Source: Candidatus Chisholmbacteria bacterium (GTDB taxonomy: Bacteria; Patescibacteriota; Microgenomatia; UBA1400; Chisholmbacteraceae). Taken from it: a stretch of 64,000 bases of DNA. Location: contig CAVPHZ010000001.1 in the NCBI GenBank assembly GCA_963704905.1, positions 65,547 through 129,546 of the forward strand. The letters run 5' to 3'. Below are positions 1 to 64,000 of the stretch, piece after piece. The position numbers and the translations under genes were made by a program. Every line of letters starts with the position of its first letter. Position 1 is the first letter of the stretch. Below the pieces are notes generated by a model. The model was not told where the DNA came from, made no database searches, and was given only the letters and a program-made list of their open reading frames with translations.

Positions 1-166
1 TTGGGGGTACATGCAAATGACTGAGAGAATAGATCGATCTTACTTTTCAAGAGCGTATTTTTTCGGCTCTGAAAACTCAAACTAAATAAATTATCAACAC
101 GTAGATAAAAACCGATGGTGGGCAGATGTTATTACGGTCATTGAAACGTATCAACTTACCGGACGC

Positions 167-688
167 ATGTTAGATGTTGGCTGTGCATTTGGATATCTTC
201 TAAAGCGAGCTGAACACTATTTTGACCAGGCAGTAGGAGTAGATCTTTCTCAGTTCGCTCTTCTCAGAGCTCGAGAAGAGGCTCCGCAAAAAGCTAGATA
301 TCCTGAGCAGCTTGTTCTCTCTGACGAACGACTACCTTTTCCACAGAGTTCGTTCGATTTCATCTCTGCGCTAGATGTTTTAGAACATACTCCTAGTTTA
401 AAAAAGAGTTTTCAGTGGATGCAAACCCATTTGAAGCCTGGAGGAATTCTAATGGCAACCATGCCCTTGGCAGATACTTTGGGAGGAAGGGTTTTTTCCT
501 GGTTTGACAAAGATCAAAGCCACATTAGCATTCCAACTCAGCAAGAACTCTCCAAAATATTGGATGAATCAGGATTTAATATAGTAGAACAAGATTATTC
601 GTTCTCATTTGCTCTCGGTCCTCTCGTTGTGAAGTCAAGTAAAATTAATTCCGGCGTTCAACTCGTTCTGCAAAAACCATCATTATAG
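167..688 (+). CDS. Class I SAM-dependent methyltransferase (Methyltransf_11-like); possibly N-terminally truncated
   Basis: The first ATG falls at motif I (LDVGCAFGYLL), so the usual 30-50 aa N-terminal lead is missing. The same frame is open upstream from 86 with no start codon. An in-frame TAA at 83-85 separates a short ATG-initiated ORF at 11-85. Motif II-like 'GGILMATMP' is present. Confidence 0.55.
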   Translation: MLDVGCAFGYLLKRAEHYFDQAVGVDLSQFALLRAREEAPQKARYPEQLVLSDERLPFPQSSFDFISALDVLEHTPSLKKSFQWMQTHLKPGGILMATMPLADTLGGRVFSWFDKDQSHISIPTQQELSKILDESGFNIVEQDYSFSFALGPLVVKSSKINSGVQLVLQKPSL

Positions 689-848
689 AGTTTCTCAATA
701 TACTGCATTTCATCTCATTCTAATGATTGTTATACTTGACTCATGAATGGATCCTCATTTGCAGCAGTTGCTGCTGTATTTATTGTTCTTATTGCCGTAG
801 CCGTAAAAAGAGAAAACAAAAGAAACGGAAAAATAACAATCATTCCTT

Positions 849-2633
849 ATGAATAATATTCTATCCCAAGCATTTGGAAAGAAATTGGATCGTACATCAG
901 TAAGAAGTGATCTTATCGCAGGTATTACAGTCGCATTAATACTCATTCCTCAGTCTCTTGCGTATGCACAACTAGCCGGATTACCCCCTCATTACGGTCT
1001 CTACGCATCATTTCTTCCGCCAATCATTGGGGCACTCTTTGGTTCAAGTCATCACTTATCAACTGGACCAACGGCTGTTATATCGATTATGACCTCTACG
1101 GCACTGAGTCCATTGGCAATCTCCGGCAGCAGTGAGTTTATTGCATACGCCATTCTTCTGGCATTTCTCCTCGGTTTGTTTCAGATCCTTCTTGGAGTTT
1201 TAAAAATCGGTGAGTTGGTAAATTTTTTATCCCATCCCGTCATTTATGGTTTTACGAATGCTGCTGCAATTATCATTGTCACTTCGCAATTTGCGAAATT
1301 ATTCGGCGTCAATGTCCCTCATTTTGAACATCATTTTCAAACCGTCGTCGCTGTAGCATCAGAAGCGATACGTCACACACACATACCAACATTCCTATTT
1401 GGAGCATTTTCATTAGTAATAATGTATGTGGTGCGTCGGTTTAACTCGCGATTACCATCAGTGTTGCTGATTTTGGTTGTCACTACATTAATTTCTCAGG
1501 TATACAAATATGACGGGGCTATTGTTGGGTCAGTTCCCCAAGGGATTGCATCTGTTTCATTGCCAGTTTTTGATTTATCTGCAGTCATCCGTCTTATTTT
1601 CCCAGTCATTATTATCGCACTTATCGGATTTACTGAGTCAGTCTCAGTTGCCCAAGCAATAGCAGTCAAGACGAAACAGCGACTTGATCCAAACAAAGAG
1701 CTTTTAGGCCAGGGGTTGGCAAATTTGGTTGGTTCGTTTTATCAAAGTTTTCCTGTTGCTGGATCATTCTCCCGTACCGCTGTAAATTTTCAAGCAGGTG
1801 CAAAGAGCGGATTAGCTAGCGTATTTACAGGTATAGTAACTCTGATTAGTCTTTTATTTTTCACAAAGTATTTATATTTTCTCCCCCAGGTTGTTTTGGC
1901 AGCAATCATCATACTGTCTGTTACTGGACTCATTGACTTTGCTAAATTTAAACATATTTGGTTCACTAACAAATTCGATGGTTATGCTGCGCTGCTAACT
2001 TTTTTTGGAACACTGCTCTTTGCGCCTGATCTAGAAAAAGGAGTATTTCTAGGAGTCATATTTTCGATTTCTCATTATTTGTACCAGAGTGTGCACCCTA
2101 AAGTTGTGTTCCTGTCAAGGTATAAAGATGGCTCGTTTCATGACGCAGAACGATATAAACTTGATCGCTGTCAAAATATTGCAGCTGTTCGGTTAGACGC
2201 CCCATTATTTTTTGCAAATGCAACGTTTTTTGAAAATGAAATTATCAAAGATCTTTCTGTCCATCCTCAAATCAACGACATTCTTATCGTTGCAAATGGT
2301 ATTAATGAAATTGATGCTACTGGAGAGCTAATGCTTTCATCCCTGGTTCATACATTAAAAAGTTCGAAGAAGAATTTATACTTTAGCTACATCAAGAGTT
2401 CGGTACGAGAAGTTTTGCAAAAAACCGGTTTGTGGAATGAGATAGGAGAAGACCATGTTTTCCACACGACTAAAGAGGCAGTTGAACATATCTTAGAGCA
2501 TGTGAATCATAATCATCAGGATGAAGACCATTGCCCACTAATGGCTCACATCGATGCTCCCATTGAGGCATTTATTACAAAAGATCGGCGAGAAACTATT
2601 GCCTATTACTATAAGAAAATATTTCGCTCGTAA
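849..2633 (+). CDS. SulP-family inorganic anion (sulfate/bicarbonate) transporter with C-terminal STAS domain
   Basis: The N-terminal 'IAGITVALILIPQSLAYAQLAGLPPHYGLYAS' is the SulP signature. There are more than 10 hydrophobic segments. The C-terminal region resembles STAS (anti-sigma-antagonist-like), followed by a His/Asp-rich tail. Confidence 0.85.
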   Translation: MNNILSQAFGKKLDRTSVRSDLIAGITVALILIPQSLAYAQLAGLPPHYGLYASFLPPIIGALFGSSHHLSTGPTAVISIMTSTALSPLAISGSSEFIAYAILLAFLLGLFQILLGVLKIGELVNFLSHPVIYGFTNAAAIIIVTSQFAKLFGVNVPHFEHHFQTVVAVASEAIRHTHIPTFLFGAFSLVIMYVVRRFNSRLPSVLLILVVTTLISQVYKYDGAIVGSVPQGIASVSLPVFDLSAVIRLIFPVIIIALIGFTESVSVAQAIAVKTKQRLDPNKELLGQGLANLVGSFYQSFPVAGSFSRTAVNFQAGAKSGLASVFTGIVTLISLLFFTKYLYFLPQVVLAAIIILSVTGLIDFAKFKHIWFTNKFDGYAALLTFFGTLLFAPDLEKGVFLGVIFSISHYLYQSVHPKVVFLSRYKDGSFHDAERYKLDRCQNIAAVRLDAPLFFANATFFENEIIKDLSVHPQINDILIVANGINEIDATGELMLSSLVHTLKSSKKNLYFSYIKSSVREVLQKTGLWNEIGEDHVFHTTKEAVEHILEHVNHNHQDEDHCPLMAHIDAPIEAFITKDRRETIAYYYKKIFRS

Positions 2634-2756
2634 TATCAGCCTTTATAATATTCATTTTTTTCTGCATTACTACTAGCTTCTTGTTAATCACTTATTCCGT
2701 TTCTGATCCCCGTTTTCTCAGGTTATTCTCAGCTACCTGATATACTATGCACTCAA

Positions 2757-3434
2757 ATGCGATTGTTAGTTGTTGAAGATGAACATAAAATTGCCAATTC
2801 TATTAAAAAAGGATTGGAGCAGGAATCCTATGCTGTTGATGTGGCGTTTGATGGCGAGGCTGGTTATGAGCTGGCATCAACTGAAGAGTTTGATGTGATT
2901 ATTCTTGATCTTATGCTGCCTAAGCTGGATGGAATCGAGATTTGTAGAAGGTTAAGAGAAATCAATATTCATATCCCTATTCTTATGCTCACGGCAAAAG
3001 CGGAACTTGATGACAAGGTCAATGGACTCAATGCTGGAGCGGATGATTATTTACCTAAGCCTTTTGCATTTACTGAGCTGTTAGCCCGCATCAAAGCGCT
3101 GACTAGGAGACCAAAGCAAGCGTTAACAACCACGCTTGAAGTTGAGGATCTGCAGCTAGATACACTATCGTACAATGTACTGCGATCTAAAAAAAAGGTT
3201 TCGTTGTCAAAGAAGGAATTCAGCTTGCTTCAATATATGATGCGACACGAGGGTAAGATTCTAACTAAAGATCAGATAATAAATCATGTGTGGGATTATG
3301 ATGCTAATATTTTACCTAACACAGTGGAGGTTTATATCGGATATTTACGAAACAAAATTGACAAGCCATTTAAGAATTATCCGCGTCTTATTCATACCAT
3401 TCGCGGTTTTGGGTACAAAATAGGGAGAGAGTAG
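2757..3434 (+). CDS. OmpR/PhoB-family response regulator (receiver + winged-helix DNA-binding)
   Basis: REC motifs are present: VEDE, the phospho-acceptor 'DVIILDLMLP' and 'LMLTAK'. The C-terminus is winged-helix-like ('TKDQIINHVWDYD...VYIGYLRNKID') and ends in 'IRGFGY'. Confidence 0.85.
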   Translation: MRLLVVEDEHKIANSIKKGLEQESYAVDVAFDGEAGYELASTEEFDVIILDLMLPKLDGIEICRRLREINIHIPILMLTAKAELDDKVNGLNAGADDYLPKPFAFTELLARIKALTRRPKQALTTTLEVEDLQLDTLSYNVLRSKKKVSLSKKEFSLLQYMMRHEGKILTKDQIINHVWDYDANILPNTVEVYIGYLRNKIDKPFKNYPRLIHTIRGFGYKIGRE

Positions 3435-3436
3435 CA

Positions 3437-4492
3437 ATGTTTCATTCAGCACGATTAAAACTAACTGGTTGGTATCTGCTGATTATCATGTTGGTGAGTG
3501 TATTTTTTAGCCTGTTATTATTTCAGGGGGTTTCTACGGAACTTGATCGTGGATTTCGACGTGCAGAGCTTCGTCTGTATGCGGAAGAAATGGGGATGCA
3601 TCTTCCGCGACAATTTTCAATGAAGAGAGATGATTTGCAACCTGATCTACAAAACCTGACTCCAAAATTCTTGCTGATAGAAGATCTGAAAGAAGCTAGG
3701 CAAAGTATTCTTATCAGACTCTTTCTCGTGAATGGAGTGATCTTGGTTGTTTCAGCTATTGCAAGTTATGCAATGGCTGGAAAAACTCTCGCACCACTTG
3801 AGAAAGCATTAGAGGATCAGAAACGATTCGTAGCTGATGCCAGCCACGAGCTGCGCACGCCACTCACTGCTCTTAAAACTTCTATAGAGGTTGCACTTCG
3901 CGATAAGCGTTTTTCACTTACCAAGGCTAGATCAGTTCTATCGGAAAGCCTTAAAGATATCGACCAACTTTCACATCTTTCTACAAAGTTGTTGCAACTT
4001 TCAAAGTTACAACAAGGTGTGAAGCTGCAGCTCAGATCTGTAGACTTTAAGAAGCTGGTGCAAGAATCAATTAAAACAATTGCACCTCTAGCTAAGGCAA
4101 AACAAATTATTGTTACTTCCAAACTTGAATCGGGAACTATTTTAGCGGAAACAGAGCAGGTTAAGGAGATGATTTTAATCATCCTGGACAACGCAATCAA
4201 GTACACAGCAAAAAGAGGGAGAGTTGAAATTGTTTTGAAATCTCAAAAGAAGCAAATGGTTTTAGCTGTCAAAGACAGTGGTGTTGGAATTTCACAGAAA
4301 GATCTTCCATTCATCTTTGATCGTTTTTACCAAGTTGATACAGCCAGAGGAAAAACGAACACTGACGGATTCGGACTTGGATTGTCTCTAGCGGAACAAA
4401 TAATTAAAGCTCATCATGGCTCGATACATGTACAAAGTCGTGAAGGAGAAGGTACTACTTTTTCTATTAAACTTCCCCGAAAGCAGGGTTAA
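3437..4492 (+). CDS. Sensor histidine kinase (2 TM, HisKA + HATPase_c), cognate of the 2757 regulator
   Basis: H-box 'ASHELRTPL'; N/G boxes 'DNAIKYT', 'DSGVGI', 'GFGLGLS'. The start is 3 nt after the regulator's stop, indicating an operon. Confidence 0.85.
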   Translation: MFHSARLKLTGWYLLIIMLVSVFFSLLLFQGVSTELDRGFRRAELRLYAEEMGMHLPRQFSMKRDDLQPDLQNLTPKFLLIEDLKEARQSILIRLFLVNGVILVVSAIASYAMAGKTLAPLEKALEDQKRFVADASHELRTPLTALKTSIEVALRDKRFSLTKARSVLSESLKDIDQLSHLSTKLLQLSKLQQGVKLQLRSVDFKKLVQESIKTIAPLAKAKQIIVTSKLESGTILAETEQVKEMILIILDNAIKYTAKRGRVEIVLKSQKKQMVLAVKDSGVGISQKDLPFIFDRFYQVDTARGKTNTDGFGLGLSLAEQIIKAHHGSIHVQSREGEGTTFSIKLPRKQG

Positions 4493-4567
4493 TTTCTTTT
4501 AAGCGTTTTCTCAGTTTTGATGTGTATCCTTGTTTTTGATCATTAGAAATGGAAGGAGGTGAACAAC

Positions 4568-5077
4568 ATGAATAAGAAAATTATTATCCCAGCATTAACG
4601 ATCGTCATTGGCGGAGGACTACTTTATGGAGCTAGTCAGGTTGCTGCACATGGGTTTGGGTCTCGATCAGGAAATGAGAGTGTGGTAACTCGATTTGCTG
4701 AAGCCTTTGGCAAGAGTGAAGATGAAGTCAGAGCTGTGTTTGATCAACTTCATGAAGAGCATCAAGCAGAAATGATGACAACGTTTGAAGAGCGACTGAG
4801 CCAGGCCGTAGCAGATGGAACTCTTACTGATGCTCAAAAACAACTCATTCTTGATAAGCATGAAGAACTCATGGCTGATAAAGAATCAAGTTGGGAGACA
4901 TATAAAGATATGACTCCGCAGGAGCGACGCGCTGCTATGCAAGCAAAACACGATGAGCTTGAAGCTTGGGCAGAAAAAAATGGCATTGACCTAGATTTCC
5001 TGGGTGGATTTGGACGGAAGATGGGTATGCATGGCGGACATGGTGGATTTGGAGAGAAATTTGGAAAATCGCTTTAG
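4568..5077 (+). CDS. Secreted LTXXQ-motif protein, CpxP/Spy-like periplasmic chaperone/adaptor candidate with Gly/His-rich tail
   Basis: A GGAGGT ribosome-binding site lies 9 nt upstream. There is a signal peptide ('IIIPALTIVIGGGLLYGASQVAA') and an 'LTDAQKQ' LTXXQ motif. The protein is helical and acidic. The C-terminus is 'GGFGRKMGMHGGHGGFGEKFGK'. It sits directly downstream of a two-component system. Confidence 0.4.
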   Translation: MNKKIIIPALTIVIGGGLLYGASQVAAHGFGSRSGNESVVTRFAEAFGKSEDEVRAVFDQLHEEHQAEMMTTFEERLSQAVADGTLTDAQKQLILDKHEELMADKESSWETYKDMTPQERRAAMQAKHDELEAWAEKNGIDLDFLGGFGRKMGMHGGHGGFGEKFGKSL

Positions 5078-5201
5078 AAATAGCTCTTGCTCTTTTCCTA
5101 GACACTCCCTTTTCAATGGGGGTGTTTAGGATGCCAAATAACTAATGTGATCTCGCTCATATATTTTCTATATTTATTAAGGTAGCATTACATCTCACTT
5201 T

Positions 5202-6260
5202 ATGAAAAAACGATTTATTCTCTCAATTACTGTGCTCTTGATTGCGGTTCTTTTTTTCGGATTGAGTGAGTTTAGAAATCGAGAAATACATGAAGGTCAA
5301 ACATTATCCGTGTTCGAGGAAAGCGTGATTCGTGATGAAGGTGGTCCAGCACTTGAACCCCACCCGCTCTCAATTGAGACGCTAAGGCAAGGTGAGTATT
5401 CAGGGAGCGAGATTGTTATTGAACAAACATTGAGCCATGGCTCAAATTACTCCCGCTACATTGCTTCACATAAATCAGAAGGTCTGAAGATATTCGGACT
5501 TCTCACCATCCCAGATGGAACTCCTCCTGATAGTGGATGGCCAGCGATAGTTTTTAACCACGGTTACATTTCTCCCTCTGTCTATCGAACCACGGAAAAG
5601 TATGTTGCCTACCAGGATGCGTTTGCAAGAAATGGTTATGTTACATTTAAATCGGATTATCGAGGACACGGCAACTCTGAAGGCGATGCACGAGGTGGGT
5701 ATGGAGCTAACGACTACACCATCGACGTATTGAACGCGCTGGCTTCAGTTCAAAAGCTGGAGGAAGTAAATCCTGACAAGATCGGCATGTGGGGTCACTC
5801 TATGGGTGGGCACATTACTCTAGAGAGTATGGTGGTAAATACGGATATAAAGGCTGGAGTTATTTGGGCTGGTGTCGTCGGTTCCTATGAAGACCTGTTT
5901 GAGCGATGGAGAAGACGCTCCGGTCCCACTCCAACTCCAAATCCAAATAGCCAGCGAGGTCGCTGGCGACGGGAGTTGTCTGAGCTTTTTGGTGATCCAA
6001 GCGAAAATCCTGAGTTTTGGAATTCATTATCTGCTACCTCTTACCTTGATGATATCTCCGGTCCAGTGCAACTTCATCACGGAACCGCTGATTCCTCAGT
6101 GGAGGTTGAGCAGTCCACAGGGCTGGAACAACGACTTAAGGATGCCGACAAACCTGTAGAGCTGTTTGTCTATGAGGGAGATGATCATAATATTTCCAGT
6201 AATCTTTCACTTGCCCTTTCCCGCTCGGTTGCGTTTTTTGACAAATACCTCAAGGATTAA
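5202..6260 (+). CDS. Secreted alpha/beta hydrolase, prolyl-oligopeptidase (S9)/dienelactone-hydrolase-like serine hydrolase
   Basis: It has a signal peptide, a nucleophile elbow 'GHSMGG', and Asp and His ('GDDHN') late in the sequence. Confidence 0.7.
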   Translation: MKKRFILSITVLLIAVLFFGLSEFRNREIHEGQTLSVFEESVIRDEGGPALEPHPLSIETLRQGEYSGSEIVIEQTLSHGSNYSRYIASHKSEGLKIFGLLTIPDGTPPDSGWPAIVFNHGYISPSVYRTTEKYVAYQDAFARNGYVTFKSDYRGHGNSEGDARGGYGANDYTIDVLNALASVQKLEEVNPDKIGMWGHSMGGHITLESMVVNTDIKAGVIWAGVVGSYEDLFERWRRRSGPTPTPNPNSQRGRWRRELSELFGDPSENPEFWNSLSATSYLDDISGPVQLHHGTADSSVEVEQSTGLEQRLKDADKPVELFVYEGDDHNISSNLSLALSRSVAFFDKYLKD

Positions 6261-6264
6261 TTTT

Positions 6265-7059
6265 ATGAAAAAAATTTTTCTCGTTGTTTTATTGATCACT
6301 TCCGTTTCGGTGGGAGTGTTTCTTTCTAAACCACAACCTCCAGCAGAATTGTACGGGGCTCCTCCTTATATTGAGGACGACGGGTCGGCGGAGCTTGATT
6401 TTGGAAGGTTTGGTAATCTATCAAACTGGACGCGTCCAGAAGGGCCACTTCGGGTCGGACTTCAGGCAGGACACTGGAAACACCAGGAGCTTCCCGACGA
6501 ACTAGCAAGACTTAGGGCGCGAGGAGGAGGAACGAGCAGCGGTTCGGTAGCAGAGTGGGAAGTTAATTTGGTGATCGCTGAAGAGACGAAGAAGCTGTTG
6601 GAGGCGGAAGGAATTGTGGTTGATATTTTACCGGCTACCATACCTCCCGCTTATTACGCTGATGTTGTGGTAGCTATCCACGCAGATGGGAGTACGAGTC
6701 CGGCTACATCCGGATTTAAAGTAGCCGCTCCCAGAAGAGATAGGAGCGGAAAAGCGCCAACGCTTGCTAGGGTGATTGAAGAGGTTTACCAGCAACAAAC
6801 AAAATTAGCAATAGATCCAAATATCACCAGGAACATGACTGGGTATTATGCTTTTAACTGGAGAAGATATGATCATTCCATCCATCCCATGGCTCCCGCA
6901 GTTATTTTAGAAATGGGATTTTTAACCAACCCCACCGAAGCGAGGTTACTCATTCAAACACCAGAAATTCCGGCTAAGGCTTTGATGTTGGGAATATTGA
7001 CTTATCTTGACTCCGAAAGTTCATTGAGCTTTAGTCCAAATTCTCTTAGGAGAGGGTAA
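6265..7059 (+). CDS. N-acetylmuramoyl-L-alanine amidase (Amidase_3 / CwlD-like), secreted
   Basis: The true start is taken as ATG at 6265, preceded by a signal peptide 'MKKIFLVVLLITSVSVGVF'. The upstream portion of the six-frame ORF overlaps the hydrolase gene. 'VVAIHADGS' and 'ILEMGFLTNPTEARLL' match Amidase_3 motifs. Confidence 0.6.
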   Translation: MKKIFLVVLLITSVSVGVFLSKPQPPAELYGAPPYIEDDGSAELDFGRFGNLSNWTRPEGPLRVGLQAGHWKHQELPDELARLRARGGGTSSGSVAEWEVNLVIAEETKKLLEAEGIVVDILPATIPPAYYADVVVAIHADGSTSPATSGFKVAAPRRDRSGKAPTLARVIEEVYQQQTKLAIDPNITRNMTGYYAFNWRRYDHSIHPMAPAVILEMGFLTNPTEARLLIQTPEIPAKALMLGILTYLDSESSLSFSPNSLRRG

Positions 7060-7241
7060 TGATGTGCTAGATTGAGAACTTTTTTGAGCAGTCTGCGATT
7101 TACCTTAATTATAGTGTTCTCGATCAATGCTCCTCTTGGATTCAATATCAGAGACAAATACAACACCTGTCCTAGTTAAGGTTCACCTCGATAGTGTATT
7201 ATTATTTCTTTCCAGATCGGGGGAGGAAAAAATAAACAATC

Positions 7242-7712
7242 TCAGCTTATAGCTTCTATTGTGTAGATTATTGTTCCGGCGGGTGCTGAGACTTTAACCG
7301 TATCACCAGCTTTTTTTCCTAGAATCGCTTTTCCAATTGGACTTTGGATGGAGAGTTTTTGCTTTGACGGATTTGACTCTTTATCTTCTACGAGCATGAA
7401 CTCAAGAAGTTTTTCATTATTTTTTAGCTTGACTTTACTTCCGAATTCGATAATACCTGATTTACTTGTTTTTTTTATCACATCTGCTGATCGGAGCAAA
7501 TAGCTTAATTTCCGCAGTTCACGATCGATGGAGCCGAGTTCAAATCGAGCAGCTTTATAGGCTCCGTTTTCAGATAAATCCCCCATCTCCCGAGCGGTTT
7601 GCAGACGAACAATAACTTCTGTCCTTTCTTTAAGCAGTTTTTCATTTCTCTTTTCCATTTCCTCATATCCTTCGGTTGTAAATTTTATTGTTTTTTTCAT
7701 TTCTATCCTCAA
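7242..7712 (-). CDS. greA: Transcription elongation factor GreA
   Basis: The N-terminal coiled coil carries 'REMGDLSENGAYKAAR'. The C-terminal FKBP-like domain carries 'SPIGKAILGKKAGDTV'. Confidence 0.9.
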   Translation of the reverse strand: MRIEMKKTIKFTTEGYEEMEKRNEKLLKERTEVIVRLQTAREMGDLSENGAYKAARFELGSIDRELRKLSYLLRSADVIKKTSKSGIIEFGSKVKLKNNEKLLEFMLVEDKESNPSKQKLSIQSPIGKAILGKKAGDTVKVSAPAGTIIYTIEAIS

Positions 7713-7791
7713 GGTAATTATATGTTAATCAGATCTAAAGTTGAATTTATTCCAGTACTTGACATTGCTTCTGCTATAATTCCCTCAAGTT

Positions 7792-8586
7792 ATGAATTTT
7801 GTAGCTCTTGATCCAAGACAAGTCTTGCAACGATTGGAGCGAGCGGAAACGCTACTTGACGCTGATTCAACGACAAAAGCAAAATTTTATGCACTCCGTA
7901 AGCTGGTCAAAGGGATCAACCCTGCTCTTGATAAAAAACTATCAACAATTTCTAGGACGCTCAAACAAATCGATTTGTATAAACATGGTAAAGTGGTGGA
8001 ACTTACGGTTCACCACTTGCCTGAGGATACGAAGGAGAGAAAAAAACGAAAAAAATATTTACTTCTCCTTCTTAAACAATGGAAGGGTTTGAAAAGTGAG
8101 GTTAAGCGAGTAAAAAAGGAGCTGCAAAAATCGTCGCAGCAATCTTCTGCCAGTAAAGTACGTTCTGGAGGAAAACTTCTTGCCACTGCGAAGGGTCCGC
8201 TGGGCCTTGTCACGGTAATGGCAGCGGTTATTGCTGGTGGGGTTATCTATCTGAACACACAATCAGTGACAATAACTATTAAGAATGTTAATTGTGAAAC
8301 TATCGAACCAATTGGGATGAACTTCAATCTTCCTGGGATCAAACTACCAAATGAACCCATTCCTGCTGGCGGACAAACTACCCTGATGCTTCCACCATTT
8401 TTAGTTCAAGTTGACGCGAGTAATCCAAACAAAATTAATCTTTCCGCTCTCCGGATGAATTTAAATTTTGATCGATCTCGAGTCGGTGGTGATATTCTTT
8501 TCAACGGACAGTCATTGCTTAACAGAGTTACTGACATTAAACTCGGCTCACAAAAATCTCACATTATCACAGTAACTTGTCAGTAG
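7792..8586 (+). CDS. Hypothetical single-pass membrane protein (Lys-rich cytoplasmic N-terminus, about 110-aa external C-terminal domain)
   Basis: The ORF is 264 aa with one TM segment ('LGLVTVMAAVIAGGVIYL'). No recognisable family. Confidence 0.4.
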   Translation: MNFVALDPRQVLQRLERAETLLDADSTTKAKFYALRKLVKGINPALDKKLSTISRTLKQIDLYKHGKVVELTVHHLPEDTKERKKRKKYLLLLLKQWKGLKSEVKRVKKELQKSSQQSSASKVRSGGKLLATAKGPLGLVTVMAAVIAGGVIYLNTQSVTITIKNVNCETIEPIGMNFNLPGIKLPNEPIPAGGQTTLMLPPFLVQVDASNPNKINLSALRMNLNFDRSRVGGDILFNGQSLLNRVTDIKLGSQKSHIITVTCQ

Positions 8587-8600
8587 ATGTTCACTTTCCT

Positions 8601-9707
8601 TTAGCTACTTATCACCAACAATTCTTCAGATATTTTCTCTAGATTTCTCAAAATTAGTTGCCTTCTATCCCCAGTGACTACTCTAGGTTGACCGAAGTCT
8701 TCTATGAGTACAGGTTCAAAAGTTGCATCCACAAGCTTTCCTTCATAGAACATAAATGCTCCTACTAAACCTTCACGAGTTTTTTGTGACCACATTTGGT
8801 CGAAGATAAAATTACCTAGCGAATATACGATCAGTTTGTCGTTGTAGATTTCAATTGGTTGAATCCAGTGTGGATGGTGTCCGATGATGAGATCTGCTCC
8901 AGAGTCAATTATTTTGTGAGCGAGATCGATCTGTTCTTTGGATGGCTTCTCAGTGTATTCGCTTCCCCAGTGAAACGAGACGATCACAATGTCTGCATTT
9001 TTTTTAGCTACTCTAACATCAACTAACGTTTTGTTCTCATCTAACCATGAAACATCTGATCTTCTTGGAATTATCTGATTGTATCCCATAACAGCAATTT
9101 TCTTGCCCTTCTTATGTATGTACTCAATGTTGTTTAATCCGACTGTAGAAATTAACTTCTCTTCCAACAATATTTTTGTTTGTTCTATACCAATCTTTCC
9201 ATAATCTCCTGAGTGATTGTTCGCGAGTGTGACGATATCAATCCCTGCAAGTAGGAGTCCTTCAATATTTCTTGGATCACTACAGAATCGAGTATTCTCG
9301 TTGGTTATTGGGCAGTTTTCTATAAATGGCCCTTCAAGGTTTACTAGAGTCAGATCAGCTTCCTGTAAGTAATGGGCTGTTTTTTCAAATGGCCAGGGAA
9401 AGTTGTTGTCCTGTGTTGTTTTCATATTCACTGATCTACCAAGCATGACATCACCAGTTGCTATGAGCTTCAGAGAATTGCTTTCATCGAGATCAATGAT
9501 CCAATGAGGTTTTTCTCCGAAGATTTGATCAAGAGTGAGAGTATGTTGGTCAGTGGGTGTTCTTTCCACCTTTTGAGTGAGTTTTTGAGAAGTTGGAGTC
9601 GGCAGTCGAGTTTTGAGGCTTTGGTTTGGGTTTGAATGAATTTGATAGTAGTAAATTGTGAGAAATACAAGTAAGAATAAATATGCTACTGGAGCTACGT
9701 ACTTCAT
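8601..9707 (-). CDS. CapA/PGA_cap-family metallophosphoesterase (poly-gamma-glutamate CapA-like), signal-anchored
   Basis: 'GADLIIGHHPHWIQPIE', 'YSLGNF' and 'VSFHWGSEY' are typical of the CapA metallophosphatase family. The six-frame ORF begins at a TTG at 9743. ATG 'MKYVAPVAYLFLLVFL...' at about 9707 is the likelier start and gives an N-terminal TM anchor. Confidence 0.75.
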   Translation of the reverse strand: MKYVAPVAYLFLLVFLTIYYYQIHSNPNQSLKTRLPTPTSQKLTQKVERTPTDQHTLTLDQIFGEKPHWIIDLDESNSLKLIATGDVMLGRSVNMKTTQDNNFPWPFEKTAHYLQEADLTLVNLEGPFIENCPITNENTRFCSDPRNIEGLLLAGIDIVTLANNHSGDYGKIGIEQTKILLEEKLISTVGLNNIEYIHKKGKKIAVMGYNQIIPRRSDVSWLDENKTLVDVRVAKKNADIVIVSFHWGSEYTEKPSKEQIDLAHKIIDSGADLIIGHHPHWIQPIEIYNDKLIVYSLGNFIFDQMWSQKTREGLVGAFMFYEGKLVDATFEPVLIEDFGQPRVVTGDRRQLILRNLEKISEELLVISS

Positions 9708-9726
9708 GAAAATAAGTTGGTGTGGG

Positions 9727-10521
9727 TTAGTAAAACACGCCAATGACGTAACTTGTTCCTTGAAGCGTTGGATTGTCGAGGATTAATGCTCCGTGGGTAT
9801 TGTGCCATACTTCAAAATCAGTTGCTCCGAGGCTGTTCATCGTTAATAAAAACTCTGCCATTGCGACTGGAGAGTCTAGGTGATCATCCTCGTAGTTCAG
9901 GAGTGATGGATAATCGAAATTACTAATTGTCGATATTGTTTCATCATTCTTTTCCATTGCTTCCAGTTGCATAAATTCATGAGAAAAATCGACACTAGCG
10001 ATAAATAATGATCCTGTGGGAAGTAACTGCGTGAAGAACTTGGCTTTGCTTTCCAGATCATCGAGGTTATATTGAGCGGAAATGATGAGTGGTATAACTT
10101 TCGCATTTGGAAAATACTCAGTCACATACGGAAGCAGTTCCTGAATGCTATGCTCTGTAGCAACTCGTTCATCATCAATGATAATTTCGGGAAATTCCTC
10201 TGTAATAGCTAGGATGATATCTTTTGCAAGATTAATACCCTCTAATTGCTCAGCGGTTTTAAAGGTTGCTACCTCGGTTTCAAGGTGATTTGGACCAAAA
10301 ATGATGATATGGGAAAACTCTTTCTCCTGTGAAAGATTCTTAAGTGATTCGTTTATAAGTTCGCTCGCAACAGCGTGGTGCGGAAGAATAATTCCCCTCA
10401 CCTCTTCATAGGTTTTCGTTCCTGCTACTTCTCCACTTGAATGTTGATTGAGGTAGTATGTTAGTAAAGATGAAATTACTAAAGCAACAAGTGCAATACC
10501 AAAGCTTTTCTTCATATTCAT
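9727..10521 (-). CDS. Memo-family (MEMO1 / AmmeMemoRadiSam protein B-like, LigB superfamily) protein, signal-anchored or secreted
   Basis: The N-terminus has a hydrophobic signal. 'ILPHHAVAS', 'IIIFGPNH', 'EHSIQELLPYV...AKVIPLII' and 'ASVDFSHEF' align with Memo motifs (PHAGyxYSG / vvlGPsH / EHSlEmQLPfL...kivPilvg / SDfSHyg). It overlaps and abuts the flanking genes, indicating an operon. Confidence 0.6.
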   Translation of the reverse strand: MNMKKSFGIALVALVISSLLTYYLNQHSSGEVAGTKTYEEVRGIILPHHAVASELINESLKNLSQEKEFSHIIIFGPNHLETEVATFKTAEQLEGINLAKDIILAITEEFPEIIIDDERVATEHSIQELLPYVTEYFPNAKVIPLIISAQYNLDDLESKAKFFTQLLPTGSLFIASVDFSHEFMQLEAMEKNDETISTISNFDYPSLLNYEDDHLDSPVAMAEFLLTMNSLGATDFEVWHNTHGALILDNPTLQGTSYVIGVFY

Positions 10522-10524
10522 AGA

Positions 10525-13500
10525 CTACTTTCTTTCATTAATTGATATTGGCTCTTCAGCCACGCTAGAAAATACTGACAACGCTCTGGTTGATTGGAAT
10601 ACAATTGGTTCCGCAATATATGTACCCACTGCGTTGGCTCTCGCATAATACACCAGCTGTCTACTTCCATGCACTTGCCACCATGGAGAGTTGTAGAAGG
10701 AATAATTCATTATATTCCGTTCACTTTCTCGGATCCACCCGTTTTGCTTCAAACCATACGCACTTGGATTTTTAATGTAAGTTAATCCAGATGGGAGATA
10801 ATCCGTGATTGTATAACCTCCTAGTGGTGCTGTATCAATATTGAGATTAAAGTCAATTGTGACTTGAATGATATCACCAGGAACAATTGAGTCTCCCTCA
10901 CCTCGTGCTTTTGAATATGTTCGCTTGAGAGTCAATCTGTCATCTGATGGAGCTTGAGCAAATTTATCCGGCCCAACAAAATACGTGGTTGTGACTTCTG
11001 CTTTTCCGTCAGTGACTTCTACAGTAGAGTTGTTTAGCTCGTTTTTCTCAAGGTTCAGTACCCAATTTCTTCCACCTTCGAGAGTCTTTGAAAGATTTCT
11101 TGCGTTTGAAGTAAACGTCACCGCGGTATCTTCCTCTGGTAGTTTTTCTAATTCACTCGTTATGAAGGCAATATCCCCCAGGTCGAGGACAATATCTTCA
11201 GCTTGAGTTTTGTAATCTCTGAGGTATTCATAGAAGCCATCGTTATATTGCTTCTCAACTAAATTGCCAAGAAGGAGGGCAAGGCTAGTATCTTGGATGT
11301 AGCTATCGAGTTGATTTCCTTTCTTGTCTTCAGCTTGGATTCGAATATACGGAGTGTAGGTGTAAGCATAATCTGCGAGGATGTCATAGTAGAGATCCCG
11401 GGCAACTTCAACTTCTCCACTACTTGCTAATGCAATGCCTGCCACTACTTTTTCCTCAAAGGTTGTTGCTGAATCTGCTAAGGCACGCAACCTGTTCACT
11501 TCGGGCTCGTCTAGACTTGATAATCCCCAAGCCGCATATATCTGTTGAATCGTACCACCTCTGCTTTGAGCAAGTTGAGCCTCAAGATAGCTGATGAGCT
11601 CGGCTTTATCGAATGACTCTGAGTGGATATATAACGCCCAGGCAGTCGACTTTAAATGACTTCCACCCCAATTTACTTGTGCCAACCCCCCATCTTCATT
11701 TTGGAACTTGGTTATGTCTTCTTTTTGGATTTGACAAGAAGTGTCGTTATACTTATCGAATAGAATATTTCCTGCGGCTATTCGTGCAAGTTGCTTCTCG
11801 AGTCTATTGCTGTATAAATAACAAAATCTCGTTAGATTACGATAGTAGCTCCCCTTCCCTTCATCACTAATCACAACAGTTACCGGCCGTTCTTCAAGGA
11901 TATTATCTTGTTTTACCGCATCTGTTCTGTCTCCTTTGTTGAGAATGCTCTTTTCTTCACTGTTGAACACAAATCTCGTGTCCAAGACATTGAACGGTAA
12001 TGCAATACCATCATCATAGGAGGAAGTATGTCCGCTTAGCGTAACTTTATACTCGCCTAAGGGGAGGAATGGAAAGGCAAAATTCACAGGTTTGAATGCG
12101 GTGGCAGTCTTATTCTCTTTCTTGACTTCCTCTTCACCGTTTAGAAAGATTGCTTCAAACTGTACAGTATCGCTGCTTGATAGTGCATTTCCGAATGAAT
12201 TCCCGGTAATATATGGTTTTTCTTTATTGAGATACTCCCTGGGAAATTGGCTAGTTACAAAAAAGTCTTTGCTCACGATGAGGCTTGACTCTAGTTGACC
12301 TGCATCGACGTTCCCTGATAACGCTTGGGCATAGATAATCCATGATGTGATATTGTCAGGAAGGTCAAATTCAAAGTTCGCGTATCCTTCAGCGTTGGTT
12401 GTAGCTTTTCCAAAAAAGGCCGTGTCCTTAAACAACTCCCGCATACCTCCACCGCCGCCTTTTTCGGCTTGAGCTTTGTCAGGAAATAGTGGTTTGTGAG
12501 AATTGTAGGTGTAATAGATAAAGCTCGATTCAGTTTCATAGAGCGATGGGAGAATGTTTGGCTCCCGTACACCACCAATCGCTGCTAAGGCTTGATCGAT
12601 TAAGGCGAGGTTGACAGATGCGTTTGAGATTGGACTCTCATCTTTTTTTACCCTTACACTTATCGAGGCTTTTCTACCTGGCTCAAAAGACGATTGGCTG
12701 GGAATGATTTCAAGATCTAACTGACTATCCAGTTGTTTGTAACGAATTTCTAGTCCACTGAAGTAATCTTCCCCATATCCATAGTATGAGTAACAGCTCC
12801 AACCCCATCGGCATGGAGTGGATACGGCTTCATAGTATCTTCCTGTAAAGGAGATTGCTGCTAAATAAATATTTGGAATATGAATCTGTTCAAATATAAA
12901 TGAAGTGTTCGGACTTTCTGAAACAATAGTTTTTTGCTCACCTTTCTTGGCAATTATAAAGAGGAAGCGATTTTTGTCATTGTCCGGATAATCCTCGTCG
13001 TTAATGATGATTTTTGCATCGATTAACTCTCCAACTGAGTAGGAATTTTCATCTTTGTTTACGGTAAGTTCCGGGTTTCGTTGCTCGGAGTAGCTCCCCT
13101 CACCTCGGCCTGGATAATAGTAGTACCACTCTGTCCGATTTGTTTCATGATTGTCACTGTCTACAATACTTATGTCAGCCCTGTATGATTTTCTTGGTTC
13201 CATCTGAAATTCTTTGTAAATCTGACCATTTTGATCAGTATTCATTTGAATATCTTCGACAATTTCTTTATGTTGTATGTACTGATATCTCGGTCGAGTT
13301 ACTTTCTCAATAAAATCATAGTAGACACCAGCTTCTTTTCTTTCTGACCATTGTTTGGTAATTTTAAGATTTACCTTGTGATTCTGAGAAGGACTCCCTT
13401 TTACCTCATTTGTTGTTCCCGCATTCATGCCGCTGAGGTCAACATGATTAACCGTTGCTATTAGCTTGGCTTTGTCGTTTTCCTGTTCGTTTTCCGTTGA

Positions 13501-15753
13501 AATCATTACTTTACTACCATAGACATAGACACTTCCATGACCTTCGATAGTTGCTTGCTCAGCGAGGGCCGGTGTAATCGTAATGCTTTCGTAGCGGGGG
13601 TAATTGTATCCACCTGTTTTATAGACAGGAGTGTAGGTAAATGTTGCTTCTCCGTTAAGGCTGGTTTCTAATTCGGAAGTTTTGTTGTTTTGTGATTCAT
13701 GGATTTTGATAGGAATATTACTAGCTGGAGTTTCATCAAAAAATTTTACTTGGGATGTATATTTTACTGTTTGATCGGTAAATATCGCTTTTTTATTTGC
13801 ATCGACTTCGATTTTCATTTCAGGTTTCTCGTATTCCAATACCTGAAACCCAAGACTCGTGATCTGTAAATCATTTACCGAAAGCGATAAGGTGTACCAA
13901 CCAGTTGGCGCGTCTACTAGAGCAAAGCTTTCAAGAAATGTTCCATCAGGTTGTGGATTTACAGTTTTCTTTAATACATCACTTTCCCCTCGCTGATACC
14001 CTATTGAGAGACTGAGCGTCGCGGAGGGGGTAAAATTCGAATCTTTTTCTTTAATTACGCCCCAGAAGTAGACTGTGTCGTTTGGCTTGTACATCCGACG
14101 TTCGTTATAGAGATAGGACCAGTAATCATCTGCAGTTTTTTGATTTGGCCGAGCATTACCTCCAAGCGATCGTACTGGAAGGAGGAGTTTTTTCTGATCT
14201 GGGTTTGTGATTTCAAGGTAATGTCTTCCTTTTTCAAAAAAGATTTCTGGGGTATTAAACCTTGCGATTCCATCTTGACTGGTTGAATAACTCAGACCAG
14301 TATCAATAACTTGTATATTTGCCAAACTGGCTGGTTGACTATTCACGATATTAGCCCATACTATTGATTGTTCCTTCCCCGCTGAGACATAGCCAGAAAG
14401 AAAGGTAGATTGGAGCCAAATTTGCTCTAATTTCGTTCCGTCTTCATACCACAGTTGAACAAGATAATAGCCCTCCGGCAAGGCTTGTGGAAGTTGGATG
14501 AAGGAAATATTTTCTTTATTTTGAATTTGAATATCTGCTTCTAAGACTTTTGAAAGGTTGCTCGTTTCAACAGCTTCCTCTTCAGCATAATAATTTCTCC
14601 AACTATCCAAGACTTCGTCGATCTTCTTCCTTGAGTCTAAATACTCTTGACTTGAAGGAAATTGATACACCTGGGCTTTAAGAACATCCTCTGGTTTCCA
14701 ATTTAAAGCGAAGACTTTTGCCATGTATTCTTCATTGGGAACAATTTGAGCAAAATCTACATCAATACTTACTCTGGCAGGTCTCTCCTCTTTTTCCTTG
14801 GTTTGGAAGGTGAATGAATAATCTTCAGAGATGGGATCGTCTCGCGACTCGAGTTTCAACCCTGCTTTGAGGGTCACTCTGTAGACAAATTTTTCGATGA
14901 GTGGTGCTTGTGGAACAATGGCAAGTGTATCTCCGTGCCGTTCGAGTCTGTAATTAATCTTGGGTTCTATGGAAATGAAAGGTGATGGATCTTCATAATC
15001 ATCTTGACTAAACACTAATTCAATTCCGGTATTGATTGGAACATTATTTTTCTTATCACCCGGAATATTACTTATGACTCTAAATTTTCCTTGTGTTTGA
15101 TATGCCCAGCTATAATCACGATCGAATGTATGTCCTTCATGCTCAACGCCTTCTACTGCGAGCTGAACTTTAAACACCTTATCTAAACCTAAAGGTGACT
15201 GTGGAGATATCGTTACTTCCTGGTCATTCCTGGCTGTTATTTGAATTGGAGCGCTACTTTGAATGTTTTGACGAATGAATTGTTCGGTGACTGGTTCTTT
15301 TGACTTTAAAATAAAAACCTCTTTGGGAAGGATTCCGTATGTACTCTGTGTTTGTGCTTCAAGCAAGAAAAACGGTGGTTCACGGTCAGGAATTTCCAGT
15401 CTTTTCCAGTCACCAACAGCCTGAAATCCAGTTGGAGAAGGTCGTTGAAGGAATGAAGGGAGTTTACCTTCCCTGTTTAAGCTGATTAAAACCGTCAATA
15501 ACGCAATAGTTACCAGGCTTGTTGATGTAGCTAAAAGAATTTTCTTTCTACTAGAGAATGTTTGCCAAAATGATTTAAACTGATCTCTTTTGGACGATAA
15601 GGATAGTGAAAGCTTTTTTAATAGTGAGGCGGGTTTACCTAGAATTGATTCCTGATTAGGACCAAGATTTTTAGGATTTGTTGATTGATCCTGAGAAGAA
15701 GGACTTTGATTGTTGTCTGTTGTGTTATTAATCTCAGTGCTGTTTTCGTCCAC
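10525..15753 (-). CDS. Giant (1742 aa) alpha-2-macroglobulin-family protein, N-terminal TM anchor, apparently thioester-less
   Basis: It has a GTG start and an N-terminal Ser/Asn/Gln-rich low-complexity region followed by a TM helix ('ILLATSTSLVTIALLTVLISL'). The A2M hallmark 'FKDTAFF...LPDNITSW' at about nt 12341-12455 matches FPETWLW...PDSITTW. The TED-like region 'FCYLYSNRLEKQ' sits where GCGEQ is expected and has no Cys-x-E-Q. 'EDGGLAQVNWGGSHLKSTAWALY' is TED-like. The C-terminal 'VYYARANAVGTYIAEPIVFQS' resembles the A2M receptor-binding region. Confidence 0.65.
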   Translation of the reverse strand: MDENSTEINNTTDNNQSPSSQDQSTNPKNLGPNQESILGKPASLLKKLSLSLSSKRDQFKSFWQTFSSRKKILLATSTSLVTIALLTVLISLNREGKLPSFLQRPSPTGFQAVGDWKRLEIPDREPPFFLLEAQTQSTYGILPKEVFILKSKEPVTEQFIRQNIQSSAPIQITARNDQEVTISPQSPLGLDKVFKVQLAVEGVEHEGHTFDRDYSWAYQTQGKFRVISNIPGDKKNNVPINTGIELVFSQDDYEDPSPFISIEPKINYRLERHGDTLAIVPQAPLIEKFVYRVTLKAGLKLESRDDPISEDYSFTFQTKEKEERPARVSIDVDFAQIVPNEEYMAKVFALNWKPEDVLKAQVYQFPSSQEYLDSRKKIDEVLDSWRNYYAEEEAVETSNLSKVLEADIQIQNKENISFIQLPQALPEGYYLVQLWYEDGTKLEQIWLQSTFLSGYVSAGKEQSIVWANIVNSQPASLANIQVIDTGLSYSTSQDGIARFNTPEIFFEKGRHYLEITNPDQKKLLLPVRSLGGNARPNQKTADDYWSYLYNERRMYKPNDTVYFWGVIKEKDSNFTPSATLSLSIGYQRGESDVLKKTVNPQPDGTFLESFALVDAPTGWYTLSLSVNDLQITSLGFQVLEYEKPEMKIEVDANKKAIFTDQTVKYTSQVKFFDETPASNIPIKIHESQNNKTSELETSLNGEATFTYTPVYKTGGYNYPRYESITITPALAEQATIEGHGSVYVYGSKVMISTENEQENDKAKLIATVNHVDLSGMNAGTTNEVKGSPSQNHKVNLKITKQWSERKEAGVYYDFIEKVTRPRYQYIQHKEIVEDIQMNTDQNGQIYKEFQMEPRKSYRADISIVDSDNHETNRTEWYYYYPGRGEGSYSEQRNPELTVNKDENSYSVGELIDAKIIINDEDYPDNDKNRFLFIIAKKGEQKTIVSESPNTSFIFEQIHIPNIYLAAISFTGRYYEAVSTPCRWGWSCYSYYGYGEDYFSGLEIRYKQLDSQLDLEIIPSQSSFEPGRKASISVRVKKDESPISNASVNLALIDQALAAIGGVREPNILPSLYETESSFIYYTYNSHKPLFPDKAQAEKGGGGGMRELFKDTAFFGKATTNAEGYANFEFDLPDNITSWIIYAQALSGNVDAGQLESSLIVSKDFFVTSQFPREYLNKEKPYITGNSFGNALSSSDTVQFEAIFLNGEEEVKKENKTATAFKPVNFAFPFLPLGEYKVTLSGHTSSYDDGIALPFNVLDTRFVFNSEEKSILNKGDRTDAVKQDNILEERPVTVVISDEGKGSYYRNLTRFCYLYSNRLEKQLARIAAGNILFDKYNDTSCQIQKEDITKFQNEDGGLAQVNWGGSHLKSTAWALYIHSESFDKAELISYLEAQLAQSRGGTIQQIYAAWGLSSLDEPEVNRLRALADSATTFEEKVVAGIALASSGEVEVARDLYYDILADYAYTYTPYIRIQAEDKKGNQLDSYIQDTSLALLLGNLVEKQYNDGFYEYLRDYKTQAEDIVLDLGDIAFITSELEKLPEEDTAVTFTSNARNLSKTLEGGRNWVLNLEKNELNNSTVEVTDGKAEVTTTYFVGPDKFAQAPSDDRLTLKRTYSKARGEGDSIVPGDIIQVTIDFNLNIDTAPLGGYTITDYLPSGLTYIKNPSAYGLKQNGWIRESERNIMNYSFYNSPWWQVHGSRQLVYYARANAVGTYIAEPIVFQSTRALSVFSSVAEEPISINERK

Positions 15754-15914
15754 GTCTTCAGTATATTATTATTCGTAATTATTTATCAATTTTTTATTTA
15801 GTTTGATATTTTTAATTTTCTGACTATCTATGTCGGAATTTACAATATTTTCGTGTTAGGGATTAAATTAAATCATTGATATGATGGGTGAAGTATTTAT
15901 TATGGGCAACTGAA

Positions 15915-16589
15915 ATGATACAAATTTCATCATCAACACTAGCATTTATTCAAAATCTTAAGAAGAATAATACTCGTGAGTGGTTTAACAGCCATAAAGT
16001 TGAATTCAAAAGAGCTCAAGTTGAATTTTCTGAGTTTGTTCATGAGCTCGCGATGCGAATATCAGTATTTGATTCTTCAATAAAAAAAGCACTTTTGATC
16101 CCTGGAACTGTTAAAATCTTCCGTATCTACCGTGATGTTCGATTTAGCAAAGATAAATCCCCTTACAAAACAAATTTTGGTGGGGTCATTACTGCAGGAG
16201 GAATGGAAGGTGGAAATCCAGGTTATTATTTACATCTTCAACCTGGTGAATCGTTTTTTGGCGGTGGACTTCATATGCCTTCAGCTCCAGTGCTAGGTAA
16301 GATCCGCGATGCAATCGATCAAGATGCAAAGCCTTTGAGAACAGTGGTTACGTCTGCGAATTTTAGAAAATACTTTCATGGCTTAGAAACCTATGATTCG
16401 CTGAAAACTGTTCCGAGAGGATATGATAAACAACACCCAGATGCAGATCTTCTAAAACTCAAAAGTCTTACTGTCTTTCATCAACTTAGTAATTCGCAAA
16501 TAACTGAGAAGGATTTTCTTGAACAATGTGTACGCATGTCAAAAGCAATGAAACCGTTTAATGATTATCTTCGTACTGTATCTCTTTAA
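15915..16589 (+). CDS. DUF2461 (TIGR02453) family protein
   Basis: 'NNTREWFNSHKVEF', 'FRIYRDVRFSKDKSPYKT' and 'GYYLHLQPGESFFGGGLHMP' match the DUF2461 consensus. ATG 15915 is preferred over GTG 15888. Confidence 0.7.
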   Translation: MIQISSSTLAFIQNLKKNNTREWFNSHKVEFKRAQVEFSEFVHELAMRISVFDSSIKKALLIPGTVKIFRIYRDVRFSKDKSPYKTNFGGVITAGGMEGGNPGYYLHLQPGESFFGGGLHMPSAPVLGKIRDAIDQDAKPLRTVVTSANFRKYFHGLETYDSLKTVPRGYDKQHPDADLLKLKSLTVFHQLSNSQITEKDFLEQCVRMSKAMKPFNDYLRTVSL

Positions 16590-16639
16590 ATAATTTTTTA
16601 TTTGAATATTGAACTGAAACAATGATGTGTGCGACACTT

Positions 16640-17197
16640 CTAATGTTTCAAAACTCGAAGGATAAATGATTGAATTTCTCGAGCAAGTTTGTCCTTATCT
16701 TTTCCTCGAGGCATGCTTGGGAAGTATTCAAGTAAGTATCCGTTTATGACATGTGTAAGAACTTTTGCGTCTTTTTGTATATCTCTCGCCTTGAATTGCT
16801 TGTTCTTTATTCCAAATTCAAGAACTTCGAGGATTTGGAGATATGCTTTGCCTGGAAGATATCCTGTTTTGAGCCTGCGAAATTTATCTCTGAACGATTG
16901 ATAGTACTTTAGCGATGCTACAAGCTCTTCTGCGTGATCTAATTGAAACAAGATCACCTGCATGAGCAACGCGGAGGCTGTTCGAGGTTTTTGAATTTTT
17001 CCACGTTCCTCTTCTAAGTTAGTATTGATCGAGTTATACATTGCTCTTAACAGTTGATCCTTATTTTCAAAGTGGTGATAGAGTACCGATGGCGCAATTC
17101 CTGTTTCCTTTGCAAGCTTTCTCATACTTAGGCCTTCATATCCCTTACGAGCAAAGATTTTTGTTGCTTCACTTATAGCTTTTTCAGAGGTAGTCAT
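16640..17197 (-). CDS. TetR/AcrR-family transcriptional regulator
   Basis: The HTH is 'ATKIFARKGYEGLSMRKLAKETGIAPSVLYHHFENKDQL'. The start is taken at internal ATG 'MTTSEK'. The long upstream extension in the ORF track has no start context. Confidence 0.8.
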   Translation of the reverse strand: MTTSEKAISEATKIFARKGYEGLSMRKLAKETGIAPSVLYHHFENKDQLLRAMYNSINTNLEEERGKIQKPRTASALLMQVILFQLDHAEELVASLKYYQSFRDKFRRLKTGYLPGKAYLQILEVLEFGIKNKQFKARDIQKDAKVLTHVINGYLLEYFPSMPRGKDKDKLAREIQSFILRVLKH

Positions 17198-17215
17198 TTG
17201 TTTCCTTTCAGTTCG

Positions 17216-17225
17216 AACGATCGTT
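17216..17225. promoter_or_regulatory. Perfect 10-bp palindrome AACGATCGTT in the TetR / Memo-AMMECR1 divergent intergenic region; candidate TetR operator
   Basis: The palindrome lies in the 95-bp divergent intergenic region between TetR and the Memo-AMMECR1 gene. Confidence 0.25.
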
Positions 17226-17292
17226 ATGTCTAAGTTATTAGAAACATTTCGTAAAGTCAATTCCAAATAAAGAATGTTGTATATTGGTTTTA

Positions 17293-18855
17293 ATGAATAA
17301 GAAAAGGATTGGTATTGTTGTTGGAATTTTTGGATTTGTATTGCTTCTATTTTTGATTCCTGGACTAGTAGACAAGGGCAGCAAACCTGATTCAGGTGAT
17401 TCCAACTCTTCTTCTGAAGCAACTCTTCAACAAGTAAGTGTTAGAAAAGCGGCAGTATCCGGACAGTTTTATCCAAAAGATCAAGATGAGCTGAAGGAAA
17501 CTATCACAGGGTATCTGTTAAGCGCTGCTAAACAAAACAGTGAAATTAAACCAAGGATACTATTTGCTCCCCACGCCGGATTAGAATTCTCTGGAAAAAC
17601 TGCTGCATATGCTTATAAGCAAATAGAAGGTCACCAATACTCGAGGGTAATTATCCTTAGTGGAAATCATCATCATAAGAGTAAAAAAGCTGCGGTATAT
17701 GATCAGGGATCTTGGGAAACACCACTTGGTGCTGTTGATGTCGATGAAACCATTGGTCTTATGCTTATTGATGAGGAGAAAAGTATTATTTCGAATCCAA
17801 CTATGTTCACTCAAGATCATACGATTGAAATGGAGATACTCTTTCTTCAATCCGTACTAAATGACTTTAAAATTGTACCAATTCTTCTTGGTCAGGTAGA
17901 TGAAAGTGTCATCGAAGCGTTAGCACAGAAGCTCTACGAAATCATGGATGAGAACACACTGATTGTAGTAAGTACTGACCTTTCCCACTATCCAACATGG
18001 GAAGTTGCTAACCAAGTTGATCATCAGACGATTAATGCAATTGTCGGTGGTAGTCGGGAAACTTATCTCAATTCAGTTGAACATTTAACTCAAGAATATG
18101 CTTCACAAATCGATACTCATGCATGTGGAACCAAAGCCGTTGAGGTTGCACTGCAAACTGCTGAACTACTTGAGATATCAGACTTTGAGCTGATTGTTTA
18201 TTCAAATTCTGGAGATATTACAGGTGATCATTCTCGAGTTGTTGGGTATGCTGCAATTGTTGCTAGCAAAGATCATCTTCCTGGTTCATTTCTTAATGAA
18301 TCAGCAAAGAAAGAGGCGCTGGCTATTGCTCGAGAAACACTTGAGTCATATTTGACAGGTGGCGGCACGCCTCAATTTTCACCACATTCACGGTATCTCT
18401 ATTTTCCCCTTGGTGCATTTGTTACTCTGGAGAATGGTGATCAGCTTCGAGGTTGTATTGGTCATTTTGAACCTGCCATACCACTCCATAGAGTCATCCA
18501 GCAGGCAGCGATTGATGCGGCAACCAAGGATCACCGTTTTAAAAATGTCACTTCGTCCGAGATGAATGAGATTGAGATTGAAGTATCAATCATGACACCT
18601 CGGAGGAAAATAGACTCTTGGGAAGAAATCGAACTTGGCAAGCATGGTGTAGTTGTGCAAAAATCTAAAATATCTGGTACTTTTTTACCTCAGGTTGCAA
18701 CCGATACCGGGTGGAGCAAGGAAGAATTCTTAAAAGAGCTTTGTAGTCAGAAAGCCGGTCTTGCCAGAAATTGCTACCAAGACCCTTCGGTTGCACTTTA
18801 TGTATTTGAAGCACAGATTTTTGCAGATTATGAAGTCTCGGGATCACATATCTGA
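17293..18855 (+). CDS. Memo (AmmeMemoRadiSam protein B-like) - AMMECR1 fusion protein with N-terminal signal anchor
   Basis: N-terminus 'MNKKRIGIVVGIFGFVLLLFLIPGLV' followed by a Ser-rich linker. Memo motifs are 'LFAPHAGLEFSGKTAA', 'VIILSGNHH', 'DHTIEMEILFLQ...FKIVPILLG' and 'VVSTDLSHYP'. The C-terminal half has the AMMECR1 signature 'LRGCIGHFEP' at nt 18436-18474. Confidence 0.7.
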   Translation: MNKKRIGIVVGIFGFVLLLFLIPGLVDKGSKPDSGDSNSSSEATLQQVSVRKAAVSGQFYPKDQDELKETITGYLLSAAKQNSEIKPRILFAPHAGLEFSGKTAAYAYKQIEGHQYSRVIILSGNHHHKSKKAAVYDQGSWETPLGAVDVDETIGLMLIDEEKSIISNPTMFTQDHTIEMEILFLQSVLNDFKIVPILLGQVDESVIEALAQKLYEIMDENTLIVVSTDLSHYPTWEVANQVDHQTINAIVGGSRETYLNSVEHLTQEYASQIDTHACGTKAVEVALQTAELLEISDFELIVYSNSGDITGDHSRVVGYAAIVASKDHLPGSFLNESAKKEALAIARETLESYLTGGGTPQFSPHSRYLYFPLGAFVTLENGDQLRGCIGHFEPAIPLHRVIQQAAIDAATKDHRFKNVTSSEMNEIEIEVSIMTPRRKIDSWEEIELGKHGVVVQKSKISGTFLPQVATDTGWSKEEFLKELCSQKAGLARNCYQDPSVALYVFEAQIFADYEVSGSHI

Positions 18856-18861
18856 GCTAAC

Positions 18862-19545
18862 TTAATCTCCCTTAGCTGCTGTCGCGCATAGATTACATCC
18901 TCTTAGCATGTTAGATTTGTTTCCTTTTCGATCGACATAAAAGATATCAGTATTTTTAAACCCTGCTTCGTTAAGAAGTTTTCTCAAATACGCTTTATCA
19001 AACGCTACGTAAAATCTATTCCATTTATTTTGGTAGGGTTCATACAAGTATCGCCAATTTTTTCGTTTGAGTTTCAAGCTTTCTTTGGAAAAATGAGTAT
19101 CTAAATGACGAAAGTTCAGAAAATTCCATACAGAAATGTTGAGTACCCCTCCGTTTTTTAAGATAGATCTCGATTTATTTAGAACATACAATTGCTTTTT
19201 TCGCTCAGAAATGTGATGGAGTACAGCAATACAAAAGATAGCATCAAACTTAGGCAACCCTTTCCATACTTTTGACTTTGTGATATCCCCGTAGATAAAT
19301 TTTCGTTCAGGGTGTATATGTCGAGCATTCTTGAGAAGTGTCTTTGAAAAATCGATACCAATATATTCCACATTATTTTTTATTCCTGTCAGCAACCTTC
19401 CATTTCCACAACCAAGATCTAAGAGTTGATCACCACTTTTTAATTTTTCAAGTTCTTTCAATGTTTCCGGCCATACAAAACGCCTAGTTTTGCTAAAATG
19501 TTCTGCAATCTGGTTATATGTATCTTTTACCTGGTCTTGAATCAT
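18862..19545 (-). CDS. Class I SAM-dependent methyltransferase
   Basis: Motif I is 'LLDLGCGNGRLL' and motif post-I is 'EYIGIDFS'. The start codon overlaps the Elp3 start on the other strand. Confidence 0.75.
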   Translation of the reverse strand: MIQDQVKDTYNQIAEHFSKTRRFVWPETLKELEKLKSGDQLLDLGCGNGRLLTGIKNNVEYIGIDFSKTLLKNARHIHPERKFIYGDITKSKVWKGLPKFDAIFCIAVLHHISERKKQLYVLNKSRSILKNGGVLNISVWNFLNFRHLDTHFSKESLKLKRKNWRYLYEPYQNKWNRFYVAFDKAYLRKLLNEAGFKNTDIFYVDRKGNKSNMLRGCNLCATAAKGD

Positions 19546-21097
19546 GACATTATCACAACTTCTCTTAAGAGATTTTACGAAACTTTCAGAGAAAAATCTT
19601 TCTCAATATAAAAGACGTTGGGCAAAGTCCTTGGGTCATACTCCAAAGAATTCGAGTATACTCTCGACGTATTTTCGCCTCGTAGATCAAGGTGAGATCA
19701 ACCGTAATCAAAGTCTTGAAAGGCTATTTCAGGTAAAAAGCATGAGAAGTGTTTCCGGTGTAACACCTATGGCTGTGATGACTAAGGCATTTTATTGTCC
19801 CGGACAATGCACCTTCTGCCCAATTGATCTCAACCTTCCAAAAAGTTATTTGCGAGATGAGCCAGCTGCACAGAGGGCTTTGAAAGTGAACTTTAATCCG
19901 TATGAACAAGTCCGTAATCGTCTTAGACAGCTGGCATTAACTGGGCATGTAACAGATAAAGTTGAGCTGATTGTAATTGGTGGAACTTTCTCGGTGTACT
20001 CTAAAGAGTACAGGCGGTCTTTTTTTAAAGGATTGTTTGATGCGTGCAACGGCATTCAAAGCAAAACACTAAAAGCTGCTCAAAAGAAAAATGAATCCGC
20101 CAAACATCGCATTGTTGGCATTAGTATCGAGACACGGCCTGACTGGATTGATGAAAAAGAAGTTCGCCTGCTACGCGAGCTTGGAGTAACAAAACTCCAA
20201 GTTGGTGTTCAAGCTTTTGACCCTGTGATACTCAAGAAGGTGAAACGAGGACACTCTTTGAAACCTGTAGCAAATGCGACGCTGATGCTACGTAATGCTG
20301 GATTTAAGATTTGCTATCACTTCATGCCAAATCTTCCTGGGTCTAATCCAGAGAAAGATGTCGAAATGGCAAAAGTAATGTATCAGGATTCGCGGTTTAA
20401 GCCTGATTTTGTGAAAATTTATCCCACACAAGTGATACCTCGAACAGAGTTGTATGAACAATGGAAGCGAGGAGAATTCAGGACATATGATGATGAAATA
20501 ATGAAAGAAGTGCTTAAAAAGATAAAACTTATCACTCCACCTTGGGTTCGTATTGATCGGCTAGTACGAGATATCTCAAAGCAATGGGTTGCAGGAGGCA
20601 CGCTGCAGACTAATATGCGTCAGGTGATCCAACAGGAACTAGCTATGGAAGGCAAGCAATGTCAATGTATTCGATGCAGGGAGGTGAAAAGAAAGCTCTC
20701 TAACGAAACACCTCGTATGAAACGGATTACTATCGATACACTGGGTGGCACAGAAGTGTTTCTTGAGTATTCAACTGGAAAACATCTCTATTCTTTGTTG
20801 AGGATGCGACTGCCGAATGAAAAGCAAACGATGCTGTTTACTGAACTGAACGGTGCCGCGATTATTAGGGAAATCCATACCTATGGAGGTGTAGTTCCGG
20901 TTAATGAAAAACAGGATGACAGAGCTCAACATACGGGGTTTGGCAAGTCACTGCTTGAAAGAGCAGAAAGAATAGCAACAAAGAACGGTTTTAAGAAGGT
21001 TGCTGTCATTTCAGCGATTGGAACTCGTAATTATTATCGCAAGCTTGGTTATCTGCTTGAAGGTATGTATATGTTGAAACACCTTGCTAGTGATTAA
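19544..21097 (+). CDS. Elp3-family radical SAM + GNAT protein (tRNA uridine-34 carboxymethylation / acetyltransferase homolog)
   Basis: The Elp3 N-terminal signature is 'RSVSGVTPMAVMTKAFYCPGQCTFCP', with CxxxCxxC at nt 19791-19824. The C-terminal GNAT has 'QHTGFGKSLLERAERIA' (QHxGxG). Confidence 0.75.
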   Translation: MTLSQLLLRDFTKLSEKNLSQYKRRWAKSLGHTPKNSSILSTYFRLVDQGEINRNQSLERLFQVKSMRSVSGVTPMAVMTKAFYCPGQCTFCPIDLNLPKSYLRDEPAAQRALKVNFNPYEQVRNRLRQLALTGHVTDKVELIVIGGTFSVYSKEYRRSFFKGLFDACNGIQSKTLKAAQKKNESAKHRIVGISIETRPDWIDEKEVRLLRELGVTKLQVGVQAFDPVILKKVKRGHSLKPVANATLMLRNAGFKICYHFMPNLPGSNPEKDVEMAKVMYQDSRFKPDFVKIYPTQVIPRTELYEQWKRGEFRTYDDEIMKEVLKKIKLITPPWVRIDRLVRDISKQWVAGGTLQTNMRQVIQQELAMEGKQCQCIRCREVKRKLSNETPRMKRITIDTLGGTEVFLEYSTGKHLYSLLRMRLPNEKQTMLFTELNGAAIIREIHTYGGVVPVNEKQDDRAQHTGFGKSLLERAERIATKNGFKKVAVISAIGTRNYYRKLGYLLEGMYMLKHLASD

Positions 21098-21285
21098 GCG
21101 TCCTGAAGCTTGATTATGTTTGAGGAAGAATTGCATTGATGAGTAGCAATGCTAATCAAAGTGCGAAGAATACTTGACTAAAACAATATTATATTTTCTT
21201 AGCTCTGAAGACTTTAACTTGGTTCTATCAATGACAATGTAGATAAAGGTTATGAGGATAAGAAATATAAGCAGTGGGGGTGGCT

Positions 21286-21780
21286 TCATTTATTTTTTTC
21301 TAACTCTAGAAATGTGTATTTATATTTTCCGGATTTGCCTTCTTTTCTTGAAATAACTTTTGTAAAATTACTGTACTCTGGAAAAAAGATGTCGGCTTGG
21401 AAGTTGCCTTTCACAAGAGTGATGTAGAGCTTGTCAGCGATTTTGATCCCCTGTTTATAAACCATTCCACCGCCGATGATGAAGATTTTATTTTTATCGT
21501 GCTCTTTTCCCTCTTTAATTGCATCTTCAAATGAATTGACGACAATACACCCAGGTGCCTTGTAGGCAATCACGTCGGAGATGATGATGTTGGTTCTTCC
21601 TGAAAGTGGTTTTCCGATAGATTCGTAGGTATTTTTTCCCATGATGACAGGATGACCGAGTGTAATTTTCTTAAATCGTTTAAGATCTTCTGGGAGATGC
21701 CAGAGAAGTTGATTGTCTTTCCCTATCGCCAGATTTTCAGCGACAGCGGCAATCATAGAGATCGTTGGTTTTCTTTTCAT
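21286..21780 (-). CDS. folA: Dihydrofolate reductase
   Basis: 'ISMIAAVAENLAIGKDNQLLWHLPEDLKRFKKITLGHPVIMGKNTYESIG' matches DHFR almost position for position. It is downstream of thyA. Confidence 0.85.
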   Translation of the reverse strand: MKRKPTISMIAAVAENLAIGKDNQLLWHLPEDLKRFKKITLGHPVIMGKNTYESIGKPLSGRTNIIISDVIAYKAPGCIVVNSFEDAIKEGKEHDKNKIFIIGGGMVYKQGIKIADKLYITLVKGNFQADIFFPEYSNFTKVISRKEGKSGKYKYTFLELEKNK

Positions 21781-21824
21781 CAGCGTATCAATACCTCACC
21801 ACATCACAAACTAAGAAGGTCTTT

Positions 21825-22805
21825 TTACACTTTATCACGCCCAAATCCTCCGATGACAGCGATGGGAGCTTTGATAGATGGGTGAGGTTTGTATCCCTCT
21901 ACCGTGAAGTCTGCGAATTTGAAGTCGTCGATATCTTTGACTTTGGAATTTATTTTCATTGTAGGAAATGGTTGTGGTTTCCTCTTCAGTTGTTCTCTTA
22001 CTTGCTCAACGTGGTTTTCATAGATGTGCACATCTCCAAACGTGTGAACAAAATCGCCTGGTTCATATCCTGCTACATGGGCAAGCATCATAGTAAGCAG
22101 TGCATAGCTGGCAATGTTAAATGGCACGCCTAAGAAAATATCGGCACTACGTTGATAGAGTTGTAGAGAGAGTTTGTTCGTTTCGACATTGATGATGACA
22201 TGAAAAAATGTATGACAAGGCACAATCGACATCGAAGTCTTGGCTGAGGCGGCCATCTCATAAGTGAATTCTGGATTCCAAGCTGAGATGACATAATGTT
22301 TTTTGTGTGGTTTTTTCTTCATCTTATCGAGCATCCAACGTATTTGGTCGACCTCCCTACCATCTGAACATTTCCAATGTCGCCATTGAACGCCATAAAT
22401 CGGGCCAAGATCATCCCATTTTTTCTTGAACTTCTTATCTGTTTTTAACTTAGAAAAGAATTGTTCCAGAGTAAGTTTGGGTGCTTTTCCCTCTTCCATA
22501 GCCAGCTTGTATGGCTTATACGCCCAATCATCCCAAAAGTGGACATCATTATCCATTAAATACTCTATTGAGTCACACTCTCCGGATAAGAACCAGAGCA
22601 GTTCATGGATAATCCCTCTGATAAAGACTTTTTTGGTTGTCAGTAGTGGAAATCCTTGTGAAAGATCAAAGCGAATTTGTCTACCAAAAACACTTTTTAA
22701 TTTAATTCCCGTACTATGGCTGACTTTAATGACCCCATTATCAAGAATGTCTTGCAGAAGTTCTAAATACTGATATTCCGGATGTCGATTTTTTACATTT
22801 GCCAT
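21825..22805 (-). CDS. thyA: Thymidylate synthase (ThyA, long form about 326 aa)
   Basis: 'RFDLSQGFPLLTTKKV', 'IHELLWFLSG' and 'GPIYGVQWRHW' are present, with the active-site Cys region 'MSIVPCHTFF'. Confidence 0.9.
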   Translation of the reverse strand: MANVKNRHPEYQYLELLQDILDNGVIKVSHSTGIKLKSVFGRQIRFDLSQGFPLLTTKKVFIRGIIHELLWFLSGECDSIEYLMDNDVHFWDDWAYKPYKLAMEEGKAPKLTLEQFFSKLKTDKKFKKKWDDLGPIYGVQWRHWKCSDGREVDQIRWMLDKMKKKPHKKHYVISAWNPEFTYEMAASAKTSMSIVPCHTFFHVIINVETNKLSLQLYQRSADIFLGVPFNIASYALLTMMLAHVAGYEPGDFVHTFGDVHIYENHVEQVREQLKRKPQPFPTMKINSKVKDIDDFKFADFTVEGYKPHPSIKAPIAVIGGFGRDKV

Positions 22806-22907
22806 ACTCCTCCTTTAATTTAACTTTCTTGTCAAAGACAATAACATCTGTCATTGTAAAGAGCGTAATCTGTATAGTAAAGAACGATTTTAATAGATAG
22901 ACCAAAT

Positions 22908-23759
22908 ATGAATGTCGTCATTTTAGGGCATGTGTGTATTGACCAGAATGTGACAGAACATGCTGAGTACGTATCTGCTGGTAGTCCGGCGATGTTTATG
23001 ACGAAGATTTTTAGAAAGTTTCCTGAAGTTAAGTCGAGAATTGTTTCTACATATGGGCCAGATTTTCTTACCTATCTGGATAGTGTTGAAATTCACCCGA
23101 AACATCCAAATTGCAATACAACATTGATTTATAAGAATCTGGTTTCAAAGCGTGGTCGTATTCAAAAAGCTATGAATCGAGGTTGTGCTGTACCAGTACC
23201 GATTAACAATCGACTAGGCTTACATCTTTAATCAGCTCAGGTTGCTATTTTTGCACCATTACTTGCTAATTATTCTCCCAGATATGTAAGGCAAGTGGTA
23301 AGACATCTGTCTGATACTACCGTAAAAGTGTTGCTCCCCCAAGGATACTTTCGCCGATTTGATCGAAATAATCAGGTTATTGTTCGTGATTTTAGAGAAG
23401 AAAATAAGATTTTGCCAATGATGGACTTTGTAATTCTTTCTGATGAGGACCATCCAAGATTCCTATCCATCGCAAAAAGATGGTCTGTTACTTATAATCT
23501 TTCTGCAATAGCTACAAAAGGAGAGAAGGGAGCGCAGATATTTACACGCGGCACTTCGGTATTGGTCAAAACACAATCAATTCCAAAACATGAGGTTGTA
23601 GATTCAGTTGGAGCTGGAGATGTTTTTAGTGCAAGCTTCATTTAGTACTATCAAAAGTCTGGGCGACTTCAACATGCAGTTCGCACCGCAAATTCCGTTG
23701 CGAGGCAGTCACTTTTCTTCACTCCCCTTGAGATTTCTTCCATGAATCTTGGTCTCTAG
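22908..23759 (+). pseudogene. PfkB-family carbohydrate kinase, disrupted (in-frame TAA at 23229-23231 plus frameshift near 23645)
   Basis: The N-terminal part (22908-23231) and middle part (to 23645, '...DSVGAGDVFSASFI') lie in one frame separated by a stop. The C-terminal part continues in another frame ('YYQKSGRLQHAVRTANSVARQSL...') to about 23759. GAGD is the PfkB signature. Confidence 0.5.
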
Positions 23760-23811
23760 CAGTACTAAAACTAAACTCTTTGTTTATTGGAGAGACACGG
23801 CATACGCGTAG

Positions 23812-24189
23812 TTAGCTGTTGAGTTGTTTCTTCACTCGTTTTACAACGTCTTTAAGTGACATATCTGATTTGACGATATACTCATCTGCACCTAGTTGCT
23901 TTGCTCTGTTAATCTCCTCTTCCCTACTTAAATTTGATATGACGATGACTTTGGTTTTTGGGTGCTCCAGATGAATGATATTTAAGACATCATAACCGCC
24001 CAACCCTGGCATGAGAATATCCAATAGTATAAGATCAAACGATTGTTTTTCTAAGGTTTTGAGTGCCTGCACACCATCAGAAGCAACTTGCGCCTTCACC
24101 CCCTCATTGTTAAGTAATTCATTTAATGCGCTTGCAATCGGTTTTTCGTCTTCGACTATTAATACACGTTTCTTATGTTTCATTATCAA
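23812..24189 (-). CDS. Stand-alone response-regulator receiver (CheY-like) protein
   Basis: 'VLIVEDE', 'DLILLDILMPG' and 'VIVISN...K'. No output domain. Confidence 0.8.
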   Translation of the reverse strand: MIMKHKKRVLIVEDEKPIASALNELLNNEGVKAQVASDGVQALKTLEKQSFDLILLDILMPGLGGYDVLNIIHLEHPKTKVIVISNLSREEEINRAKQLGADEYIVKSDMSLKDVVKRVKKQLNS

Positions 24190-24598
24190 TCTCCTCTTTA
24201 ATGTTGGATGTATCTTGTTTTGATTGTAATAATATTTTTACCTCCTCTACTATCTGATCAAGGCTATAGTTTGATTTTATGAAGTATTTTGATATTCCAA
24301 TGTCAGAATAAGACAACACTCTTCCTGACCAGCCAACGTTTGAAACAACAATTATCGGAATATCTTTAAACTGCTCCTGTTTCTTGATCCGAGTGATGAG
24401 TTCCGCTCCTGTTAGATCTCCAGGAAGATAGTGATCGAGCCAAAATAAATCAATTCTTGGCGCATTTTGAAGCATTAGGAGTGCACCTTCAGCGGTTTTT
24501 GAAGTGAGAACCTTATATCCCTTCTCTCCAAGTTTATCTTGAATAGCATCAAGAAGCGTTTTATCGTCCTCGACGACACAGATCGTAAAGTTATTCAT
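24173..24598 (-). CDS. Stand-alone response-regulator receiver protein
   Basis: 'ICVVEDD', 'DLFWLDHYLPG', 'IIVVSN'. It overlaps both neighbouring genes, indicating an operon. Confidence 0.8.
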   Translation of the reverse strand: MNNFTICVVEDDKTLLDAIQDKLGEKGYKVLTSKTAEGALLMLQNAPRIDLFWLDHYLPGDLTGAELITRIKKQEQFKDIPIIVVSNVGWSGRVLSYSDIGISKYFIKSNYSLDQIVEEVKILLQSKQDTSNIKEEIDNET

Positions 24599-24601
24599 TG
24601 T

Positions 24602-26536
24602 TTACTCCAATTTTTTCTTACCTGCTTTTTTATTCATTCCTTTTGTAGGTATAGTCAGGGTAAATATTGTTCCTTTATTTTCCACAGAGGAAAACCAAAT
24701 TTCTCCTCCAATGTGATCTAGAATCGATTTTACTATATATAATCCTAAGCCTGTACCTGATGTATCTTTTTTCCGTACGTTATCGGCTCTGTATAGTTTT
24801 GAAAATATCTGGTTTTGTTGATCTTTTGGAATTCCATACCCCGTATCTTCTATGATAATTGCTATACTATCTTCCTTCGTTTTGTGATGATCTATTTCAT
24901 GGCCTTTTCTGATCTGCTTGGTAGTTATTGAGACTATTCCTTGTTGAGGCGTATATTTCACAGCATTTGATATGAGATTTTGCAAAATCATCCGAGTTAA
25001 TTTCGGATCCAATGGAATCTTTTTGGTTTTTTCGTACTTCTTTACTAGCTTTATTTTCTTCTCTTTAATTTGCGGTTTTAATTCTTGAGTGATGGAATCT
25101 ATGAGTTCGGTAATTTCAATATTTTCTGGCTCGACTGAAAATGTTCCTAACTCTAATCTTGAGACATTGAGGAGTGCGTTCACTAGATCAATCATTCGCA
25201 GGTTTGACTTGTAAATTTCTTCGATTCTTTCTTTCTGTTTTGTTGTAAGATTTTGTTTATTTGCAAGAAGCATTTCAGAATACCAACGTATGGTTGAAAG
25301 AGGTGTTCGAAGTTGGTGGCTTGCCAGAGAAACAAATTCTGACTTTGCCTTATCTATCGCCCTTTCTCTTGAGATATCCCTAAAGATAATTGCTGTTCCA
25401 ATAGTTTTTCCGTGTAATTGAACTGGTGAGACGGTAATAGCAACTGGAAATGTGACTCCGTTATTCTTTCTCAGTGACAGATTACCAACCCTAATTGTCT
25501 TGCCATTTCTTAATACTTGATTAATTGGTAAATTTTCATTTTGAATTCCTTGTCCGTTTTTATCAATGACTGCATCTTTTCCTAAGAAGTCTGGCCAGAC
25601 TTGACCAATGGGTTGATCGTTTAGATCTAACATTTGTCTAGCCGATTCGTTCATGAGGACTATTTTTCTCTGCTCATCCGCTACAACCAGACCGTCGCCC
25701 ATACTTTTTAATATTGCCTCATCTTTGGCTTTTGCTTGTGCAAGCTGTGACGTACGCTCACGAACTTTATGCTCAAGACCTTCGTATAAACTCTTTAACT
25801 CTTCTGTCATTGTGTTAAAAGCTCTTGCTAATTCACCAATCTCGTCTTTTGATTTTGCATCGTCGAGTCTAATGGTGAGATTTCCGTGAGCAATTTCTTT
25901 CGTAGTTTCCACAACACTTGTTAATCTCCTACTAATCCCTCTCATGAGGATTAAGAAATTTCCTATCATCACAAGCGCTAAAAATGTCATCCCTCCGAGA
26001 GCTATGAATCCTCTAGTTTGCGTGGTGGCAACTACTTCTTGGCTTTCAAGCCTATCGAGTTCGAGCGCATTTGCCACAATAAGCTCTGCTCGTATGAATA
26101 GTTTCTCAAAGGATTGATATGTTGTAATGTTTCCACTATTTTTATCCTCTTCAGTTTCTTGATTAACATCTTGAACTAACTCATCAAAGGCAATTTCCAT
26201 TCCAGTGATGTCTTCATGTATCTGGGAAGCTATTTCATTTGTAGATCTTGATTGTAATGCTAGGGAGGACATTTTCTGTTGAATTTGTTTGAGATTTTCT
26301 TTCCACTGTTCTTGTATTTGCTCGTCTGGTTCGATGAGATAATTTGTCGTTTGTACATTTAATGAGATTGTTTCCTTCATTACCTGATTAATTATTGCTC
26401 GCTGCTGTTCAATACGCGCTATTCGCTGTGCGAATGCGTAAAATGATACGAATACTATTGATGCAACAACGAGAGAAATCAGGAAGCTCAGTGTAATTTT
26501 TGTTTTTATTGTCATTATGGCAGTATGAGGTAGCAA
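24602..26536 (-). CDS. Membrane sensor histidine kinase (TM-HAMP-PAS-HisKA-HATPase_c)
   Basis: H-box 'ASHQLRTPL'; N/G boxes 'SNAVKYT', 'DTGYGI', 'GTGLGL'. The N-terminus has a TM pair and a HAMP-like segment. Confidence 0.85.
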   Translation of the reverse strand: MLPHTAIMTIKTKITLSFLISLVVASIVFVSFYAFAQRIARIEQQRAIINQVMKETISLNVQTTNYLIEPDEQIQEQWKENLKQIQQKMSSLALQSRSTNEIASQIHEDITGMEIAFDELVQDVNQETEEDKNSGNITTYQSFEKLFIRAELIVANALELDRLESQEVVATTQTRGFIALGGMTFLALVMIGNFLILMRGISRRLTSVVETTKEIAHGNLTIRLDDAKSKDEIGELARAFNTMTEELKSLYEGLEHKVRERTSQLAQAKAKDEAILKSMGDGLVVADEQRKIVLMNESARQMLDLNDQPIGQVWPDFLGKDAVIDKNGQGIQNENLPINQVLRNGKTIRVGNLSLRKNNGVTFPVAITVSPVQLHGKTIGTAIIFRDISRERAIDKAKSEFVSLASHQLRTPLSTIRWYSEMLLANKQNLTTKQKERIEEIYKSNLRMIDLVNALLNVSRLELGTFSVEPENIEITELIDSITQELKPQIKEKKIKLVKKYEKTKKIPLDPKLTRMILQNLISNAVKYTPQQGIVSITTKQIRKGHEIDHHKTKEDSIAIIIEDTGYGIPKDQQNQIFSKLYRADNVRKKDTSGTGLGLYIVKSILDHIGGEIWFSSVENKGTIFTLTIPTKGMNKKAGKKKLE

Positions 26537-26945
26537 CCAATTTCAACCTAATAATCGTCTAAAGATCGTTGTTATACCATTATTTCCTATTCTTCAAGTA
26601 GCGTCAATTTTGTGAATCATTTGTTGTAGTGATGAAGGTGGAATAACTTGGATTTGTATCAAGTAAATTTAGATTTCTTCTGTGTGATGTTCCTCATTGT
26701 TGGCCGATGTAGTCTGTGTTGAATCTGAAGAGTCTATGACCAACAATACAACTCCAGAGACAATGACCATCCCCAGCAAAATGTGTTCATATGTGGCAAA
26801 AAATGAATTTCAATTCATATCCATTGCAAAAGCAGAATTCAAATAAATTATTTAGGCAGGAGCACATAACAGTACGAGCCGTTATATTTAGTTATACTTT
26901 CCTTATAACTTGCAATTCTGTTTCGATTCATATACTATAGGCACC

Positions 26946-27638
26946 ATGCAAAAAGGATTTAGTGTGGTTCTTATCATTGTTGTATTGCTTGCTCTTGTTG
27001 GTGGTGCATACTACTTTATGCAATCAAATTCTTCCCAAGAAACTACAAATAGTACATCGTCTGCGGATTCTTCTGATGAGATGAGTCAGACAGAAAAACA
27101 GATGACAGGAAATGACACAGAAAGTTTTATTGGATCATTTACAGATTTGTTAAAACTTGGAAGAAATATTACGTGTACTTTTGATACACGTGATGATTCA
27201 GGAAATGAGACGAAAGGAACTGTGTACATCTCCGGAGAAAAAATGCGAGGAACTTTTCAACTATCACAAGTTGATGGAACTCAAATGGATGCCGATGTTC
27301 TCCAAGATGGAGAATACAATTATTTTTGGAGCCCGCAACAACCACAAGGTACGAAATTAAAAATTGCTGAGCTTGAGAACGATGAAGTTGACACTCCGGA
27401 TAAGAAATCCCCTGCAGATTTCAGTGATGACGAGTTTGACTATTCTTGTCAACCCTGGGTCGTAAATTCTTCAATATTTACTCCTCCCTCAACCGTTCAG
27501 TTTGTAGATATCACCTCCAATGTCCAACAAATAGATGATGTGATGCAACAGGCTGGTGAGGATAAATGTGCAGTGTGTAACCAGGCTCCAGCAGGTACTG
27601 CACGGGAGCAATGTTTGCAAGCTCTCGGTTGTAATTAA
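26946..27638 (+). CDS. Secreted acidic Cys-containing hypothetical protein
   Basis: It has a signal or TM segment 'FSVVLIIVVLLALVGG', a Ser/Thr-rich linker and 8 Cys (for example 'CAVCNQ...CLQALGCN'). No family recognised. Confidence 0.4.
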   Translation: MQKGFSVVLIIVVLLALVGGAYYFMQSNSSQETTNSTSSADSSDEMSQTEKQMTGNDTESFIGSFTDLLKLGRNITCTFDTRDDSGNETKGTVYISGEKMRGTFQLSQVDGTQMDADVLQDGEYNYFWSPQQPQGTKLKIAELENDEVDTPDKKSPADFSDDEFDYSCQPWVVNSSIFTPPSTVQFVDITSNVQQIDDVMQQAGEDKCAVCNQAPAGTAREQCLQALGCN

Positions 27639-27725
27639 CTTCTTTTTCCATATAGTTTGACACATATATTTCTAGTTGACAGTGTAATTCATAAACTATT
27701 AGTATGAGCTATAGTTTTTATTTAA

Positions 27726-28580
27726 ATGAAAAAGAAACTGCTCATTTTTAGCCTTTCAGGATTAATTCTTTCACTTCTAGGTTTCTTCGTTTTACGAACA
27801 CCATCAAAAGTTTTTTCTGTTTTCGCCGATCATATTGTCTTTTCTGAGATCCAACTTGCAGGCGGAAGTTTTACTGATGAGTTTATTGAACTTTATAATC
27901 CAACTGATTCTGTAATTGATCTTTCTGGATGGAGATTGACTCGGAAAACATCTGGGGGGAGTGAATCTAATCTCATATCAAGCTTATCAGATTCTATATC
28001 CCCAAAGAGTTATTTTCTCATTGGTCATTCCGATTATGACGGTTCTGTGGCACTTGATGCTACGTATTCAGCATCTACTAATTCAATAGCAGTAAATAAC
28101 ACCATTCTTCTATACAGTGATGCAGGGTCTACTCTTGTAGACAAGATCGGATTGGGAACAGCTTCAGACTATGAAGCCTCAGCATCTGCAAATCCGAGTT
28201 CGGATGGAAGTTTAGAGCGAAAAGCATTTGCTTCATCGACAACTGATTCAATGGGTTCAGGTGGTCTTGATGAAATGGAAGGAAATGGAGAGGATACTGA
28301 TAACAACTACAATGATTATGTTTTACAAACTGAGAGTAACCCTCAAAACTCAAGTTCTGCTGTAGAGCCAGTTGCGACACCTTCACCGACGCCTACAGTA
28401 ACTCCATCGCCGACACCAACAATTTCTCCTACACCTTCACCAACCCCTCCGCCGTCCCCTTGGAGAGGGTTTAGAGCACACTTTCTACGGACTGTGCTTT
28501 CTTGTGAATATGAGATGAGATCGGTGATACTAGTAGGTCGAGTTTTCTATTTTCCAAAGCTCGTTTGCGAACGAATATAG
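27726..28580 (+). CDS. Lamin-tail-domain (LTD) surface protein with Pro/Thr-rich linker
   Basis: It has a signal peptide. 'IVFSEIQLAGGSFTDEFIELYNPTDSVIDLSGWRL...YFLIG' is the LTD signature. A 'PSPTPTVTPSPTPTISPTPSPTPPPSP' linker follows. The C-terminal 40 aa look atypical, which may reflect a frameshift. Confidence 0.6.
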   Translation: MKKKLLIFSLSGLILSLLGFFVLRTPSKVFSVFADHIVFSEIQLAGGSFTDEFIELYNPTDSVIDLSGWRLTRKTSGGSESNLISSLSDSISPKSYFLIGHSDYDGSVALDATYSASTNSIAVNNTILLYSDAGSTLVDKIGLGTASDYEASASANPSSDGSLERKAFASSTTDSMGSGGLDEMEGNGEDTDNNYNDYVLQTESNPQNSSSAVEPVATPSPTPTVTPSPTPTISPTPSPTPPPSPWRGFRAHFLRTVLSCEYEMRSVILVGRVFYFPKLVCERI

Positions 28581-28673
28581 CCTTAATTTAGTTTTAAGTG
28601 TTTTCTTCTCGGTTCTTGCTTGTTGGTTCTTCTCCGTGGTAGTTTTGTAAGAGTATGTTCATTAATCACATTT

Positions 28674-30320
28674 ATGAATCAAATTTCCACTGAACATCCA
28701 GTTGCGTATTTTTGCGCTGAGTATGGTCTACAAGCTGATCTCCCCCTCTATGCTGGAGGTCTTGGAGTGTTGGCTGGTGATACTGTAAAAGCAGCTGCAG
28801 ATATCAATTTTCCTATGGTTGCCATTGGACTTTTGTATCGAAAAAATAAAGCTATTCAACACATTGATGAACATGGCTGGCAAACTGAAGAGGATCTTCT
28901 TATTGAACCTGAAAAAAGTGGTTTTGAACAAGTGAATTCTCCCGATGATCAAAGTCAGCCACTTTTCATCAAGGTTAATCTGATGAAACAAGTTGTCTGG
29001 GCAAGGGTTTGGAAACGATCGATAAATCAAGTTATTGTATATCTTCTTGATACCGATACAGACCAGAATACTTCAGATGATCGTGATGTTACACATGCTC
29101 TGTACTATGGTAGCGAAGATGACTTGATCAAGCAGCAAATGGTTCTGGGTATCGGGGGCGTTAAAATACTGGACAAACTTAATATTCGTCCAAGTATTTA
29201 TCATATTAACGAAGGTAGACCTGCATTATGTTATTGGCAACTGATTCGCAGGTTAATGGATCAGGATAAACTGACATATGAACAAGCTGCTTCAAAGGCG
29301 AGATCACTCATTGTTTATACTAACCACACTTTAGTTCGTGCCGGTAACTTGGTCTATGATCCGAGTCTTCTTGAATACTATGCTTTGTATTATGCTAATA
29401 AGATGGGAGTGACGGCTCAGGAGCTCTTAAAACCTGGAATCGATGAGCAAACCGGAAAATTTCAAATGACGAAATTTGCTCTAAATACTTCTCGTAAAGC
29501 TTCGGCTGTTAGTCGAATGCATTATGAGCTCTCCCAAACTATTTGGCCAGAATATTCCTGGGTGGGCATTACCAATGGAGTGCATCTAGCAACCTGGCAG
29601 GATGCGGATATCAGAAACTGCGATATGTTCGGTAACGATCTTTGGCAGGTCCATATGAAAAAAAAATCAAATTTAGCTCATTTTGTGAAAGAAAGAACTG
29701 GTTATATCTATAATCCGAATAGTTTAATACTCGGCTGGGCTCGCAGAATCGCAGGCTACAAACGACCAAATGCACTCTTTGAAGACATTTCCCGATTGAA
29801 GCGGATAGTACAAAACACCAATCGGCCAGTCCATATTCTTTTCTCAGGAAAAGCACATGCTAAAAATACAGCGGCAAAAAAACTCATTCAAGATATCATT
29901 CATCGAATGCAACATGAATTGTCTGGTCATATCTTGTTTATACCAAATTATGATATAGATATTGCTCAAATGTTAGTTAAGGGAGTTGATGTTTGGTTAA
30001 ATACACCCTTGCTCGGACATGAAGCCTGTGGAACTTCCGGAATGAAAGCTATAGCTAACGGAGTGCTGCAGTTAACAGTCAAGGATGGATGGGCAGCTGA
30101 GCATAACTGGGATGACACTGGATGGATACTGGATGGAACAAATGTTTCCGAGTCTTTATATACTTTACTTGAAAAAGTAATTGTACCTACGTTTTATAAC
30201 CGAGACGAATTCGGAGTTCCTCAGGCGTGGATAGAGAGAATGAAAAAGTCTATAGAGCTTGCTGAACAATACTCCGCGAAGCGTATGCTCCAAGAATACC
30301 GAGACCTTCTGTATCGGTAA
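28674..30320 (+). CDS. Alpha-glucan phosphorylase (GT35, short TIGR02094-like form)
   Basis: 'YFCAEYGLQADLPLYAGGLGVLAGD' is present. The PLP-lysine motif is 'EACGTSGMKAIANG'. Confidence 0.75.
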   Translation: MNQISTEHPVAYFCAEYGLQADLPLYAGGLGVLAGDTVKAAADINFPMVAIGLLYRKNKAIQHIDEHGWQTEEDLLIEPEKSGFEQVNSPDDQSQPLFIKVNLMKQVVWARVWKRSINQVIVYLLDTDTDQNTSDDRDVTHALYYGSEDDLIKQQMVLGIGGVKILDKLNIRPSIYHINEGRPALCYWQLIRRLMDQDKLTYEQAASKARSLIVYTNHTLVRAGNLVYDPSLLEYYALYYANKMGVTAQELLKPGIDEQTGKFQMTKFALNTSRKASAVSRMHYELSQTIWPEYSWVGITNGVHLATWQDADIRNCDMFGNDLWQVHMKKKSNLAHFVKERTGYIYNPNSLILGWARRIAGYKRPNALFEDISRLKRIVQNTNRPVHILFSGKAHAKNTAAKKLIQDIIHRMQHELSGHILFIPNYDIDIAQMLVKGVDVWLNTPLLGHEACGTSGMKAIANGVLQLTVKDGWAAEHNWDDTGWILDGTNVSESLYTLLEKVIVPTFYNRDEFGVPQAWIERMKKSIELAEQYSAKRMLQEYRDLLYR

Positions 30321-30321
30321 A

Positions 30322-32676
30322 TTAAGCGTTTTTCTTAAATATCCTCTGAAATACTGAAAGCACTTTACTCTTTTGTTTTTCTGCTGATCCTTGAGGATGA
30401 TCGGTCAACTCTTGCTCAGCATGGTGAACGATGAGGCGAGTTTTGTTGATCATATCTGGACTTACGGAAACACTTGTTGCACCCCATGATACAAGATTCT
30501 TTGTAATTTCCGGGTACATTGATGGTGCTTGTCCGCAAATTGAGCAGGCTATTCCACGACGCTTGCAGGTTCGAACGATGATTTCTAAGGCTTTCTGTAC
30601 TCCAGGATTTCTCTCATCATATACGTCAGCAACAAGTTCGTTGTCTCGGTCTGTTCCTAGCACAAGCATGGTTAAGTCATTGCTACCAATTGAGATCCCA
30701 TCAATTCCGACGTCAATGAATTCATCAAGCATGAAGACGTTATTGGGAATCTCAGCCATCATAAAGAGCTTGAAATTTTCGCTTCTTGTTAAGCCATATT
30801 TTTTCATGAGACGTTTCACTTCCACCATTTGAGAGACGGTCCGAACAAATGGAATCATGACATGAAGATTTTTATACCCTAGCTCATTTCTTACTTTCCT
30901 TACTGCCTGGATTTCCATCTTAAACACTTCGTCATCTTTGATATAACGAAATGCTCCCCTGAATCCAAGCATTGGATTTGCTTCAACTCCTTCAAATTTT
31001 TCTCCCCCTTTAAGACCCCGGTATTCATTGGTTTTAAAATCTGTCGTACGGTAAATGATCGGCCGAGGATTGAACTGTTTGCAGAATTCTTCCAAACCTT
31101 CTGCGAGTTTGTCGATGAAGAATTTTCTCCTCTTTTGCTCAATCAGTGTTCTAGGATGAACACCTATGTACTCAGATATGATGAACTCAGCCCGCAAAAG
31201 TCCAACGCCGTCCACATATTCTTTTGCTACTTTAGATGCCATTTCTGGTTCACCAAGGTTTACATAGACTTTGGTTTTAGTTTTAATATCACGAATGCTC
31301 TCAACCCCTTTGGGAAGTTCTATTTTTGAGCGTTTTATTTTCAACTCACCGTTATACACTTTTCCGTTTTGTGCATCGACCGTAATGATTTGGTTGGTTT
31401 TAAGCTTTTTCGTTGCGATCCCAGTTCCTACGATGCACGGAACACCTAATTCACGACTGACAATTGCCGCGTGGGACGTTTGTCCGCCTTGATCGGTTAC
31501 AATTGCCGCTGCTCTTTTCATTGCTGGAACAAAATCAGGAGTTGTCATTGGAGCAACAAGTATGTCTCCTTTTTGTATCTTGTCATTTTCCTCAGGGCTT
31601 TTTAGCAGTTTCACTGTTCCAACAATAATGCCTGGGCTTGCAGCTGAACCTTGAAGTAATGGTTTTGGCAGAGTACCAATGATACTTGCAGTTTCACCTA
31701 CTGATTCAACCACATCCATGGTTGTGATTGGACGAGTTTGGACAATGTATATCTTTCCATCCTCAAATGCCCATTCGACATCCTGAGGAAAGTTATAGTG
31801 CTTGTGGAGTGTTTCTCCGATTTTTGCAACTTCTACGATGGTTTCATCTGATATTTTTTGTATATTCACTTTTGCTTCTGGCACCTTCATTTCTTTCGTA
31901 TCGCCGTCTGTCTTGGTGAGCAAGACTTCTTGCTTGGATATTTCCTTCTTGTTAATTTTCCAGGTTTTTTTATCGACCTCAAAATGATCCGGAGTGACTG
32001 ATCCTTGGACAATCATTTCCCCTAATCCCCAGACAGACTCTACAACGATGACGCTTTTATCGTTATTAATCGGATTTATAGTAAACATCACACCACTTAC
32101 TTCTGACTGCACCATTTTTTGGACAGGAACTGCGATTCCAACTTTGAAGTGGTTAAAGTTCTTTTCTACCCGATAGAAAATCGCTCTTGACTCAAAAAGT
32201 GATGCCCAACACTTCTGTACAGCCTTTACAACATCTTCTTCTCCTGAGATGTTGAGATAGGTTGCTTGCTGTCCAGCAAATGAGGCATCAGGTAAATCTT
32301 CAGCTGTGGCTGATGATCGGACTGCAACTTCCTGATCTTTTATTGAAAATTTCTTGTATGCTTCGATGATTGCCTGCCTAAGGTCATCAGGAATAGGTGC
32401 ATCCAGAATGAGTTTTTTCACATTTCTGCTTGCTTCATTGAGCTTCTTTCCATCATTGACATCAAGTCCCGTGAGTACATCTTTAATTTTTTGTTGAAGT
32501 TGGTTTTGTTCTACGAAGTAAAAATATGCAGGAGCAGTCACACAAAAACCATCGGGAACCGGAATCTTAGCCTGGGTCATCTCGCCTAAGTTTGCTCCCT
32601 TCCCCCCGACCAGAGGAATGTCTTTTTTGTTGATGTCTTTAAACCAAATTGTATGTGGAAATGATGTATTCGTCAT
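30322..32676 (-). CDS. ppsA: Phosphoenolpyruvate synthase (pyruvate, water dikinase)
   Basis: At 784 aa. The N-terminus has 'VGGKGANLGEM'. The phosphohistidine domain is 'GGQTSHAAIVSRELGVPCIVG'. The C-terminal PEP-utilising TIM barrel ends in 'CGQAPS'. Confidence 0.85.
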   Translation of the reverse strand: MTNTSFPHTIWFKDINKKDIPLVGGKGANLGEMTQAKIPVPDGFCVTAPAYFYFVEQNQLQQKIKDVLTGLDVNDGKKLNEASRNVKKLILDAPIPDDLRQAIIEAYKKFSIKDQEVAVRSSATAEDLPDASFAGQQATYLNISGEEDVVKAVQKCWASLFESRAIFYRVEKNFNHFKVGIAVPVQKMVQSEVSGVMFTINPINNDKSVIVVESVWGLGEMIVQGSVTPDHFEVDKKTWKINKKEISKQEVLLTKTDGDTKEMKVPEAKVNIQKISDETIVEVAKIGETLHKHYNFPQDVEWAFEDGKIYIVQTRPITTMDVVESVGETASIIGTLPKPLLQGSAASPGIIVGTVKLLKSPEENDKIQKGDILVAPMTTPDFVPAMKRAAAIVTDQGGQTSHAAIVSRELGVPCIVGTGIATKKLKTNQIITVDAQNGKVYNGELKIKRSKIELPKGVESIRDIKTKTKVYVNLGEPEMASKVAKEYVDGVGLLRAEFIISEYIGVHPRTLIEQKRRKFFIDKLAEGLEEFCKQFNPRPIIYRTTDFKTNEYRGLKGGEKFEGVEANPMLGFRGAFRYIKDDEVFKMEIQAVRKVRNELGYKNLHVMIPFVRTVSQMVEVKRLMKKYGLTRSENFKLFMMAEIPNNVFMLDEFIDVGIDGISIGSNDLTMLVLGTDRDNELVADVYDERNPGVQKALEIIVRTCKRRGIACSICGQAPSMYPEITKNLVSWGATSVSVSPDMINKTRLIVHHAEQELTDHPQGSAEKQKSKVLSVFQRIFKKNA

Positions 32677-32778
32677 GGGCAGTACCTTTTTTTACTGTAC
32701 TTGTTGATGGTAAAGCAATTATTACGCTTGGTCAAATTGTAGTGGAAATATGACGAACTGTTTGAGAAGATAGTGAAT

Positions 32779-33723
32779 ATGTACGATGTGATTACCATCG
32801 GATCTGCTTTTCTTGATGTGCTGGTAAAGTCTCAGAGATTTAAGATTATGCAGTCAAAGGAGTTCTTGGGTGGTGTGGCCTTATGCGAGGCGTATGGAGG
32901 AAAAATGGAAGCGGATGAAATTCAACTCGCTTCTGGAGGTGGGGGAACTAATTCAGCGGTTTCGTTTGCGCGAAAAAAGTTAAAAACTGCGGTGATTGTG
33001 GAAATGGGAGTTGATGCTGCAGGGAAGATGATTCAGTCTGAACTGCTGAGAGAACATGTTGAAACAGGATTTGTAGTTGCTGAAGAAGGGGAACAGACAG
33101 GTGTTTCTGTCATTCTTATATCCGGTGATGCAGGTCGCTCGGTGATGAGTCATCGAGGTGCAAGTCGAATGCTTACACATAAAGATATTCCGTGGAAAAA
33201 GCTCAATACCCAATGGTTATATGTGACTTCTCTTGGCGGTAGACTTTCGCTACTTGAAGAGTTATGTACATTTGCGAAGCAGAAGAAGATTAAGATTGCG
33301 ATCAATCCAGGAGCTAGTGAGCTCCGTCAACCGAAACGTCTTATGAAATGCATCCGACAGGTTGATGTGTTATTTCTCAATCAAGAAGAGGCAACCATGC
33401 TCACAGGGACAGATTACAGTGATATGAAAATCTTTCGAAGTGAAAGTTGTTTGATCGGTCCAACTATTAGTGTCATTACCGCAGGTAAGAATGGTGGAAA
33501 GATTTGCTCAGATGGAGAGTGTATTTTTTATGAAGGAAAGGATACAAAACCGAGCAGTAGTTTAGGGGCTGGCGATGCTTTTGGAAGTGGGTTTATCGCC
33601 GCGCTCATCCATGAAAAGTCCATACAAACTGCGATGGATTGGGGACAAAAGAATGCAGAGTCGGTTATTAAATATCTTTCAGCAAAAGAAGGACTACTGC
33701 GACTCTCTGAACTCTCCTCATAG
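32779..33723 (+). CDS. PfkB-family sugar kinase (ribokinase-like)
   Basis: 'GGGGTNSA' and the C-terminal 'LGAGDAFGSGFIAAL'. Confidence 0.75.
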   Translation: MYDVITIGSAFLDVLVKSQRFKIMQSKEFLGGVALCEAYGGKMEADEIQLASGGGGTNSAVSFARKKLKTAVIVEMGVDAAGKMIQSELLREHVETGFVVAEEGEQTGVSVILISGDAGRSVMSHRGASRMLTHKDIPWKKLNTQWLYVTSLGGRLSLLEELCTFAKQKKIKIAINPGASELRQPKRLMKCIRQVDVLFLNQEEATMLTGTDYSDMKIFRSESCLIGPTISVITAGKNGGKICSDGECIFYEGKDTKPSSSLGAGDAFGSGFIAALIHEKSIQTAMDWGQKNAESVIKYLSAKEGLLRLSELSS

Positions 33724-33735
33724 CAAATAAACTAT

Positions 33736-34401
33736 TTATCCCAGCCAGAAATGCTTGAATCTAATTGCAATGTCAATCACTTTATTTTTTCGTAGTTTGC
33801 GGATAAGACTTTTCCTCATGTGGAAAAGACCTGGCAGGACGGATAAGAAAATGATCGTTAGAACAATTGGTAATAAATACTTGTCAACACCAGGAATTAT
33901 TTTTCCTAAGTAATAGCCAGCCAACGACATGCCTGCACCCCAAAACAGACCCCCAAGTATATTGTAGGTGATGAATTTCTGGTATTTCATCTCTGCCATG
34001 CCGGCAACAATCGGGACAAAGGTTCTCACTGCTGGAATAAACCGGGCAAGGATGAGTGTTTTCCCACCGTGTGAATCGTAAAAATCCTGAGCTTGTTCCA
34101 TGTGTTCTTTTTTAAAGAAAAATGAATCTCTTTGGCGCATAAGCCACCGTCCAAATTTGTTTCCCATCCAATATCCGGCGCTATCGCCGCCAATCGCACC
34201 TATTACTACAATTGGCACTAGAACATGAATATTCATGAATCCCTGAGAAGCAAGAAATCCGGCTGTAAATAACAGACTATCGCCGGGAAGAAAGAAGCCA
34301 AAAAAGAGGCCGGATTCAGCAAAAACGATTGAGAAGATACCCAAATATCCTATGGTTTTAATAAGCTCTGTGAGATCGATGTCAATAAATGGTATATGCA
34401 T
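33736..34401 (-). CDS. DedA-family (SNARE-associated/VTT) membrane protein
   Basis: 'ESGLFFGFFLPGDSLLFTAGFLAS' is the DedA motif. A start at ATG 34401 is preferred over 34449. Confidence 0.75.
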   Translation of the reverse strand: MHIPFIDIDLTELIKTIGYLGIFSIVFAESGLFFGFFLPGDSLLFTAGFLASQGFMNIHVLVPIVVIGAIGGDSAGYWMGNKFGRWLMRQRDSFFFKKEHMEQAQDFYDSHGGKTLILARFIPAVRTFVPIVAGMAEMKYQKFITYNILGGLFWGAGMSLAGYYLGKIIPGVDKYLLPIVLTIIFLSVLPGLFHMRKSLIRKLRKNKVIDIAIRFKHFWLG

Positions 34402-34886
34402 AAATGAGAATAACCTTTCAATAATGCAAGAGATTATACTAAAAGTCAAAAGTACTTCATCTCTCTAAAAGATTTAGAAAGGGAATATTTGAATCTTTTT
34501 TCAATGATAGAGTTCAATTGCACCAAATTATTATATTCATTATTGATGTCTGAGACAGGCTATTAGATTATTGGATATTTTTGCTATACATCATAGTTGT
34601 CAGTCATAACACCGAAAAGAATTTCAAATGAGTGGGTATTGTTTAGTGTCTTATACTTCAACGCCTGCTTGTTTTCATCTCTATTTAGAAGGAGCACTAC
34701 TCACTTAACGTGTGAGTCTAAGCATTCCGTGTAGCAAAGATTTTTGGAAGTATGTTGGATTTGTTTCTCGGACACTTGAAATCAACATACCAAATGCATG
34801 CTTTCCTGGTTTTAACACATTGATTACTTTTTTCAGGTTAATCACAGGTTTTGATTTTTCTTTTTTCATGATATAACAGTACGGTT

Positions 34887-35393
34887 ATGAAAACTAGCTA
34901 TTCATTTTTATCCTTGCTCGCTTTCGGACTTGTGTTGTCATCATGTACCCTTCTACAAACACCAACACAAGAAATTCTTCCCGAAGATCTTTCCCTTACA
35001 TCTAATAATAATCAACAGACCTCTGGTTTACAACAATCTCAATCAACACAGGAGGATACCATGACTGTTACAGAGCTTCAGGTAGAAGATCTTGAATTAG
35101 GAACAGGAGCAGAGGCAACGGCAGGTTCGACCATCCAAGTGCATTATACTGGTACGTTAACGGACGGCACAAAATTCGATAGTTCACTTGACCGCGGTCG
35201 ACCGTTTCAATTTGTTCTTGGAGTTGGGGATGTCATTCAGGGATGGGATCAGGGATTCGAAGGAATGAACGTTGGAGGAAAGAGAAAACTTATAATCCCA
35301 CCTACTCTTGGTTATGGTTCTAGAGCTGTTGGATCAATACCTCCTAATTCGACACTTATTTTTGAAGTAGAGCTTCTGGGAGTAAATCCTTAA
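34887..35393 (+). CDS. FKBP-type peptidyl-prolyl isomerase, predicted lipoprotein
   Basis: Lipobox-like 'LSSCTL'. The FKBP domain is '[16 protein letters not shown]...[24 protein letters not shown]'. Confidence 0.85.
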
Positions 35394-35398
35394 GAGGC

Positions 35399-35779
35399 TC
35401 AGTTATTGGCGTAAACACGCAATACTTCTCGAATTGTATTTACCAGTTCTTCCATAGAAGTATCAGCTTTCACAAGAAGGCGGTACGCTCCAAGTGAAAC
35501 TACTTTTGCCACTTTTTCACCTTCAGCTAGGTTAGTAAAAACAATAACTGGAGTTTTTGATTTTAATTCACTTGCTCTTAAATGTTCTAAAAACCAGACT
35601 CCATCAGTCTCAGGCATAACGACGTCGAGGATAATACAGTCAACATCATTTTGTTCAAGCTTTTCCCAACCGTCTTTACCATTTATTGCTGTAATGATTT
35701 TTAATCCAGCTTTTTCTAATTTGATTTGGATTGGTTTGATCAAATCAGGGTCGTCTTCAATCACCAGGATTGTCTTCAT
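35399..35779 (-). CDS. Stand-alone response-regulator receiver protein (paralog of 23812-24189)
   Basis: 'ILVIEDD', 'DCIILDVVMPETDG', 'VIVFTN'. Confidence 0.8.
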   Translation of the reverse strand: MKTILVIEDDPDLIKPIQIKLEKAGLKIITAINGKDGWEKLEQNDVDCIILDVVMPETDGVWFLEHLRASELKSKTPVIVFTNLAEGEKVAKVVSLGAYRLLVKADTSMEELVNTIREVLRVYANN

Positions 35780-36177
35780 TTCTTTCCTCTCTTTGAGAGA
35801 AGCCGATTAATTTCATATATAATCTCATCCAAGCGTTTCTCGGCTTTGATGAAGTATTTGTGTACTCCGAGTGCCATCATCGTAGCAACTTTTTCTGGCC
35901 CGGCAGTGTTGCTGACTACAAAGACAGGTATACTTTTGTATTTTGGATTTTCTTTAATCTTGGTTAAAAACTCTAATCCATTCATAGATGGCAAGTAATA
36001 GTCTAGCCAGATGACGTCCGGTCTATTTTTCGGATCTTGTAACAATTCTAATGCTTCTTCTGCGCTAGTTGCTGCTACAGTTTCAAAACCAGTTTTTTCA
36101 AGCTTCTTTTGAATAGCCATTTTTAAAGTTCGCTCATCTTCAACTATAAGAACTCGATTGAAAGATTTGCTTATCAT
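35776..36177 (-). CDS. Stand-alone response-regulator receiver protein (paralog of 24173-24598)
   Basis: 'WLDYYLPSMNGLEFLTKIKENPKYKSIPVFVVSN...KYFIKA' parallels 'WLDHYLPGDLTGAELITRIKKQEQFKDIPIIVVSN...KYFIKS'. Confidence 0.8.
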   Translation of the reverse strand: MISKSFNRVLIVEDERTLKMAIQKKLEKTGFETVAATSAEEALELLQDPKNRPDVIWLDYYLPSMNGLEFLTKIKENPKYKSIPVFVVSNTAGPEKVATMMALGVHKYFIKAEKRLDEIIYEINRLLSKRGKK

Positions 36178-36204
36178 AGTTTCCTTTCTTGTCTAAGTGT
36201 ATCT

Positions 36205-38499
36205 TTATAGGTAAGCATCTTCAAGTGTTCGCTCTCCTTTTTTTGGAGGAGTGCCTGATAATGGGAGAGTAAACCAAAATGTTGTTCCTTTACCTTCTTT
36301 TGATTCAAACCAAATTTTACCTCCAGAAGATTGAACTACCGACTTGACGATGTAAAGTCCTAAGCCAGTCCCGTCTGGAATTACGGATCGAATGTTATCA
36401 GCACGGAAAAATTTATTAAACACTCTCCCTTGCTGATCCTCAGGTATTCCAACTCCATTATCTTGAATTTGAGATATAACGTCGTCTCCTTTTTTTGAAA
36501 TATAGATTTGGATTTCGCCATTTTCCGGTGTGTATTTCACTGCATTTGATATGAGATTTGCATATACTTGTCTGACAAGCTTAGGATCTACTGATATTTT
36601 TGGGAGTTGTTTGTGCTTACTTACTATTATGTGAAGTTTCTTTTCTTTGATTTTTGGAGTGAGCTCAACAATTACCTGATCAATGAGTTTAATAAGATCA
36701 ATTATTTCTGGTTCTATGGTTATTCTTCCCTGTTCAATTCTTGAAACATTAAGAAGAGCATTCACCAGTTCGATCATGCGATCGTTTGAGTCATACATTT
36801 GCTGAACGTATTCCTTCTGTTCTTTGTTAAGCTTCCCTGCATCACCAGAAATGAGCATTTCCGCAAACCAGCGAACTGCAGAAAGAGGAGTTCTCAGCTG
36901 ATGCGAAGCAACTGAAATAAACTCTGTCTTCATTCTGTCTACAGCCTTTTCTTTGGTGATATCTCTTTCTATCCCAACGAAATATTTCACTTCTCCTTTC
37001 ACGTCAAGAATCGGTGAGATGCTCAATGCGGCAATATATGTTTTTCCATTTTTCTTTTTATTTGTCACTTCTCCTTGCCACTTTTGTCTCTTCTTGTGAA
37101 TCGTCGTCCACATATGGTTGTAATACTTCTCATCCATCTGTCCGCCCCAAAGATTTTTTCCAGGATTTTGACCCATGACTTCAACTCGAGTATATCCAGT
37201 ATTCATCACCATTGCTTCGTTTGCATAGATAATTATCCCCTTTGCATCGGTAATGATTATTTGATCTGATGCATTTTCAACGGCTTGTAAAAATTTCTTC
37301 AAATCATCTGCAAGTCGTTCGGAGGTTTCTTTTTCTTTTTCAAGCTCGGCTGTTCGTACCTGCACCCGTTGCTCAAGTTTTCCATAAAGTCCACTCAGCT
37401 CAACAGCCATTCTTCTGAACTCCTGAGCAAGTCGTTCCACCTCATCTCCTGTATCAATATTTAATTGGTAGTCCCATTTCCCTTTTGCGATTTCTTCAGC
37501 CCCTTTCTGCAGTTTTTTTAAAGGTTCTGATATCGTGCGGCTTACTAAGTAAGCGACCAATGAAAAAAGAGCGAGTGTGAGTACTGACACGCCGATTAGT
37601 TCTTGTCTCAGTTGATCTAGCGGTGCAAATACTTCCTCAGCGTCTTGTTTAACCACTAGACCCCAACCTGCAACTAATGGGTTACCATAGGTGGCGATTA
37701 CGTCAACACCTCTATAATCTCTGGTCCTCTCTGTTCCGGATAGACCTTGAGTTGCAAGAACAATGGGGGCTCGTGAATTTTCTTCTATTTTTATCCTATT
37801 TGAGTACTCAGCATTAGAAGCATTGGTTGGTTTATTTATCAAAATAATTTCTTCTCCTTCTCGTTTTCCGAGTAAAACTTCACCGCTTTTTCCCAGACCG
37901 GTAAAATCGTTTGCAATATTTTGAATGGCATTCAGCTTCATGGTTGCGATCAAATAATGAGAAGATTCAAAGCTTAACTGCACTGATCTTTTTACAAAGA
38001 GAGAAGTTCCATTTTCAATAATTCCTACATCTGTATCTTTGTCGAGTACAGCTTTAGATTCCCAATGTTGTTGATTACTATTTCCAGATCTGGAAGATGC
38101 AGAAACTGTTCCTTCAGGTGAGATTATTGCTATCTCGTCAAACGTGGAATTGTTTACAACTGCAGTAGTTAGAATATCTAGAATATCATTCTGAGTATTT
38201 GCATTGCTTACCGCAGCTTTGGTCGCTATATTGCTTACTGTATTTGAAAGTAACTCTACTTCCTTTCTGTACATATTCACTGTCACATCTAACTGGTCTT
38301 GCTTAATACTTATAATTGATTCTACTTGCTTGAATGCTTGATCGCTAAGAAGGTTTTGTGCATTTCGAAAACTCAGATATGATAGAAGAATAACTACGGG
38401 AGTTGTGATCAATGCAATGATGAGGGTTAACTTTGATTGAATGGTGCTCAATCGATGATGTTTCAATCTTGTCTTTTGGTAGTGAGCAGTGTTTTGCAT
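36205..38499 (-). CDS. Membrane sensor histidine kinase with large extracytoplasmic (Cache-like) domain, HAMP, PAS, HisKA, HATPase_c
   Basis: Two TM segments flank an extracytoplasmic domain of about 270 aa. H-box 'ASHQLRTPL'; 'SNAVKYT', 'DNGVGI', 'GTGLGL'. Confidence 0.85.
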   Translation of the reverse strand: MQNTAHYQKTRLKHHRLSTIQSKLTLIIALITTPVVILLSYLSFRNAQNLLSDQAFKQVESIISIKQDQLDVTVNMYRKEVELLSNTVSNIATKAAVSNANTQNDILDILTTAVVNNSTFDEIAIISPEGTVSASSRSGNSNQQHWESKAVLDKDTDVGIIENGTSLFVKRSVQLSFESSHYLIATMKLNAIQNIANDFTGLGKSGEVLLGKREGEEIILINKPTNASNAEYSNRIKIEENSRAPIVLATQGLSGTERTRDYRGVDVIATYGNPLVAGWGLVVKQDAEEVFAPLDQLRQELIGVSVLTLALFSLVAYLVSRTISEPLKKLQKGAEEIAKGKWDYQLNIDTGDEVERLAQEFRRMAVELSGLYGKLEQRVQVRTAELEKEKETSERLADDLKKFLQAVENASDQIIITDAKGIIIYANEAMVMNTGYTRVEVMGQNPGKNLWGGQMDEKYYNHMWTTIHKKRQKWQGEVTNKKKNGKTYIAALSISPILDVKGEVKYFVGIERDITKEKAVDRMKTEFISVASHQLRTPLSAVRWFAEMLISGDAGKLNKEQKEYVQQMYDSNDRMIELVNALLNVSRIEQGRITIEPEIIDLIKLIDQVIVELTPKIKEKKLHIIVSKHKQLPKISVDPKLVRQVYANLISNAVKYTPENGEIQIYISKKGDDVISQIQDNGVGIPEDQQGRVFNKFFRADNIRSVIPDGTGLGLYIVKSVVQSSGGKIWFESKEGKGTTFWFTLPLSGTPPKKGERTLEDAYL

Positions 38500-38511
38500 A
38501 TCGCTTCTTGG

Positions 38512-39384
38512 CTACGATTCTTCCCGAGAATCTTTGCAGATAATACTAATTTCTTGTCTCACAGATTTCCTATGCTCCTTATTCAATCCAATATTTTTCA
38601 ATGTATTTTGTTTATCATCTAGAATATCCTTACACAACACGAATCCTAGGCTCAGTAAGTGCTTCTTTTGATCTTCTGAGAGTGTTGTTAAGCATGTAAT
38701 TGGATGTAGATTTGCATCTTCGATCAATTCCCTCAGATTACCGACTCGAGGATAGCCCCAGCTCACAATCTGCATTCCAACGCATTTAGCATATTTAATC
38801 GCTTCGGTGGTTGCTTTGGTGTTCGTGACTAGCCAGACATCATGAAATCTGTCTGTACTAACAATATCTTGCTCTCCTTGAATTGCGACATCATCAAACC
38901 TTGCTTTTGTATAGAGAGCAACTTTTACATCTGAACGGGCACCCGGCTGATTGTGAAATTTGCATTCCAGCATGTGGCGTTTTTTGTTTTTCTCAGCAAT
39001 GACATCTATTTCATGTTCAATACAGTTTCCCATTACAATTTGGTTTGCTTTTGTCTCATAGCCATATCGACCTAGAATAGCAGCAATAAATTTTTCAAAA
39101 GGATATCCACTCGGTCCTAGTTGCATAATCGCACGTTTGAGTGTGTACTTTGCGCTTTGATAGGGAGTTTTTGACTTACCGATAAATTCAATGATGTGTT
39201 TGTAAATTTCAGAAGTTGGAATGCCATCGTAGAGAATATCATTAACGTGAATAATGACATCATTTTCAAGTTCATTTGGGATACGTGCTCTACGTATCGA
39301 CCGGCGCAATTTTTTTTCACTAAATTGCTGTCTTGCACCTGAAGCTTTTGTTACTGAAATGCCAGACCCGTAATTTTGTTTCAT
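38512..39384 (-). CDS. ATP-cone domain fused to Mrr-like PD-(D/E)xK restriction-endonuclease-fold domain
   Basis: The N-terminal 'ISVTKASGARQQFSEKKLRRSIRRA' is ATP-cone-like. The middle 'GYETKANQIVMGNCIEHEIDVIAEKNKKRHMLECKF' is an Mrr_cat-like E-D...E-x-K core. Confidence 0.55.
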   Translation of the reverse strand: MKQNYGSGISVTKASGARQQFSEKKLRRSIRRARIPNELENDVIIHVNDILYDGIPTSEIYKHIIEFIGKSKTPYQSAKYTLKRAIMQLGPSGYPFEKFIAAILGRYGYETKANQIVMGNCIEHEIDVIAEKNKKRHMLECKFHNQPGARSDVKVALYTKARFDDVAIQGEQDIVSTDRFHDVWLVTNTKATTEAIKYAKCVGMQIVSWGYPRVGNLRELIEDANLHPITCLTTLSEDQKKHLLSLGFVLCKDILDDKQNTLKNIGLNKEHRKSVRQEISIICKDSREES

Positions 39385-39409
39385 GATTGTGTATTTCCAG
39401 ATAAGTTTA

Positions 39410-41500
39410 TCAAACTTTAAGTTTTTCTTTACGAAGCGTCATCGCATTGAAAACGACAATTACCGAAGACATGCTCATGAGAATTGCACCAATTGCTGGA
39501 GTGAGTCGAAATCCCAATGGTATAAATAGCCCTGCTGCAGCAGGAATAGCTATGACGTTATATCCTAAAGCCCAGATAAGATTTTGGACCATCTTCCGAT
39601 ATGCCTTTTTGCTGAGCATTATTAATCGCTGGATATCGAGTGGATTATTTCGAGTCAAGACAACATCTCCTGCTTCGACTGCAATATCTGTTCCAGCTCC
39701 AATTGCGACTCCTACATCTGCCTGTGTTAAGGCCGGGGCATCATTTACACCATCTCCGACCATCATCACTTGGTACCCTTCATCCTGAAGGGTTTTTATA
39801 TGCTCATATTTTTTTTCTGGTATCACCTGAGAGAAATATGTTTCAATTTTTAATTTTGTTGCCACGCCCTTTGCTACCAGCTCATTGTCCCCAGTCAACA
39901 TTGCTGTTTTTACATCCATATTATTTAGATTTATAATTGTTTCAAACGCCTCTGGTTTAATCTCATCTTCAAGTGCTATAAGGCCTATCACGCTTTCATT
40001 ATTGGCTACTAATATTACTGTTTTTCCTTCTGCAGACATTTCATCGTATAATTTTTCAGTTTCTCGATCGAGTTTGCCTTTTTCTTGTATCAATGACTTG
40101 TTTCCGATAAAGAATATTACCTTATTCATTTCTCCAAATATGCCCTTTCCTGCTACTGTTTTCATGCTGTCTATCTGTTTTAGATTCACTCCTTGAACAA
40201 TGGCATAGTCTACGATAGACCTACCAATTACGTGCGTCGAATGGGCTTCTAAGGAGGCGGCTATTTGAATTAAATTAATCTGATGTGAAGTGAGTTTCTG
40301 CGATGGTATGTTTGTCGTTTCAGAAAATGATATGACATCAGTTACACCAAGTTTTCCCCTAGTCAACGTACCCGTCTTGTCAAAAACAACGTAGTCGATG
40401 TCTTTGATAATCTCAAGTTTGGATAAATCCTTCAGAAAAACTCCATTTTTTACCGCCAAACTTGTGGCGATTGTAGATACCGTTGGAATTGCTAGACCAA
40501 GTGCATGTGGGCAAGCAATAACTAAGACGCTTATTCCGAGGGTAATAGCGAATACGAATGTTTGCCCAATGATAAGCGACCAGATGAGTAGTGTGAAAAT
40601 TGAAACTGTTATTGCTGTAAATGTTAATATGCGTGCCGCTCTATCAGCAATGCGTTGGGTAGCCGGTTTTGATTCCTGCGCTTCGCTGATCAATTTCTCT
40701 ATCTGTGCAATAGTTGAGTTTTCTCCAACTTTATCGAGTTGTGCTTCAACAGATCCATCATCACAAATTGATCCTGCAACGATCTTTTCACCTTTCGATT
40801 TTCTTATAGGTATTGATTCTCCTGTGATATGCGCTTCGTTGAAATGCGCTTCCCCTTTGACGATAATTCCGTCAGCTGGTACCTTTTCACCTGGTTTTAT
40901 AAGTACATGATCACCTTTCTTCAACGTTACTACATTGACATCAATCATTTTCCCGTTTATCAAAAGATGAGCATGACTCGGAAGTAGTTTGGCGACTTCC
41001 TGTAAAGCGCTACCTGCAGCAGAGCTTGAGCGAGCTTCTAGGAAATGGCCAAATAAAAGAATCCAAATTAAAGTCGTTATTTCTAGGTAAAACTCCTCTT
41101 TTATGGCTGGAATAAATGTTGAAGAAGCTGAGAAAAGATAACCCGCTCCTATTGCGAGTGAGACAAGCGTCATCATGCCAAAATTTTGAGTTTTTATTTC
41201 ATGAAATGCATGTTTAAAAAATATTAGAGAAAAATAAAATATTCCAGATGCAATGAAGAATTCTATTAATCCTCGAGCAGGAAAGTCTGGGATGCTCAGC
41301 AGAGTTATTCCGAATTTACTAAATATAGCTAGAGGTATGAGTAGAACGGTGACGATATAGAAACGACGAAGGAAATCTTTTGCAGACTCAGGTCCTAATC
41401 GACCAAGGTTGTGCTGTTTATGATCACTCGTAATATGTTCATGTTCCTGTTGATGTTTACCTCCGCCTACCAGATGATTATTTTCACTTGAGTGTTCCAT
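39410..41500 (-). CDS. copB: Heavy-metal P1B-type ATPase, CopB-like (CPH motif, His-rich N-terminus)
   Basis: 'DKTGTLT', 'MVGDGVNDAPAL' and the TM6 'CPH' motif, with a His-rich N-terminus 'HQQEHEHITSDHKQHN'. Confidence 0.8.
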   Translation of the reverse strand: MEHSSENNHLVGGGKHQQEHEHITSDHKQHNLGRLGPESAKDFLRRFYIVTVLLIPLAIFSKFGITLLSIPDFPARGLIEFFIASGIFYFSLIFFKHAFHEIKTQNFGMMTLVSLAIGAGYLFSASSTFIPAIKEEFYLEITTLIWILLFGHFLEARSSSAAGSALQEVAKLLPSHAHLLINGKMIDVNVVTLKKGDHVLIKPGEKVPADGIIVKGEAHFNEAHITGESIPIRKSKGEKIVAGSICDDGSVEAQLDKVGENSTIAQIEKLISEAQESKPATQRIADRAARILTFTAITVSIFTLLIWSLIIGQTFVFAITLGISVLVIACPHALGLAIPTVSTIATSLAVKNGVFLKDLSKLEIIKDIDYVVFDKTGTLTRGKLGVTDVISFSETTNIPSQKLTSHQINLIQIAASLEAHSTHVIGRSIVDYAIVQGVNLKQIDSMKTVAGKGIFGEMNKVIFFIGNKSLIQEKGKLDRETEKLYDEMSAEGKTVILVANNESVIGLIALEDEIKPEAFETIINLNNMDVKTAMLTGDNELVAKGVATKLKIETYFSQVIPEKKYEHIKTLQDEGYQVMMVGDGVNDAPALTQADVGVAIGAGTDIAVEAGDVVLTRNNPLDIQRLIMLSKKAYRKMVQNLIWALGYNVIAIPAAAGLFIPLGFRLTPAIGAILMSMSSVIVVFNAMTLRKEKLKV

Positions 41501-41566
41501 AACTTCCTAGGAAATTTCACTGAACCTACTGTAAAGTGTACCAAATTGTTTATAATACCATTGGTT

Positions 41567-41899
41567 ATGGATCTGACGAAAAAACATTGTAAACCGTGTG
41601 AGGGTGGAGTTACTCCATATCATAAACAGAATGCTCAAGCGTACCTCAAGAATCTTGATGGATGGTCGATTAGCAGAGACAATAAAAATATCTTTAAAGA
41701 ATTGACTTTTCCAAATTTCGTTGAGGTGATTACATTTGTTCATAGGGTAGCTAATCTTGCGGAGGAAGAAGGTCACCATCCGGATATGAATATTCATAGC
41801 TACAAAAAACTAATAATCACACTCTCAACACATGCGATCGGTGGTCTTTCGGAAAATGATTTTATTTTGGCTGCAAAAATTGATGCTCTTGAGAGGTAA
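41567..41899 (+). CDS. Pterin-4a-carbinolamine dehydratase (PCD/DCoH)
   Basis: The hallmark 'EEGHHPD' is present within 'FVHRVANLAEEEGHHPDMNIHSYKKLIITLSTH'. Confidence 0.8.
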   Translation: MDLTKKHCKPCEGGVTPYHKQNAQAYLKNLDGWSISRDNKNIFKELTFPNFVEVITFVHRVANLAEEEGHHPDMNIHSYKKLIITLSTHAIGGLSENDFILAAKIDALER

Positions 41900-41901
41900 G
41901 C

Positions 41902-42924
41902 TTATTTCGAAATCTTCTCCATTAAGTGTAGTGTTTCTGTCTTCTTATTTTCTGTTACCGGTACAATAACTACTCCGTGTTCGAAATGTCCATATATTAC
42001 AACTGCATTAAGCGGGGCAGCTAATATACACGGTAACACAGCCAAATCTTCCTCTCCAATAACCTCTATTACCACTGGGCTATTATGTATCTGTTCAAGC
42101 AATAGAATTGAAAGATCTGATGTAATTGTTCCCGCAGGGTTTATTACTTTGTTATGTTGAATATTATTTGGCCACCGATATTCCGAAATATCCTTATATT
42201 TTCGTTTCCTTCTTACATGAAGGTCCACAATTGATACATCTGGCAATGTTCCTATCGCTAATAATGAACTCGTAACATCATCTCCAACACTTACAATAGG
42301 CGATAATTTCTCAGTTCTAACGAAATTCATTACTTTATGAATAACTTCATTAGAATCCTTTACGTCACCGAGAATAATTTTCCCGTATGGCTCTCTAAAC
42401 GTAGCACGATGCTTTCGAGATATAGTAATAGGAGCAGCATTTAAGAGTTTGGTTGAGTAATGCTCTCCTTCTCTGGAGATATAACCTTGTCGGATCCTGG
42501 TTGAAGAGATTGGCTTTCCGTCTTCAGCTAAAGTTAGTTCGCAGTTGAAAAGTTTGAGAGGTCTTAAATTCAATTCTCTTCGCTGTTGATTAATCCTTTT
42601 TCCTCCGACTCTCGTATTTTCGGTAACGAGTAGAGCTTCTAAAAACCTATCGTGAGTGGTTGGACCATATGGATCTGATAAGGTGATTATCTCTGAGTTC
42701 TTTTCTGTTTGTGTCTGATGTAAATAGCTTTTTACGCTTTCCCTTCTTTGTTTATATGGTTGAAGTAATTCATTATAATGCACTTTTCGTGCATACGATT
42801 CATCGGTAACACCGATTGTTACTTTTTTTGAAATTGAAAATGCATTATTTAGAAAGTGGCGATGTCCTTTATGAAACCTGTCAAATGTTCCACCTAAGGC
42901 GAGGTGTTTAATTTTCTTTCCCAT
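41902..42924 (-). CDS. Fusion of archaeal-type phosphopantetheine adenylyltransferase (COG1019) and DUF359 GTP-dependent dephospho-CoA kinase (COG1909)
   Basis: The N-terminal half has 'LALGGTFDRFHKGHRHFL' (T/HxGH nucleotidyltransferase) and 'DGKPISSTRIRQG'. The C-terminal half has 'VGDDVTSSLL', 'NPAGTITSDL' and 'VIEVIGEEDLAVLPCILAAP...VIYGHFEHGVVIVPV', which is DUF359-like. The alternative start 42966 overlaps gltX. Confidence 0.6.
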   Translation of the reverse strand: MGKKIKHLALGGTFDRFHKGHRHFLNNAFSISKKVTIGVTDESYARKVHYNELLQPYKQRRESVKSYLHQTQTEKNSEIITLSDPYGPTTHDRFLEALLVTENTRVGGKRINQQRRELNLRPLKLFNCELTLAEDGKPISSTRIRQGYISREGEHYSTKLLNAAPITISRKHRATFREPYGKIILGDVKDSNEVIHKVMNFVRTEKLSPIVSVGDDVTSSLLAIGTLPDVSIVDLHVRRKRKYKDISEYRWPNNIQHNKVINPAGTITSDLSILLLEQIHNSPVVIEVIGEEDLAVLPCILAAPLNAVVIYGHFEHGVVIVPVTENKKTETLHLMEKISK

Positions 42925-42940
42925 TGGCTGGGGACTATTT

Positions 42941-44377
42941 TTATTCTTGAAGTGTGGTTGCGGCATGTTTAAGCCTTTTCATTGATTCTTTTTTTCCCAA
43001 TATTTCCAGGCTCTCAAATAATGGAGGACTGATTTCTTTCCCTGTAATTGCGACTCTTAATGTCATAAATACTTTTCTTGTTGACCAGTTATTTGATATG
43101 AGTGATCTTGTTTTTGATTCTAGTTCTATTGTTTTGAAACTCTCATTCTTCACAGACTTTAAAAGCTCATTAGCTTTTATAATAAGTCTCTTCGTTTCAT
43201 TCGCATTGTGCTTGCTCTGTTTAAGAAGATTTTCCGCTGTTGGCTTCGGCGCAGTGAAAAAGAATTCGGAATACTCTTTGAATTCACTTAGCGTGTGAAT
43301 TCTTTCTTTAACGAGTGGTATTATTTTCATCACAATCATTTTTTTTGATTCCTTCGGCAAGAAATCTGTAAGTTCGTTGTATAACTCTCCATTGTTCATG
43401 TTTCTAATATAGCGGCCATTCATCCAGGTAAGCTTTTCAATATCGAATATTGGTTGGGTGGTTTTTATTCTTTTAAGAGAGAATTTACTGACATATTCTT
43501 TGAGTGAAAATATTTCCTTTTCCTCGGGATGAGACCACCCTAATAAAGCTAGATAGTTGACTAAAGCTTTTGGAAGATATCCATGTTCTTTATACCAGGA
43601 AACCGAGACAGGATTTCGACGCTTAGAGAGCTTTGAACGATCTGGATTTCGCAGGAGTGGAGTATGTGCATATATTGGAAGCTTCCACCCAAATGCTTTG
43701 TAGATTAAAATATGCTTCGGAGTTGAAGAAATCCACTCCTCTGCACGAATAACATGTGATATTTTCATCAAATGATCATCAACTACTACAGCAAGGTGAT
43801 AGGTTGGATAACCATCTGACTTGAGAATTATCTGGTCGTCTATTGTAATATTTTCAAAGCTGATTTCTCCTCTAATGACATCATTCCAGCTTGTATTTCC
43901 TGACTTTGGTATATTGAATCGGATAACATGTTTTTCCTTTTTTGACCTATCTTGAGCTATTTTTTTGTCGATATGCTTACATTTTCCATCGTACATTGAA
44001 AGTTTTCCGGCTTTTTGTTGTGCTTTTCGCATTGCAGATAATCTCTCAGAGGAGCAAAAGCAATAATATGCAAATTGATTATGAACTAATTCTTCAGCAA
44101 ATTTTCTATACAGCTCCAGTCGTTTCGATTGTGTATATGGAGCGTATTTCCCGCCGATATCAGGTCCTTCGTCGTACTTAATTCCGAGCCATTGAAGCGA
44201 CTTATATATAATAGTTTCAGCACCAGGGACGTATCGATCACGGTCTGTATCTTCGATACGCAGTACAAATTTTCCTTTATTATTTTTTGAAAATACGTAG
44301 TTGATTAGCGCTGTATACATGTTTCCAACATGCGCAATACCGGTTGGGCTTGGTGCGATTCGAGTTCTGACTTTCAT
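42941..44377 (-). CDS. gltX: Glutamate--tRNA ligase
   Basis: 'RIAPSPTGIAHVGNMYTAL' is a HIGH-like motif. 'VLRIEDTD' is present. The KMSKS equivalent is 'KLSKR'. Confidence 0.9.
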   Translation of the reverse strand: MKVRTRIAPSPTGIAHVGNMYTALINYVFSKNNKGKFVLRIEDTDRDRYVPGAETIIYKSLQWLGIKYDEGPDIGGKYAPYTQSKRLELYRKFAEELVHNQFAYYCFCSSERLSAMRKAQQKAGKLSMYDGKCKHIDKKIAQDRSKKEKHVIRFNIPKSGNTSWNDVIRGEISFENITIDDQIILKSDGYPTYHLAVVVDDHLMKISHVIRAEEWISSTPKHILIYKAFGWKLPIYAHTPLLRNPDRSKLSKRRNPVSVSWYKEHGYLPKALVNYLALLGWSHPEEKEIFSLKEYVSKFSLKRIKTTQPIFDIEKLTWMNGRYIRNMNNGELYNELTDFLPKESKKMIVMKIIPLVKERIHTLSEFKEYSEFFFTAPKPTAENLLKQSKHNANETKRLIIKANELLKSVKNESFKTIELESKTRSLISNNWSTRKVFMTLRVAITGKEISPPLFESLEILGKKESMKRLKHAATTLQE

Positions 44378-44429
44378 ATCACCGGTTGCATTTTATCAGA
44401 GGTAGTCGTTATACTCAAAGGAGTAATCT

Positions 44430-45494
44430 ATGGCCACACTCACAGAAACTGCCCACATCACAAGACAGCTCATTAAATATGGCTCGATTTCACTTGTTGT
44501 AATTCTTTTTCTCCGTTTAGGTTTTGCAGCGTTTTTCCGGTGGTGGGATCTTTCCCATCCACCTCCTCCTCCGCCGGCAACTGTTACTTTTGGAAAGCTC
44601 CCTGCAATCCCTTTTCCTGAACAAAATCAAAAAACGTTTCATTTTGAGCTGCAAACCATATCTGGAGATACTGGTGAATTTAATTTACTTGGTAATGTGT
44701 ATTTTATGCCAAAGAAGACTGCTAGCCTCCTAGCTCTTGATAGAGCCACGGGACTCGCGAGAAAATTAGATTTTATCTTCGAGCCAGTAAAGATATCTGA
44801 AACAGCATATGAGTGGACTAAAGATGAACCGTTTCCTTCAACATTGCGCATAGAGACTCTGACAGATCAGTTTACATATGAAACTAATTGGCAAGTGCGA
44901 CCTGACTTATTGACTACTGCTCGAGCTCCCTCAGAAGCCGAGGCAATCAGTATTGTACGAAGCTGGTTATCGGGCATTGGAAAATTACCATCTGATCTTG
45001 CTTCAGGAGAAGCCGAAGTATCGTATTTAAAATTAGTTGGAACCGAAATTGTCCCTGCTTTATCTCAATCTGAAGCACAATTGATTCGCGTTGATCTTTT
45101 TCGTGCACCTATTGAAGAGAAGATTGTCAGACCCTTAAATCCAGATAAAGGAATTGTTAGAGTGATGTATATCCCAAGCCGCTCACGTTCGCAAAATGAA
45201 CTAACGGTAATTGATGCTCAATACAACTATCATCCTGTTGAGTATGAACAGAGTGCGACTTATCCACTAATTAGTTCTCGAGAGGCTTGGAAAATACTTC
45301 AAGAAGGTGAAGGCTACTTTGCTCAATTTCCAAACAATGTCGATAGCATTATTATTCGCAGTATACGCCTTGGATATTTTGACCCACCTGAACCTGGATT
45401 CTTCCTTCAACCGGTGTTTATTTTTGAAGGTGATCCGGATTTTATCGGATATACCTCTGCCATTATTGATGAGTGGATATCAAAACCCGAATGA
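44430..45494 (+). CDS. Hypothetical signal-anchored protein with poly-Pro tract and about 290-aa extracytoplasmic domain
   Basis: TM segment 'ISLVVILFLRLGFAAFF', then 'HPPPPPPATV'. No recognisable family. Confidence 0.4.
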   Translation: MATLTETAHITRQLIKYGSISLVVILFLRLGFAAFFRWWDLSHPPPPPPATVTFGKLPAIPFPEQNQKTFHFELQTISGDTGEFNLLGNVYFMPKKTASLLALDRATGLARKLDFIFEPVKISETAYEWTKDEPFPSTLRIETLTDQFTYETNWQVRPDLLTTARAPSEAEAISIVRSWLSGIGKLPSDLASGEAEVSYLKLVGTEIVPALSQSEAQLIRVDLFRAPIEEKIVRPLNPDKGIVRVMYIPSRSRSQNELTVIDAQYNYHPVEYEQSATYPLISSREAWKILQEGEGYFAQFPNNVDSIIIRSIRLGYFDPPEPGFFLQPVFIFEGDPDFIGYTSAIIDEWISKPE

Positions 45495-45502
45495 AATATG
45501 CA

Positions 45503-46546
45503 TTATATTGGACCAGGTTCTACCCAATCATGAGCTCTGTATGCCCATTCAATAAGCGATTTTGATTCGCCGAAACGATCGCTACTTCGAAGTAATACCG
45601 TGATGATCTCTTTATTATCCCGGATTGTACTTGTTACTAAACACTCTCCTGCTTGTTCTGTCCAGCCTGTCTTTATGCCCCGAACACCCTCAACAGGTCC
45701 CAGTAAATCATTTATATTTCTAAGCGGATGTGTAATTTTTTGATCAACATCCGTGATGAGTTGGTTCTGCGTCGATACGATCTTTTCAAATATTGGATTC
45801 TGCATTGCGACTTTTGCAAGTTTCGCCAAGTCTGAAACTGTTGTAAAGTGGCCTATCTGATCAATACCTGAGACATTTTGAAAGTGCGTATTGTACATGT
45901 GATACTTTGTTGCCAACTGGTTCATTTCTTGAATATAAGCGTTGTATCCCCCATCAAAATTTTCGGCAAGTGCATATGCTGCATCGTTTCCTGAGTGGAG
46001 GAGCAAACCATAGAGTAAGTCCTCGACTGTAATCCTTTCTCCTTTTACGAGATCCATCGTTTGACCGACGCTTCTATCCGCAAGTTTTACGGTTATAACC
46101 TTGTCGAGAGAGTAATGTTTCAGCGCAACTAGGGCGGTCATGATTTTGGTCGTTGATGCTGGAAGAAGTGGTTCGTTAGGATTTTTTTCGTACATCACTA
46201 CACCCGACTTCACATCCATAACAATTGCTGACTTGGCAGTAAGTTCGGGAACATCAATATCAACATTTTGAACTGGATATGGAGCTGGGTCAGGAAGTTT
46301 AGTTGAAACATTGCGAAGATAGGGAGGTTGTGGTTTGATTTGTAATTGAAAATACGGATTATCTCCAGGAAGAAGTAGAAAAGTCAGGCCCAAGCAAATA
46401 AAAGCAGGATTTTTTTGGAGTGAAAAAGCAACGGTAACAAAACTTTTGATATCTTTCTTCCATTGTTGAACTTTTTTCTTCTTTTTTATATTTTTTTGAA
46501 GGTCGCGAAGGTTTCTACGAAGCTGTTTGAGACTTATTGCTTTCAT
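45503..46546 (-). CDS. D-alanyl-D-alanine carboxypeptidase (peptidase S11, PBP5/6-like)
   Basis: SxxK 'ASTTKIM', SxN 'HSGND' and KTG 'IKTGWT'. The N-terminus is Lys-rich and there is a TM anchor. Confidence 0.8.
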   Translation of the reverse strand: MKAISLKQLRRNLRDLQKNIKKKKKVQQWKKDIKSFVTVAFSLQKNPAFICLGLTFLLLPGDNPYFQLQIKPQPPYLRNVSTKLPDPAPYPVQNVDIDVPELTAKSAIVMDVKSGVVMYEKNPNEPLLPASTTKIMTALVALKHYSLDKVITVKLADRSVGQTMDLVKGERITVEDLLYGLLLHSGNDAAYALAENFDGGYNAYIQEMNQLATKYHMYNTHFQNVSGIDQIGHFTTVSDLAKLAKVAMQNPIFEKIVSTQNQLITDVDQKITHPLRNINDLLGPVEGVRGIKTGWTEQAGECLVTSTIRDNKEIITVLLRSSDRFGESKSLIEWAYRAHDWVEPGPI

Positions 46547-46554
46547 TCGTGAAA

Positions 46555-48405
46555 TTATTTTGAAAATGAACCAATTGTTGGGTTGACAATTTTTTCATAG
46601 TCTTGATATCTCATATCTATTGATTGGCTGTGAAGACCTGCATTGAAACTGATAGTTTTTTGGGTTTTAAGTTTCTCATCAACATATACCGGTAATTCAA
46701 ATATGTTTCCAAACGGAGGAATCGCACCAATCTCAATACCAGTTATTTCTATAACTTCTTGGGCTGATGCCATATGTAAGTCTTTCACGTTATATAATTT
46801 TTTAAAGGTCTTGTTGTCGATTCTTGTTGCTGCAGAAAGCACAAGCATCGCTGGTTTCTTGTCGGTATACATGATGAGTGCTTTTGCGCCTTGTTCTAAT
46901 TTTGTGCCTCGGACCTTGGCTGCTTGTTCGCTAGTGTAAATAGGTTCGTGCTTATAGCTCTTGAACTTCGCTTTGTTTTTTTTCAGCAATTCAGATATTT
47001 TTTCCAAGACTTCTTCTCCTGTAAAAGTTGTCTGTTTGGAGATGACTTTAATGTGGAGCTCTTCCAGCTGTGCATCATCGAGTGTTGAGGGAGCATCCAT
47101 GATAGATGTTCTCCCTCTTCCCGTTTGTGGAAAAGCCTGTACTTCTCGTAAATAGTCCTCGCCAAAATATGCCATGAGTAAGCGTTCGAACCCTTGAGCG
47201 CATCCACCGTGGGGTGGCGTTCCATATTCAAATGCTTGTAACATATGTCCAAATTGGTCTTCAATCTGCTCGTCAGAATACCCTAATATTTCAAATACCG
47301 ACCGGAGCACCTCCGGTCTATGAGAGCGAATGCTCCCCCCAGAAACCTCAAGGCCATTGCATACCAAGTCATATTGTGAAGTGATAATATTTCCAATGTT
47401 CTTTTTTTCAAGCAGCCATTTTTCGTGGTCCTCAGATACAGGTTGAGAGAATGGATTGTGAGTAAATGTCCAATTTCCTTCACCATCTTTTTCAAAAAAC
47501 GGAAAGTCAATAACCCATGCAAATGATAGAAGACCTTTCTCCTGTTCTTTGTTACTTCGCAGGTCAAATTTATCTGCTCCAAATTTTTTTAATGCTTCGT
47601 TGTAGGTAAACACCGGGAATGGTTTTTTTACTATTTTAGCGCCAATATTTTCTATAGCAAAAACTGTCATATCTTCGATCATTTGCATTACTTCTTTTCT
47701 TGTCGTAAAGCTCATTTCCATGTCAATTTGAGTATGTTCGAAACCTCTATCAGCTCTAGGATCCTCGTCTCTCAAGCAACGAGCTATTTGGAAGTATCGC
47801 TCAAAACCTGCTGTCATCAAGAGCTGTTTGTATTGTTGTGGACTTTGTGGAAGAGCAAAAAATTTCTCGGGTTGCAAGCGACTTGGTGTAATAAAGTCGC
47901 GAGAGCCTTCCGGTGTTGATTTTGTTAAAATTGGGGTTTCAATCTCGATAAAGTTATTTGAGAAAAGATACTCTCGAGCCGCTTGTACGTAGGCTGACCT
48001 CAACCTGATGTTTCTCTGTAATCGTTTTCGTCGCAAGTCTAAATATCTGTATTTTAATCGTATCTCTTCTTCGATGTTGTATCCATCGGTATCAAGAGGA
48101 AACGGCATCTCTTTTGACTGGTTGAGCACGACAACACTCAACTCCTCAACTTCAACAGTTCCTGTATGTAAATTTGGATTGATGAGATGGTTCGGGCGTC
48201 TTTTTACTCTGCCTTCAATTTCGACAACGAATTCGGGTCGGAGTCTTTTTAGATCTTTTCCACCCACTACTTGAACTAATCCTGTACGGTCGCGAAGATC
48301 GATAAATACAACTTTCCCATGATCACGCCTGGAATGAATCCAACCTTTAAGAAGTACTTTCTGTTCAATTTTATCTATGGTTTCACTCGCAAGCGTTCGA
48401 ATCAT
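46555..48405 (-). CDS. aspS: Aspartate--tRNA ligase (archaeal/eukaryal short type, no GAD insertion) fused to a C-terminal YbaK/ProX-like aminoacyl-tRNA deacylase domain
   Basis: The N-terminus has an anticodon-binding OB fold. Class II motifs are 'FERYFQIARCLRDED' and 'GGSIRSHRPEV...GTPPHGGCAQGFERLLM'. The core is about 445 aa. The last 170 aa or so contain 'ASAQEVIEITGIEIGAIPPFG', which matches YbaK 'ASPEEVEEITGYPVGGVSPFG'. Confidence 0.75.
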   Translation of the reverse strand: MIRTLASETIDKIEQKVLLKGWIHSRRDHGKVVFIDLRDRTGLVQVVGGKDLKRLRPEFVVEIEGRVKRRPNHLINPNLHTGTVEVEELSVVVLNQSKEMPFPLDTDGYNIEEEIRLKYRYLDLRRKRLQRNIRLRSAYVQAAREYLFSNNFIEIETPILTKSTPEGSRDFITPSRLQPEKFFALPQSPQQYKQLLMTAGFERYFQIARCLRDEDPRADRGFEHTQIDMEMSFTTRKEVMQMIEDMTVFAIENIGAKIVKKPFPVFTYNEALKKFGADKFDLRSNKEQEKGLLSFAWVIDFPFFEKDGEGNWTFTHNPFSQPVSEDHEKWLLEKKNIGNIITSQYDLVCNGLEVSGGSIRSHRPEVLRSVFEILGYSDEQIEDQFGHMLQAFEYGTPPHGGCAQGFERLLMAYFGEDYLREVQAFPQTGRGRTSIMDAPSTLDDAQLEELHIKVISKQTTFTGEEVLEKISELLKKNKAKFKSYKHEPIYTSEQAAKVRGTKLEQGAKALIMYTDKKPAMLVLSAATRIDNKTFKKLYNVKDLHMASAQEVIEITGIEIGAIPPFGNIFELPVYVDEKLKTQKTISFNAGLHSQSIDMRYQDYEKIVNPTIGSFSK

Positions 48406-48520
48406 AATTTTCTGATGGCTGTATTGTAACTTCTTCCCTGGTACTTGACAAGCCTGGCGCTCGAGATGAATCTCGAGCATCACTACTTTATTTCAATCAA
48501 AATTCTCTCTAGAAAATAGT

Positions 48521-50212
48521 TTATTTTCGATCGATTTGCTGTGTTGATAAAATATCTTTTATCAATAGCTGTATTGTTGCTCTTCCTTTCCACTCATTCC
48601 TGTCGAGTGTGCAGACAATATCGATCTTAGACCCATTTGAAAGTTGAGAAAGTAAGAATCCTCTATTGAACCCGATTGCATCAAACGTGTTGTTACTACA
48701 CTCAAGCGTTAACTTTAGATGTTTTCCCTCCATACCTACACCTCTGCTGTCGATGAGATTACAGTTTCTTATTGCAAACGTTGGTCTGGAATTTCCCATT
48801 CCAAATGGTTCAAATATTTTTAATTCACGTAGAAGATCCCAGTGAATGTCTGCTCCAGAAATCTCGCAATCTATTGATAGACGTTTTTCTAAATGTTCCT
48901 CTGTAATGTGTTTTTCAGCTAACTCGATCATTAATGTTTTAAATTTTTCTAGATTTTTTGTTTCGAGCGTAAATCCGGCTGCCATTGGATGCCCGCCTGC
49001 GTCAATAAGATGCTCTTCAGTTTGACGAATTGCTTCGATAATATTGAATCCTGAAATTGAACGAGCGGAAGCTTTGGATACACGTTTTCCTTTTGAGATT
49101 ATAATTGCTGGACGATAGTACGACTCCACCATTTTTCCAGCTACTAGCCCGATGAGGCCTTCATGAAACTCACTATGATCGATGATGATAATTTTTGCAT
49201 CATGATTTCCATCGTTATCGTATAGCTCTTTTGCTTGAAATACTGCTTCTTCTGTCATGAGCTGTCTTCTTTTGTTCGTCTCATTAAGTGTGCTAATAAG
49301 TTGTTTGGCCCGCATTTTGTCTTTTGTACAAAGTAAACGTAGAGAGTCAAGAGCGTGCTCCAACCTACCCATCGCATTGATCCGGGGAGCAATCATGAAA
49401 TTGATATGATATGTTCCAAGATCCATTGGATTTAATCCTGCTTCTAGGAAGAGTTCTAACAAACCAACTCTTTGGGTCTTTTGCAGACTCTCTAAACCAT
49501 GTTTGACTATTGATCGATTAGGGCCAACGAGCGAGACCATATCTGCCACGGTACCAATTGCGGCAAGATCTAATAAGCTGTTCAATTTGGTGGATATTTT
49601 ACTTTTCTTCACTATCTCTTTTGCAAACATCCAGGTGACTCCTGCTCCTGCCAGCAAGGTTGTGTGGACTATTGCATGTGCATTGGGAACTATAGATGTT
49701 TTTTGATGATGATCACAGATAAGGACATCAACCCCTTTTTTTTGAGCGTAATTCACCGCGTTATAAGCGACTATCCCATTATCAACAGTAATAATGAGTG
49801 TGGGTTTTTTACGCTTGCTTTCGCTAAGAAGGTCATCGATTCCTTTCTTTGATAAACCGTATCCATGCTTCTCTCGATGAGGAATAAATGGAAGAACGTT
49901 TGCTTTAAGCGAGTTTAATGTTTCCCAAAGGATTGCGGTTGAACAAATACCATCCGCGTCATAATCGCCATAGATAATGATGTTCTCTTTGACTTTGATG
50001 GCTTTTTCAATTCTTCTGACTGCTTTTTGTAGATTTATTCTGTTGATTCCAACCTGAGAAAGCGTTAACTTTTTCGGTTTATGAGGTGATAAAAATATTT
50101 CAACATTTTCTTTTCCAGTTATCCCACGATTTCTAAGGAGTGATTGGATGATTTCTTCTCTTCGCTTTTCTTGGGTTTTTGCTTTGATGATCTGTTTAAT
50201 TTCCCACTTCAT
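48521..50212 (-). CDS. recJ: Single-stranded-DNA-specific exonuclease RecJ
   Basis: DHH motifs are 'YGDYDADGI', 'ICDHHQ' and 'DNGI'. DHHA1 is 'GGHPMAAG'. Confidence 0.85.
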   Translation of the reverse strand: MKWEIKQIIKAKTQEKRREEIIQSLLRNRGITGKENVEIFLSPHKPKKLTLSQVGINRINLQKAVRRIEKAIKVKENIIIYGDYDADGICSTAILWETLNSLKANVLPFIPHREKHGYGLSKKGIDDLLSESKRKKPTLIITVDNGIVAYNAVNYAQKKGVDVLICDHHQKTSIVPNAHAIVHTTLLAGAGVTWMFAKEIVKKSKISTKLNSLLDLAAIGTVADMVSLVGPNRSIVKHGLESLQKTQRVGLLELFLEAGLNPMDLGTYHINFMIAPRINAMGRLEHALDSLRLLCTKDKMRAKQLISTLNETNKRRQLMTEEAVFQAKELYDNDGNHDAKIIIIDHSEFHEGLIGLVAGKMVESYYRPAIIISKGKRVSKASARSISGFNIIEAIRQTEEHLIDAGGHPMAAGFTLETKNLEKFKTLMIELAEKHITEEHLEKRLSIDCEISGADIHWDLLRELKIFEPFGMGNSRPTFAIRNCNLIDSRGVGMEGKHLKLTLECSNNTFDAIGFNRGFLLSQLSNGSKIDIVCTLDRNEWKGRATIQLLIKDILSTQQIDRK

Positions 50213-50264
50213 GAATTTATGATCGATTATTTTTTAATGCACACGTTATAATAGTCTACAGGAT

Positions 50265-51692
50265 ATGATAACTCTCTCTCTACCCACTCTTGTCGTTAGC
50301 ATTCTTTCTACACTTTATGAAAACCGCTTTCAAGGCTATATCGTCGGAGGAGCAGTTCGAGATGTGATGCAAAAAAAGCCAGTTTATGATTGGGATTTCA
50401 CTACAAATGCCGTACCGCAGCAAATACAGAATCTGTTTAGAGAAAGTTTTTATGACAATGAATTTGGAACTGTACGAGTTGCTGGAAAGCATTTAAATAT
50501 TCAATTCCAACTTCCATCGTCTGACTGGGATGACATCCTGTTTGATATTACTACGTATCGCACGGAGTCCGGATATAGTGATCGTCGACGTCCAGATACG
50601 GTACGCTGGGGAACTGATATTCATGAAGATCTTTCTCGTCGGGATTTTACGATTAATGCAATGGCATTTAAACCAAAATCGGCTGAGCGATTAAAGCAGG
50701 CAGTAAAAATATCTAAAGGAAGATCAACTGTCGATCTTCGAATGACAATTGTTGATCCGTATTATGGAAGGGTTGATCTTTCGAAGAAACTGATTAAAAC
50801 CGTTGGTGATCCGGATATGCGGTTCAATGAAGACGCTCTCCGCATGATACGTGCAATTCGCATTGGTTCCCAACTTGCATTTCAAGTCGAAGGAAAAACC
50901 CTTGAGTCAATTCGTAAAAATTCTGGACTGCTGCGACATGTAAGTTGGGAAAGAACTCGAGATGAATTGTTAAAAATAATATGCTCCGAGTATCCAGCTG
51001 ATGGAGTATTGCTACTCCATTCTTCCGGTTTGTTGGACTATATTTTGCCAGAGCTCCTCGAATCGAGAGATGTTCCTCAAGCTGGGCATCATATTTATGA
51101 TGTATGGACACACAGTATTGAAAGTCTGCGACATTGTCCTTCTACTGATCCCTTGGTTCGCTTAGCTGCTCTCCTACACGATGTTGGCAAGCCCAGAGCC
51201 TTTCGTGATACCGATGGAAAGATAACTTTCTATAACCATGAGATGATCGGAGCTAAGATGGTTCTTTCTATTGCCGATCGATTACGATTGTCAAAAAAAG
51301 AGAAAGAGAGACTTTACACTCTGGTTCGTTGGCACATGTTTGCATATGATCCGAAAATGACAGATGCTTCCATTCGACGGTTCATTCGAAGAGTTGGAGT
51401 AGAAAATATTAATGACATGATGCTATTGCGCGTTGGAGATCGGAAGGGTGGTGGAAGTAAAGCTACATCCTGGAGGCTGAGAGAACTGCAACAGCGGATT
51501 GGAGACCAACTTTATGAACCTATGACTGTGCGAGATTTGAAAATAAATGGTCATGATTTAATGAAAGCACTCGGTATGGAACCTGGACCAAAAATTGGAG
51601 AAATATTAAATACGCTTTTCGAAGAAGTGATGGAAGATTCTAAAAATAATGAACGAGAATATTTACTACAGAGAGCAAAAGAATTAACTTAG
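50265..51692 (+). CDS. cca: CCA tRNA nucleotidyltransferase / poly(A) polymerase family with HD domain
   Basis: 'IVGGAVRDVM...DWDFTT' is the Pol-beta nucleotidyltransferase motif. The HD domain is 'LLHDVGKP'. Confidence 0.8.
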   Translation: MITLSLPTLVVSILSTLYENRFQGYIVGGAVRDVMQKKPVYDWDFTTNAVPQQIQNLFRESFYDNEFGTVRVAGKHLNIQFQLPSSDWDDILFDITTYRTESGYSDRRRPDTVRWGTDIHEDLSRRDFTINAMAFKPKSAERLKQAVKISKGRSTVDLRMTIVDPYYGRVDLSKKLIKTVGDPDMRFNEDALRMIRAIRIGSQLAFQVEGKTLESIRKNSGLLRHVSWERTRDELLKIICSEYPADGVLLLHSSGLLDYILPELLESRDVPQAGHHIYDVWTHSIESLRHCPSTDPLVRLAALLHDVGKPRAFRDTDGKITFYNHEMIGAKMVLSIADRLRLSKKEKERLYTLVRWHMFAYDPKMTDASIRRFIRRVGVENINDMMLLRVGDRKGGGSKATSWRLRELQQRIGDQLYEPMTVRDLKINGHDLMKALGMEPGPKIGEILNTLFEEVMEDSKNNEREYLLQRAKELT

Positions 51693-51782
51693 CTTTTCAA
51701 CTATTTTCCTCATTAACAATATTTGAGATAGCTGTCCTTTGACAGATGAAGGAAACTCACTGTAAACAAACTGAGGTAATAT

Positions 51783-52661
51783 TTAATGCTTTTTTGTCTT
51801 GAGATTCTCCCAGACCACGAGTAGGGGAGCGGCAGTAAATGTAGAACTATACGTTCCGGCTATAGTTCCTATCAGGAGTGCTAGCACAAACCAGTGGATC
51901 GTCACACCACCCATGAGAAAGAGTGATACCAACATAAAGATAATGGTCATTGAGTTGTTCAAACTTCTACCAAGGGTTTCAGCTACAGATAGATTTACGA
52001 TGTCTTCAAATGATGCTTTCGGATAGCGCCTGAGTGACTCTCTAATCCTGTCGTACACCACAATCGTGTCGTGAACTGAGAAGGAAAGCGTTGTAAGAAC
52101 CGCTGTTACGAATAAAGTATCTACTTCCACGTTTGCGAAATGACCAAGCAAACTAAACATACCAAGGAGTATTACCGTATCATGAAACATTGCCACTATC
52201 GCGCAAACACCATACTTTATTTCTTTAAACCGATAGGCGACGAAAAGAAGAATAAAGATCGATGCAATCACCGTGGCGGTAACTGTTTTTGTTAATAGTT
52301 CTTTTCCAATGGTTGGTCCAACAGTTTCAAATCGTCTTTCCTCAATTTCGCCTAGTTCATTTTGTATTTTGCCGATAAGTTTTTGCTTTTCTTCTTGAGT
52401 TAGAGATTTAGTACGAAGCAAGGAGGTCCCTTGTCCAGTCTGTTGAATAGCATGGATTTCATATTCCGATCCAATAGTTTCTCTAATTGAAGTTTCGTTA
52501 ACATCTATTCCTTCATTTGCGGTAATTGATATTTCTAACAATGCTCCTCCAGTAAAATCAATTGCTGGTTTTACTCCATAGATAATAAGTGAGACTGTGC
52601 TTGGTATCAAAATCAGCAGCGAAATTACGAAATAGATGATCTTAAAACGCATGAGTTTCAT
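51783..52661 (-). CDS. secF: Protein translocase subunit SecF
   Basis: It has six TM segments. 'IHDTVILLG...VHDTIVVYDRIRE' are the SecF signatures. It is adjacent to secD. Confidence 0.85.
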   Translation of the reverse strand: MKLMRFKIIYFVISLLILIPSTVSLIIYGVKPAIDFTGGALLEISITANEGIDVNETSIRETIGSEYEIHAIQQTGQGTSLLRTKSLTQEEKQKLIGKIQNELGEIEERRFETVGPTIGKELLTKTVTATVIASIFILLFVAYRFKEIKYGVCAIVAMFHDTVILLGMFSLLGHFANVEVDTLFVTAVLTTLSFSVHDTIVVYDRIRESLRRYPKASFEDIVNLSVAETLGRSLNNSMTIIFMLVSLFLMGGVTIHWFVLALLIGTIAGTYSSTFTAAPLLVVWENLKTKKH

Positions 52662-52664
52662 ATA

Positions 52665-54065
52665 CTACCGCTGCTCCTCTTCGGCTTTTGTGTATAGCAC
52701 CCGAAGGAATGTCCTTGTTACTACAATTCCTGTAAATAAGCTTATGAGTACTCCAATCCCTAGTGTCAGAGCAAATCCCCTAGCCATACCTGACGTGGGA
52801 AGAAATGACCATTCAAATGGGTTTAATAAGACGAATGTTGTTAATAGTGTTGCCACATTTGCGTCCTTTATGCTATCCCAAGCGCGTCCGAATCCTAACT
52901 CCATCGCAGCTTTCCACGGTTTTCCGCTTCTTTCTTCTTCTTTCATTCGCTCGAAAATCAGAATATTTGCATCCACTGCCATGCCAACTGAGAGAATGAA
53001 TCCTGCAAGACCTGGGAGTGAAATTGTGATTGGAATAAGTTTGTAGAGAGCAAGAGTTAAGAGTCCATAGACTATCAATGCTAAATCAGCAATTACTCCA
53101 AGCCAGCCATAATACACTGCCATGAATCCCATGACTAAGCTTAGACCGATTACTCCGGCCCTGATACTCTTTGTGACCGAATCTTGGCCAAGTGTTGCAC
53201 CGACGGTTCGCTCTTCGATTACTTCTATAGGAACTGGTAGTGCTCCAGCATTTAACTGAATAGCCAAGCTTTTAGCTTCATCGAGAGTAAAGTCACCGCT
53301 GATAACCGCCTCTCCTGTGGATATTGTTTGATTCACGATCGGGGCTGTGAGAAGTAACTCATCAAGAAAGATAGCAACTCGTTTCCCGACATTCTGTTTC
53401 GTCACCTCTCCGAATTTATCTTTCCCGTCTCCAGAAAAGGTGAGTGCAACAACCGGACTTCCGCTTCGCGTTTGGTCAAATTGCACTTGAGCTTTGGCTA
53501 GGTCTTTTCCTGTTAGACCAGTTGGTATAAATTCGTTGATTGCTGGTTGATTGATAACTGAGGGACTCGACTCTTCGAATTCCTCCCCTTCTTTTGGAGG
53601 TGGTTCCTGGCGAAAGTCAAGTTGAGCTGTTTGACCAATGAGCGCTATGGCTTCTTGTGTATCTGTGATCCCCGGTAATTCGACAATTATTCGATACACA
53701 TTTTCATTTACTGAAGTTTGAATGAGTGGTTCTGCCACCCCATAGAGATCAACTCTGCGCGATATGATTTCTGTTGCACTATTTAGGGCATCGTTTCTAT
53801 CAACCTCTGGTATTCCTGACATATCAGCTTCAAATGCGAGATGGGTTCCACCCTTCAGATCAAGACCTTGGCGGATTTCAAGATCACGATAGAAACGAAC
53901 TGGACCAATATTTAACTTTAGTGGTGGGCGATACAATGTGTATTCAATTTTTTTTGAACCCAAGGAGAGATTGACTGGAATTTTACCAGGAAGATCAATG
54001 TATGCTGCGAGTAGTGTAAAGAGAAGGACAATAAAAAATAACTTCTTTGGCTTCTTCATAACCAT
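52665..54065 (-). CDS. secD: Protein translocase subunit SecD
   Basis: A periplasmic domain plus a C-terminal 6-TM bundle. 'GMAVDANILIFERMKEE' is present. Confidence 0.85.
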   Translation of the reverse strand: MVMKKPKKLFFIVLLFTLLAAYIDLPGKIPVNLSLGSKKIEYTLYRPPLKLNIGPVRFYRDLEIRQGLDLKGGTHLAFEADMSGIPEVDRNDALNSATEIISRRVDLYGVAEPLIQTSVNENVYRIIVELPGITDTQEAIALIGQTAQLDFRQEPPPKEGEEFEESSPSVINQPAINEFIPTGLTGKDLAKAQVQFDQTRSGSPVVALTFSGDGKDKFGEVTKQNVGKRVAIFLDELLLTAPIVNQTISTGEAVISGDFTLDEAKSLAIQLNAGALPVPIEVIEERTVGATLGQDSVTKSIRAGVIGLSLVMGFMAVYYGWLGVIADLALIVYGLLTLALYKLIPITISLPGLAGFILSVGMAVDANILIFERMKEEERSGKPWKAAMELGFGRAWDSIKDANVATLLTTFVLLNPFEWSFLPTSGMARGFALTLGIGVLISLFTGIVVTRTFLRVLYTKAEEEQR

Positions 54066-54126
54066 TGCATTATAACGCGTCGAGTTGAGTTGTACAGCGG
54101 TTTTATTGAGAGATCTTAGAAGTACG

Positions 54127-54327
54127 TTAGGCTTTTCGTTTTGAGAAGAGACTACTCTTTAATGCCAGCTGTCTAATACCGGCGAAGGTATAGGTTACTT
54201 TTCCAGTTTCTAGGCTTGTTTTAACTTCTACCGTATCTCCAATTCGAACTCCAACTTTTTTAACAAAATCAGCTGGTACTGTCACTGCTGTCGAGTTTCC
54301 AGCTCTGATCACTTTCTGTTTCATCAT
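54127..54327 (-). CDS. AbrB/MazE/SpoVT-family swapped-hairpin small DNA-binding protein
   Basis: 'VIRAGNSTAVTVPADFVKKVGVRIGDTVEV' parallels MazE '[26 protein letters not shown]'. It is 66 aa. Confidence 0.5.
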   Translation of the reverse strand: MMKQKVIRAGNSTAVTVPADFVKKVGVRIGDTVEVKTSLETGKVTYTFAGIRQLALKSSLFSKRKA

Positions 54328-54328
54328 T

Positions 54329-54916
54329 TTATTCAGATCTCACTAATTCTTCCTCATCACCAATTATCATCACTCGGGATTCTGTCAATATCCCTAATAA
54401 AAATGGATCCCTTCGACGTCTACGAAACTCAAATTCATCCACAGCCATGACTGTGTAGTTAATTTCTTGTTTTTTCCGAGCTTCTTCTTCACGGACCAAG
54501 ACAGAGAGTTGCGGAAGTACGATATTCCCTACTACAAGCAGATCTACCTCACTATCCTGACGAGGTTTTCTACGAATATACCTTCCGGATAACATGACAA
54601 ATTTTACTTTTCCAAGCTTTTTTTGGTGTTTTCTGATAGCCCCTCCTAATCCTGAAGTTTTGACAACCAGTTGCAATAACTCTTGGTAAAACGGATAGTC
54701 TTTTCTAAATGTGTAATACAATCTGTTACCTCTTGGTTCACTTCGTGTCATCCCTCGTTTTTGCATTCTGCCAAGTTCTCTTCTAACTGCATTTATTTCC
54801 TCGTCTACCTTACGAGTAAGTTGACGAACATAAAACATCTCCTGAGGGTCTTGAAGAAAAACTTTTAAAAGTTTTGCTCTCACTCGTGAGACCATAAAAT
54901 CTGTTAGCTTTGCCAT
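54329..54916 (-). CDS. Winged-HTH + minimal nucleotidyltransferase (MNT, Pol-beta fold) protein
   Basis: The N-terminus is wHTH-like ('YVRQLTRKVDEEINAVRRELGRMQKRGM...GNRLYYTF'). 'LSGRYIRRKPRQDSEVDLLVVG' matches the MNT motif GSx(9-13)DxD. Confidence 0.5.
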   Translation of the reverse strand: MAKLTDFMVSRVRAKLLKVFLQDPQEMFYVRQLTRKVDEEINAVRRELGRMQKRGMTRSEPRGNRLYYTFRKDYPFYQELLQLVVKTSGLGGAIRKHQKKLGKVKFVMLSGRYIRRKPRQDSEVDLLVVGNIVLPQLSVLVREEEARKKQEINYTVMAVDEFEFRRRRRDPFLLGILTESRVMIIGDEEELVRSE

Positions 54917-55070
54917 ACGTTCTCCTTTATTAAAGCCCCAATCTCTCGGGGCAGTATTGAAGCATATATCGGTTATGAGATGTGCTCACAATAAGTGCTC
55001 AATCTCAATAGAGTAATCTTATTTATCTGTTACAAGTGAGAGTATTGTATACGAAATGTCTACTAGAAGT

Positions 55071-56237
55071 CTAGTAGTCTACGGTATTTCCGATCGGAAG
55101 AACCTCAATCCATACTCTTCCAGGGGAGAAGATGATTTCTTTTCCTGTTTTATCTGTAAAAATAGTACGTTCTTCTCTGTCAAGTTTTTTCCAGTTCGCT
55201 TCAACTACTTTTCCATCTTGGAATACTAGGGCTGTTCCTGAACCAGTTGTTTTGTAAAGGAGATGCTTGAGCTCGTCAATAGGACCCGTTTCTCGAGCAA
55301 ACTGAACAATTATGACTTTGCTATTTAGCTGTTCATCAGCATTTAAATCCTTATGTTCTCTCCCGCCATTGGAGCGAGTATACTGTTTCATCTCTGGGGA
55401 GTAGCTCCATGAGACATCATACTCATTAGAATCCCAAAATTTGAATGATATGTTTGTTGCATCATCTCCAGTATTTTCTCTTTCCTCAAATTTCCATGAT
55501 TGAAATCTATCTTGCCAATCTACACCTGCTTGATCTTCGTTGGACCACCCTCTATCTTCTCCTATCTTCCAAAGCTTCTCAGTAGTTGAGTACATCGTAT
55601 GTTCTGTCGCGACTGTCCTTCCAAGCCTTTCGTAGTCTCTCCAGAAAGTTGGATAACCAATCGAAAATTGATTTAGATCGTTTCCGTTCCTTCCACCCCA
55701 CCCATAATCTTGAATTTGACCTAAGGCGTTTGCTGGTCCAGCTAGATTTGCACCTCCCACATGTGCGTACAACGGAGTTTCTCCATACTCAGATGCCCAG
55801 TCAAGGTAATAGGTTCGTGCACTGCGAACCGGTCCTAATAGTGTTTCTTTGGCCTGAGCGTCACATAAATAAACAGCAAGAAAACGAGTGATTCCCCCTT
55901 CAGCAACTGCTTCATAAATAACATCGGCTGTATTTAGACCTGATTGTGGTCGAGATTCTTCGTGGTTTTCAATCATTACTGTAAGTGGTCGCCGCTGCTC
56001 CCAGGCTTCTTTCTCTGTTTTAGTGTAAAGCCTTCCGTTGAGCGGGCATTGTTCTGTTCTCGGCTCTGAAGGATCGATTGTCAATCTTCCCCCGTTATTT
56101 ATTGGGGCTTCGAAATCGAAATTTGGAGACGAGCGAAGATAATTAAATGTTGCATAAGATATTCCTGTTGTTAGTAGGTAGAGACCTAAACCAGCGATGA
56201 TGGGGAGAAGCTTGGTTGGAAGATTGGCAGTTTTCAT
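55071..56237 (-). CDS. DUF3048 (YerB-like) secreted or membrane-anchored protein
   Basis: 'VMIENHEESRPQSGLNTADVIYEAVAEGGITRFLAVY' matches the DUF3048 core. The N-terminus is hydrophobic. Confidence 0.65.
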   Translation of the reverse strand: MKTANLPTKLLPIIAGLGLYLLTTGISYATFNYLRSSPNFDFEAPINNGGRLTIDPSEPRTEQCPLNGRLYTKTEKEAWEQRRPLTVMIENHEESRPQSGLNTADVIYEAVAEGGITRFLAVYLCDAQAKETLLGPVRSARTYYLDWASEYGETPLYAHVGGANLAGPANALGQIQDYGWGGRNGNDLNQFSIGYPTFWRDYERLGRTVATEHTMYSTTEKLWKIGEDRGWSNEDQAGVDWQDRFQSWKFEERENTGDDATNISFKFWDSNEYDVSWSYSPEMKQYTRSNGGREHKDLNADEQLNSKVIIVQFARETGPIDELKHLLYKTTGSGTALVFQDGKVVEANWKKLDREERTIFTDKTGKEIIFSPGRVWIEVLPIGNTVDY

Positions 56238-56334
56238 GATATCTCTTGAGACTCTTTTCTTGAGAAAGGCACAATATTGTATTAAACCATGACTGGGAAG
56301 GTTTCGTCCAGAGCCTAATTTCCTCCGGAATGAG

Positions 56335-56799
56335 TTATTTTACCTGTACAGCTGTCTGTATCGTTTCTTTTTCTTCTTTGCTTAATTCCGGTCCGTCAGT
56401 TTTTCCATTTTTTATCCTCTTTGCATAAATTCGTGTTTGTTCTCTACTATGCAGTGAGCTAATGACAATCCCATCGTCATTTAGATCCAGAAGCGCCAAG
56501 CAAAAGCTCTGATTACCTCCAGTATCAGAAAATGGATTAAACCGTACAAATCCCACTTTTTGAATGTGATTTATTGCATCCTGTTCCAATCGCTCGATCC
56601 ATTTTTCTAATTCCTGGGTTGCTTTTTTTTGTTCCATTAACTTCGTATTTGCATTTTCTAGCAACTCCCTAAGTTCTTTCTTTTTAATTCCAGCTGTCAA
56701 TCGTTGATACCGTAACATCATCCGAACAAGTAACACAGTGAGTGCAACAACCCAGATTAATAAAACTACAATGCTGGTATTTATTAGTGTGGGATTCAT
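56335..56799 (-). CDS. DUF4446 family membrane protein
   Basis: A TM segment plus 'VGFVRFNPFSDTGGNQSFCLALLDLNDDGIVISSLHSREQTRIYAKR' (DUF4446 core). The internal ATG 'MNPTL' is preferred as the start. Confidence 0.6.
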   Translation of the reverse strand: MNPTLINTSIVVLLIWVVALTVLLVRMMLRYQRLTAGIKKKELRELLENANTKLMEQKKATQELEKWIERLEQDAINHIQKVGFVRFNPFSDTGGNQSFCLALLDLNDDGIVISSLHSREQTRIYAKRIKNGKTDGPELSKEEKETIQTAVQVK

Positions 56800-56901
56800 T
56801 TTTTTAATAAATTTTACATCCGATATAACGCAATTATAACTTACACGTTGATTTGTTTCATTCACATCTTGTTACGTCTGTTTTTTTATGCATGGTAGAA
56901 T

Positions 56902-57183
56902 GTGTCTATGGCACGCCGAAGAACAAAGAAAGATAAGATTATCGCAGGTCTGCGACGACAGGTTGTGAGCAAACAATCAACGTCTCAAGACAAACAACCG
57001 GAGAACACTGTTGTATATCTTCGACGTCAAAAGAAAGTAAATCGCCAACCGCTACAAACTGCAAGCGAGACATCCTTGTATTCATACGATCCAGCATTTC
57101 TGAGAAAAGATCTTGCTAAGACAGTGCTTCTCTCTATAGTTTCGTTCGGTGTGATTTTTGTCTTGTATTATGTATTACGATAG
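56902..57183 (+). CDS. Small basic hypothetical protein with C-terminal TM helix
   Basis: The ORF is 93 aa. The N-terminus is Arg/Lys-rich and the C-terminus is 'VLLSIVSFGVIFVLYYVL'. Confidence 0.3.
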   Translation: MSMARRRTKKDKIIAGLRRQVVSKQSTSQDKQPENTVVYLRRQKKVNRQPLQTASETSLYSYDPAFLRKDLAKTVLLSIVSFGVIFVLYYVLR

Positions 57184-57187
57184 ATGT

Positions 57188-57364
57188 TATGAGATTTTTT
57201 TGTTCACAGTGTAGAAAAGAGTATAACCTCGAAGCTTTTGAAGAATTTATAACCAAAACTGGTAAGAAAATGGGAAAGACAACTTGCCCAGTGTGCGGTA
57301 TGGTTCTCTTCCGACGCTTGGATACTGATTATCATGTGGAATCAGAGCAAGAGAAGCAGTAAAC
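57188..57364 (+). CDS. Small zinc-ribbon protein (CxxC...CxxC), 58 aa
   Basis: 'MRFFCSQCRKEY...KTTCPVCGMVLF'. It is shorter than the ORF-track cutoff and was read directly from the sequence. Confidence 0.3.
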
Positions 57365-57481
57365 ATATCACTTCTTTTCTTGTTTATTATGCTTGATCAA
57401 TCCAAAATATCTGATATTTTCCAAGCGAAATCCTAAGGATTACAATCCTATCTTTCTTTATTACAATATCTTCATGGTATA

Positions 57482-59080
57482 TTGGCTACGCCCAAATTGT
57501 TACTACTTATGAAAAAAACAATTACCGTCAATGATCTCGACTCAGTAAAAGAGAAATTAACCGCGGCTGTGAGCAATATTTTGCACAATAATATTGTTTC
57601 ATATGCTGATATTCGCCTGGAAGCAAGTGAAGGAGTCGGGGCGTATAGCGAAGATGGTCATCCAAAGGTAACCAGTCTTGATTGGGGTCTCTCTCTTGGA
57701 ATACGAGTTATCGCAGGAAAGCACATTCAAGCATCAGGATTTTATGGTCGCCAACTTGGTATTACTGATTATTTAGATCTTGAAAACATTTTACGGGATG
57801 GATTTCAAACTGCTTATCTGCGGGCAAAAGCAAACTCTATTGAAAAGAGATTATTTAAAAAACAAGCAGGTTCATTTGGAAAAACTCTTTCATCTACGCG
57901 ACTTGCGCCGATTGATGTGCGTCAAGAAGTTGTTAAGCCAGACTTTGATATTGATCCCCGCTCGGTTCGTCCAAAAGAAATGACCGATTTTGCATGTCAG
58001 GCTGCAGCCCGGGCAAAGGTATTTCACCCCCATGTGCGAAGAGTTGAGGTGGTTGTTAATACTGGAATTTCTCGCCAACTGTTTGTTTCTTCTGAAGGTA
58101 CGGTTATCGATCAGTGGACTTGTTCATCAGGTGGAACAATATTTATTTTGGCACAAAATGATGATGGAGGTAAACCTGCAGATCTCTATCACCATACTGG
58201 AAATCAACTCGGATTTGAAGCGTTAACAGAAGGAAAAAATGCTCATGAGCAATCCTTTGACATCTTTGCTGAGCAAATTGCCAATGAAACCGTTCAGCTT
58301 GCAAATGCAAAACCAGCACCAACTCAAGATAAACCGGTCACTATTGTTCTAGACCCTGATCTAGTTGCACTTTTTGCCCATGAAATCATTGGCCATCCTT
58401 CCGAACTTGATAGAGCGTTAAAAATGGAGGCGGGATATGCAGGTCGATCTTGGTTCTTCGATAATCTTAAGAAGACTATGCAAGGGAAGAAAATCGGTTC
58501 CTCGCTCCTTACTGCATTTTCCGATCCAACACTACGAGGAGGGTATGGATACTATCTTTATGATGATGAAGGAACTCCTGCCAAGCGTGTCTATCATATT
58601 AAAAACGGCATGTATAAGCAGTTCATGAATAGTCGACAAACAGCGGAGATTGTTGGAGCCCAACCTAATGGTCACTACAAAGCGAATGACGCTTCTGCGG
58701 TTCCTCTGATTAGAATGTCAGTCTCTGCTATTGCTCCTGGAAAACAAGATCCTCAAAAGATCATTTCTGAAGTGGAGTATGGCTATTACTGCGTGGGACA
58801 TCGCATACCATCGATATCAGAATCGCGTGAAAACTTCCAAATCGCGCCTCGCCTCATTTATGAAATTCGAAATGGAGAAATTGGAGAAGTTTACCGAGAT
58901 GGTCGAGTTACGGCAGATTCAAAAGACTTTTTCATGTCAATTGATGCCGTTGGACATGATTTTAAGGTATTTCCTATTCCAAACTGCGGAAAAGGTCAAC
59001 CGATGCAAGCAAAGCAAGTTGGAAACGGAGGACCAACATTACGTGCAAAAGCGAAAATCGCTAGAGGTGAATACTCATGA
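57482..59080 (+). CDS. tldD: TldD-family metallopeptidase (peptidase U62)
   Basis: 'FAHEIIGHPSELDR' is the HExxxH motif. The alternative start ATG is at 57512. The next gene overlaps it by 4 nt. Confidence 0.75.
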   Translation: MATPKLLLLMKKTITVNDLDSVKEKLTAAVSNILHNNIVSYADIRLEASEGVGAYSEDGHPKVTSLDWGLSLGIRVIAGKHIQASGFYGRQLGITDYLDLENILRDGFQTAYLRAKANSIEKRLFKKQAGSFGKTLSSTRLAPIDVRQEVVKPDFDIDPRSVRPKEMTDFACQAAARAKVFHPHVRRVEVVVNTGISRQLFVSSEGTVIDQWTCSSGGTIFILAQNDDGGKPADLYHHTGNQLGFEALTEGKNAHEQSFDIFAEQIANETVQLANAKPAPTQDKPVTIVLDPDLVALFAHEIIGHPSELDRALKMEAGYAGRSWFFDNLKKTMQGKKIGSSLLTAFSDPTLRGGYGYYLYDDEGTPAKRVYHIKNGMYKQFMNSRQTAEIVGAQPNGHYKANDASAVPLIRMSVSAIAPGKQDPQKIISEVEYGYYCVGHRIPSISESRENFQIAPRLIYEIRNGEIGEVYRDGRVTADSKDFFMSIDAVGHDFKVFPIPNCGKGQPMQAKQVGNGGPTLRAKAKIARGEYS

Positions 59081-60627
59081 TCACTTTAACTAATTTACAG
59101 ACTACGGTCGAACGAGGCTTGGAAAAAGTAAGGGCTATACCCGGAATCATTGAAGGGCTTGTTTATGCTTCCTCAAATAATCGAAGCGTCTCGAGAATTG
59201 CCTATACAACACACCTACCAAGTAATGGGTTAGAAGAACCAAAATCAGATGAAGACTTTGGTGTATGTGTTGAGCTTTGGTATAAAAAGAATGGTCAACA
59301 ACTCGTAGGAATTGGACACGAACCAAATGATCTTTCCCAGCCAGCAGTATTGCGAGCAATTTCGAAAGCAAAAAGAGATGCCGTTGCCGATCCTGATTTT
59401 CAAGGGTTTTTAAAGCCAGAAATACTGTTAAAGAAAAAAAAGATTCACAAACTCAACCTCGATAGTCGGTTACTGAACCTAGACAGAAAGAGTGAAGCAG
59501 AGATCTTAGCCAAGCTCAGTTGGGAGACAATAGATGGAGCTATTGATGTGCTGAAATCGTATGCAAAACGAAAGAAGGTTTCTCCAAAACAACTTGCCTT
59601 CATTTTAAATGGCGACCACTTTCTAATTACTGAACGCATGGCTCTAGCGACAACAAATGGCATTGTTGATCGAGAGGAGTCGACCGTCGTTCTCTCTTTT
59701 CTTACTGCAATGCTCGAATCTGACCTTTCAAAAGGATCATCCTGGGGTGCACAATTAACACTCGATGATTTTTCCGCCTTTGATATCGGTCGACGAGCTG
59801 CCTTGGCTGCGATCAATGGAGCCGGTGGAAAGCGTATTAAAAGTGGACGATACTCTGTTGTGTTCGGACCACAGGCCGTAACTGAGTTATTTGGGAGCCT
59901 GCTACTTACGCATCTTTCTTTAGGCATGGTCGATTTTGGAGCAACAATGTTTGGTGGAAAATACGGCCAGAAAATTGCATCAAACCTCCTCACACTCTAT
60001 GATGACGCAACACTTCCAAATGGTGCCGGCAGTAAGCGGATAACTTGTGAAGGTTGTCCGACTGGAAAAACATTGTTAATTGACAAGGGTAAATTGGTTG
60101 GGTATTTATCTGATTCACGCACAACAAATAAGATATTGGGAAAGCGGAAAGAATCGACTCAGAAACTAGGTATTGATCCTCATCAAATACGACATGCAAT
60201 TACACCAAGAAATGGATTTCGTTTCTCACGAGGAGGTGGAAGAATTGCGGCTTCTTCTGTTGGTATTCATGCAACTAACTTAGTTGTCGATACTCACAAG
60301 CCGGTAAGTGAAAGTGAGCTACTAAATAATGTGAAAGATGGAATTTTCATCGGTCGACTCTGGTATACCTATCCCGTTGGGGGATATTCAAGCGGTATCA
60401 TTTCAGGAACCGCGATTGCAGACTCTTATCGAATACGGAATGGAAAATTAGCTGAACCCTTACTTCCAAATACAATTCGGTTAGAAGATGACTTGTCAGA
60501 AATGATTCAGAATATCATTGGTATTGCGAATAACACTATCCCGACAATTCTTTGGGCTTCAGACGAAATTACTCATGCTCCTTGGGTTGCAATAGACAAT
60601 GTTCGACTACTTTCAATAAACGGATGA
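59077..60627 (+). CDS. pmbA: PmbA/TldE-family metallopeptidase partner (peptidase U62)
   Basis: It shows similar U62 architecture without HExxxH. It is translationally coupled to tldD. Confidence 0.7.
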   Translation: MITLTNLQTTVERGLEKVRAIPGIIEGLVYASSNNRSVSRIAYTTHLPSNGLEEPKSDEDFGVCVELWYKKNGQQLVGIGHEPNDLSQPAVLRAISKAKRDAVADPDFQGFLKPEILLKKKKIHKLNLDSRLLNLDRKSEAEILAKLSWETIDGAIDVLKSYAKRKKVSPKQLAFILNGDHFLITERMALATTNGIVDREESTVVLSFLTAMLESDLSKGSSWGAQLTLDDFSAFDIGRRAALAAINGAGGKRIKSGRYSVVFGPQAVTELFGSLLLTHLSLGMVDFGATMFGGKYGQKIASNLLTLYDDATLPNGAGSKRITCEGCPTGKTLLIDKGKLVGYLSDSRTTNKILGKRKESTQKLGIDPHQIRHAITPRNGFRFSRGGGRIAASSVGIHATNLVVDTHKPVSESELLNNVKDGIFIGRLWYTYPVGGYSSGIISGTAIADSYRIRNGKLAEPLLPNTIRLEDDLSEMIQNIIGIANNTIPTILWASDEITHAPWVAIDNVRLLSING

Positions 60628-60844
60628 TCTCTTCCTATTTTCTGAGCTTCATTGAAGAAGTTTGACCTTTTTTGAGCTATTTTTACCCTTTTGCTCTTAG
60701 CCTGTAGAGAGAATTACCAATTCTCAATAGATACATGTTTGATTTTCTCACCAGAGAAGTCGTAGTTTGTATGAGAAAAATGTATTTAGTACTGTTAAGC
60801 GTTTGTTGACTCATCACCTGCAGCGAAGTAGCATAGATCTAAAC

Positions 60845-60877
60845 TGCCCGGGCAGCATGGGGGCAGTTTTTTTCTGT
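60845..60877 (+). terminator. GC-rich hairpin (CTGCCC...GGGCAG) followed by a T7 run; rho-independent terminator candidate
   Basis: 'ctgcccgggcagcatgggggcagttttttt' lies in the 300-nt intergenic region downstream of pmbA. Confidence 0.35.
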
Positions 60878-60925
60878 CTCCATGCCTGCTCACTGCCCGC
60901 ATACTCTGACCCCTAATCGAAATAG

Positions 60926-61363
60926 ATGGACCAACACAACGCTCTCCTTGAGGAGTATCGAGTCTGTCTGCCCAAAGAACGACATATTATTAATGGTCTT
61001 GCATATGTTATTGGTTTTGTGCTTTTTCTTAGTCCATTTCTTTATCGATACACCTTTCTATTTGCAATGGTTACCTTGGTGTATTTTTTTTCTGTGTTTA
61101 CCTTTCTCATTTTTCAAAGTGGAATTGTATCAATTTGGATGCGAATATCTTTCATTACTCATGATATTGCGAGCGATGTGACTAGAATCTCTAGAAGAGT
61201 GAAGATGGGGTATCAGTTTGCTTTGGAAGAACTCAAATATTTTCGGAGAAATATTTTGGCTTTTCCTATGGCACGCGCGCGATGGGAAACTCTGTTTTTT
61301 TCCTTCGCTGTAGCTTGGGCAAATGTTTTTCCAAGTTCTAAGGAAAAGAAAATAGGGTCATAA
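60926..61363 (+). CDS. Hypothetical 2-TM membrane protein (doubtful; 3' end overlaps rdgB on the opposite strand)
   Basis: The ORF is 145 aa with hydrophobic segments. It overlaps the convergent rdgB by about 150 nt. Confidence 0.2.
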   Translation: MDQHNALLEEYRVCLPKERHIINGLAYVIGFVLFLSPFLYRYTFLFAMVTLVYFFSVFTFLIFQSGIVSIWMRISFITHDIASDVTRISRRVKMGYQFALEELKYFRRNILAFPMARARWETLFFSFAVAWANVFPSSKEKKIGS

Positions 61364-61833
61364 CCAAATCCGTTTTTTCCTCTTGACTCATCAATTATTA
61401 TTCCTTCTGTTTTCCCTTCAAAAAGTATGATTTCTTTGCTGTCAGGAATGTAAATTGCTATAACCGCTCGAAATCGTGCTGTTTTTTTTTCATACGGAAC
61501 ATTGTTTAATAATTGGTGCACTTTCTTAATTCTTTCATCATTGGTTCTACCAAAGCGTTTACTTTTTACTCCTGGTTGTCCGTCTAACGCGTTTATCTCT
61601 AGTCCTGAATCGTCGGAAAGGGTCAAGAGTCCCGTCAATTCTCCATACGTCTGCGCTTTCAATCGAGCATTTTGAGCAAATGATACCCTCCCTTCCTCAA
61701 TAGTGATCTCTCTCGGAATCGACCTGATGTCACCTATCGTTAATACATTGAGTGGAAGATCCTTTAGTAGAGTTTTGAATTCTCTTATTTTTCCTTGATT
61801 TGTGGTTGCTAGAAGTAGTTTTTGTTTATTCAT
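61213..61833 (-). CDS. rdgB: dITP/XTP pyrophosphatase (RdgB/HAM1 family)
   Basis: 'LLLATTNQGKIREFKTLL', 'SLELGKT' and 'SHRARA'. Confidence 0.85.
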   Translation of the reverse strand: MNKQKLLLATTNQGKIREFKTLLKDLPLNVLTIGDIRSIPREITIEEGRVSFAQNARLKAQTYGELTGLLTLSDDSGLEINALDGQPGVKSKRFGRTNDERIKKVHQLLNNVPYEKKTARFRAVIAIYIPDSKEIILFEGKTEGIIIDESRGKNGFGYDPIFFSLELGKTFAQATAKEKNRVSHRARAIGKAKIFLRKYLSSSKAN

Positions 61834-61909
61834 GCAGTACCTTCTTTAGGTAGTCGAACTTGATTTGCTGACTCACTAGAAATTGATAATCTCTAAATAA
61901 CTTTTTCGT

Positions 61910-62428
61910 TTATTGACTTAGCGGTTGTGCACCTTGTGTGGCTGTAATTGGTTGAGAAGAAGTCGGTTGGGGTTTTTTGGTTGGCTTCAGAAATGTTTCG
62001 AAGTTGCTACTCTGACTGGGTTTATTCTCACCACTTGGAGTGCTCATCTTCTTGGTTGGAATTGATGTTGGTTTAGGAAATTGCTCCTCATTAATTGGGG
62101 TTAAGATTTCTTGAGTTGAAGATGGATTATTTTCCAAGTTCGTTTTTACGTAATAGGCTATTGCAATGCCAGCGAGTATCGTAATTCCAATCGTCATAAG
62201 CGCAACAAAAAATGATTTTAGAGGCAAGTGAGGAGTTTTCTTTTCTTGTTCAAAATTCTCAATTATGTTCGGTTGCTGTGGTTGGAGTTTAGCTGTCTCG
62301 GCGGGTTCGGGTTCTGGAGTTACAGGTTTTAATTCCTCTCCAGGCTGGTCATTCTTTGACCCAGAATTTTTTTCAAGATTTGATTTATTTGATCCTTCTT
62401 GGCTATTTTTATGCTGCTCTTCTTCCAT
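61910..62428 (-). CDS. Hypothetical Pro/Gln-rich single-pass membrane protein
   Basis: TM segment 'FFVALMTIGITILAGIAIAYYV'. Both flanks are low-complexity and Pro-rich. Confidence 0.4.
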   Translation of the reverse strand: MEEEQHKNSQEGSNKSNLEKNSGSKNDQPGEELKPVTPEPEPAETAKLQPQQPNIIENFEQEKKTPHLPLKSFFVALMTIGITILAGIAIAYYVKTNLENNPSSTQEILTPINEEQFPKPTSIPTKKMSTPSGENKPSQSSNFETFLKPTKKPQPTSSQPITATQGAQPLSQ

Positions 62429-62489
62429 ATCTTGATAAGCATAGCATGTTTTAAAAAGTTGCTACAATACACTTCTCTTGATATATCGT

Positions 62490-63128
62490 ATGGGTCAACC
62501 TTCAAAAGTCCGTATCTTAACCATTCTCTCAACTTACTACCCAAGTCTCCCAATGACTTCTGTTGCTACTACCCCATTTAAAACGCTAATCGCCACTTTG
62601 ATCTCTCAGCGGGCACGAGATGACCAAATGATTCCGGTTGCACGAGAACTTTTTTTATTGGCAGATACTCCAAAAAAGATACTTCGACTCAATCAACGTA
62701 CGCTAGAAGATGTACTTCAACCGGCTGGTAAGCATCTTCAAAATGCACAACGTATAAAGCGGATATCGAGGATTCTCATTAGTGAATTTAACGGTCATGT
62801 CCCAAGTGATGAACAAAACCTTCTCTCGTTACCTGGTATAGGAAGAAAGACAGCAAATATTGTCCTCTCACATGCCTTTGGAAAGGATGCCATTGCAGTT
62901 GATACTCACGTGCATCGAATTACTAATCGCCTTGGCTGGATACGGACAACAACACCAGAGCAAACAGAGCTACGATTAAAACGTGCTATTCCTCAAGACT
63001 TATGGAGCATCGTTAATAGGGTATTTGTTCGTCATGGGCAAACAATTTGCACGCCTCTCTCACCAAAATGTTCCTCATGTCCGATTCGAACAAATTGCAG
63101 GAAGATTGGAGTGAATCGGTCTCGGTAG
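62490..63128 (+). CDS. nth: Endonuclease III (HhH-GPD with 4Fe-4S cluster)
   Basis: 'LPGIGRKTANIVL' and the cluster-binding 'CTPLSPKCSSCPIRTNC'. A start at ATG 62490 is preferred over TTG 62478. Confidence 0.85.
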   Translation: MGQPSKVRILTILSTYYPSLPMTSVATTPFKTLIATLISQRARDDQMIPVARELFLLADTPKKILRLNQRTLEDVLQPAGKHLQNAQRIKRISRILISEFNGHVPSDEQNLLSLPGIGRKTANIVLSHAFGKDAIAVDTHVHRITNRLGWIRTTTPEQTELRLKRAIPQDLWSIVNRVFVRHGQTICTPLSPKCSSCPIRTNCRKIGVNRSR

Positions 63129-63387
63129 TATTTACACAGGAAGTTATAATCCTGCCTTCTTCCAATCATTGAGAAACCGATCGAGTCCTGTATTGGTTAC
63201 TGGGTGATTTGGTAACTGCTCTACCATGCCGTAGTTTACTGTCGCGATATCGGCACCTAATAAAGCAACAGTTTTCAGCGTGCTCGACACTTCTATTACT
63301 GGCTGCAAGAAATTCTGTATGAAAGTTATTGTTCTCATACATTTCTCTTATGTGGGTTGCATTATCATTTATATGGTTGTTAGTTTT

Positions 63388-64000
63388 TCAAATCATTTTC
63401 TCTTGCGGCCGATACTGTAGTGCTTCGGCGATGTAGTTTGGTAATATTTCTTGATCTCCAGCAAGATCGGCTATGGTCCGGGCAACTTTTATGACTTTAA
63501 AATAACTTCTGGCAGTTAACCCCATTTTTGCGGTAGCTTGAGTGAGCAATGACTTACTCTCCTTTTTTAAAAGACAATACTCTCTCACTTGTCGGCTGTT
63601 CATCTCTGCGTTGGTGATAAGCTTAACTTTAGCAAAGCGATTTTGTTGCAGCTTTCTTGCTTTTGTGACCCGCTTCCTTATCGATTGAGAAGGTTCTCCA
63701 AAGCGCTCATCTGAAGTAAGTTTTTTTAATTCAACTTCTGGAACTTCTACATGCAAATCTATTCGATCTAAGATAGGACCTGATAACTTTTTCCGGTAGC
63801 GGCTAATATGACCAGGTAGGCAAACACATTGTTTCTTTTTACTTCCATAGTATCCGCATGGACAGGGATTTGCAGCAGCAATCAACATGAACTGTGCTGG
63901 GTAGATCATCGTACCAGCAGCTCTTGAAATTTGAACGACGCCATCTTCTATTGGCTGTCTCAGGCTTTCTAACACATGTCTGGGATATTCTGGAAACTCA
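63388..64000 (-). CDS. comM: YifB/ComM-family Mg-chelatase-like AAA+ ATPase (C-terminal part; N-terminus beyond window end)
   Basis: 'AANPCPCGYYG...CVC' and 'LSGPILDRIDLHVEVP'. The ORF runs off the window edge. Confidence 0.8.
   Translation of the reverse strand, partial: EFPEYPRHVLESLRQPIEDGVVQISRAAGTMIYPAQFMLIAAANPCPCGYYGSKKKQCVCLPGHISRYRKKLSGPILDRIDLHVEVPEVELKKLTSDERFGEPSQSIRKRVTKARKLQQNRFAKVKLITNAEMNSRQVREYCLLKKESKSLLTQATAKMGLTARSYFKVIKVARTIADLAGDQEILPNYIAEALQYRPQEKMI

What the first reader, a model, noticed from the sequence alone, without database searches (positions are those of the whole stretch)
46555..48405. Archaeal-type AspRS with an appended YbaK/ProX-like deacylase domain
The synthetase core is about 445 aa without the bacterial GAD insertion, that is archaeal/eukaryal type and possibly non-discriminating. 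The extra 170 C-terminal residues or so match the YbaK/ProX trans-editing fold ('ASAQEVIEITGIEIGAIPPFG'). Editing domains of this family are normally free-standing or inside ProRS. Attached to AspRS, this suggests proofreading of a mischarged tRNA other than the canonical Cys-tRNAPro, possibly in cis.
Basis: partly seen in the sequence, partly recalled or inferred. Interest (0 to 1): 0.55.

Follow-up and report, generated by a model that had tools for sequence, protein, structure and literature searches.

The report
AspRS fused to YbaK-like deacylase
The aspartyl-tRNA synthetase of this candidate-phyla-radiation bacterium carries an intact YbaK-type tRNA-proofreading domain on its C-terminus; the combination is widespread in its relatives, no paper I could search describes it, and it suggests that AspRS, thought to need no editing, has a built-in or tethered editing step here.

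Summary
Window 46555..48405 (-) is one 616-aa ORF made of an OB anticodon-binding domain, a class IIb AspRS core and a C-terminal PF04073 (YbaK/INS superfamily) domain (E 1.2e-29).

The catalytic Lys (K508) and the GxxxP loop are invariant in 93-120 homologues. The domain is under purifying selection.

The core is bacterial-type AspRS with the GAD insertion cleanly deleted and the bacterial C-terminal extension kept. It does carry the His29 residue found in non-discriminating AspRS structures.

The fusion is widespread. Of 82 related loci (Gottesman-, Roizman-, Woese-, Shapirobacteria and others), 47 have this architecture. Sixteen have the same domain on an archaeal-type AspRS and 3 on a GAD-containing bacterial AspRS. 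In 5 loci the domain is a separate gene just downstream of aspS, and in 2 loci, both encoding the same protein, it is fused to the next gene, a D,D-carboxypeptidase.

The domain co-evolves with the flanking genes while the AspRS core was swapped, with breakpoints in the linker.

Most likely it is a tethered post-transfer editing module for AspRS products. The substrate is unknown. The closest characterised relative is YeaK/ProXp-ST1 (31% identity).

No literature description was found. I rate it a new variant of a known kind.

The parts
46555..48405 (-). Whole gene: 616-aa AspRS with a YbaK-like deacylase domain, stop codon included
   Evidence: The start at 48405 is supported by alignment to 92 homologues.
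48091..48405 (-). Residues 1-105: N-terminal OB-fold anticodon-binding domain, bacterial type
   Evidence: PF01336, E 4e-14. Best PDB match is the P. aeruginosa non-discriminating AspRS 4WJ3 at 101.6 bits.
48319..48321 (-). His29 codon (RRDHG), a residue associated with non-discriminating bacterial-type AspRS
   Evidence: His in the Asp/Asn ligases 4WJ3, 4RMF and 5W25; Leu in the discriminating 1EFW/6HHV. Invariant in 93 fused homologues and nearly universal in related loci. The functional meaning of this position is from my own knowledge (Bernard et al. 2006, not read here).
47131..48069 (-). Residues 113-425: class IIb catalytic core (motifs 1-3, QSPQ loop)
   Evidence: PF00152, E 2.5e-105. 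QSPQ, the motif 2 RDED and the motif 3 G..R are invariant.
47527..47544 (-). Residues 288-293 (QEKGLL): scar where the bacterial GAD insertion (about 118 aa in T. thermophilus AspRS) is missing
   Evidence: Two-block alignment to 1EFW, 15-299 and 418-578. Two-stretch hit to NF001750.
47005..47130 (-). Residues 426-467: vestigial bacterial C-terminal extension plus linker, predicted to be a flexible tether
   Evidence: Aligns to 1EFW up to residue 578 of 580. AlphaFold2 pLDDT is 41-55 over about 426-460. Mean pairwise identity is 53%.
46558..47004 (-). Residues 468-616: YbaK/INS-superfamily aminoacyl-tRNA deacylase domain, lpg1207/3OP6-like subgroup
   Evidence: PF04073, E 1.2e-29. 3OP6, E 2e-25. 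Foldseek TM 0.82-0.87. 31% identity to E. coli YeaK, E 3e-22. Omega 0.02-0.08.
46882..46884 (-). Lys508 codon, equivalent of the YbaK catalytic Lys46
   Evidence: Alignment to 1DBU. 100% conserved in 120 and in 93 homologues.
46708..46728 (-). Residues 560-566 (GAIPPFG): the GxxxP loop of the INS superfamily
   Evidence: Aligns to GGISPLG of YbaK. G560, P563, P564 and G566 are invariant.
45503..46546 (-). Downstream neighbour: membrane-anchored D,D-carboxypeptidase (Peptidase_S11), 8 nt after the aspS stop. In some relatives this gene is the fusion partner of the same YbaK-like domain.
42941..51692 (.). Conserved synteny block: GluRS, hypothetical 354-aa gene, Dac, AspRS-YbaK-like, RecJ, CCA-adding enzyme
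   Evidence: The same order recurs in most of the 82 related loci whatever the AspRS type.

Best explanation
The gene encodes one polypeptide with two enzymes.

N-terminal part. It is a bacterial-type, GAD-less aspartyl-tRNA synthetase. It aminoacylates tRNAAsp and, judging by its anticodon-domain signature, probably also tRNAAsn (non-discriminating).

C-terminal part. It is a catalytically competent aminoacyl-tRNA deacylase of the YbaK/INS superfamily. A flexible segment of about 35-40 residues tethers it to the synthetase.

Proposed mechanism. After aminoacyl transfer, the 3' end of the tRNA still bound or just released by AspRS is sampled by the tethered domain. The invariant Lys508 and the GxxxP loop position the ester, and a wrong aminoacyl-tRNA is hydrolysed. 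This is post-transfer editing, in cis or as a tethered trans factor. AspRS supplies the tRNA affinity that free-standing members of this family lack.

Shown: the architecture, the fold, the intact active-site motifs, purifying selection, wide distribution, and persistent coupling to three different AspRS types.

Inferred: hydrolytic activity, that the targets are AspRS products, and that AspRS is non-discriminating.

Not determined: the substrate. Candidates are Ser/Thr-type misacylations as for YeaK, D-Asp-tRNAAsp, or unamidated Asp-tRNAAsn.
For: Architecture and fold.

Active site: K508, the GxxPPFG loop, H486, R499 and FNAG are invariant or nearly so in 93-120 homologues.

Purifying selection: domain omega is 0.02-0.08. 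Its conservation (54%) matches that of the OB domain (56%).

Distribution: all 120 best homologues are fused. At least 577 species genomes encode a relative of the domain.

Coupling to AspRS, across 82 loci:
- 47 bacterial-type GAD-less fusions.
- 16 archaeal-type fusions.
- 3 bacterial-type fusions that keep GAD.
- 4 partial.
- 5 of the 10 stand-alone copies lie immediately downstream of aspS.

No other synthetase partner: AspRS is the only aminoacyl-tRNA synthetase found among the 16 multidomain proteins I scanned from the 150 best representatives.

Domain kept while the core was swapped:
- Domain identity tracks the flanking Dac gene (rho 0.69; 0.55 for pairs with different AspRS type) and RecJ (0.63; 0.41).
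- 8 of 16 archaeal-type fusions have a bacterial-type fusion as their nearest domain neighbour.
- Similarity between such pairs starts abruptly at the first helix of the domain.

Tether: residues about 426-460 have pLDDT 41-55, and the full-length pTM is 0.65.

Non-discriminating hint: His29. The archaeal-type partners pass the aspartate--tRNA(Asn) ligase model.
Against: - No activity data exist, and the substrate cannot be read from sequence.
- Covalent linkage is not obligatory. Separate-gene forms exist (L045, L061, L063, L076, L077). A form fused to the downstream carboxypeptidase through a TM helix, with aspS on the other strand, also exists (L002/L003).
- The same domain clade is also fused to RuvX, GmrSD_N and GNAT, so it fuses readily.
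- The whole block CCA/RecJ/AspRS/domain/Dac/hyp/GluRS is syntenic. Adjacency to aspS alone is therefore weak evidence of a functional link.
- AspRS is not known to need editing. The 2024 review lists seven editing synthetase families, and AspRS is not named in it.
- The NJ tree has no support values, and dS is saturated in the omega estimates.
- His29 could reflect ancestry rather than specificity.
Confidence: 0.55

Rival explanations
1. Generic trans-editing factor fused by accident of gene order. The domain is the lineage's general YeaK-like deacylase (for example for Ser/Thr-tRNAs, or for ProRS errors). It sits next to aspS in a conserved operon-like block and, in these compact genomes, has repeatedly lost the intervening stop codon. 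AspRS contributes nothing specific, or at most non-specific tRNA affinity.
For: - The closest characterised relative is YeaK/ProXp-ST1, a broad-specificity Ser/Thr-tRNA deacylase: 31% identity over the full length, function from the review.
- Most close relatives in the 1.84-billion-protein library are free-standing proteins of 150-165 aa.
- The domain is also fused to Dac, RuvX, GmrSD_N and GNAT.
- Split forms exist.
- The whole neighbourhood is syntenic.
Against: - Fusion to AspRS is the majority state: 66 of 82 loci, with 4 more partial.
- It is found on three non-homologous or differently built AspRS cores.
- Breakpoints lie in the linker, and the domain is inherited with the locus. That pattern implies the fusion was re-established or kept each time the core changed.
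- No other synthetase partner was found.
Confidence: 0.28
2. Non-catalytic tRNA 3'-end handling module. The domain binds or shields the aminoacylated CCA end without hydrolysing it. For example, it could hold Asp-tRNAAsn for hand-over to GatCAB as a built-in transamidosome scaffold.
For: - The AspRS looks non-discriminating.
- Loss of GAD mimics the archaeal-type architecture. By my recollection of the literature, that is the architecture that forms the T. thermophilus transamidosome.
Against: - The catalytic Lys and the GxxxP loop are 100% conserved. A pure binding module would not need them.
- No GatCAB gene was seen in the window or in the loci. This is weak evidence, because only about 64 kb plus flanks were examined.
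Confidence: 0.08
3. Artefact: a missed stop codon, a frameshift or a chimeric assembly joins two separate genes.
For: In some relatives the two parts are separate or overlapping ORFs.
Against: - The window has a single uninterrupted 616-codon frame.
- The same fusion is present in the 120 best database homologues and in at least 66 independent genome assemblies from many studies.
- The domain is under purifying selection.
Confidence: 0.01

Closest known systems
E. coli YeaK (ProXp-ST1), free-standing Ser/Thr-tRNA deacylase of the INS superfamily
   Same: - Same fold and full-length alignment: 31% identity, E 3e-22.
- Shares the H..., GQGAKAL (catalytic Lys), GAIPPF and FNAG motifs.
   Different: - YeaK is a single-domain trans factor.
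- The window domain is appended to AspRS.
- The window domain belongs to a different, larger subgroup: more than 150 representative clusters are closer to it than YeaK.
- Clade-specific residues differ: T491/S492 and H592 here, against K/C and L in YeaK.
- Substrate untested.
Legionella pneumophila lpg1207 (PDB 3OP6), structural-genomics protein of unknown function
   Same: Closest solved structure: E 2e-25, 35% identity, TM 0.82-0.86. Same motifs, including FNAGSH.
   Different: It is free-standing and uncharacterised. No paper in the searchable library cites it.
INS editing domain of bacterial ProRS, and the N-terminal ProXp-ala-ProRS fusions of lower eukaryotes
   Same: Same superfamily domain covalently joined to a class II synthetase, where it performs post-transfer editing of that synthetase's errors (review; Foldseek hits 5ZNJ and 2J3L).
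   Different: - The partner is ProRS, not AspRS.
- INS is inserted between motifs 2 and 3, and ProXp-ala is N-terminal. Here the domain is C-terminal on a flexible tether.
- Sequence similarity is low (5ZNJ E 0.03; ProXp-ala E 0.85).
YbaK (Cys-tRNAPro deacylase; 1DBU, 2DXA)
   Same: Same fold (TM 0.83), same catalytic Lys and GxxxP loop. By my recollection of the literature, YbaK works in a synthetase-YbaK-tRNA ternary complex, a non-covalent analogue of the tether proposed here.
   Different: - The window domain is below the YbaK equivalog cut-off (TIGR00011: 62 bits against 153).
- Only 24-25% identity.
- A different synthetase partner.
Bifunctional AspRS-GatC (NCBIfam NF009460)
   Same: A bacterial-type AspRS with a C-terminal add-on that acts on the AspRS product.
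   Different: The add-on there is GatC, an amidotransferase subunit, not a deacylase. The window protein scores 395 bits against a cut-off of 1379.
Bacterial-type non-discriminating AspRS (P. aeruginosa 4WJ3; Mycobacterium 4RMF, 5W25)
   Same: Best-matching anticodon-binding domain. Shares His in RRDHG. Same bacterial core and C-terminal extension.
   Different: Those enzymes keep the GAD insertion and have no editing domain.

Membership tests
Bacterial-type AspRS (NF001750 / TIGR00459) | Score above the curated equivalog cut-off | tested here: met
   NF001750: 593 bits against 443. TIGR00459: 531 bits against 374.
Bacterial-type AspRS (NF001750 / TIGR00459) | OB anticodon-binding domain plus class IIb core with the QSPQ loop and motifs 2 and 3 | tested here: met
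   Pfam. These residues are invariant in 93 homologues.
Bacterial-type AspRS (NF001750 / TIGR00459) | GAD insertion domain between motifs 2 and 3 | tested here: not met
   No PF02938 hit. 1EFW residues 300-417 have no counterpart. This makes it a GAD-less variant of the bacterial type. GAD-containing fusions do exist elsewhere (P0149, L020, L080, L082).
Bacterial-type AspRS (NF001750 / TIGR00459) | Bacterial C-terminal extension after motif 3 | tested here: met
   Query 426-455 aligns to 1EFW 548-578.
Archaeal/eukaryal-type AspRS (NF003483 / TIGR00458) | Score above the curated cut-off, and a better match than the bacterial model | tested here: not met
   226 bits against 353, and 208 bits against 368. 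Archaeal 3NEL scores 154 bits against 406 for bacterial 1EFW.
Non-discriminating AspRS (functional class) | Anticodon-domain residue pattern of bacterial non-discriminating enzymes (His at P. aeruginosa position 31) | tested here: met
   RRDHG as in 4WJ3, 4RMF and 5W25; Leu in 1EFW/6HHV. Invariant in the family. The role of this residue is from my own knowledge of Bernard et al. 2006.
Non-discriminating AspRS (functional class) | Charges tRNAAsn; the genome has GatCAB and lacks AsnRS | not testable with these tools
   Only 64 kb of the genome is visible. No gatCAB, asnS or tRNA genes were found in it. Window proteins are not on record for contig look-up.
YbaK/INS superfamily (Pfam PF04073 tRNA_edit) | Pfam score above the gathering threshold | tested here: met
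   103.3 bits against 25.5, covering profile positions 1-122 of 123.
YbaK/INS superfamily (Pfam PF04073 tRNA_edit) | YbaK/ProX fold | tested here: met
   AlphaFold2 pLDDT 95.2. All 37 Foldseek hits with E<=1e-3 are superfamily members; the free-standing deacylases have TM about 0.8-0.87 and the ProRS chains about 0.66-0.73.
YbaK/INS superfamily (Pfam PF04073 tRNA_edit) | Conserved catalytic Lys and GxxxP loop | tested here: met
   K508 aligns to YbaK K46, and GAIPP aligns to GGISP. Both are 100% conserved.
YbaK/INS superfamily (Pfam PF04073 tRNA_edit) | Aminoacyl-tRNA deacylase activity | not testable with these tools
   Needs enzymology.
YbaK proper (Cys-tRNAPro deacylase, TIGR00011 / NF007951) | Score above the equivalog cut-off | tested here: not met
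   62.4 bits against 153, and 38 bits against 243.
ProXp-ST1 / YeaK | Close sequence relationship to E. coli YeaK, and Ser/Thr-tRNA deacylation | tested here: inconclusive
   31% identity, E 3e-22, but more than 150 representative clusters are closer. No curated model exists and activity is untested. The relation to ProXp-ST2, -7, -8 and -9 could not be tested because no reference sequences were available.
ProXp-ala | Significant similarity to C. crescentus ProXp-ala (5VXB/1VJF) | tested here: not met
   E 0.85-0.98 by sequence. Only fold-level similarity.

The most novel reading that the evidence does not exclude
AspRS would be an eighth synthetase family with hydrolytic editing. In these CPR bacteria the tethered YbaK-like domain would police the indirect asparagine pathway or chirality.

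It would hydrolyse Asp-tRNAAsn that escapes GatCAB, telling it from Asp-tRNAAsp by the acceptor stem as other INS-family enzymes and GatCAB do. Alternatively it would hydrolyse D-Asp-tRNAAsp.

This would explain why the domain was kept through repeated replacement of the AspRS core by bacterial-type and archaeal-type non-discriminating enzymes.
Probability: 0.2. Interest if true: 0.8.

Novelty: new variant of a known kind. Interest (0 to 1): 0.62.

Why it matters
AspRS is treated as a synthetase that needs no proofreading. A 2024 review counts seven synthetase families with editing domains and does not mention AspRS. It also describes INS-superfamily members outside ProRS as single-domain proteins, apart from a ProXp-ala-ProRS fusion and a plant C-terminal domain.

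A conserved, apparently active editing domain on the housekeeping AspRS of a large bacterial radiation points to one of three things:
- an unrecognised error made by AspRS;
- a hydrolytic safeguard on the Asp-tRNAAsn intermediate of the indirect pathway;
- a general strategy by which reduced genomes give a weak-binding trans-editing factor a tRNA-binding platform.

The modular swapping of three AspRS cores onto one retained domain is a clean natural experiment in synthetase domain evolution. It also gives a handle on an uncharacterised INS subfamily (lpg1207/3OP6-like).

The hypotheses are directly testable with recombinant protein, a K508A mutant and defined aminoacyl-tRNAs.

Tried and rejected
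- Archaeal-type AspRS: rejected by model scores and PDB alignments.
- The YbaK-like domain as a replacement for GAD: rejected, because fusions that retain GAD exist (P0149, L020, L080, L082) and unfused GAD-less AspRS also exists (L002, L045, L061).
- Membership in YbaK proper or ProXp-ala: rejected.
- Assembly artefact: rejected by recurrence across assemblies.
- Search for gatCAB, asnS, proS and dtd. Twenty large window ORFs were scanned against NCBIfam. Motif searches recalled from memory were run on all ORFs of the window and of 82 loci. Nothing was found: the one GLEVH hit (L057) is an IF-2-like GTPase, and the amidase-signature hits (L058, L078) are in Chloroflexi loci and were not followed. 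This is uninformative for a whole genome.
- No tRNA genes in the window.
- Recovering the source contig: the window AspRS and GluRS are not on record, and the window genome was not among the 80 loci returned by the GTDB-representative scan.
- A locus search with the diverse alignment A1 failed for lack of conserved stretches. It was redone with A2.
- Tandem AspRS-like ORFs in L063, L076 and L077 were tested as possible AsnRS. All are archaeal-type AspRS.
None describes an AspRS-YbaK fusion. Three primary INS-family papers were not held, and Kuzmishin Nagy 2020 has no PMC id. The domain therefore could not be assigned to ProXp-ST2, -7, -8 or -9.
- Inter-domain geometry could not be measured, because the structure tool returns no coordinates.
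Full report
**1. What is in the sequence**

The minus-strand ORF 46555..48483 is 642 aa from its first GTG. Ninety-two homologues align from the ATG at 48405 (consensus M-x-R-T-L).

Pfam finds three domains:
- an OB anticodon-binding domain at 17-76;
- tRNA-synt_2 at 113-428 (E 2.5e-105);
- tRNA_edit PF04073 at 486-605 (E 1.2e-29, covering profile positions 1-122 of 123).

**2. The synthetase part is bacterial-type, not archaeal-type**

- NCBIfam gives 593 bits on the bacterial aspS equivalog (cut-off 443), in two stretches. It gives only 226 bits on the archaeal-type aspartate--tRNA(Asn) ligase model (cut-off 353).
- Against solved structures, T. thermophilus AspRS-1 (1EFW) scores 406 bits in two blocks. 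Query 13-288 matches 15-299, and query 293-455 matches 418-578 of 580. The archaeal enzyme 3NEL scores 154 bits.
- The GAD insertion, about 118 residues, is thus replaced by four residues. The bacterial C-terminal extension is retained.
The inference "archaeal/eukaryal type" is wrong.
- The QSPQ loop and motifs 2 and 3 are invariant in the family. This is a working AspRS, and it is the only one in the neighbourhood.

**3. A hint of non-discrimination**

- The best match of the anticodon-binding domain is the P. aeruginosa Asp/Asn ligase 4WJ3.
- The window has His29 in RRDHG. So do the three Asp/Asn ligases 4WJ3, 4RMF and 5W25. The discriminating T. thermophilus enzyme (1EFW/6HHV) has Leu.
- His29 is invariant in 93 fused homologues. 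It is nearly universal in the bacterial-type AspRS of related loci, fused or not.
- That this position influences tRNAAsn recognition is my recollection of Bernard et al. 2006. I did not read that paper here, so this is a lead and not proof.

**4. The C-terminal domain**

- The closest solved structure is Legionella lpg1207 (3OP6), which is uncharacterised: E 2e-25, 35% identity.
- Next come T. thermophilus ProX (2CX5) and YbaK (2DXA, 1DBU). ProXp-ala is not significant by sequence.
- An AlphaFold2 model of the domain has pLDDT 95.2.
- All 37 Foldseek PDB hits with E<=1e-3 belong to the YbaK/ProX/INS superfamily. The free-standing deacylases have TM about 0.8-0.87; the ProRS chains score lower.
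- Lys508 aligns with the YbaK catalytic Lys46, and GAIPPFG aligns with the GxxxP loop. Both are 100% conserved in 120 and in 93 homologues. H486, T491, S492, R499, F587 and N588 are also invariant or nearly so.
- The domain fails the YbaK equivalog cut-off (62 bits against 153).
- It is 31% identical over its full length to E. coli YeaK/ProXp-ST1 (E 3e-22), the nearest characterised enzyme.
- An exhaustive phmmer search of 1.84 billion representatives finds 980 relatives at E<=1e-10. Most are free-standing proteins of 150-165 aa, and more than 150 clusters are closer to the window domain than YeaK.
- The domain is under purifying selection. Omega is 0.02-0.08 in eight locus pairs, though dS is saturated. 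Mean pairwise identity is 54%, like the OB domain at 56%.

**5. Distribution and anatomy of the fusion**

The 120 best database homologues (57-68% identical) all have the three-domain architecture. Where they are named, they are called simply aspartate--tRNA ligase, from Gottesmanbacteria, Beckwithbacteria and the Microgenomates group.

A scan of GTDB species representatives found at least 577 genomes encoding a relative of the domain. I analysed the best 80 loci plus two from metagenomes:

| Architecture of the ORF holding the domain | Loci |
|---|---|
| Bacterial-type GAD-less AspRS + domain (as in the window) | 47 |
| Archaeal-type AspRS + the same domain | 16 |
| Bacterial-type AspRS with GAD + domain | 3 |
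| Partial (at contig ends) | 4 |
| Stand-alone domain | 10 |
| Domain + TM helix + downstream D,D-carboxypeptidase | 2 |

- The archaeal-type partners pass the aspartate--tRNA(Asn) ligase cut-off: P0121 scores 508 bits against 353.
- The GAD-containing form is exemplified by P0149.
- Five of the ten stand-alone copies lie immediately downstream of an unfused aspS (L045, L061, L063, L076, L077).
- In the two carboxypeptidase fusions, which encode the same protein (P0188), aspS lies inverted next door.
- Other partners in the clade are RuvX, GmrSD_N and GNAT, and there are tandem triplications.
- AspRS is the only synthetase partner among the multidomain proteins I scanned.
- The block CCA-adding enzyme / RecJ / AspRS / domain / Dac / 354-aa hypothetical / GluRS is conserved. 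It is the arrangement seen in window 42941..51692.

**6. The domain stays while the AspRS core changes**

- In an NJ tree of the domain, the three fusion types are intermixed and follow organism groups. The tree has no support values.
- Domain identity correlates with that of the flanking Dac: rho 0.69 overall, and 0.55 among pairs with different AspRS types. For RecJ the values are 0.63 and 0.41.
- Eight of 16 archaeal-type fusions have a bacterial-type fusion as their nearest domain neighbour.
- In same-group pairs (L079/L080 from Shapirobacteria, L009/L017 from Roizmanbacteria, L035/L022), similarity of about 65-70% starts abruptly at the first helix of the domain. The cores upstream are of different types.
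- The fused state was therefore kept or re-made through several core replacements. This argues for selection on the AspRS-domain partnership, not a single frozen accident.

**7. Tether**

- The full-length AlphaFold2 model has pLDDT above 90 in both modules.
- pLDDT falls to 41-55 over residues 426-460, and pTM is 0.65. The domain appears to sit on a flexible leash of about 35-40 residues.
- No coordinates were available, so reach to the acceptor end could not be measured.

**8. Mechanism**

Best explanation (confidence about 0.55): this is a bifunctional AspRS whose tethered INS-family domain hydrolyses a wrong aminoacyl-tRNA made by the attached, probably non-discriminating synthetase. Editing would be in cis or as a tethered trans factor. 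AspRS would provide the tRNA affinity that free-standing family members lack; the review notes that they lack RNA-binding domains and read acceptor-stem bases.

The substrate is open. Candidates are:
- Ser/Thr-type errors, as for YeaK;
- D-Asp-tRNAAsp (my recollection is that E. coli AspRS can charge D-Asp);
- Asp-tRNAAsn that escapes amidation. PMC3367201 states that such species can be misincorporated and that non-discriminating synthetases are toxic in E. coli.

Rivals:
- A generic trans-editing factor fused because of gene order (0.28).
- A non-catalytic module that handles the 3' end (0.08).
- An artefact (0.01).

**9. Comparison with what is known, and novelty**

- A 2024 review states that seven synthetase families have editing domains and does not name AspRS.
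- It also says INS-superfamily members other than INS are single-domain. The exceptions it gives are ProXp-ala-ProRS fusions and a plant C-terminal domain. ProXp-7, -8 and -9 are uncharacterised.
- Ten literature searches found no description of an AspRS-YbaK fusion.
- The architecture is visible in databases, as precomputed Pfam strings, but is annotated only as AspRS.
- I rate it a new variant of a known kind: a known editing fold on a synthetase family not known to edit.

**10. Limits**

- Whole-genome content (gatCAB, asnS, dtd, proS type) could not be examined.
- There are no activity data.
- Assignment of the domain among the ProXp subfamilies is unresolved.
- Several record titles reading "uncultured Gammaproteobacteria" look like placeholder labels.

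Noticed in passing
window 41902..42966 (-): A 354-aa protein fuses an archaeal-type pantetheine-phosphate adenylyltransferase (NF001985, residues 18-170) to an archaeal-type GTP-dependent dephospho-CoA kinase (NF041125, residues 183-352), in a CPR bacterium.
   Followed up: no
window 19544..21097 (+): A bacterial homologue of the Elp3 radical-SAM/GNAT tRNA-modification enzyme (TIGR01211, 511 bits).
   Followed up: no
window 17284..18855 (+): AmmeMemoRadiSam system proteins B and A are fused in one 523-aa ORF.
   Followed up: no
window 10525..15753 (-): A very long ORF of 1742 aa, not analysed.
   Followed up: no
window 44430..45494 (+) and related loci: A 354-aa hypothetical protein with an N-terminal hydrophobic segment. 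It is conserved next to the D,D-carboxypeptidase, on the opposite strand, in 14 of 16 archaeal-type and 39 of 47 bacterial-type fusion loci.
   Followed up: partly
L002:5309-6769 and L003:1986-3446 (P0188; also P0190): The same YbaK-like domain forms the cytoplasmic N-terminus of a membrane-anchored D,D-carboxypeptidase, in the order domain, Lys-rich linker, TM helix, Peptidase_S11. The unfused GAD-less aspS lies divergently next door.
   Followed up: partly
L063:53-2673: Two tandem archaeal-type aspS genes, both passing the aspartate--tRNA(Asn) ligase model, precede a stand-alone YbaK-like gene.
   Followed up: partly
P0148, P0163, P0228, P0125, P0127 (representative-library hits): Other architectures of the same domain clade: domain+RuvX, GmrSD_N+domain, domain+GNAT acetyltransferase, and proteins with three tandem copies. 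RuvX is also the next gene after the Dac fusion in L002.
   Followed up: partly
L020, L082 (titles 'Woesearchaeota archaeon' and 'uncultured Methanosarcinales'): GAD-containing bacterial AspRS plus domain fusions occur in records labelled as archaea and without the usual synteny. This could be mislabelled bins or a transfer outside the Microgenomates.
   Followed up: no
window 46546..46557: Only 8 nt separate the aspS stop (TAA) from the ATG of the downstream carboxypeptidase. RecJ ends 115 nt upstream of the aspS ATG. The layout looks operon-like.
   Followed up: no
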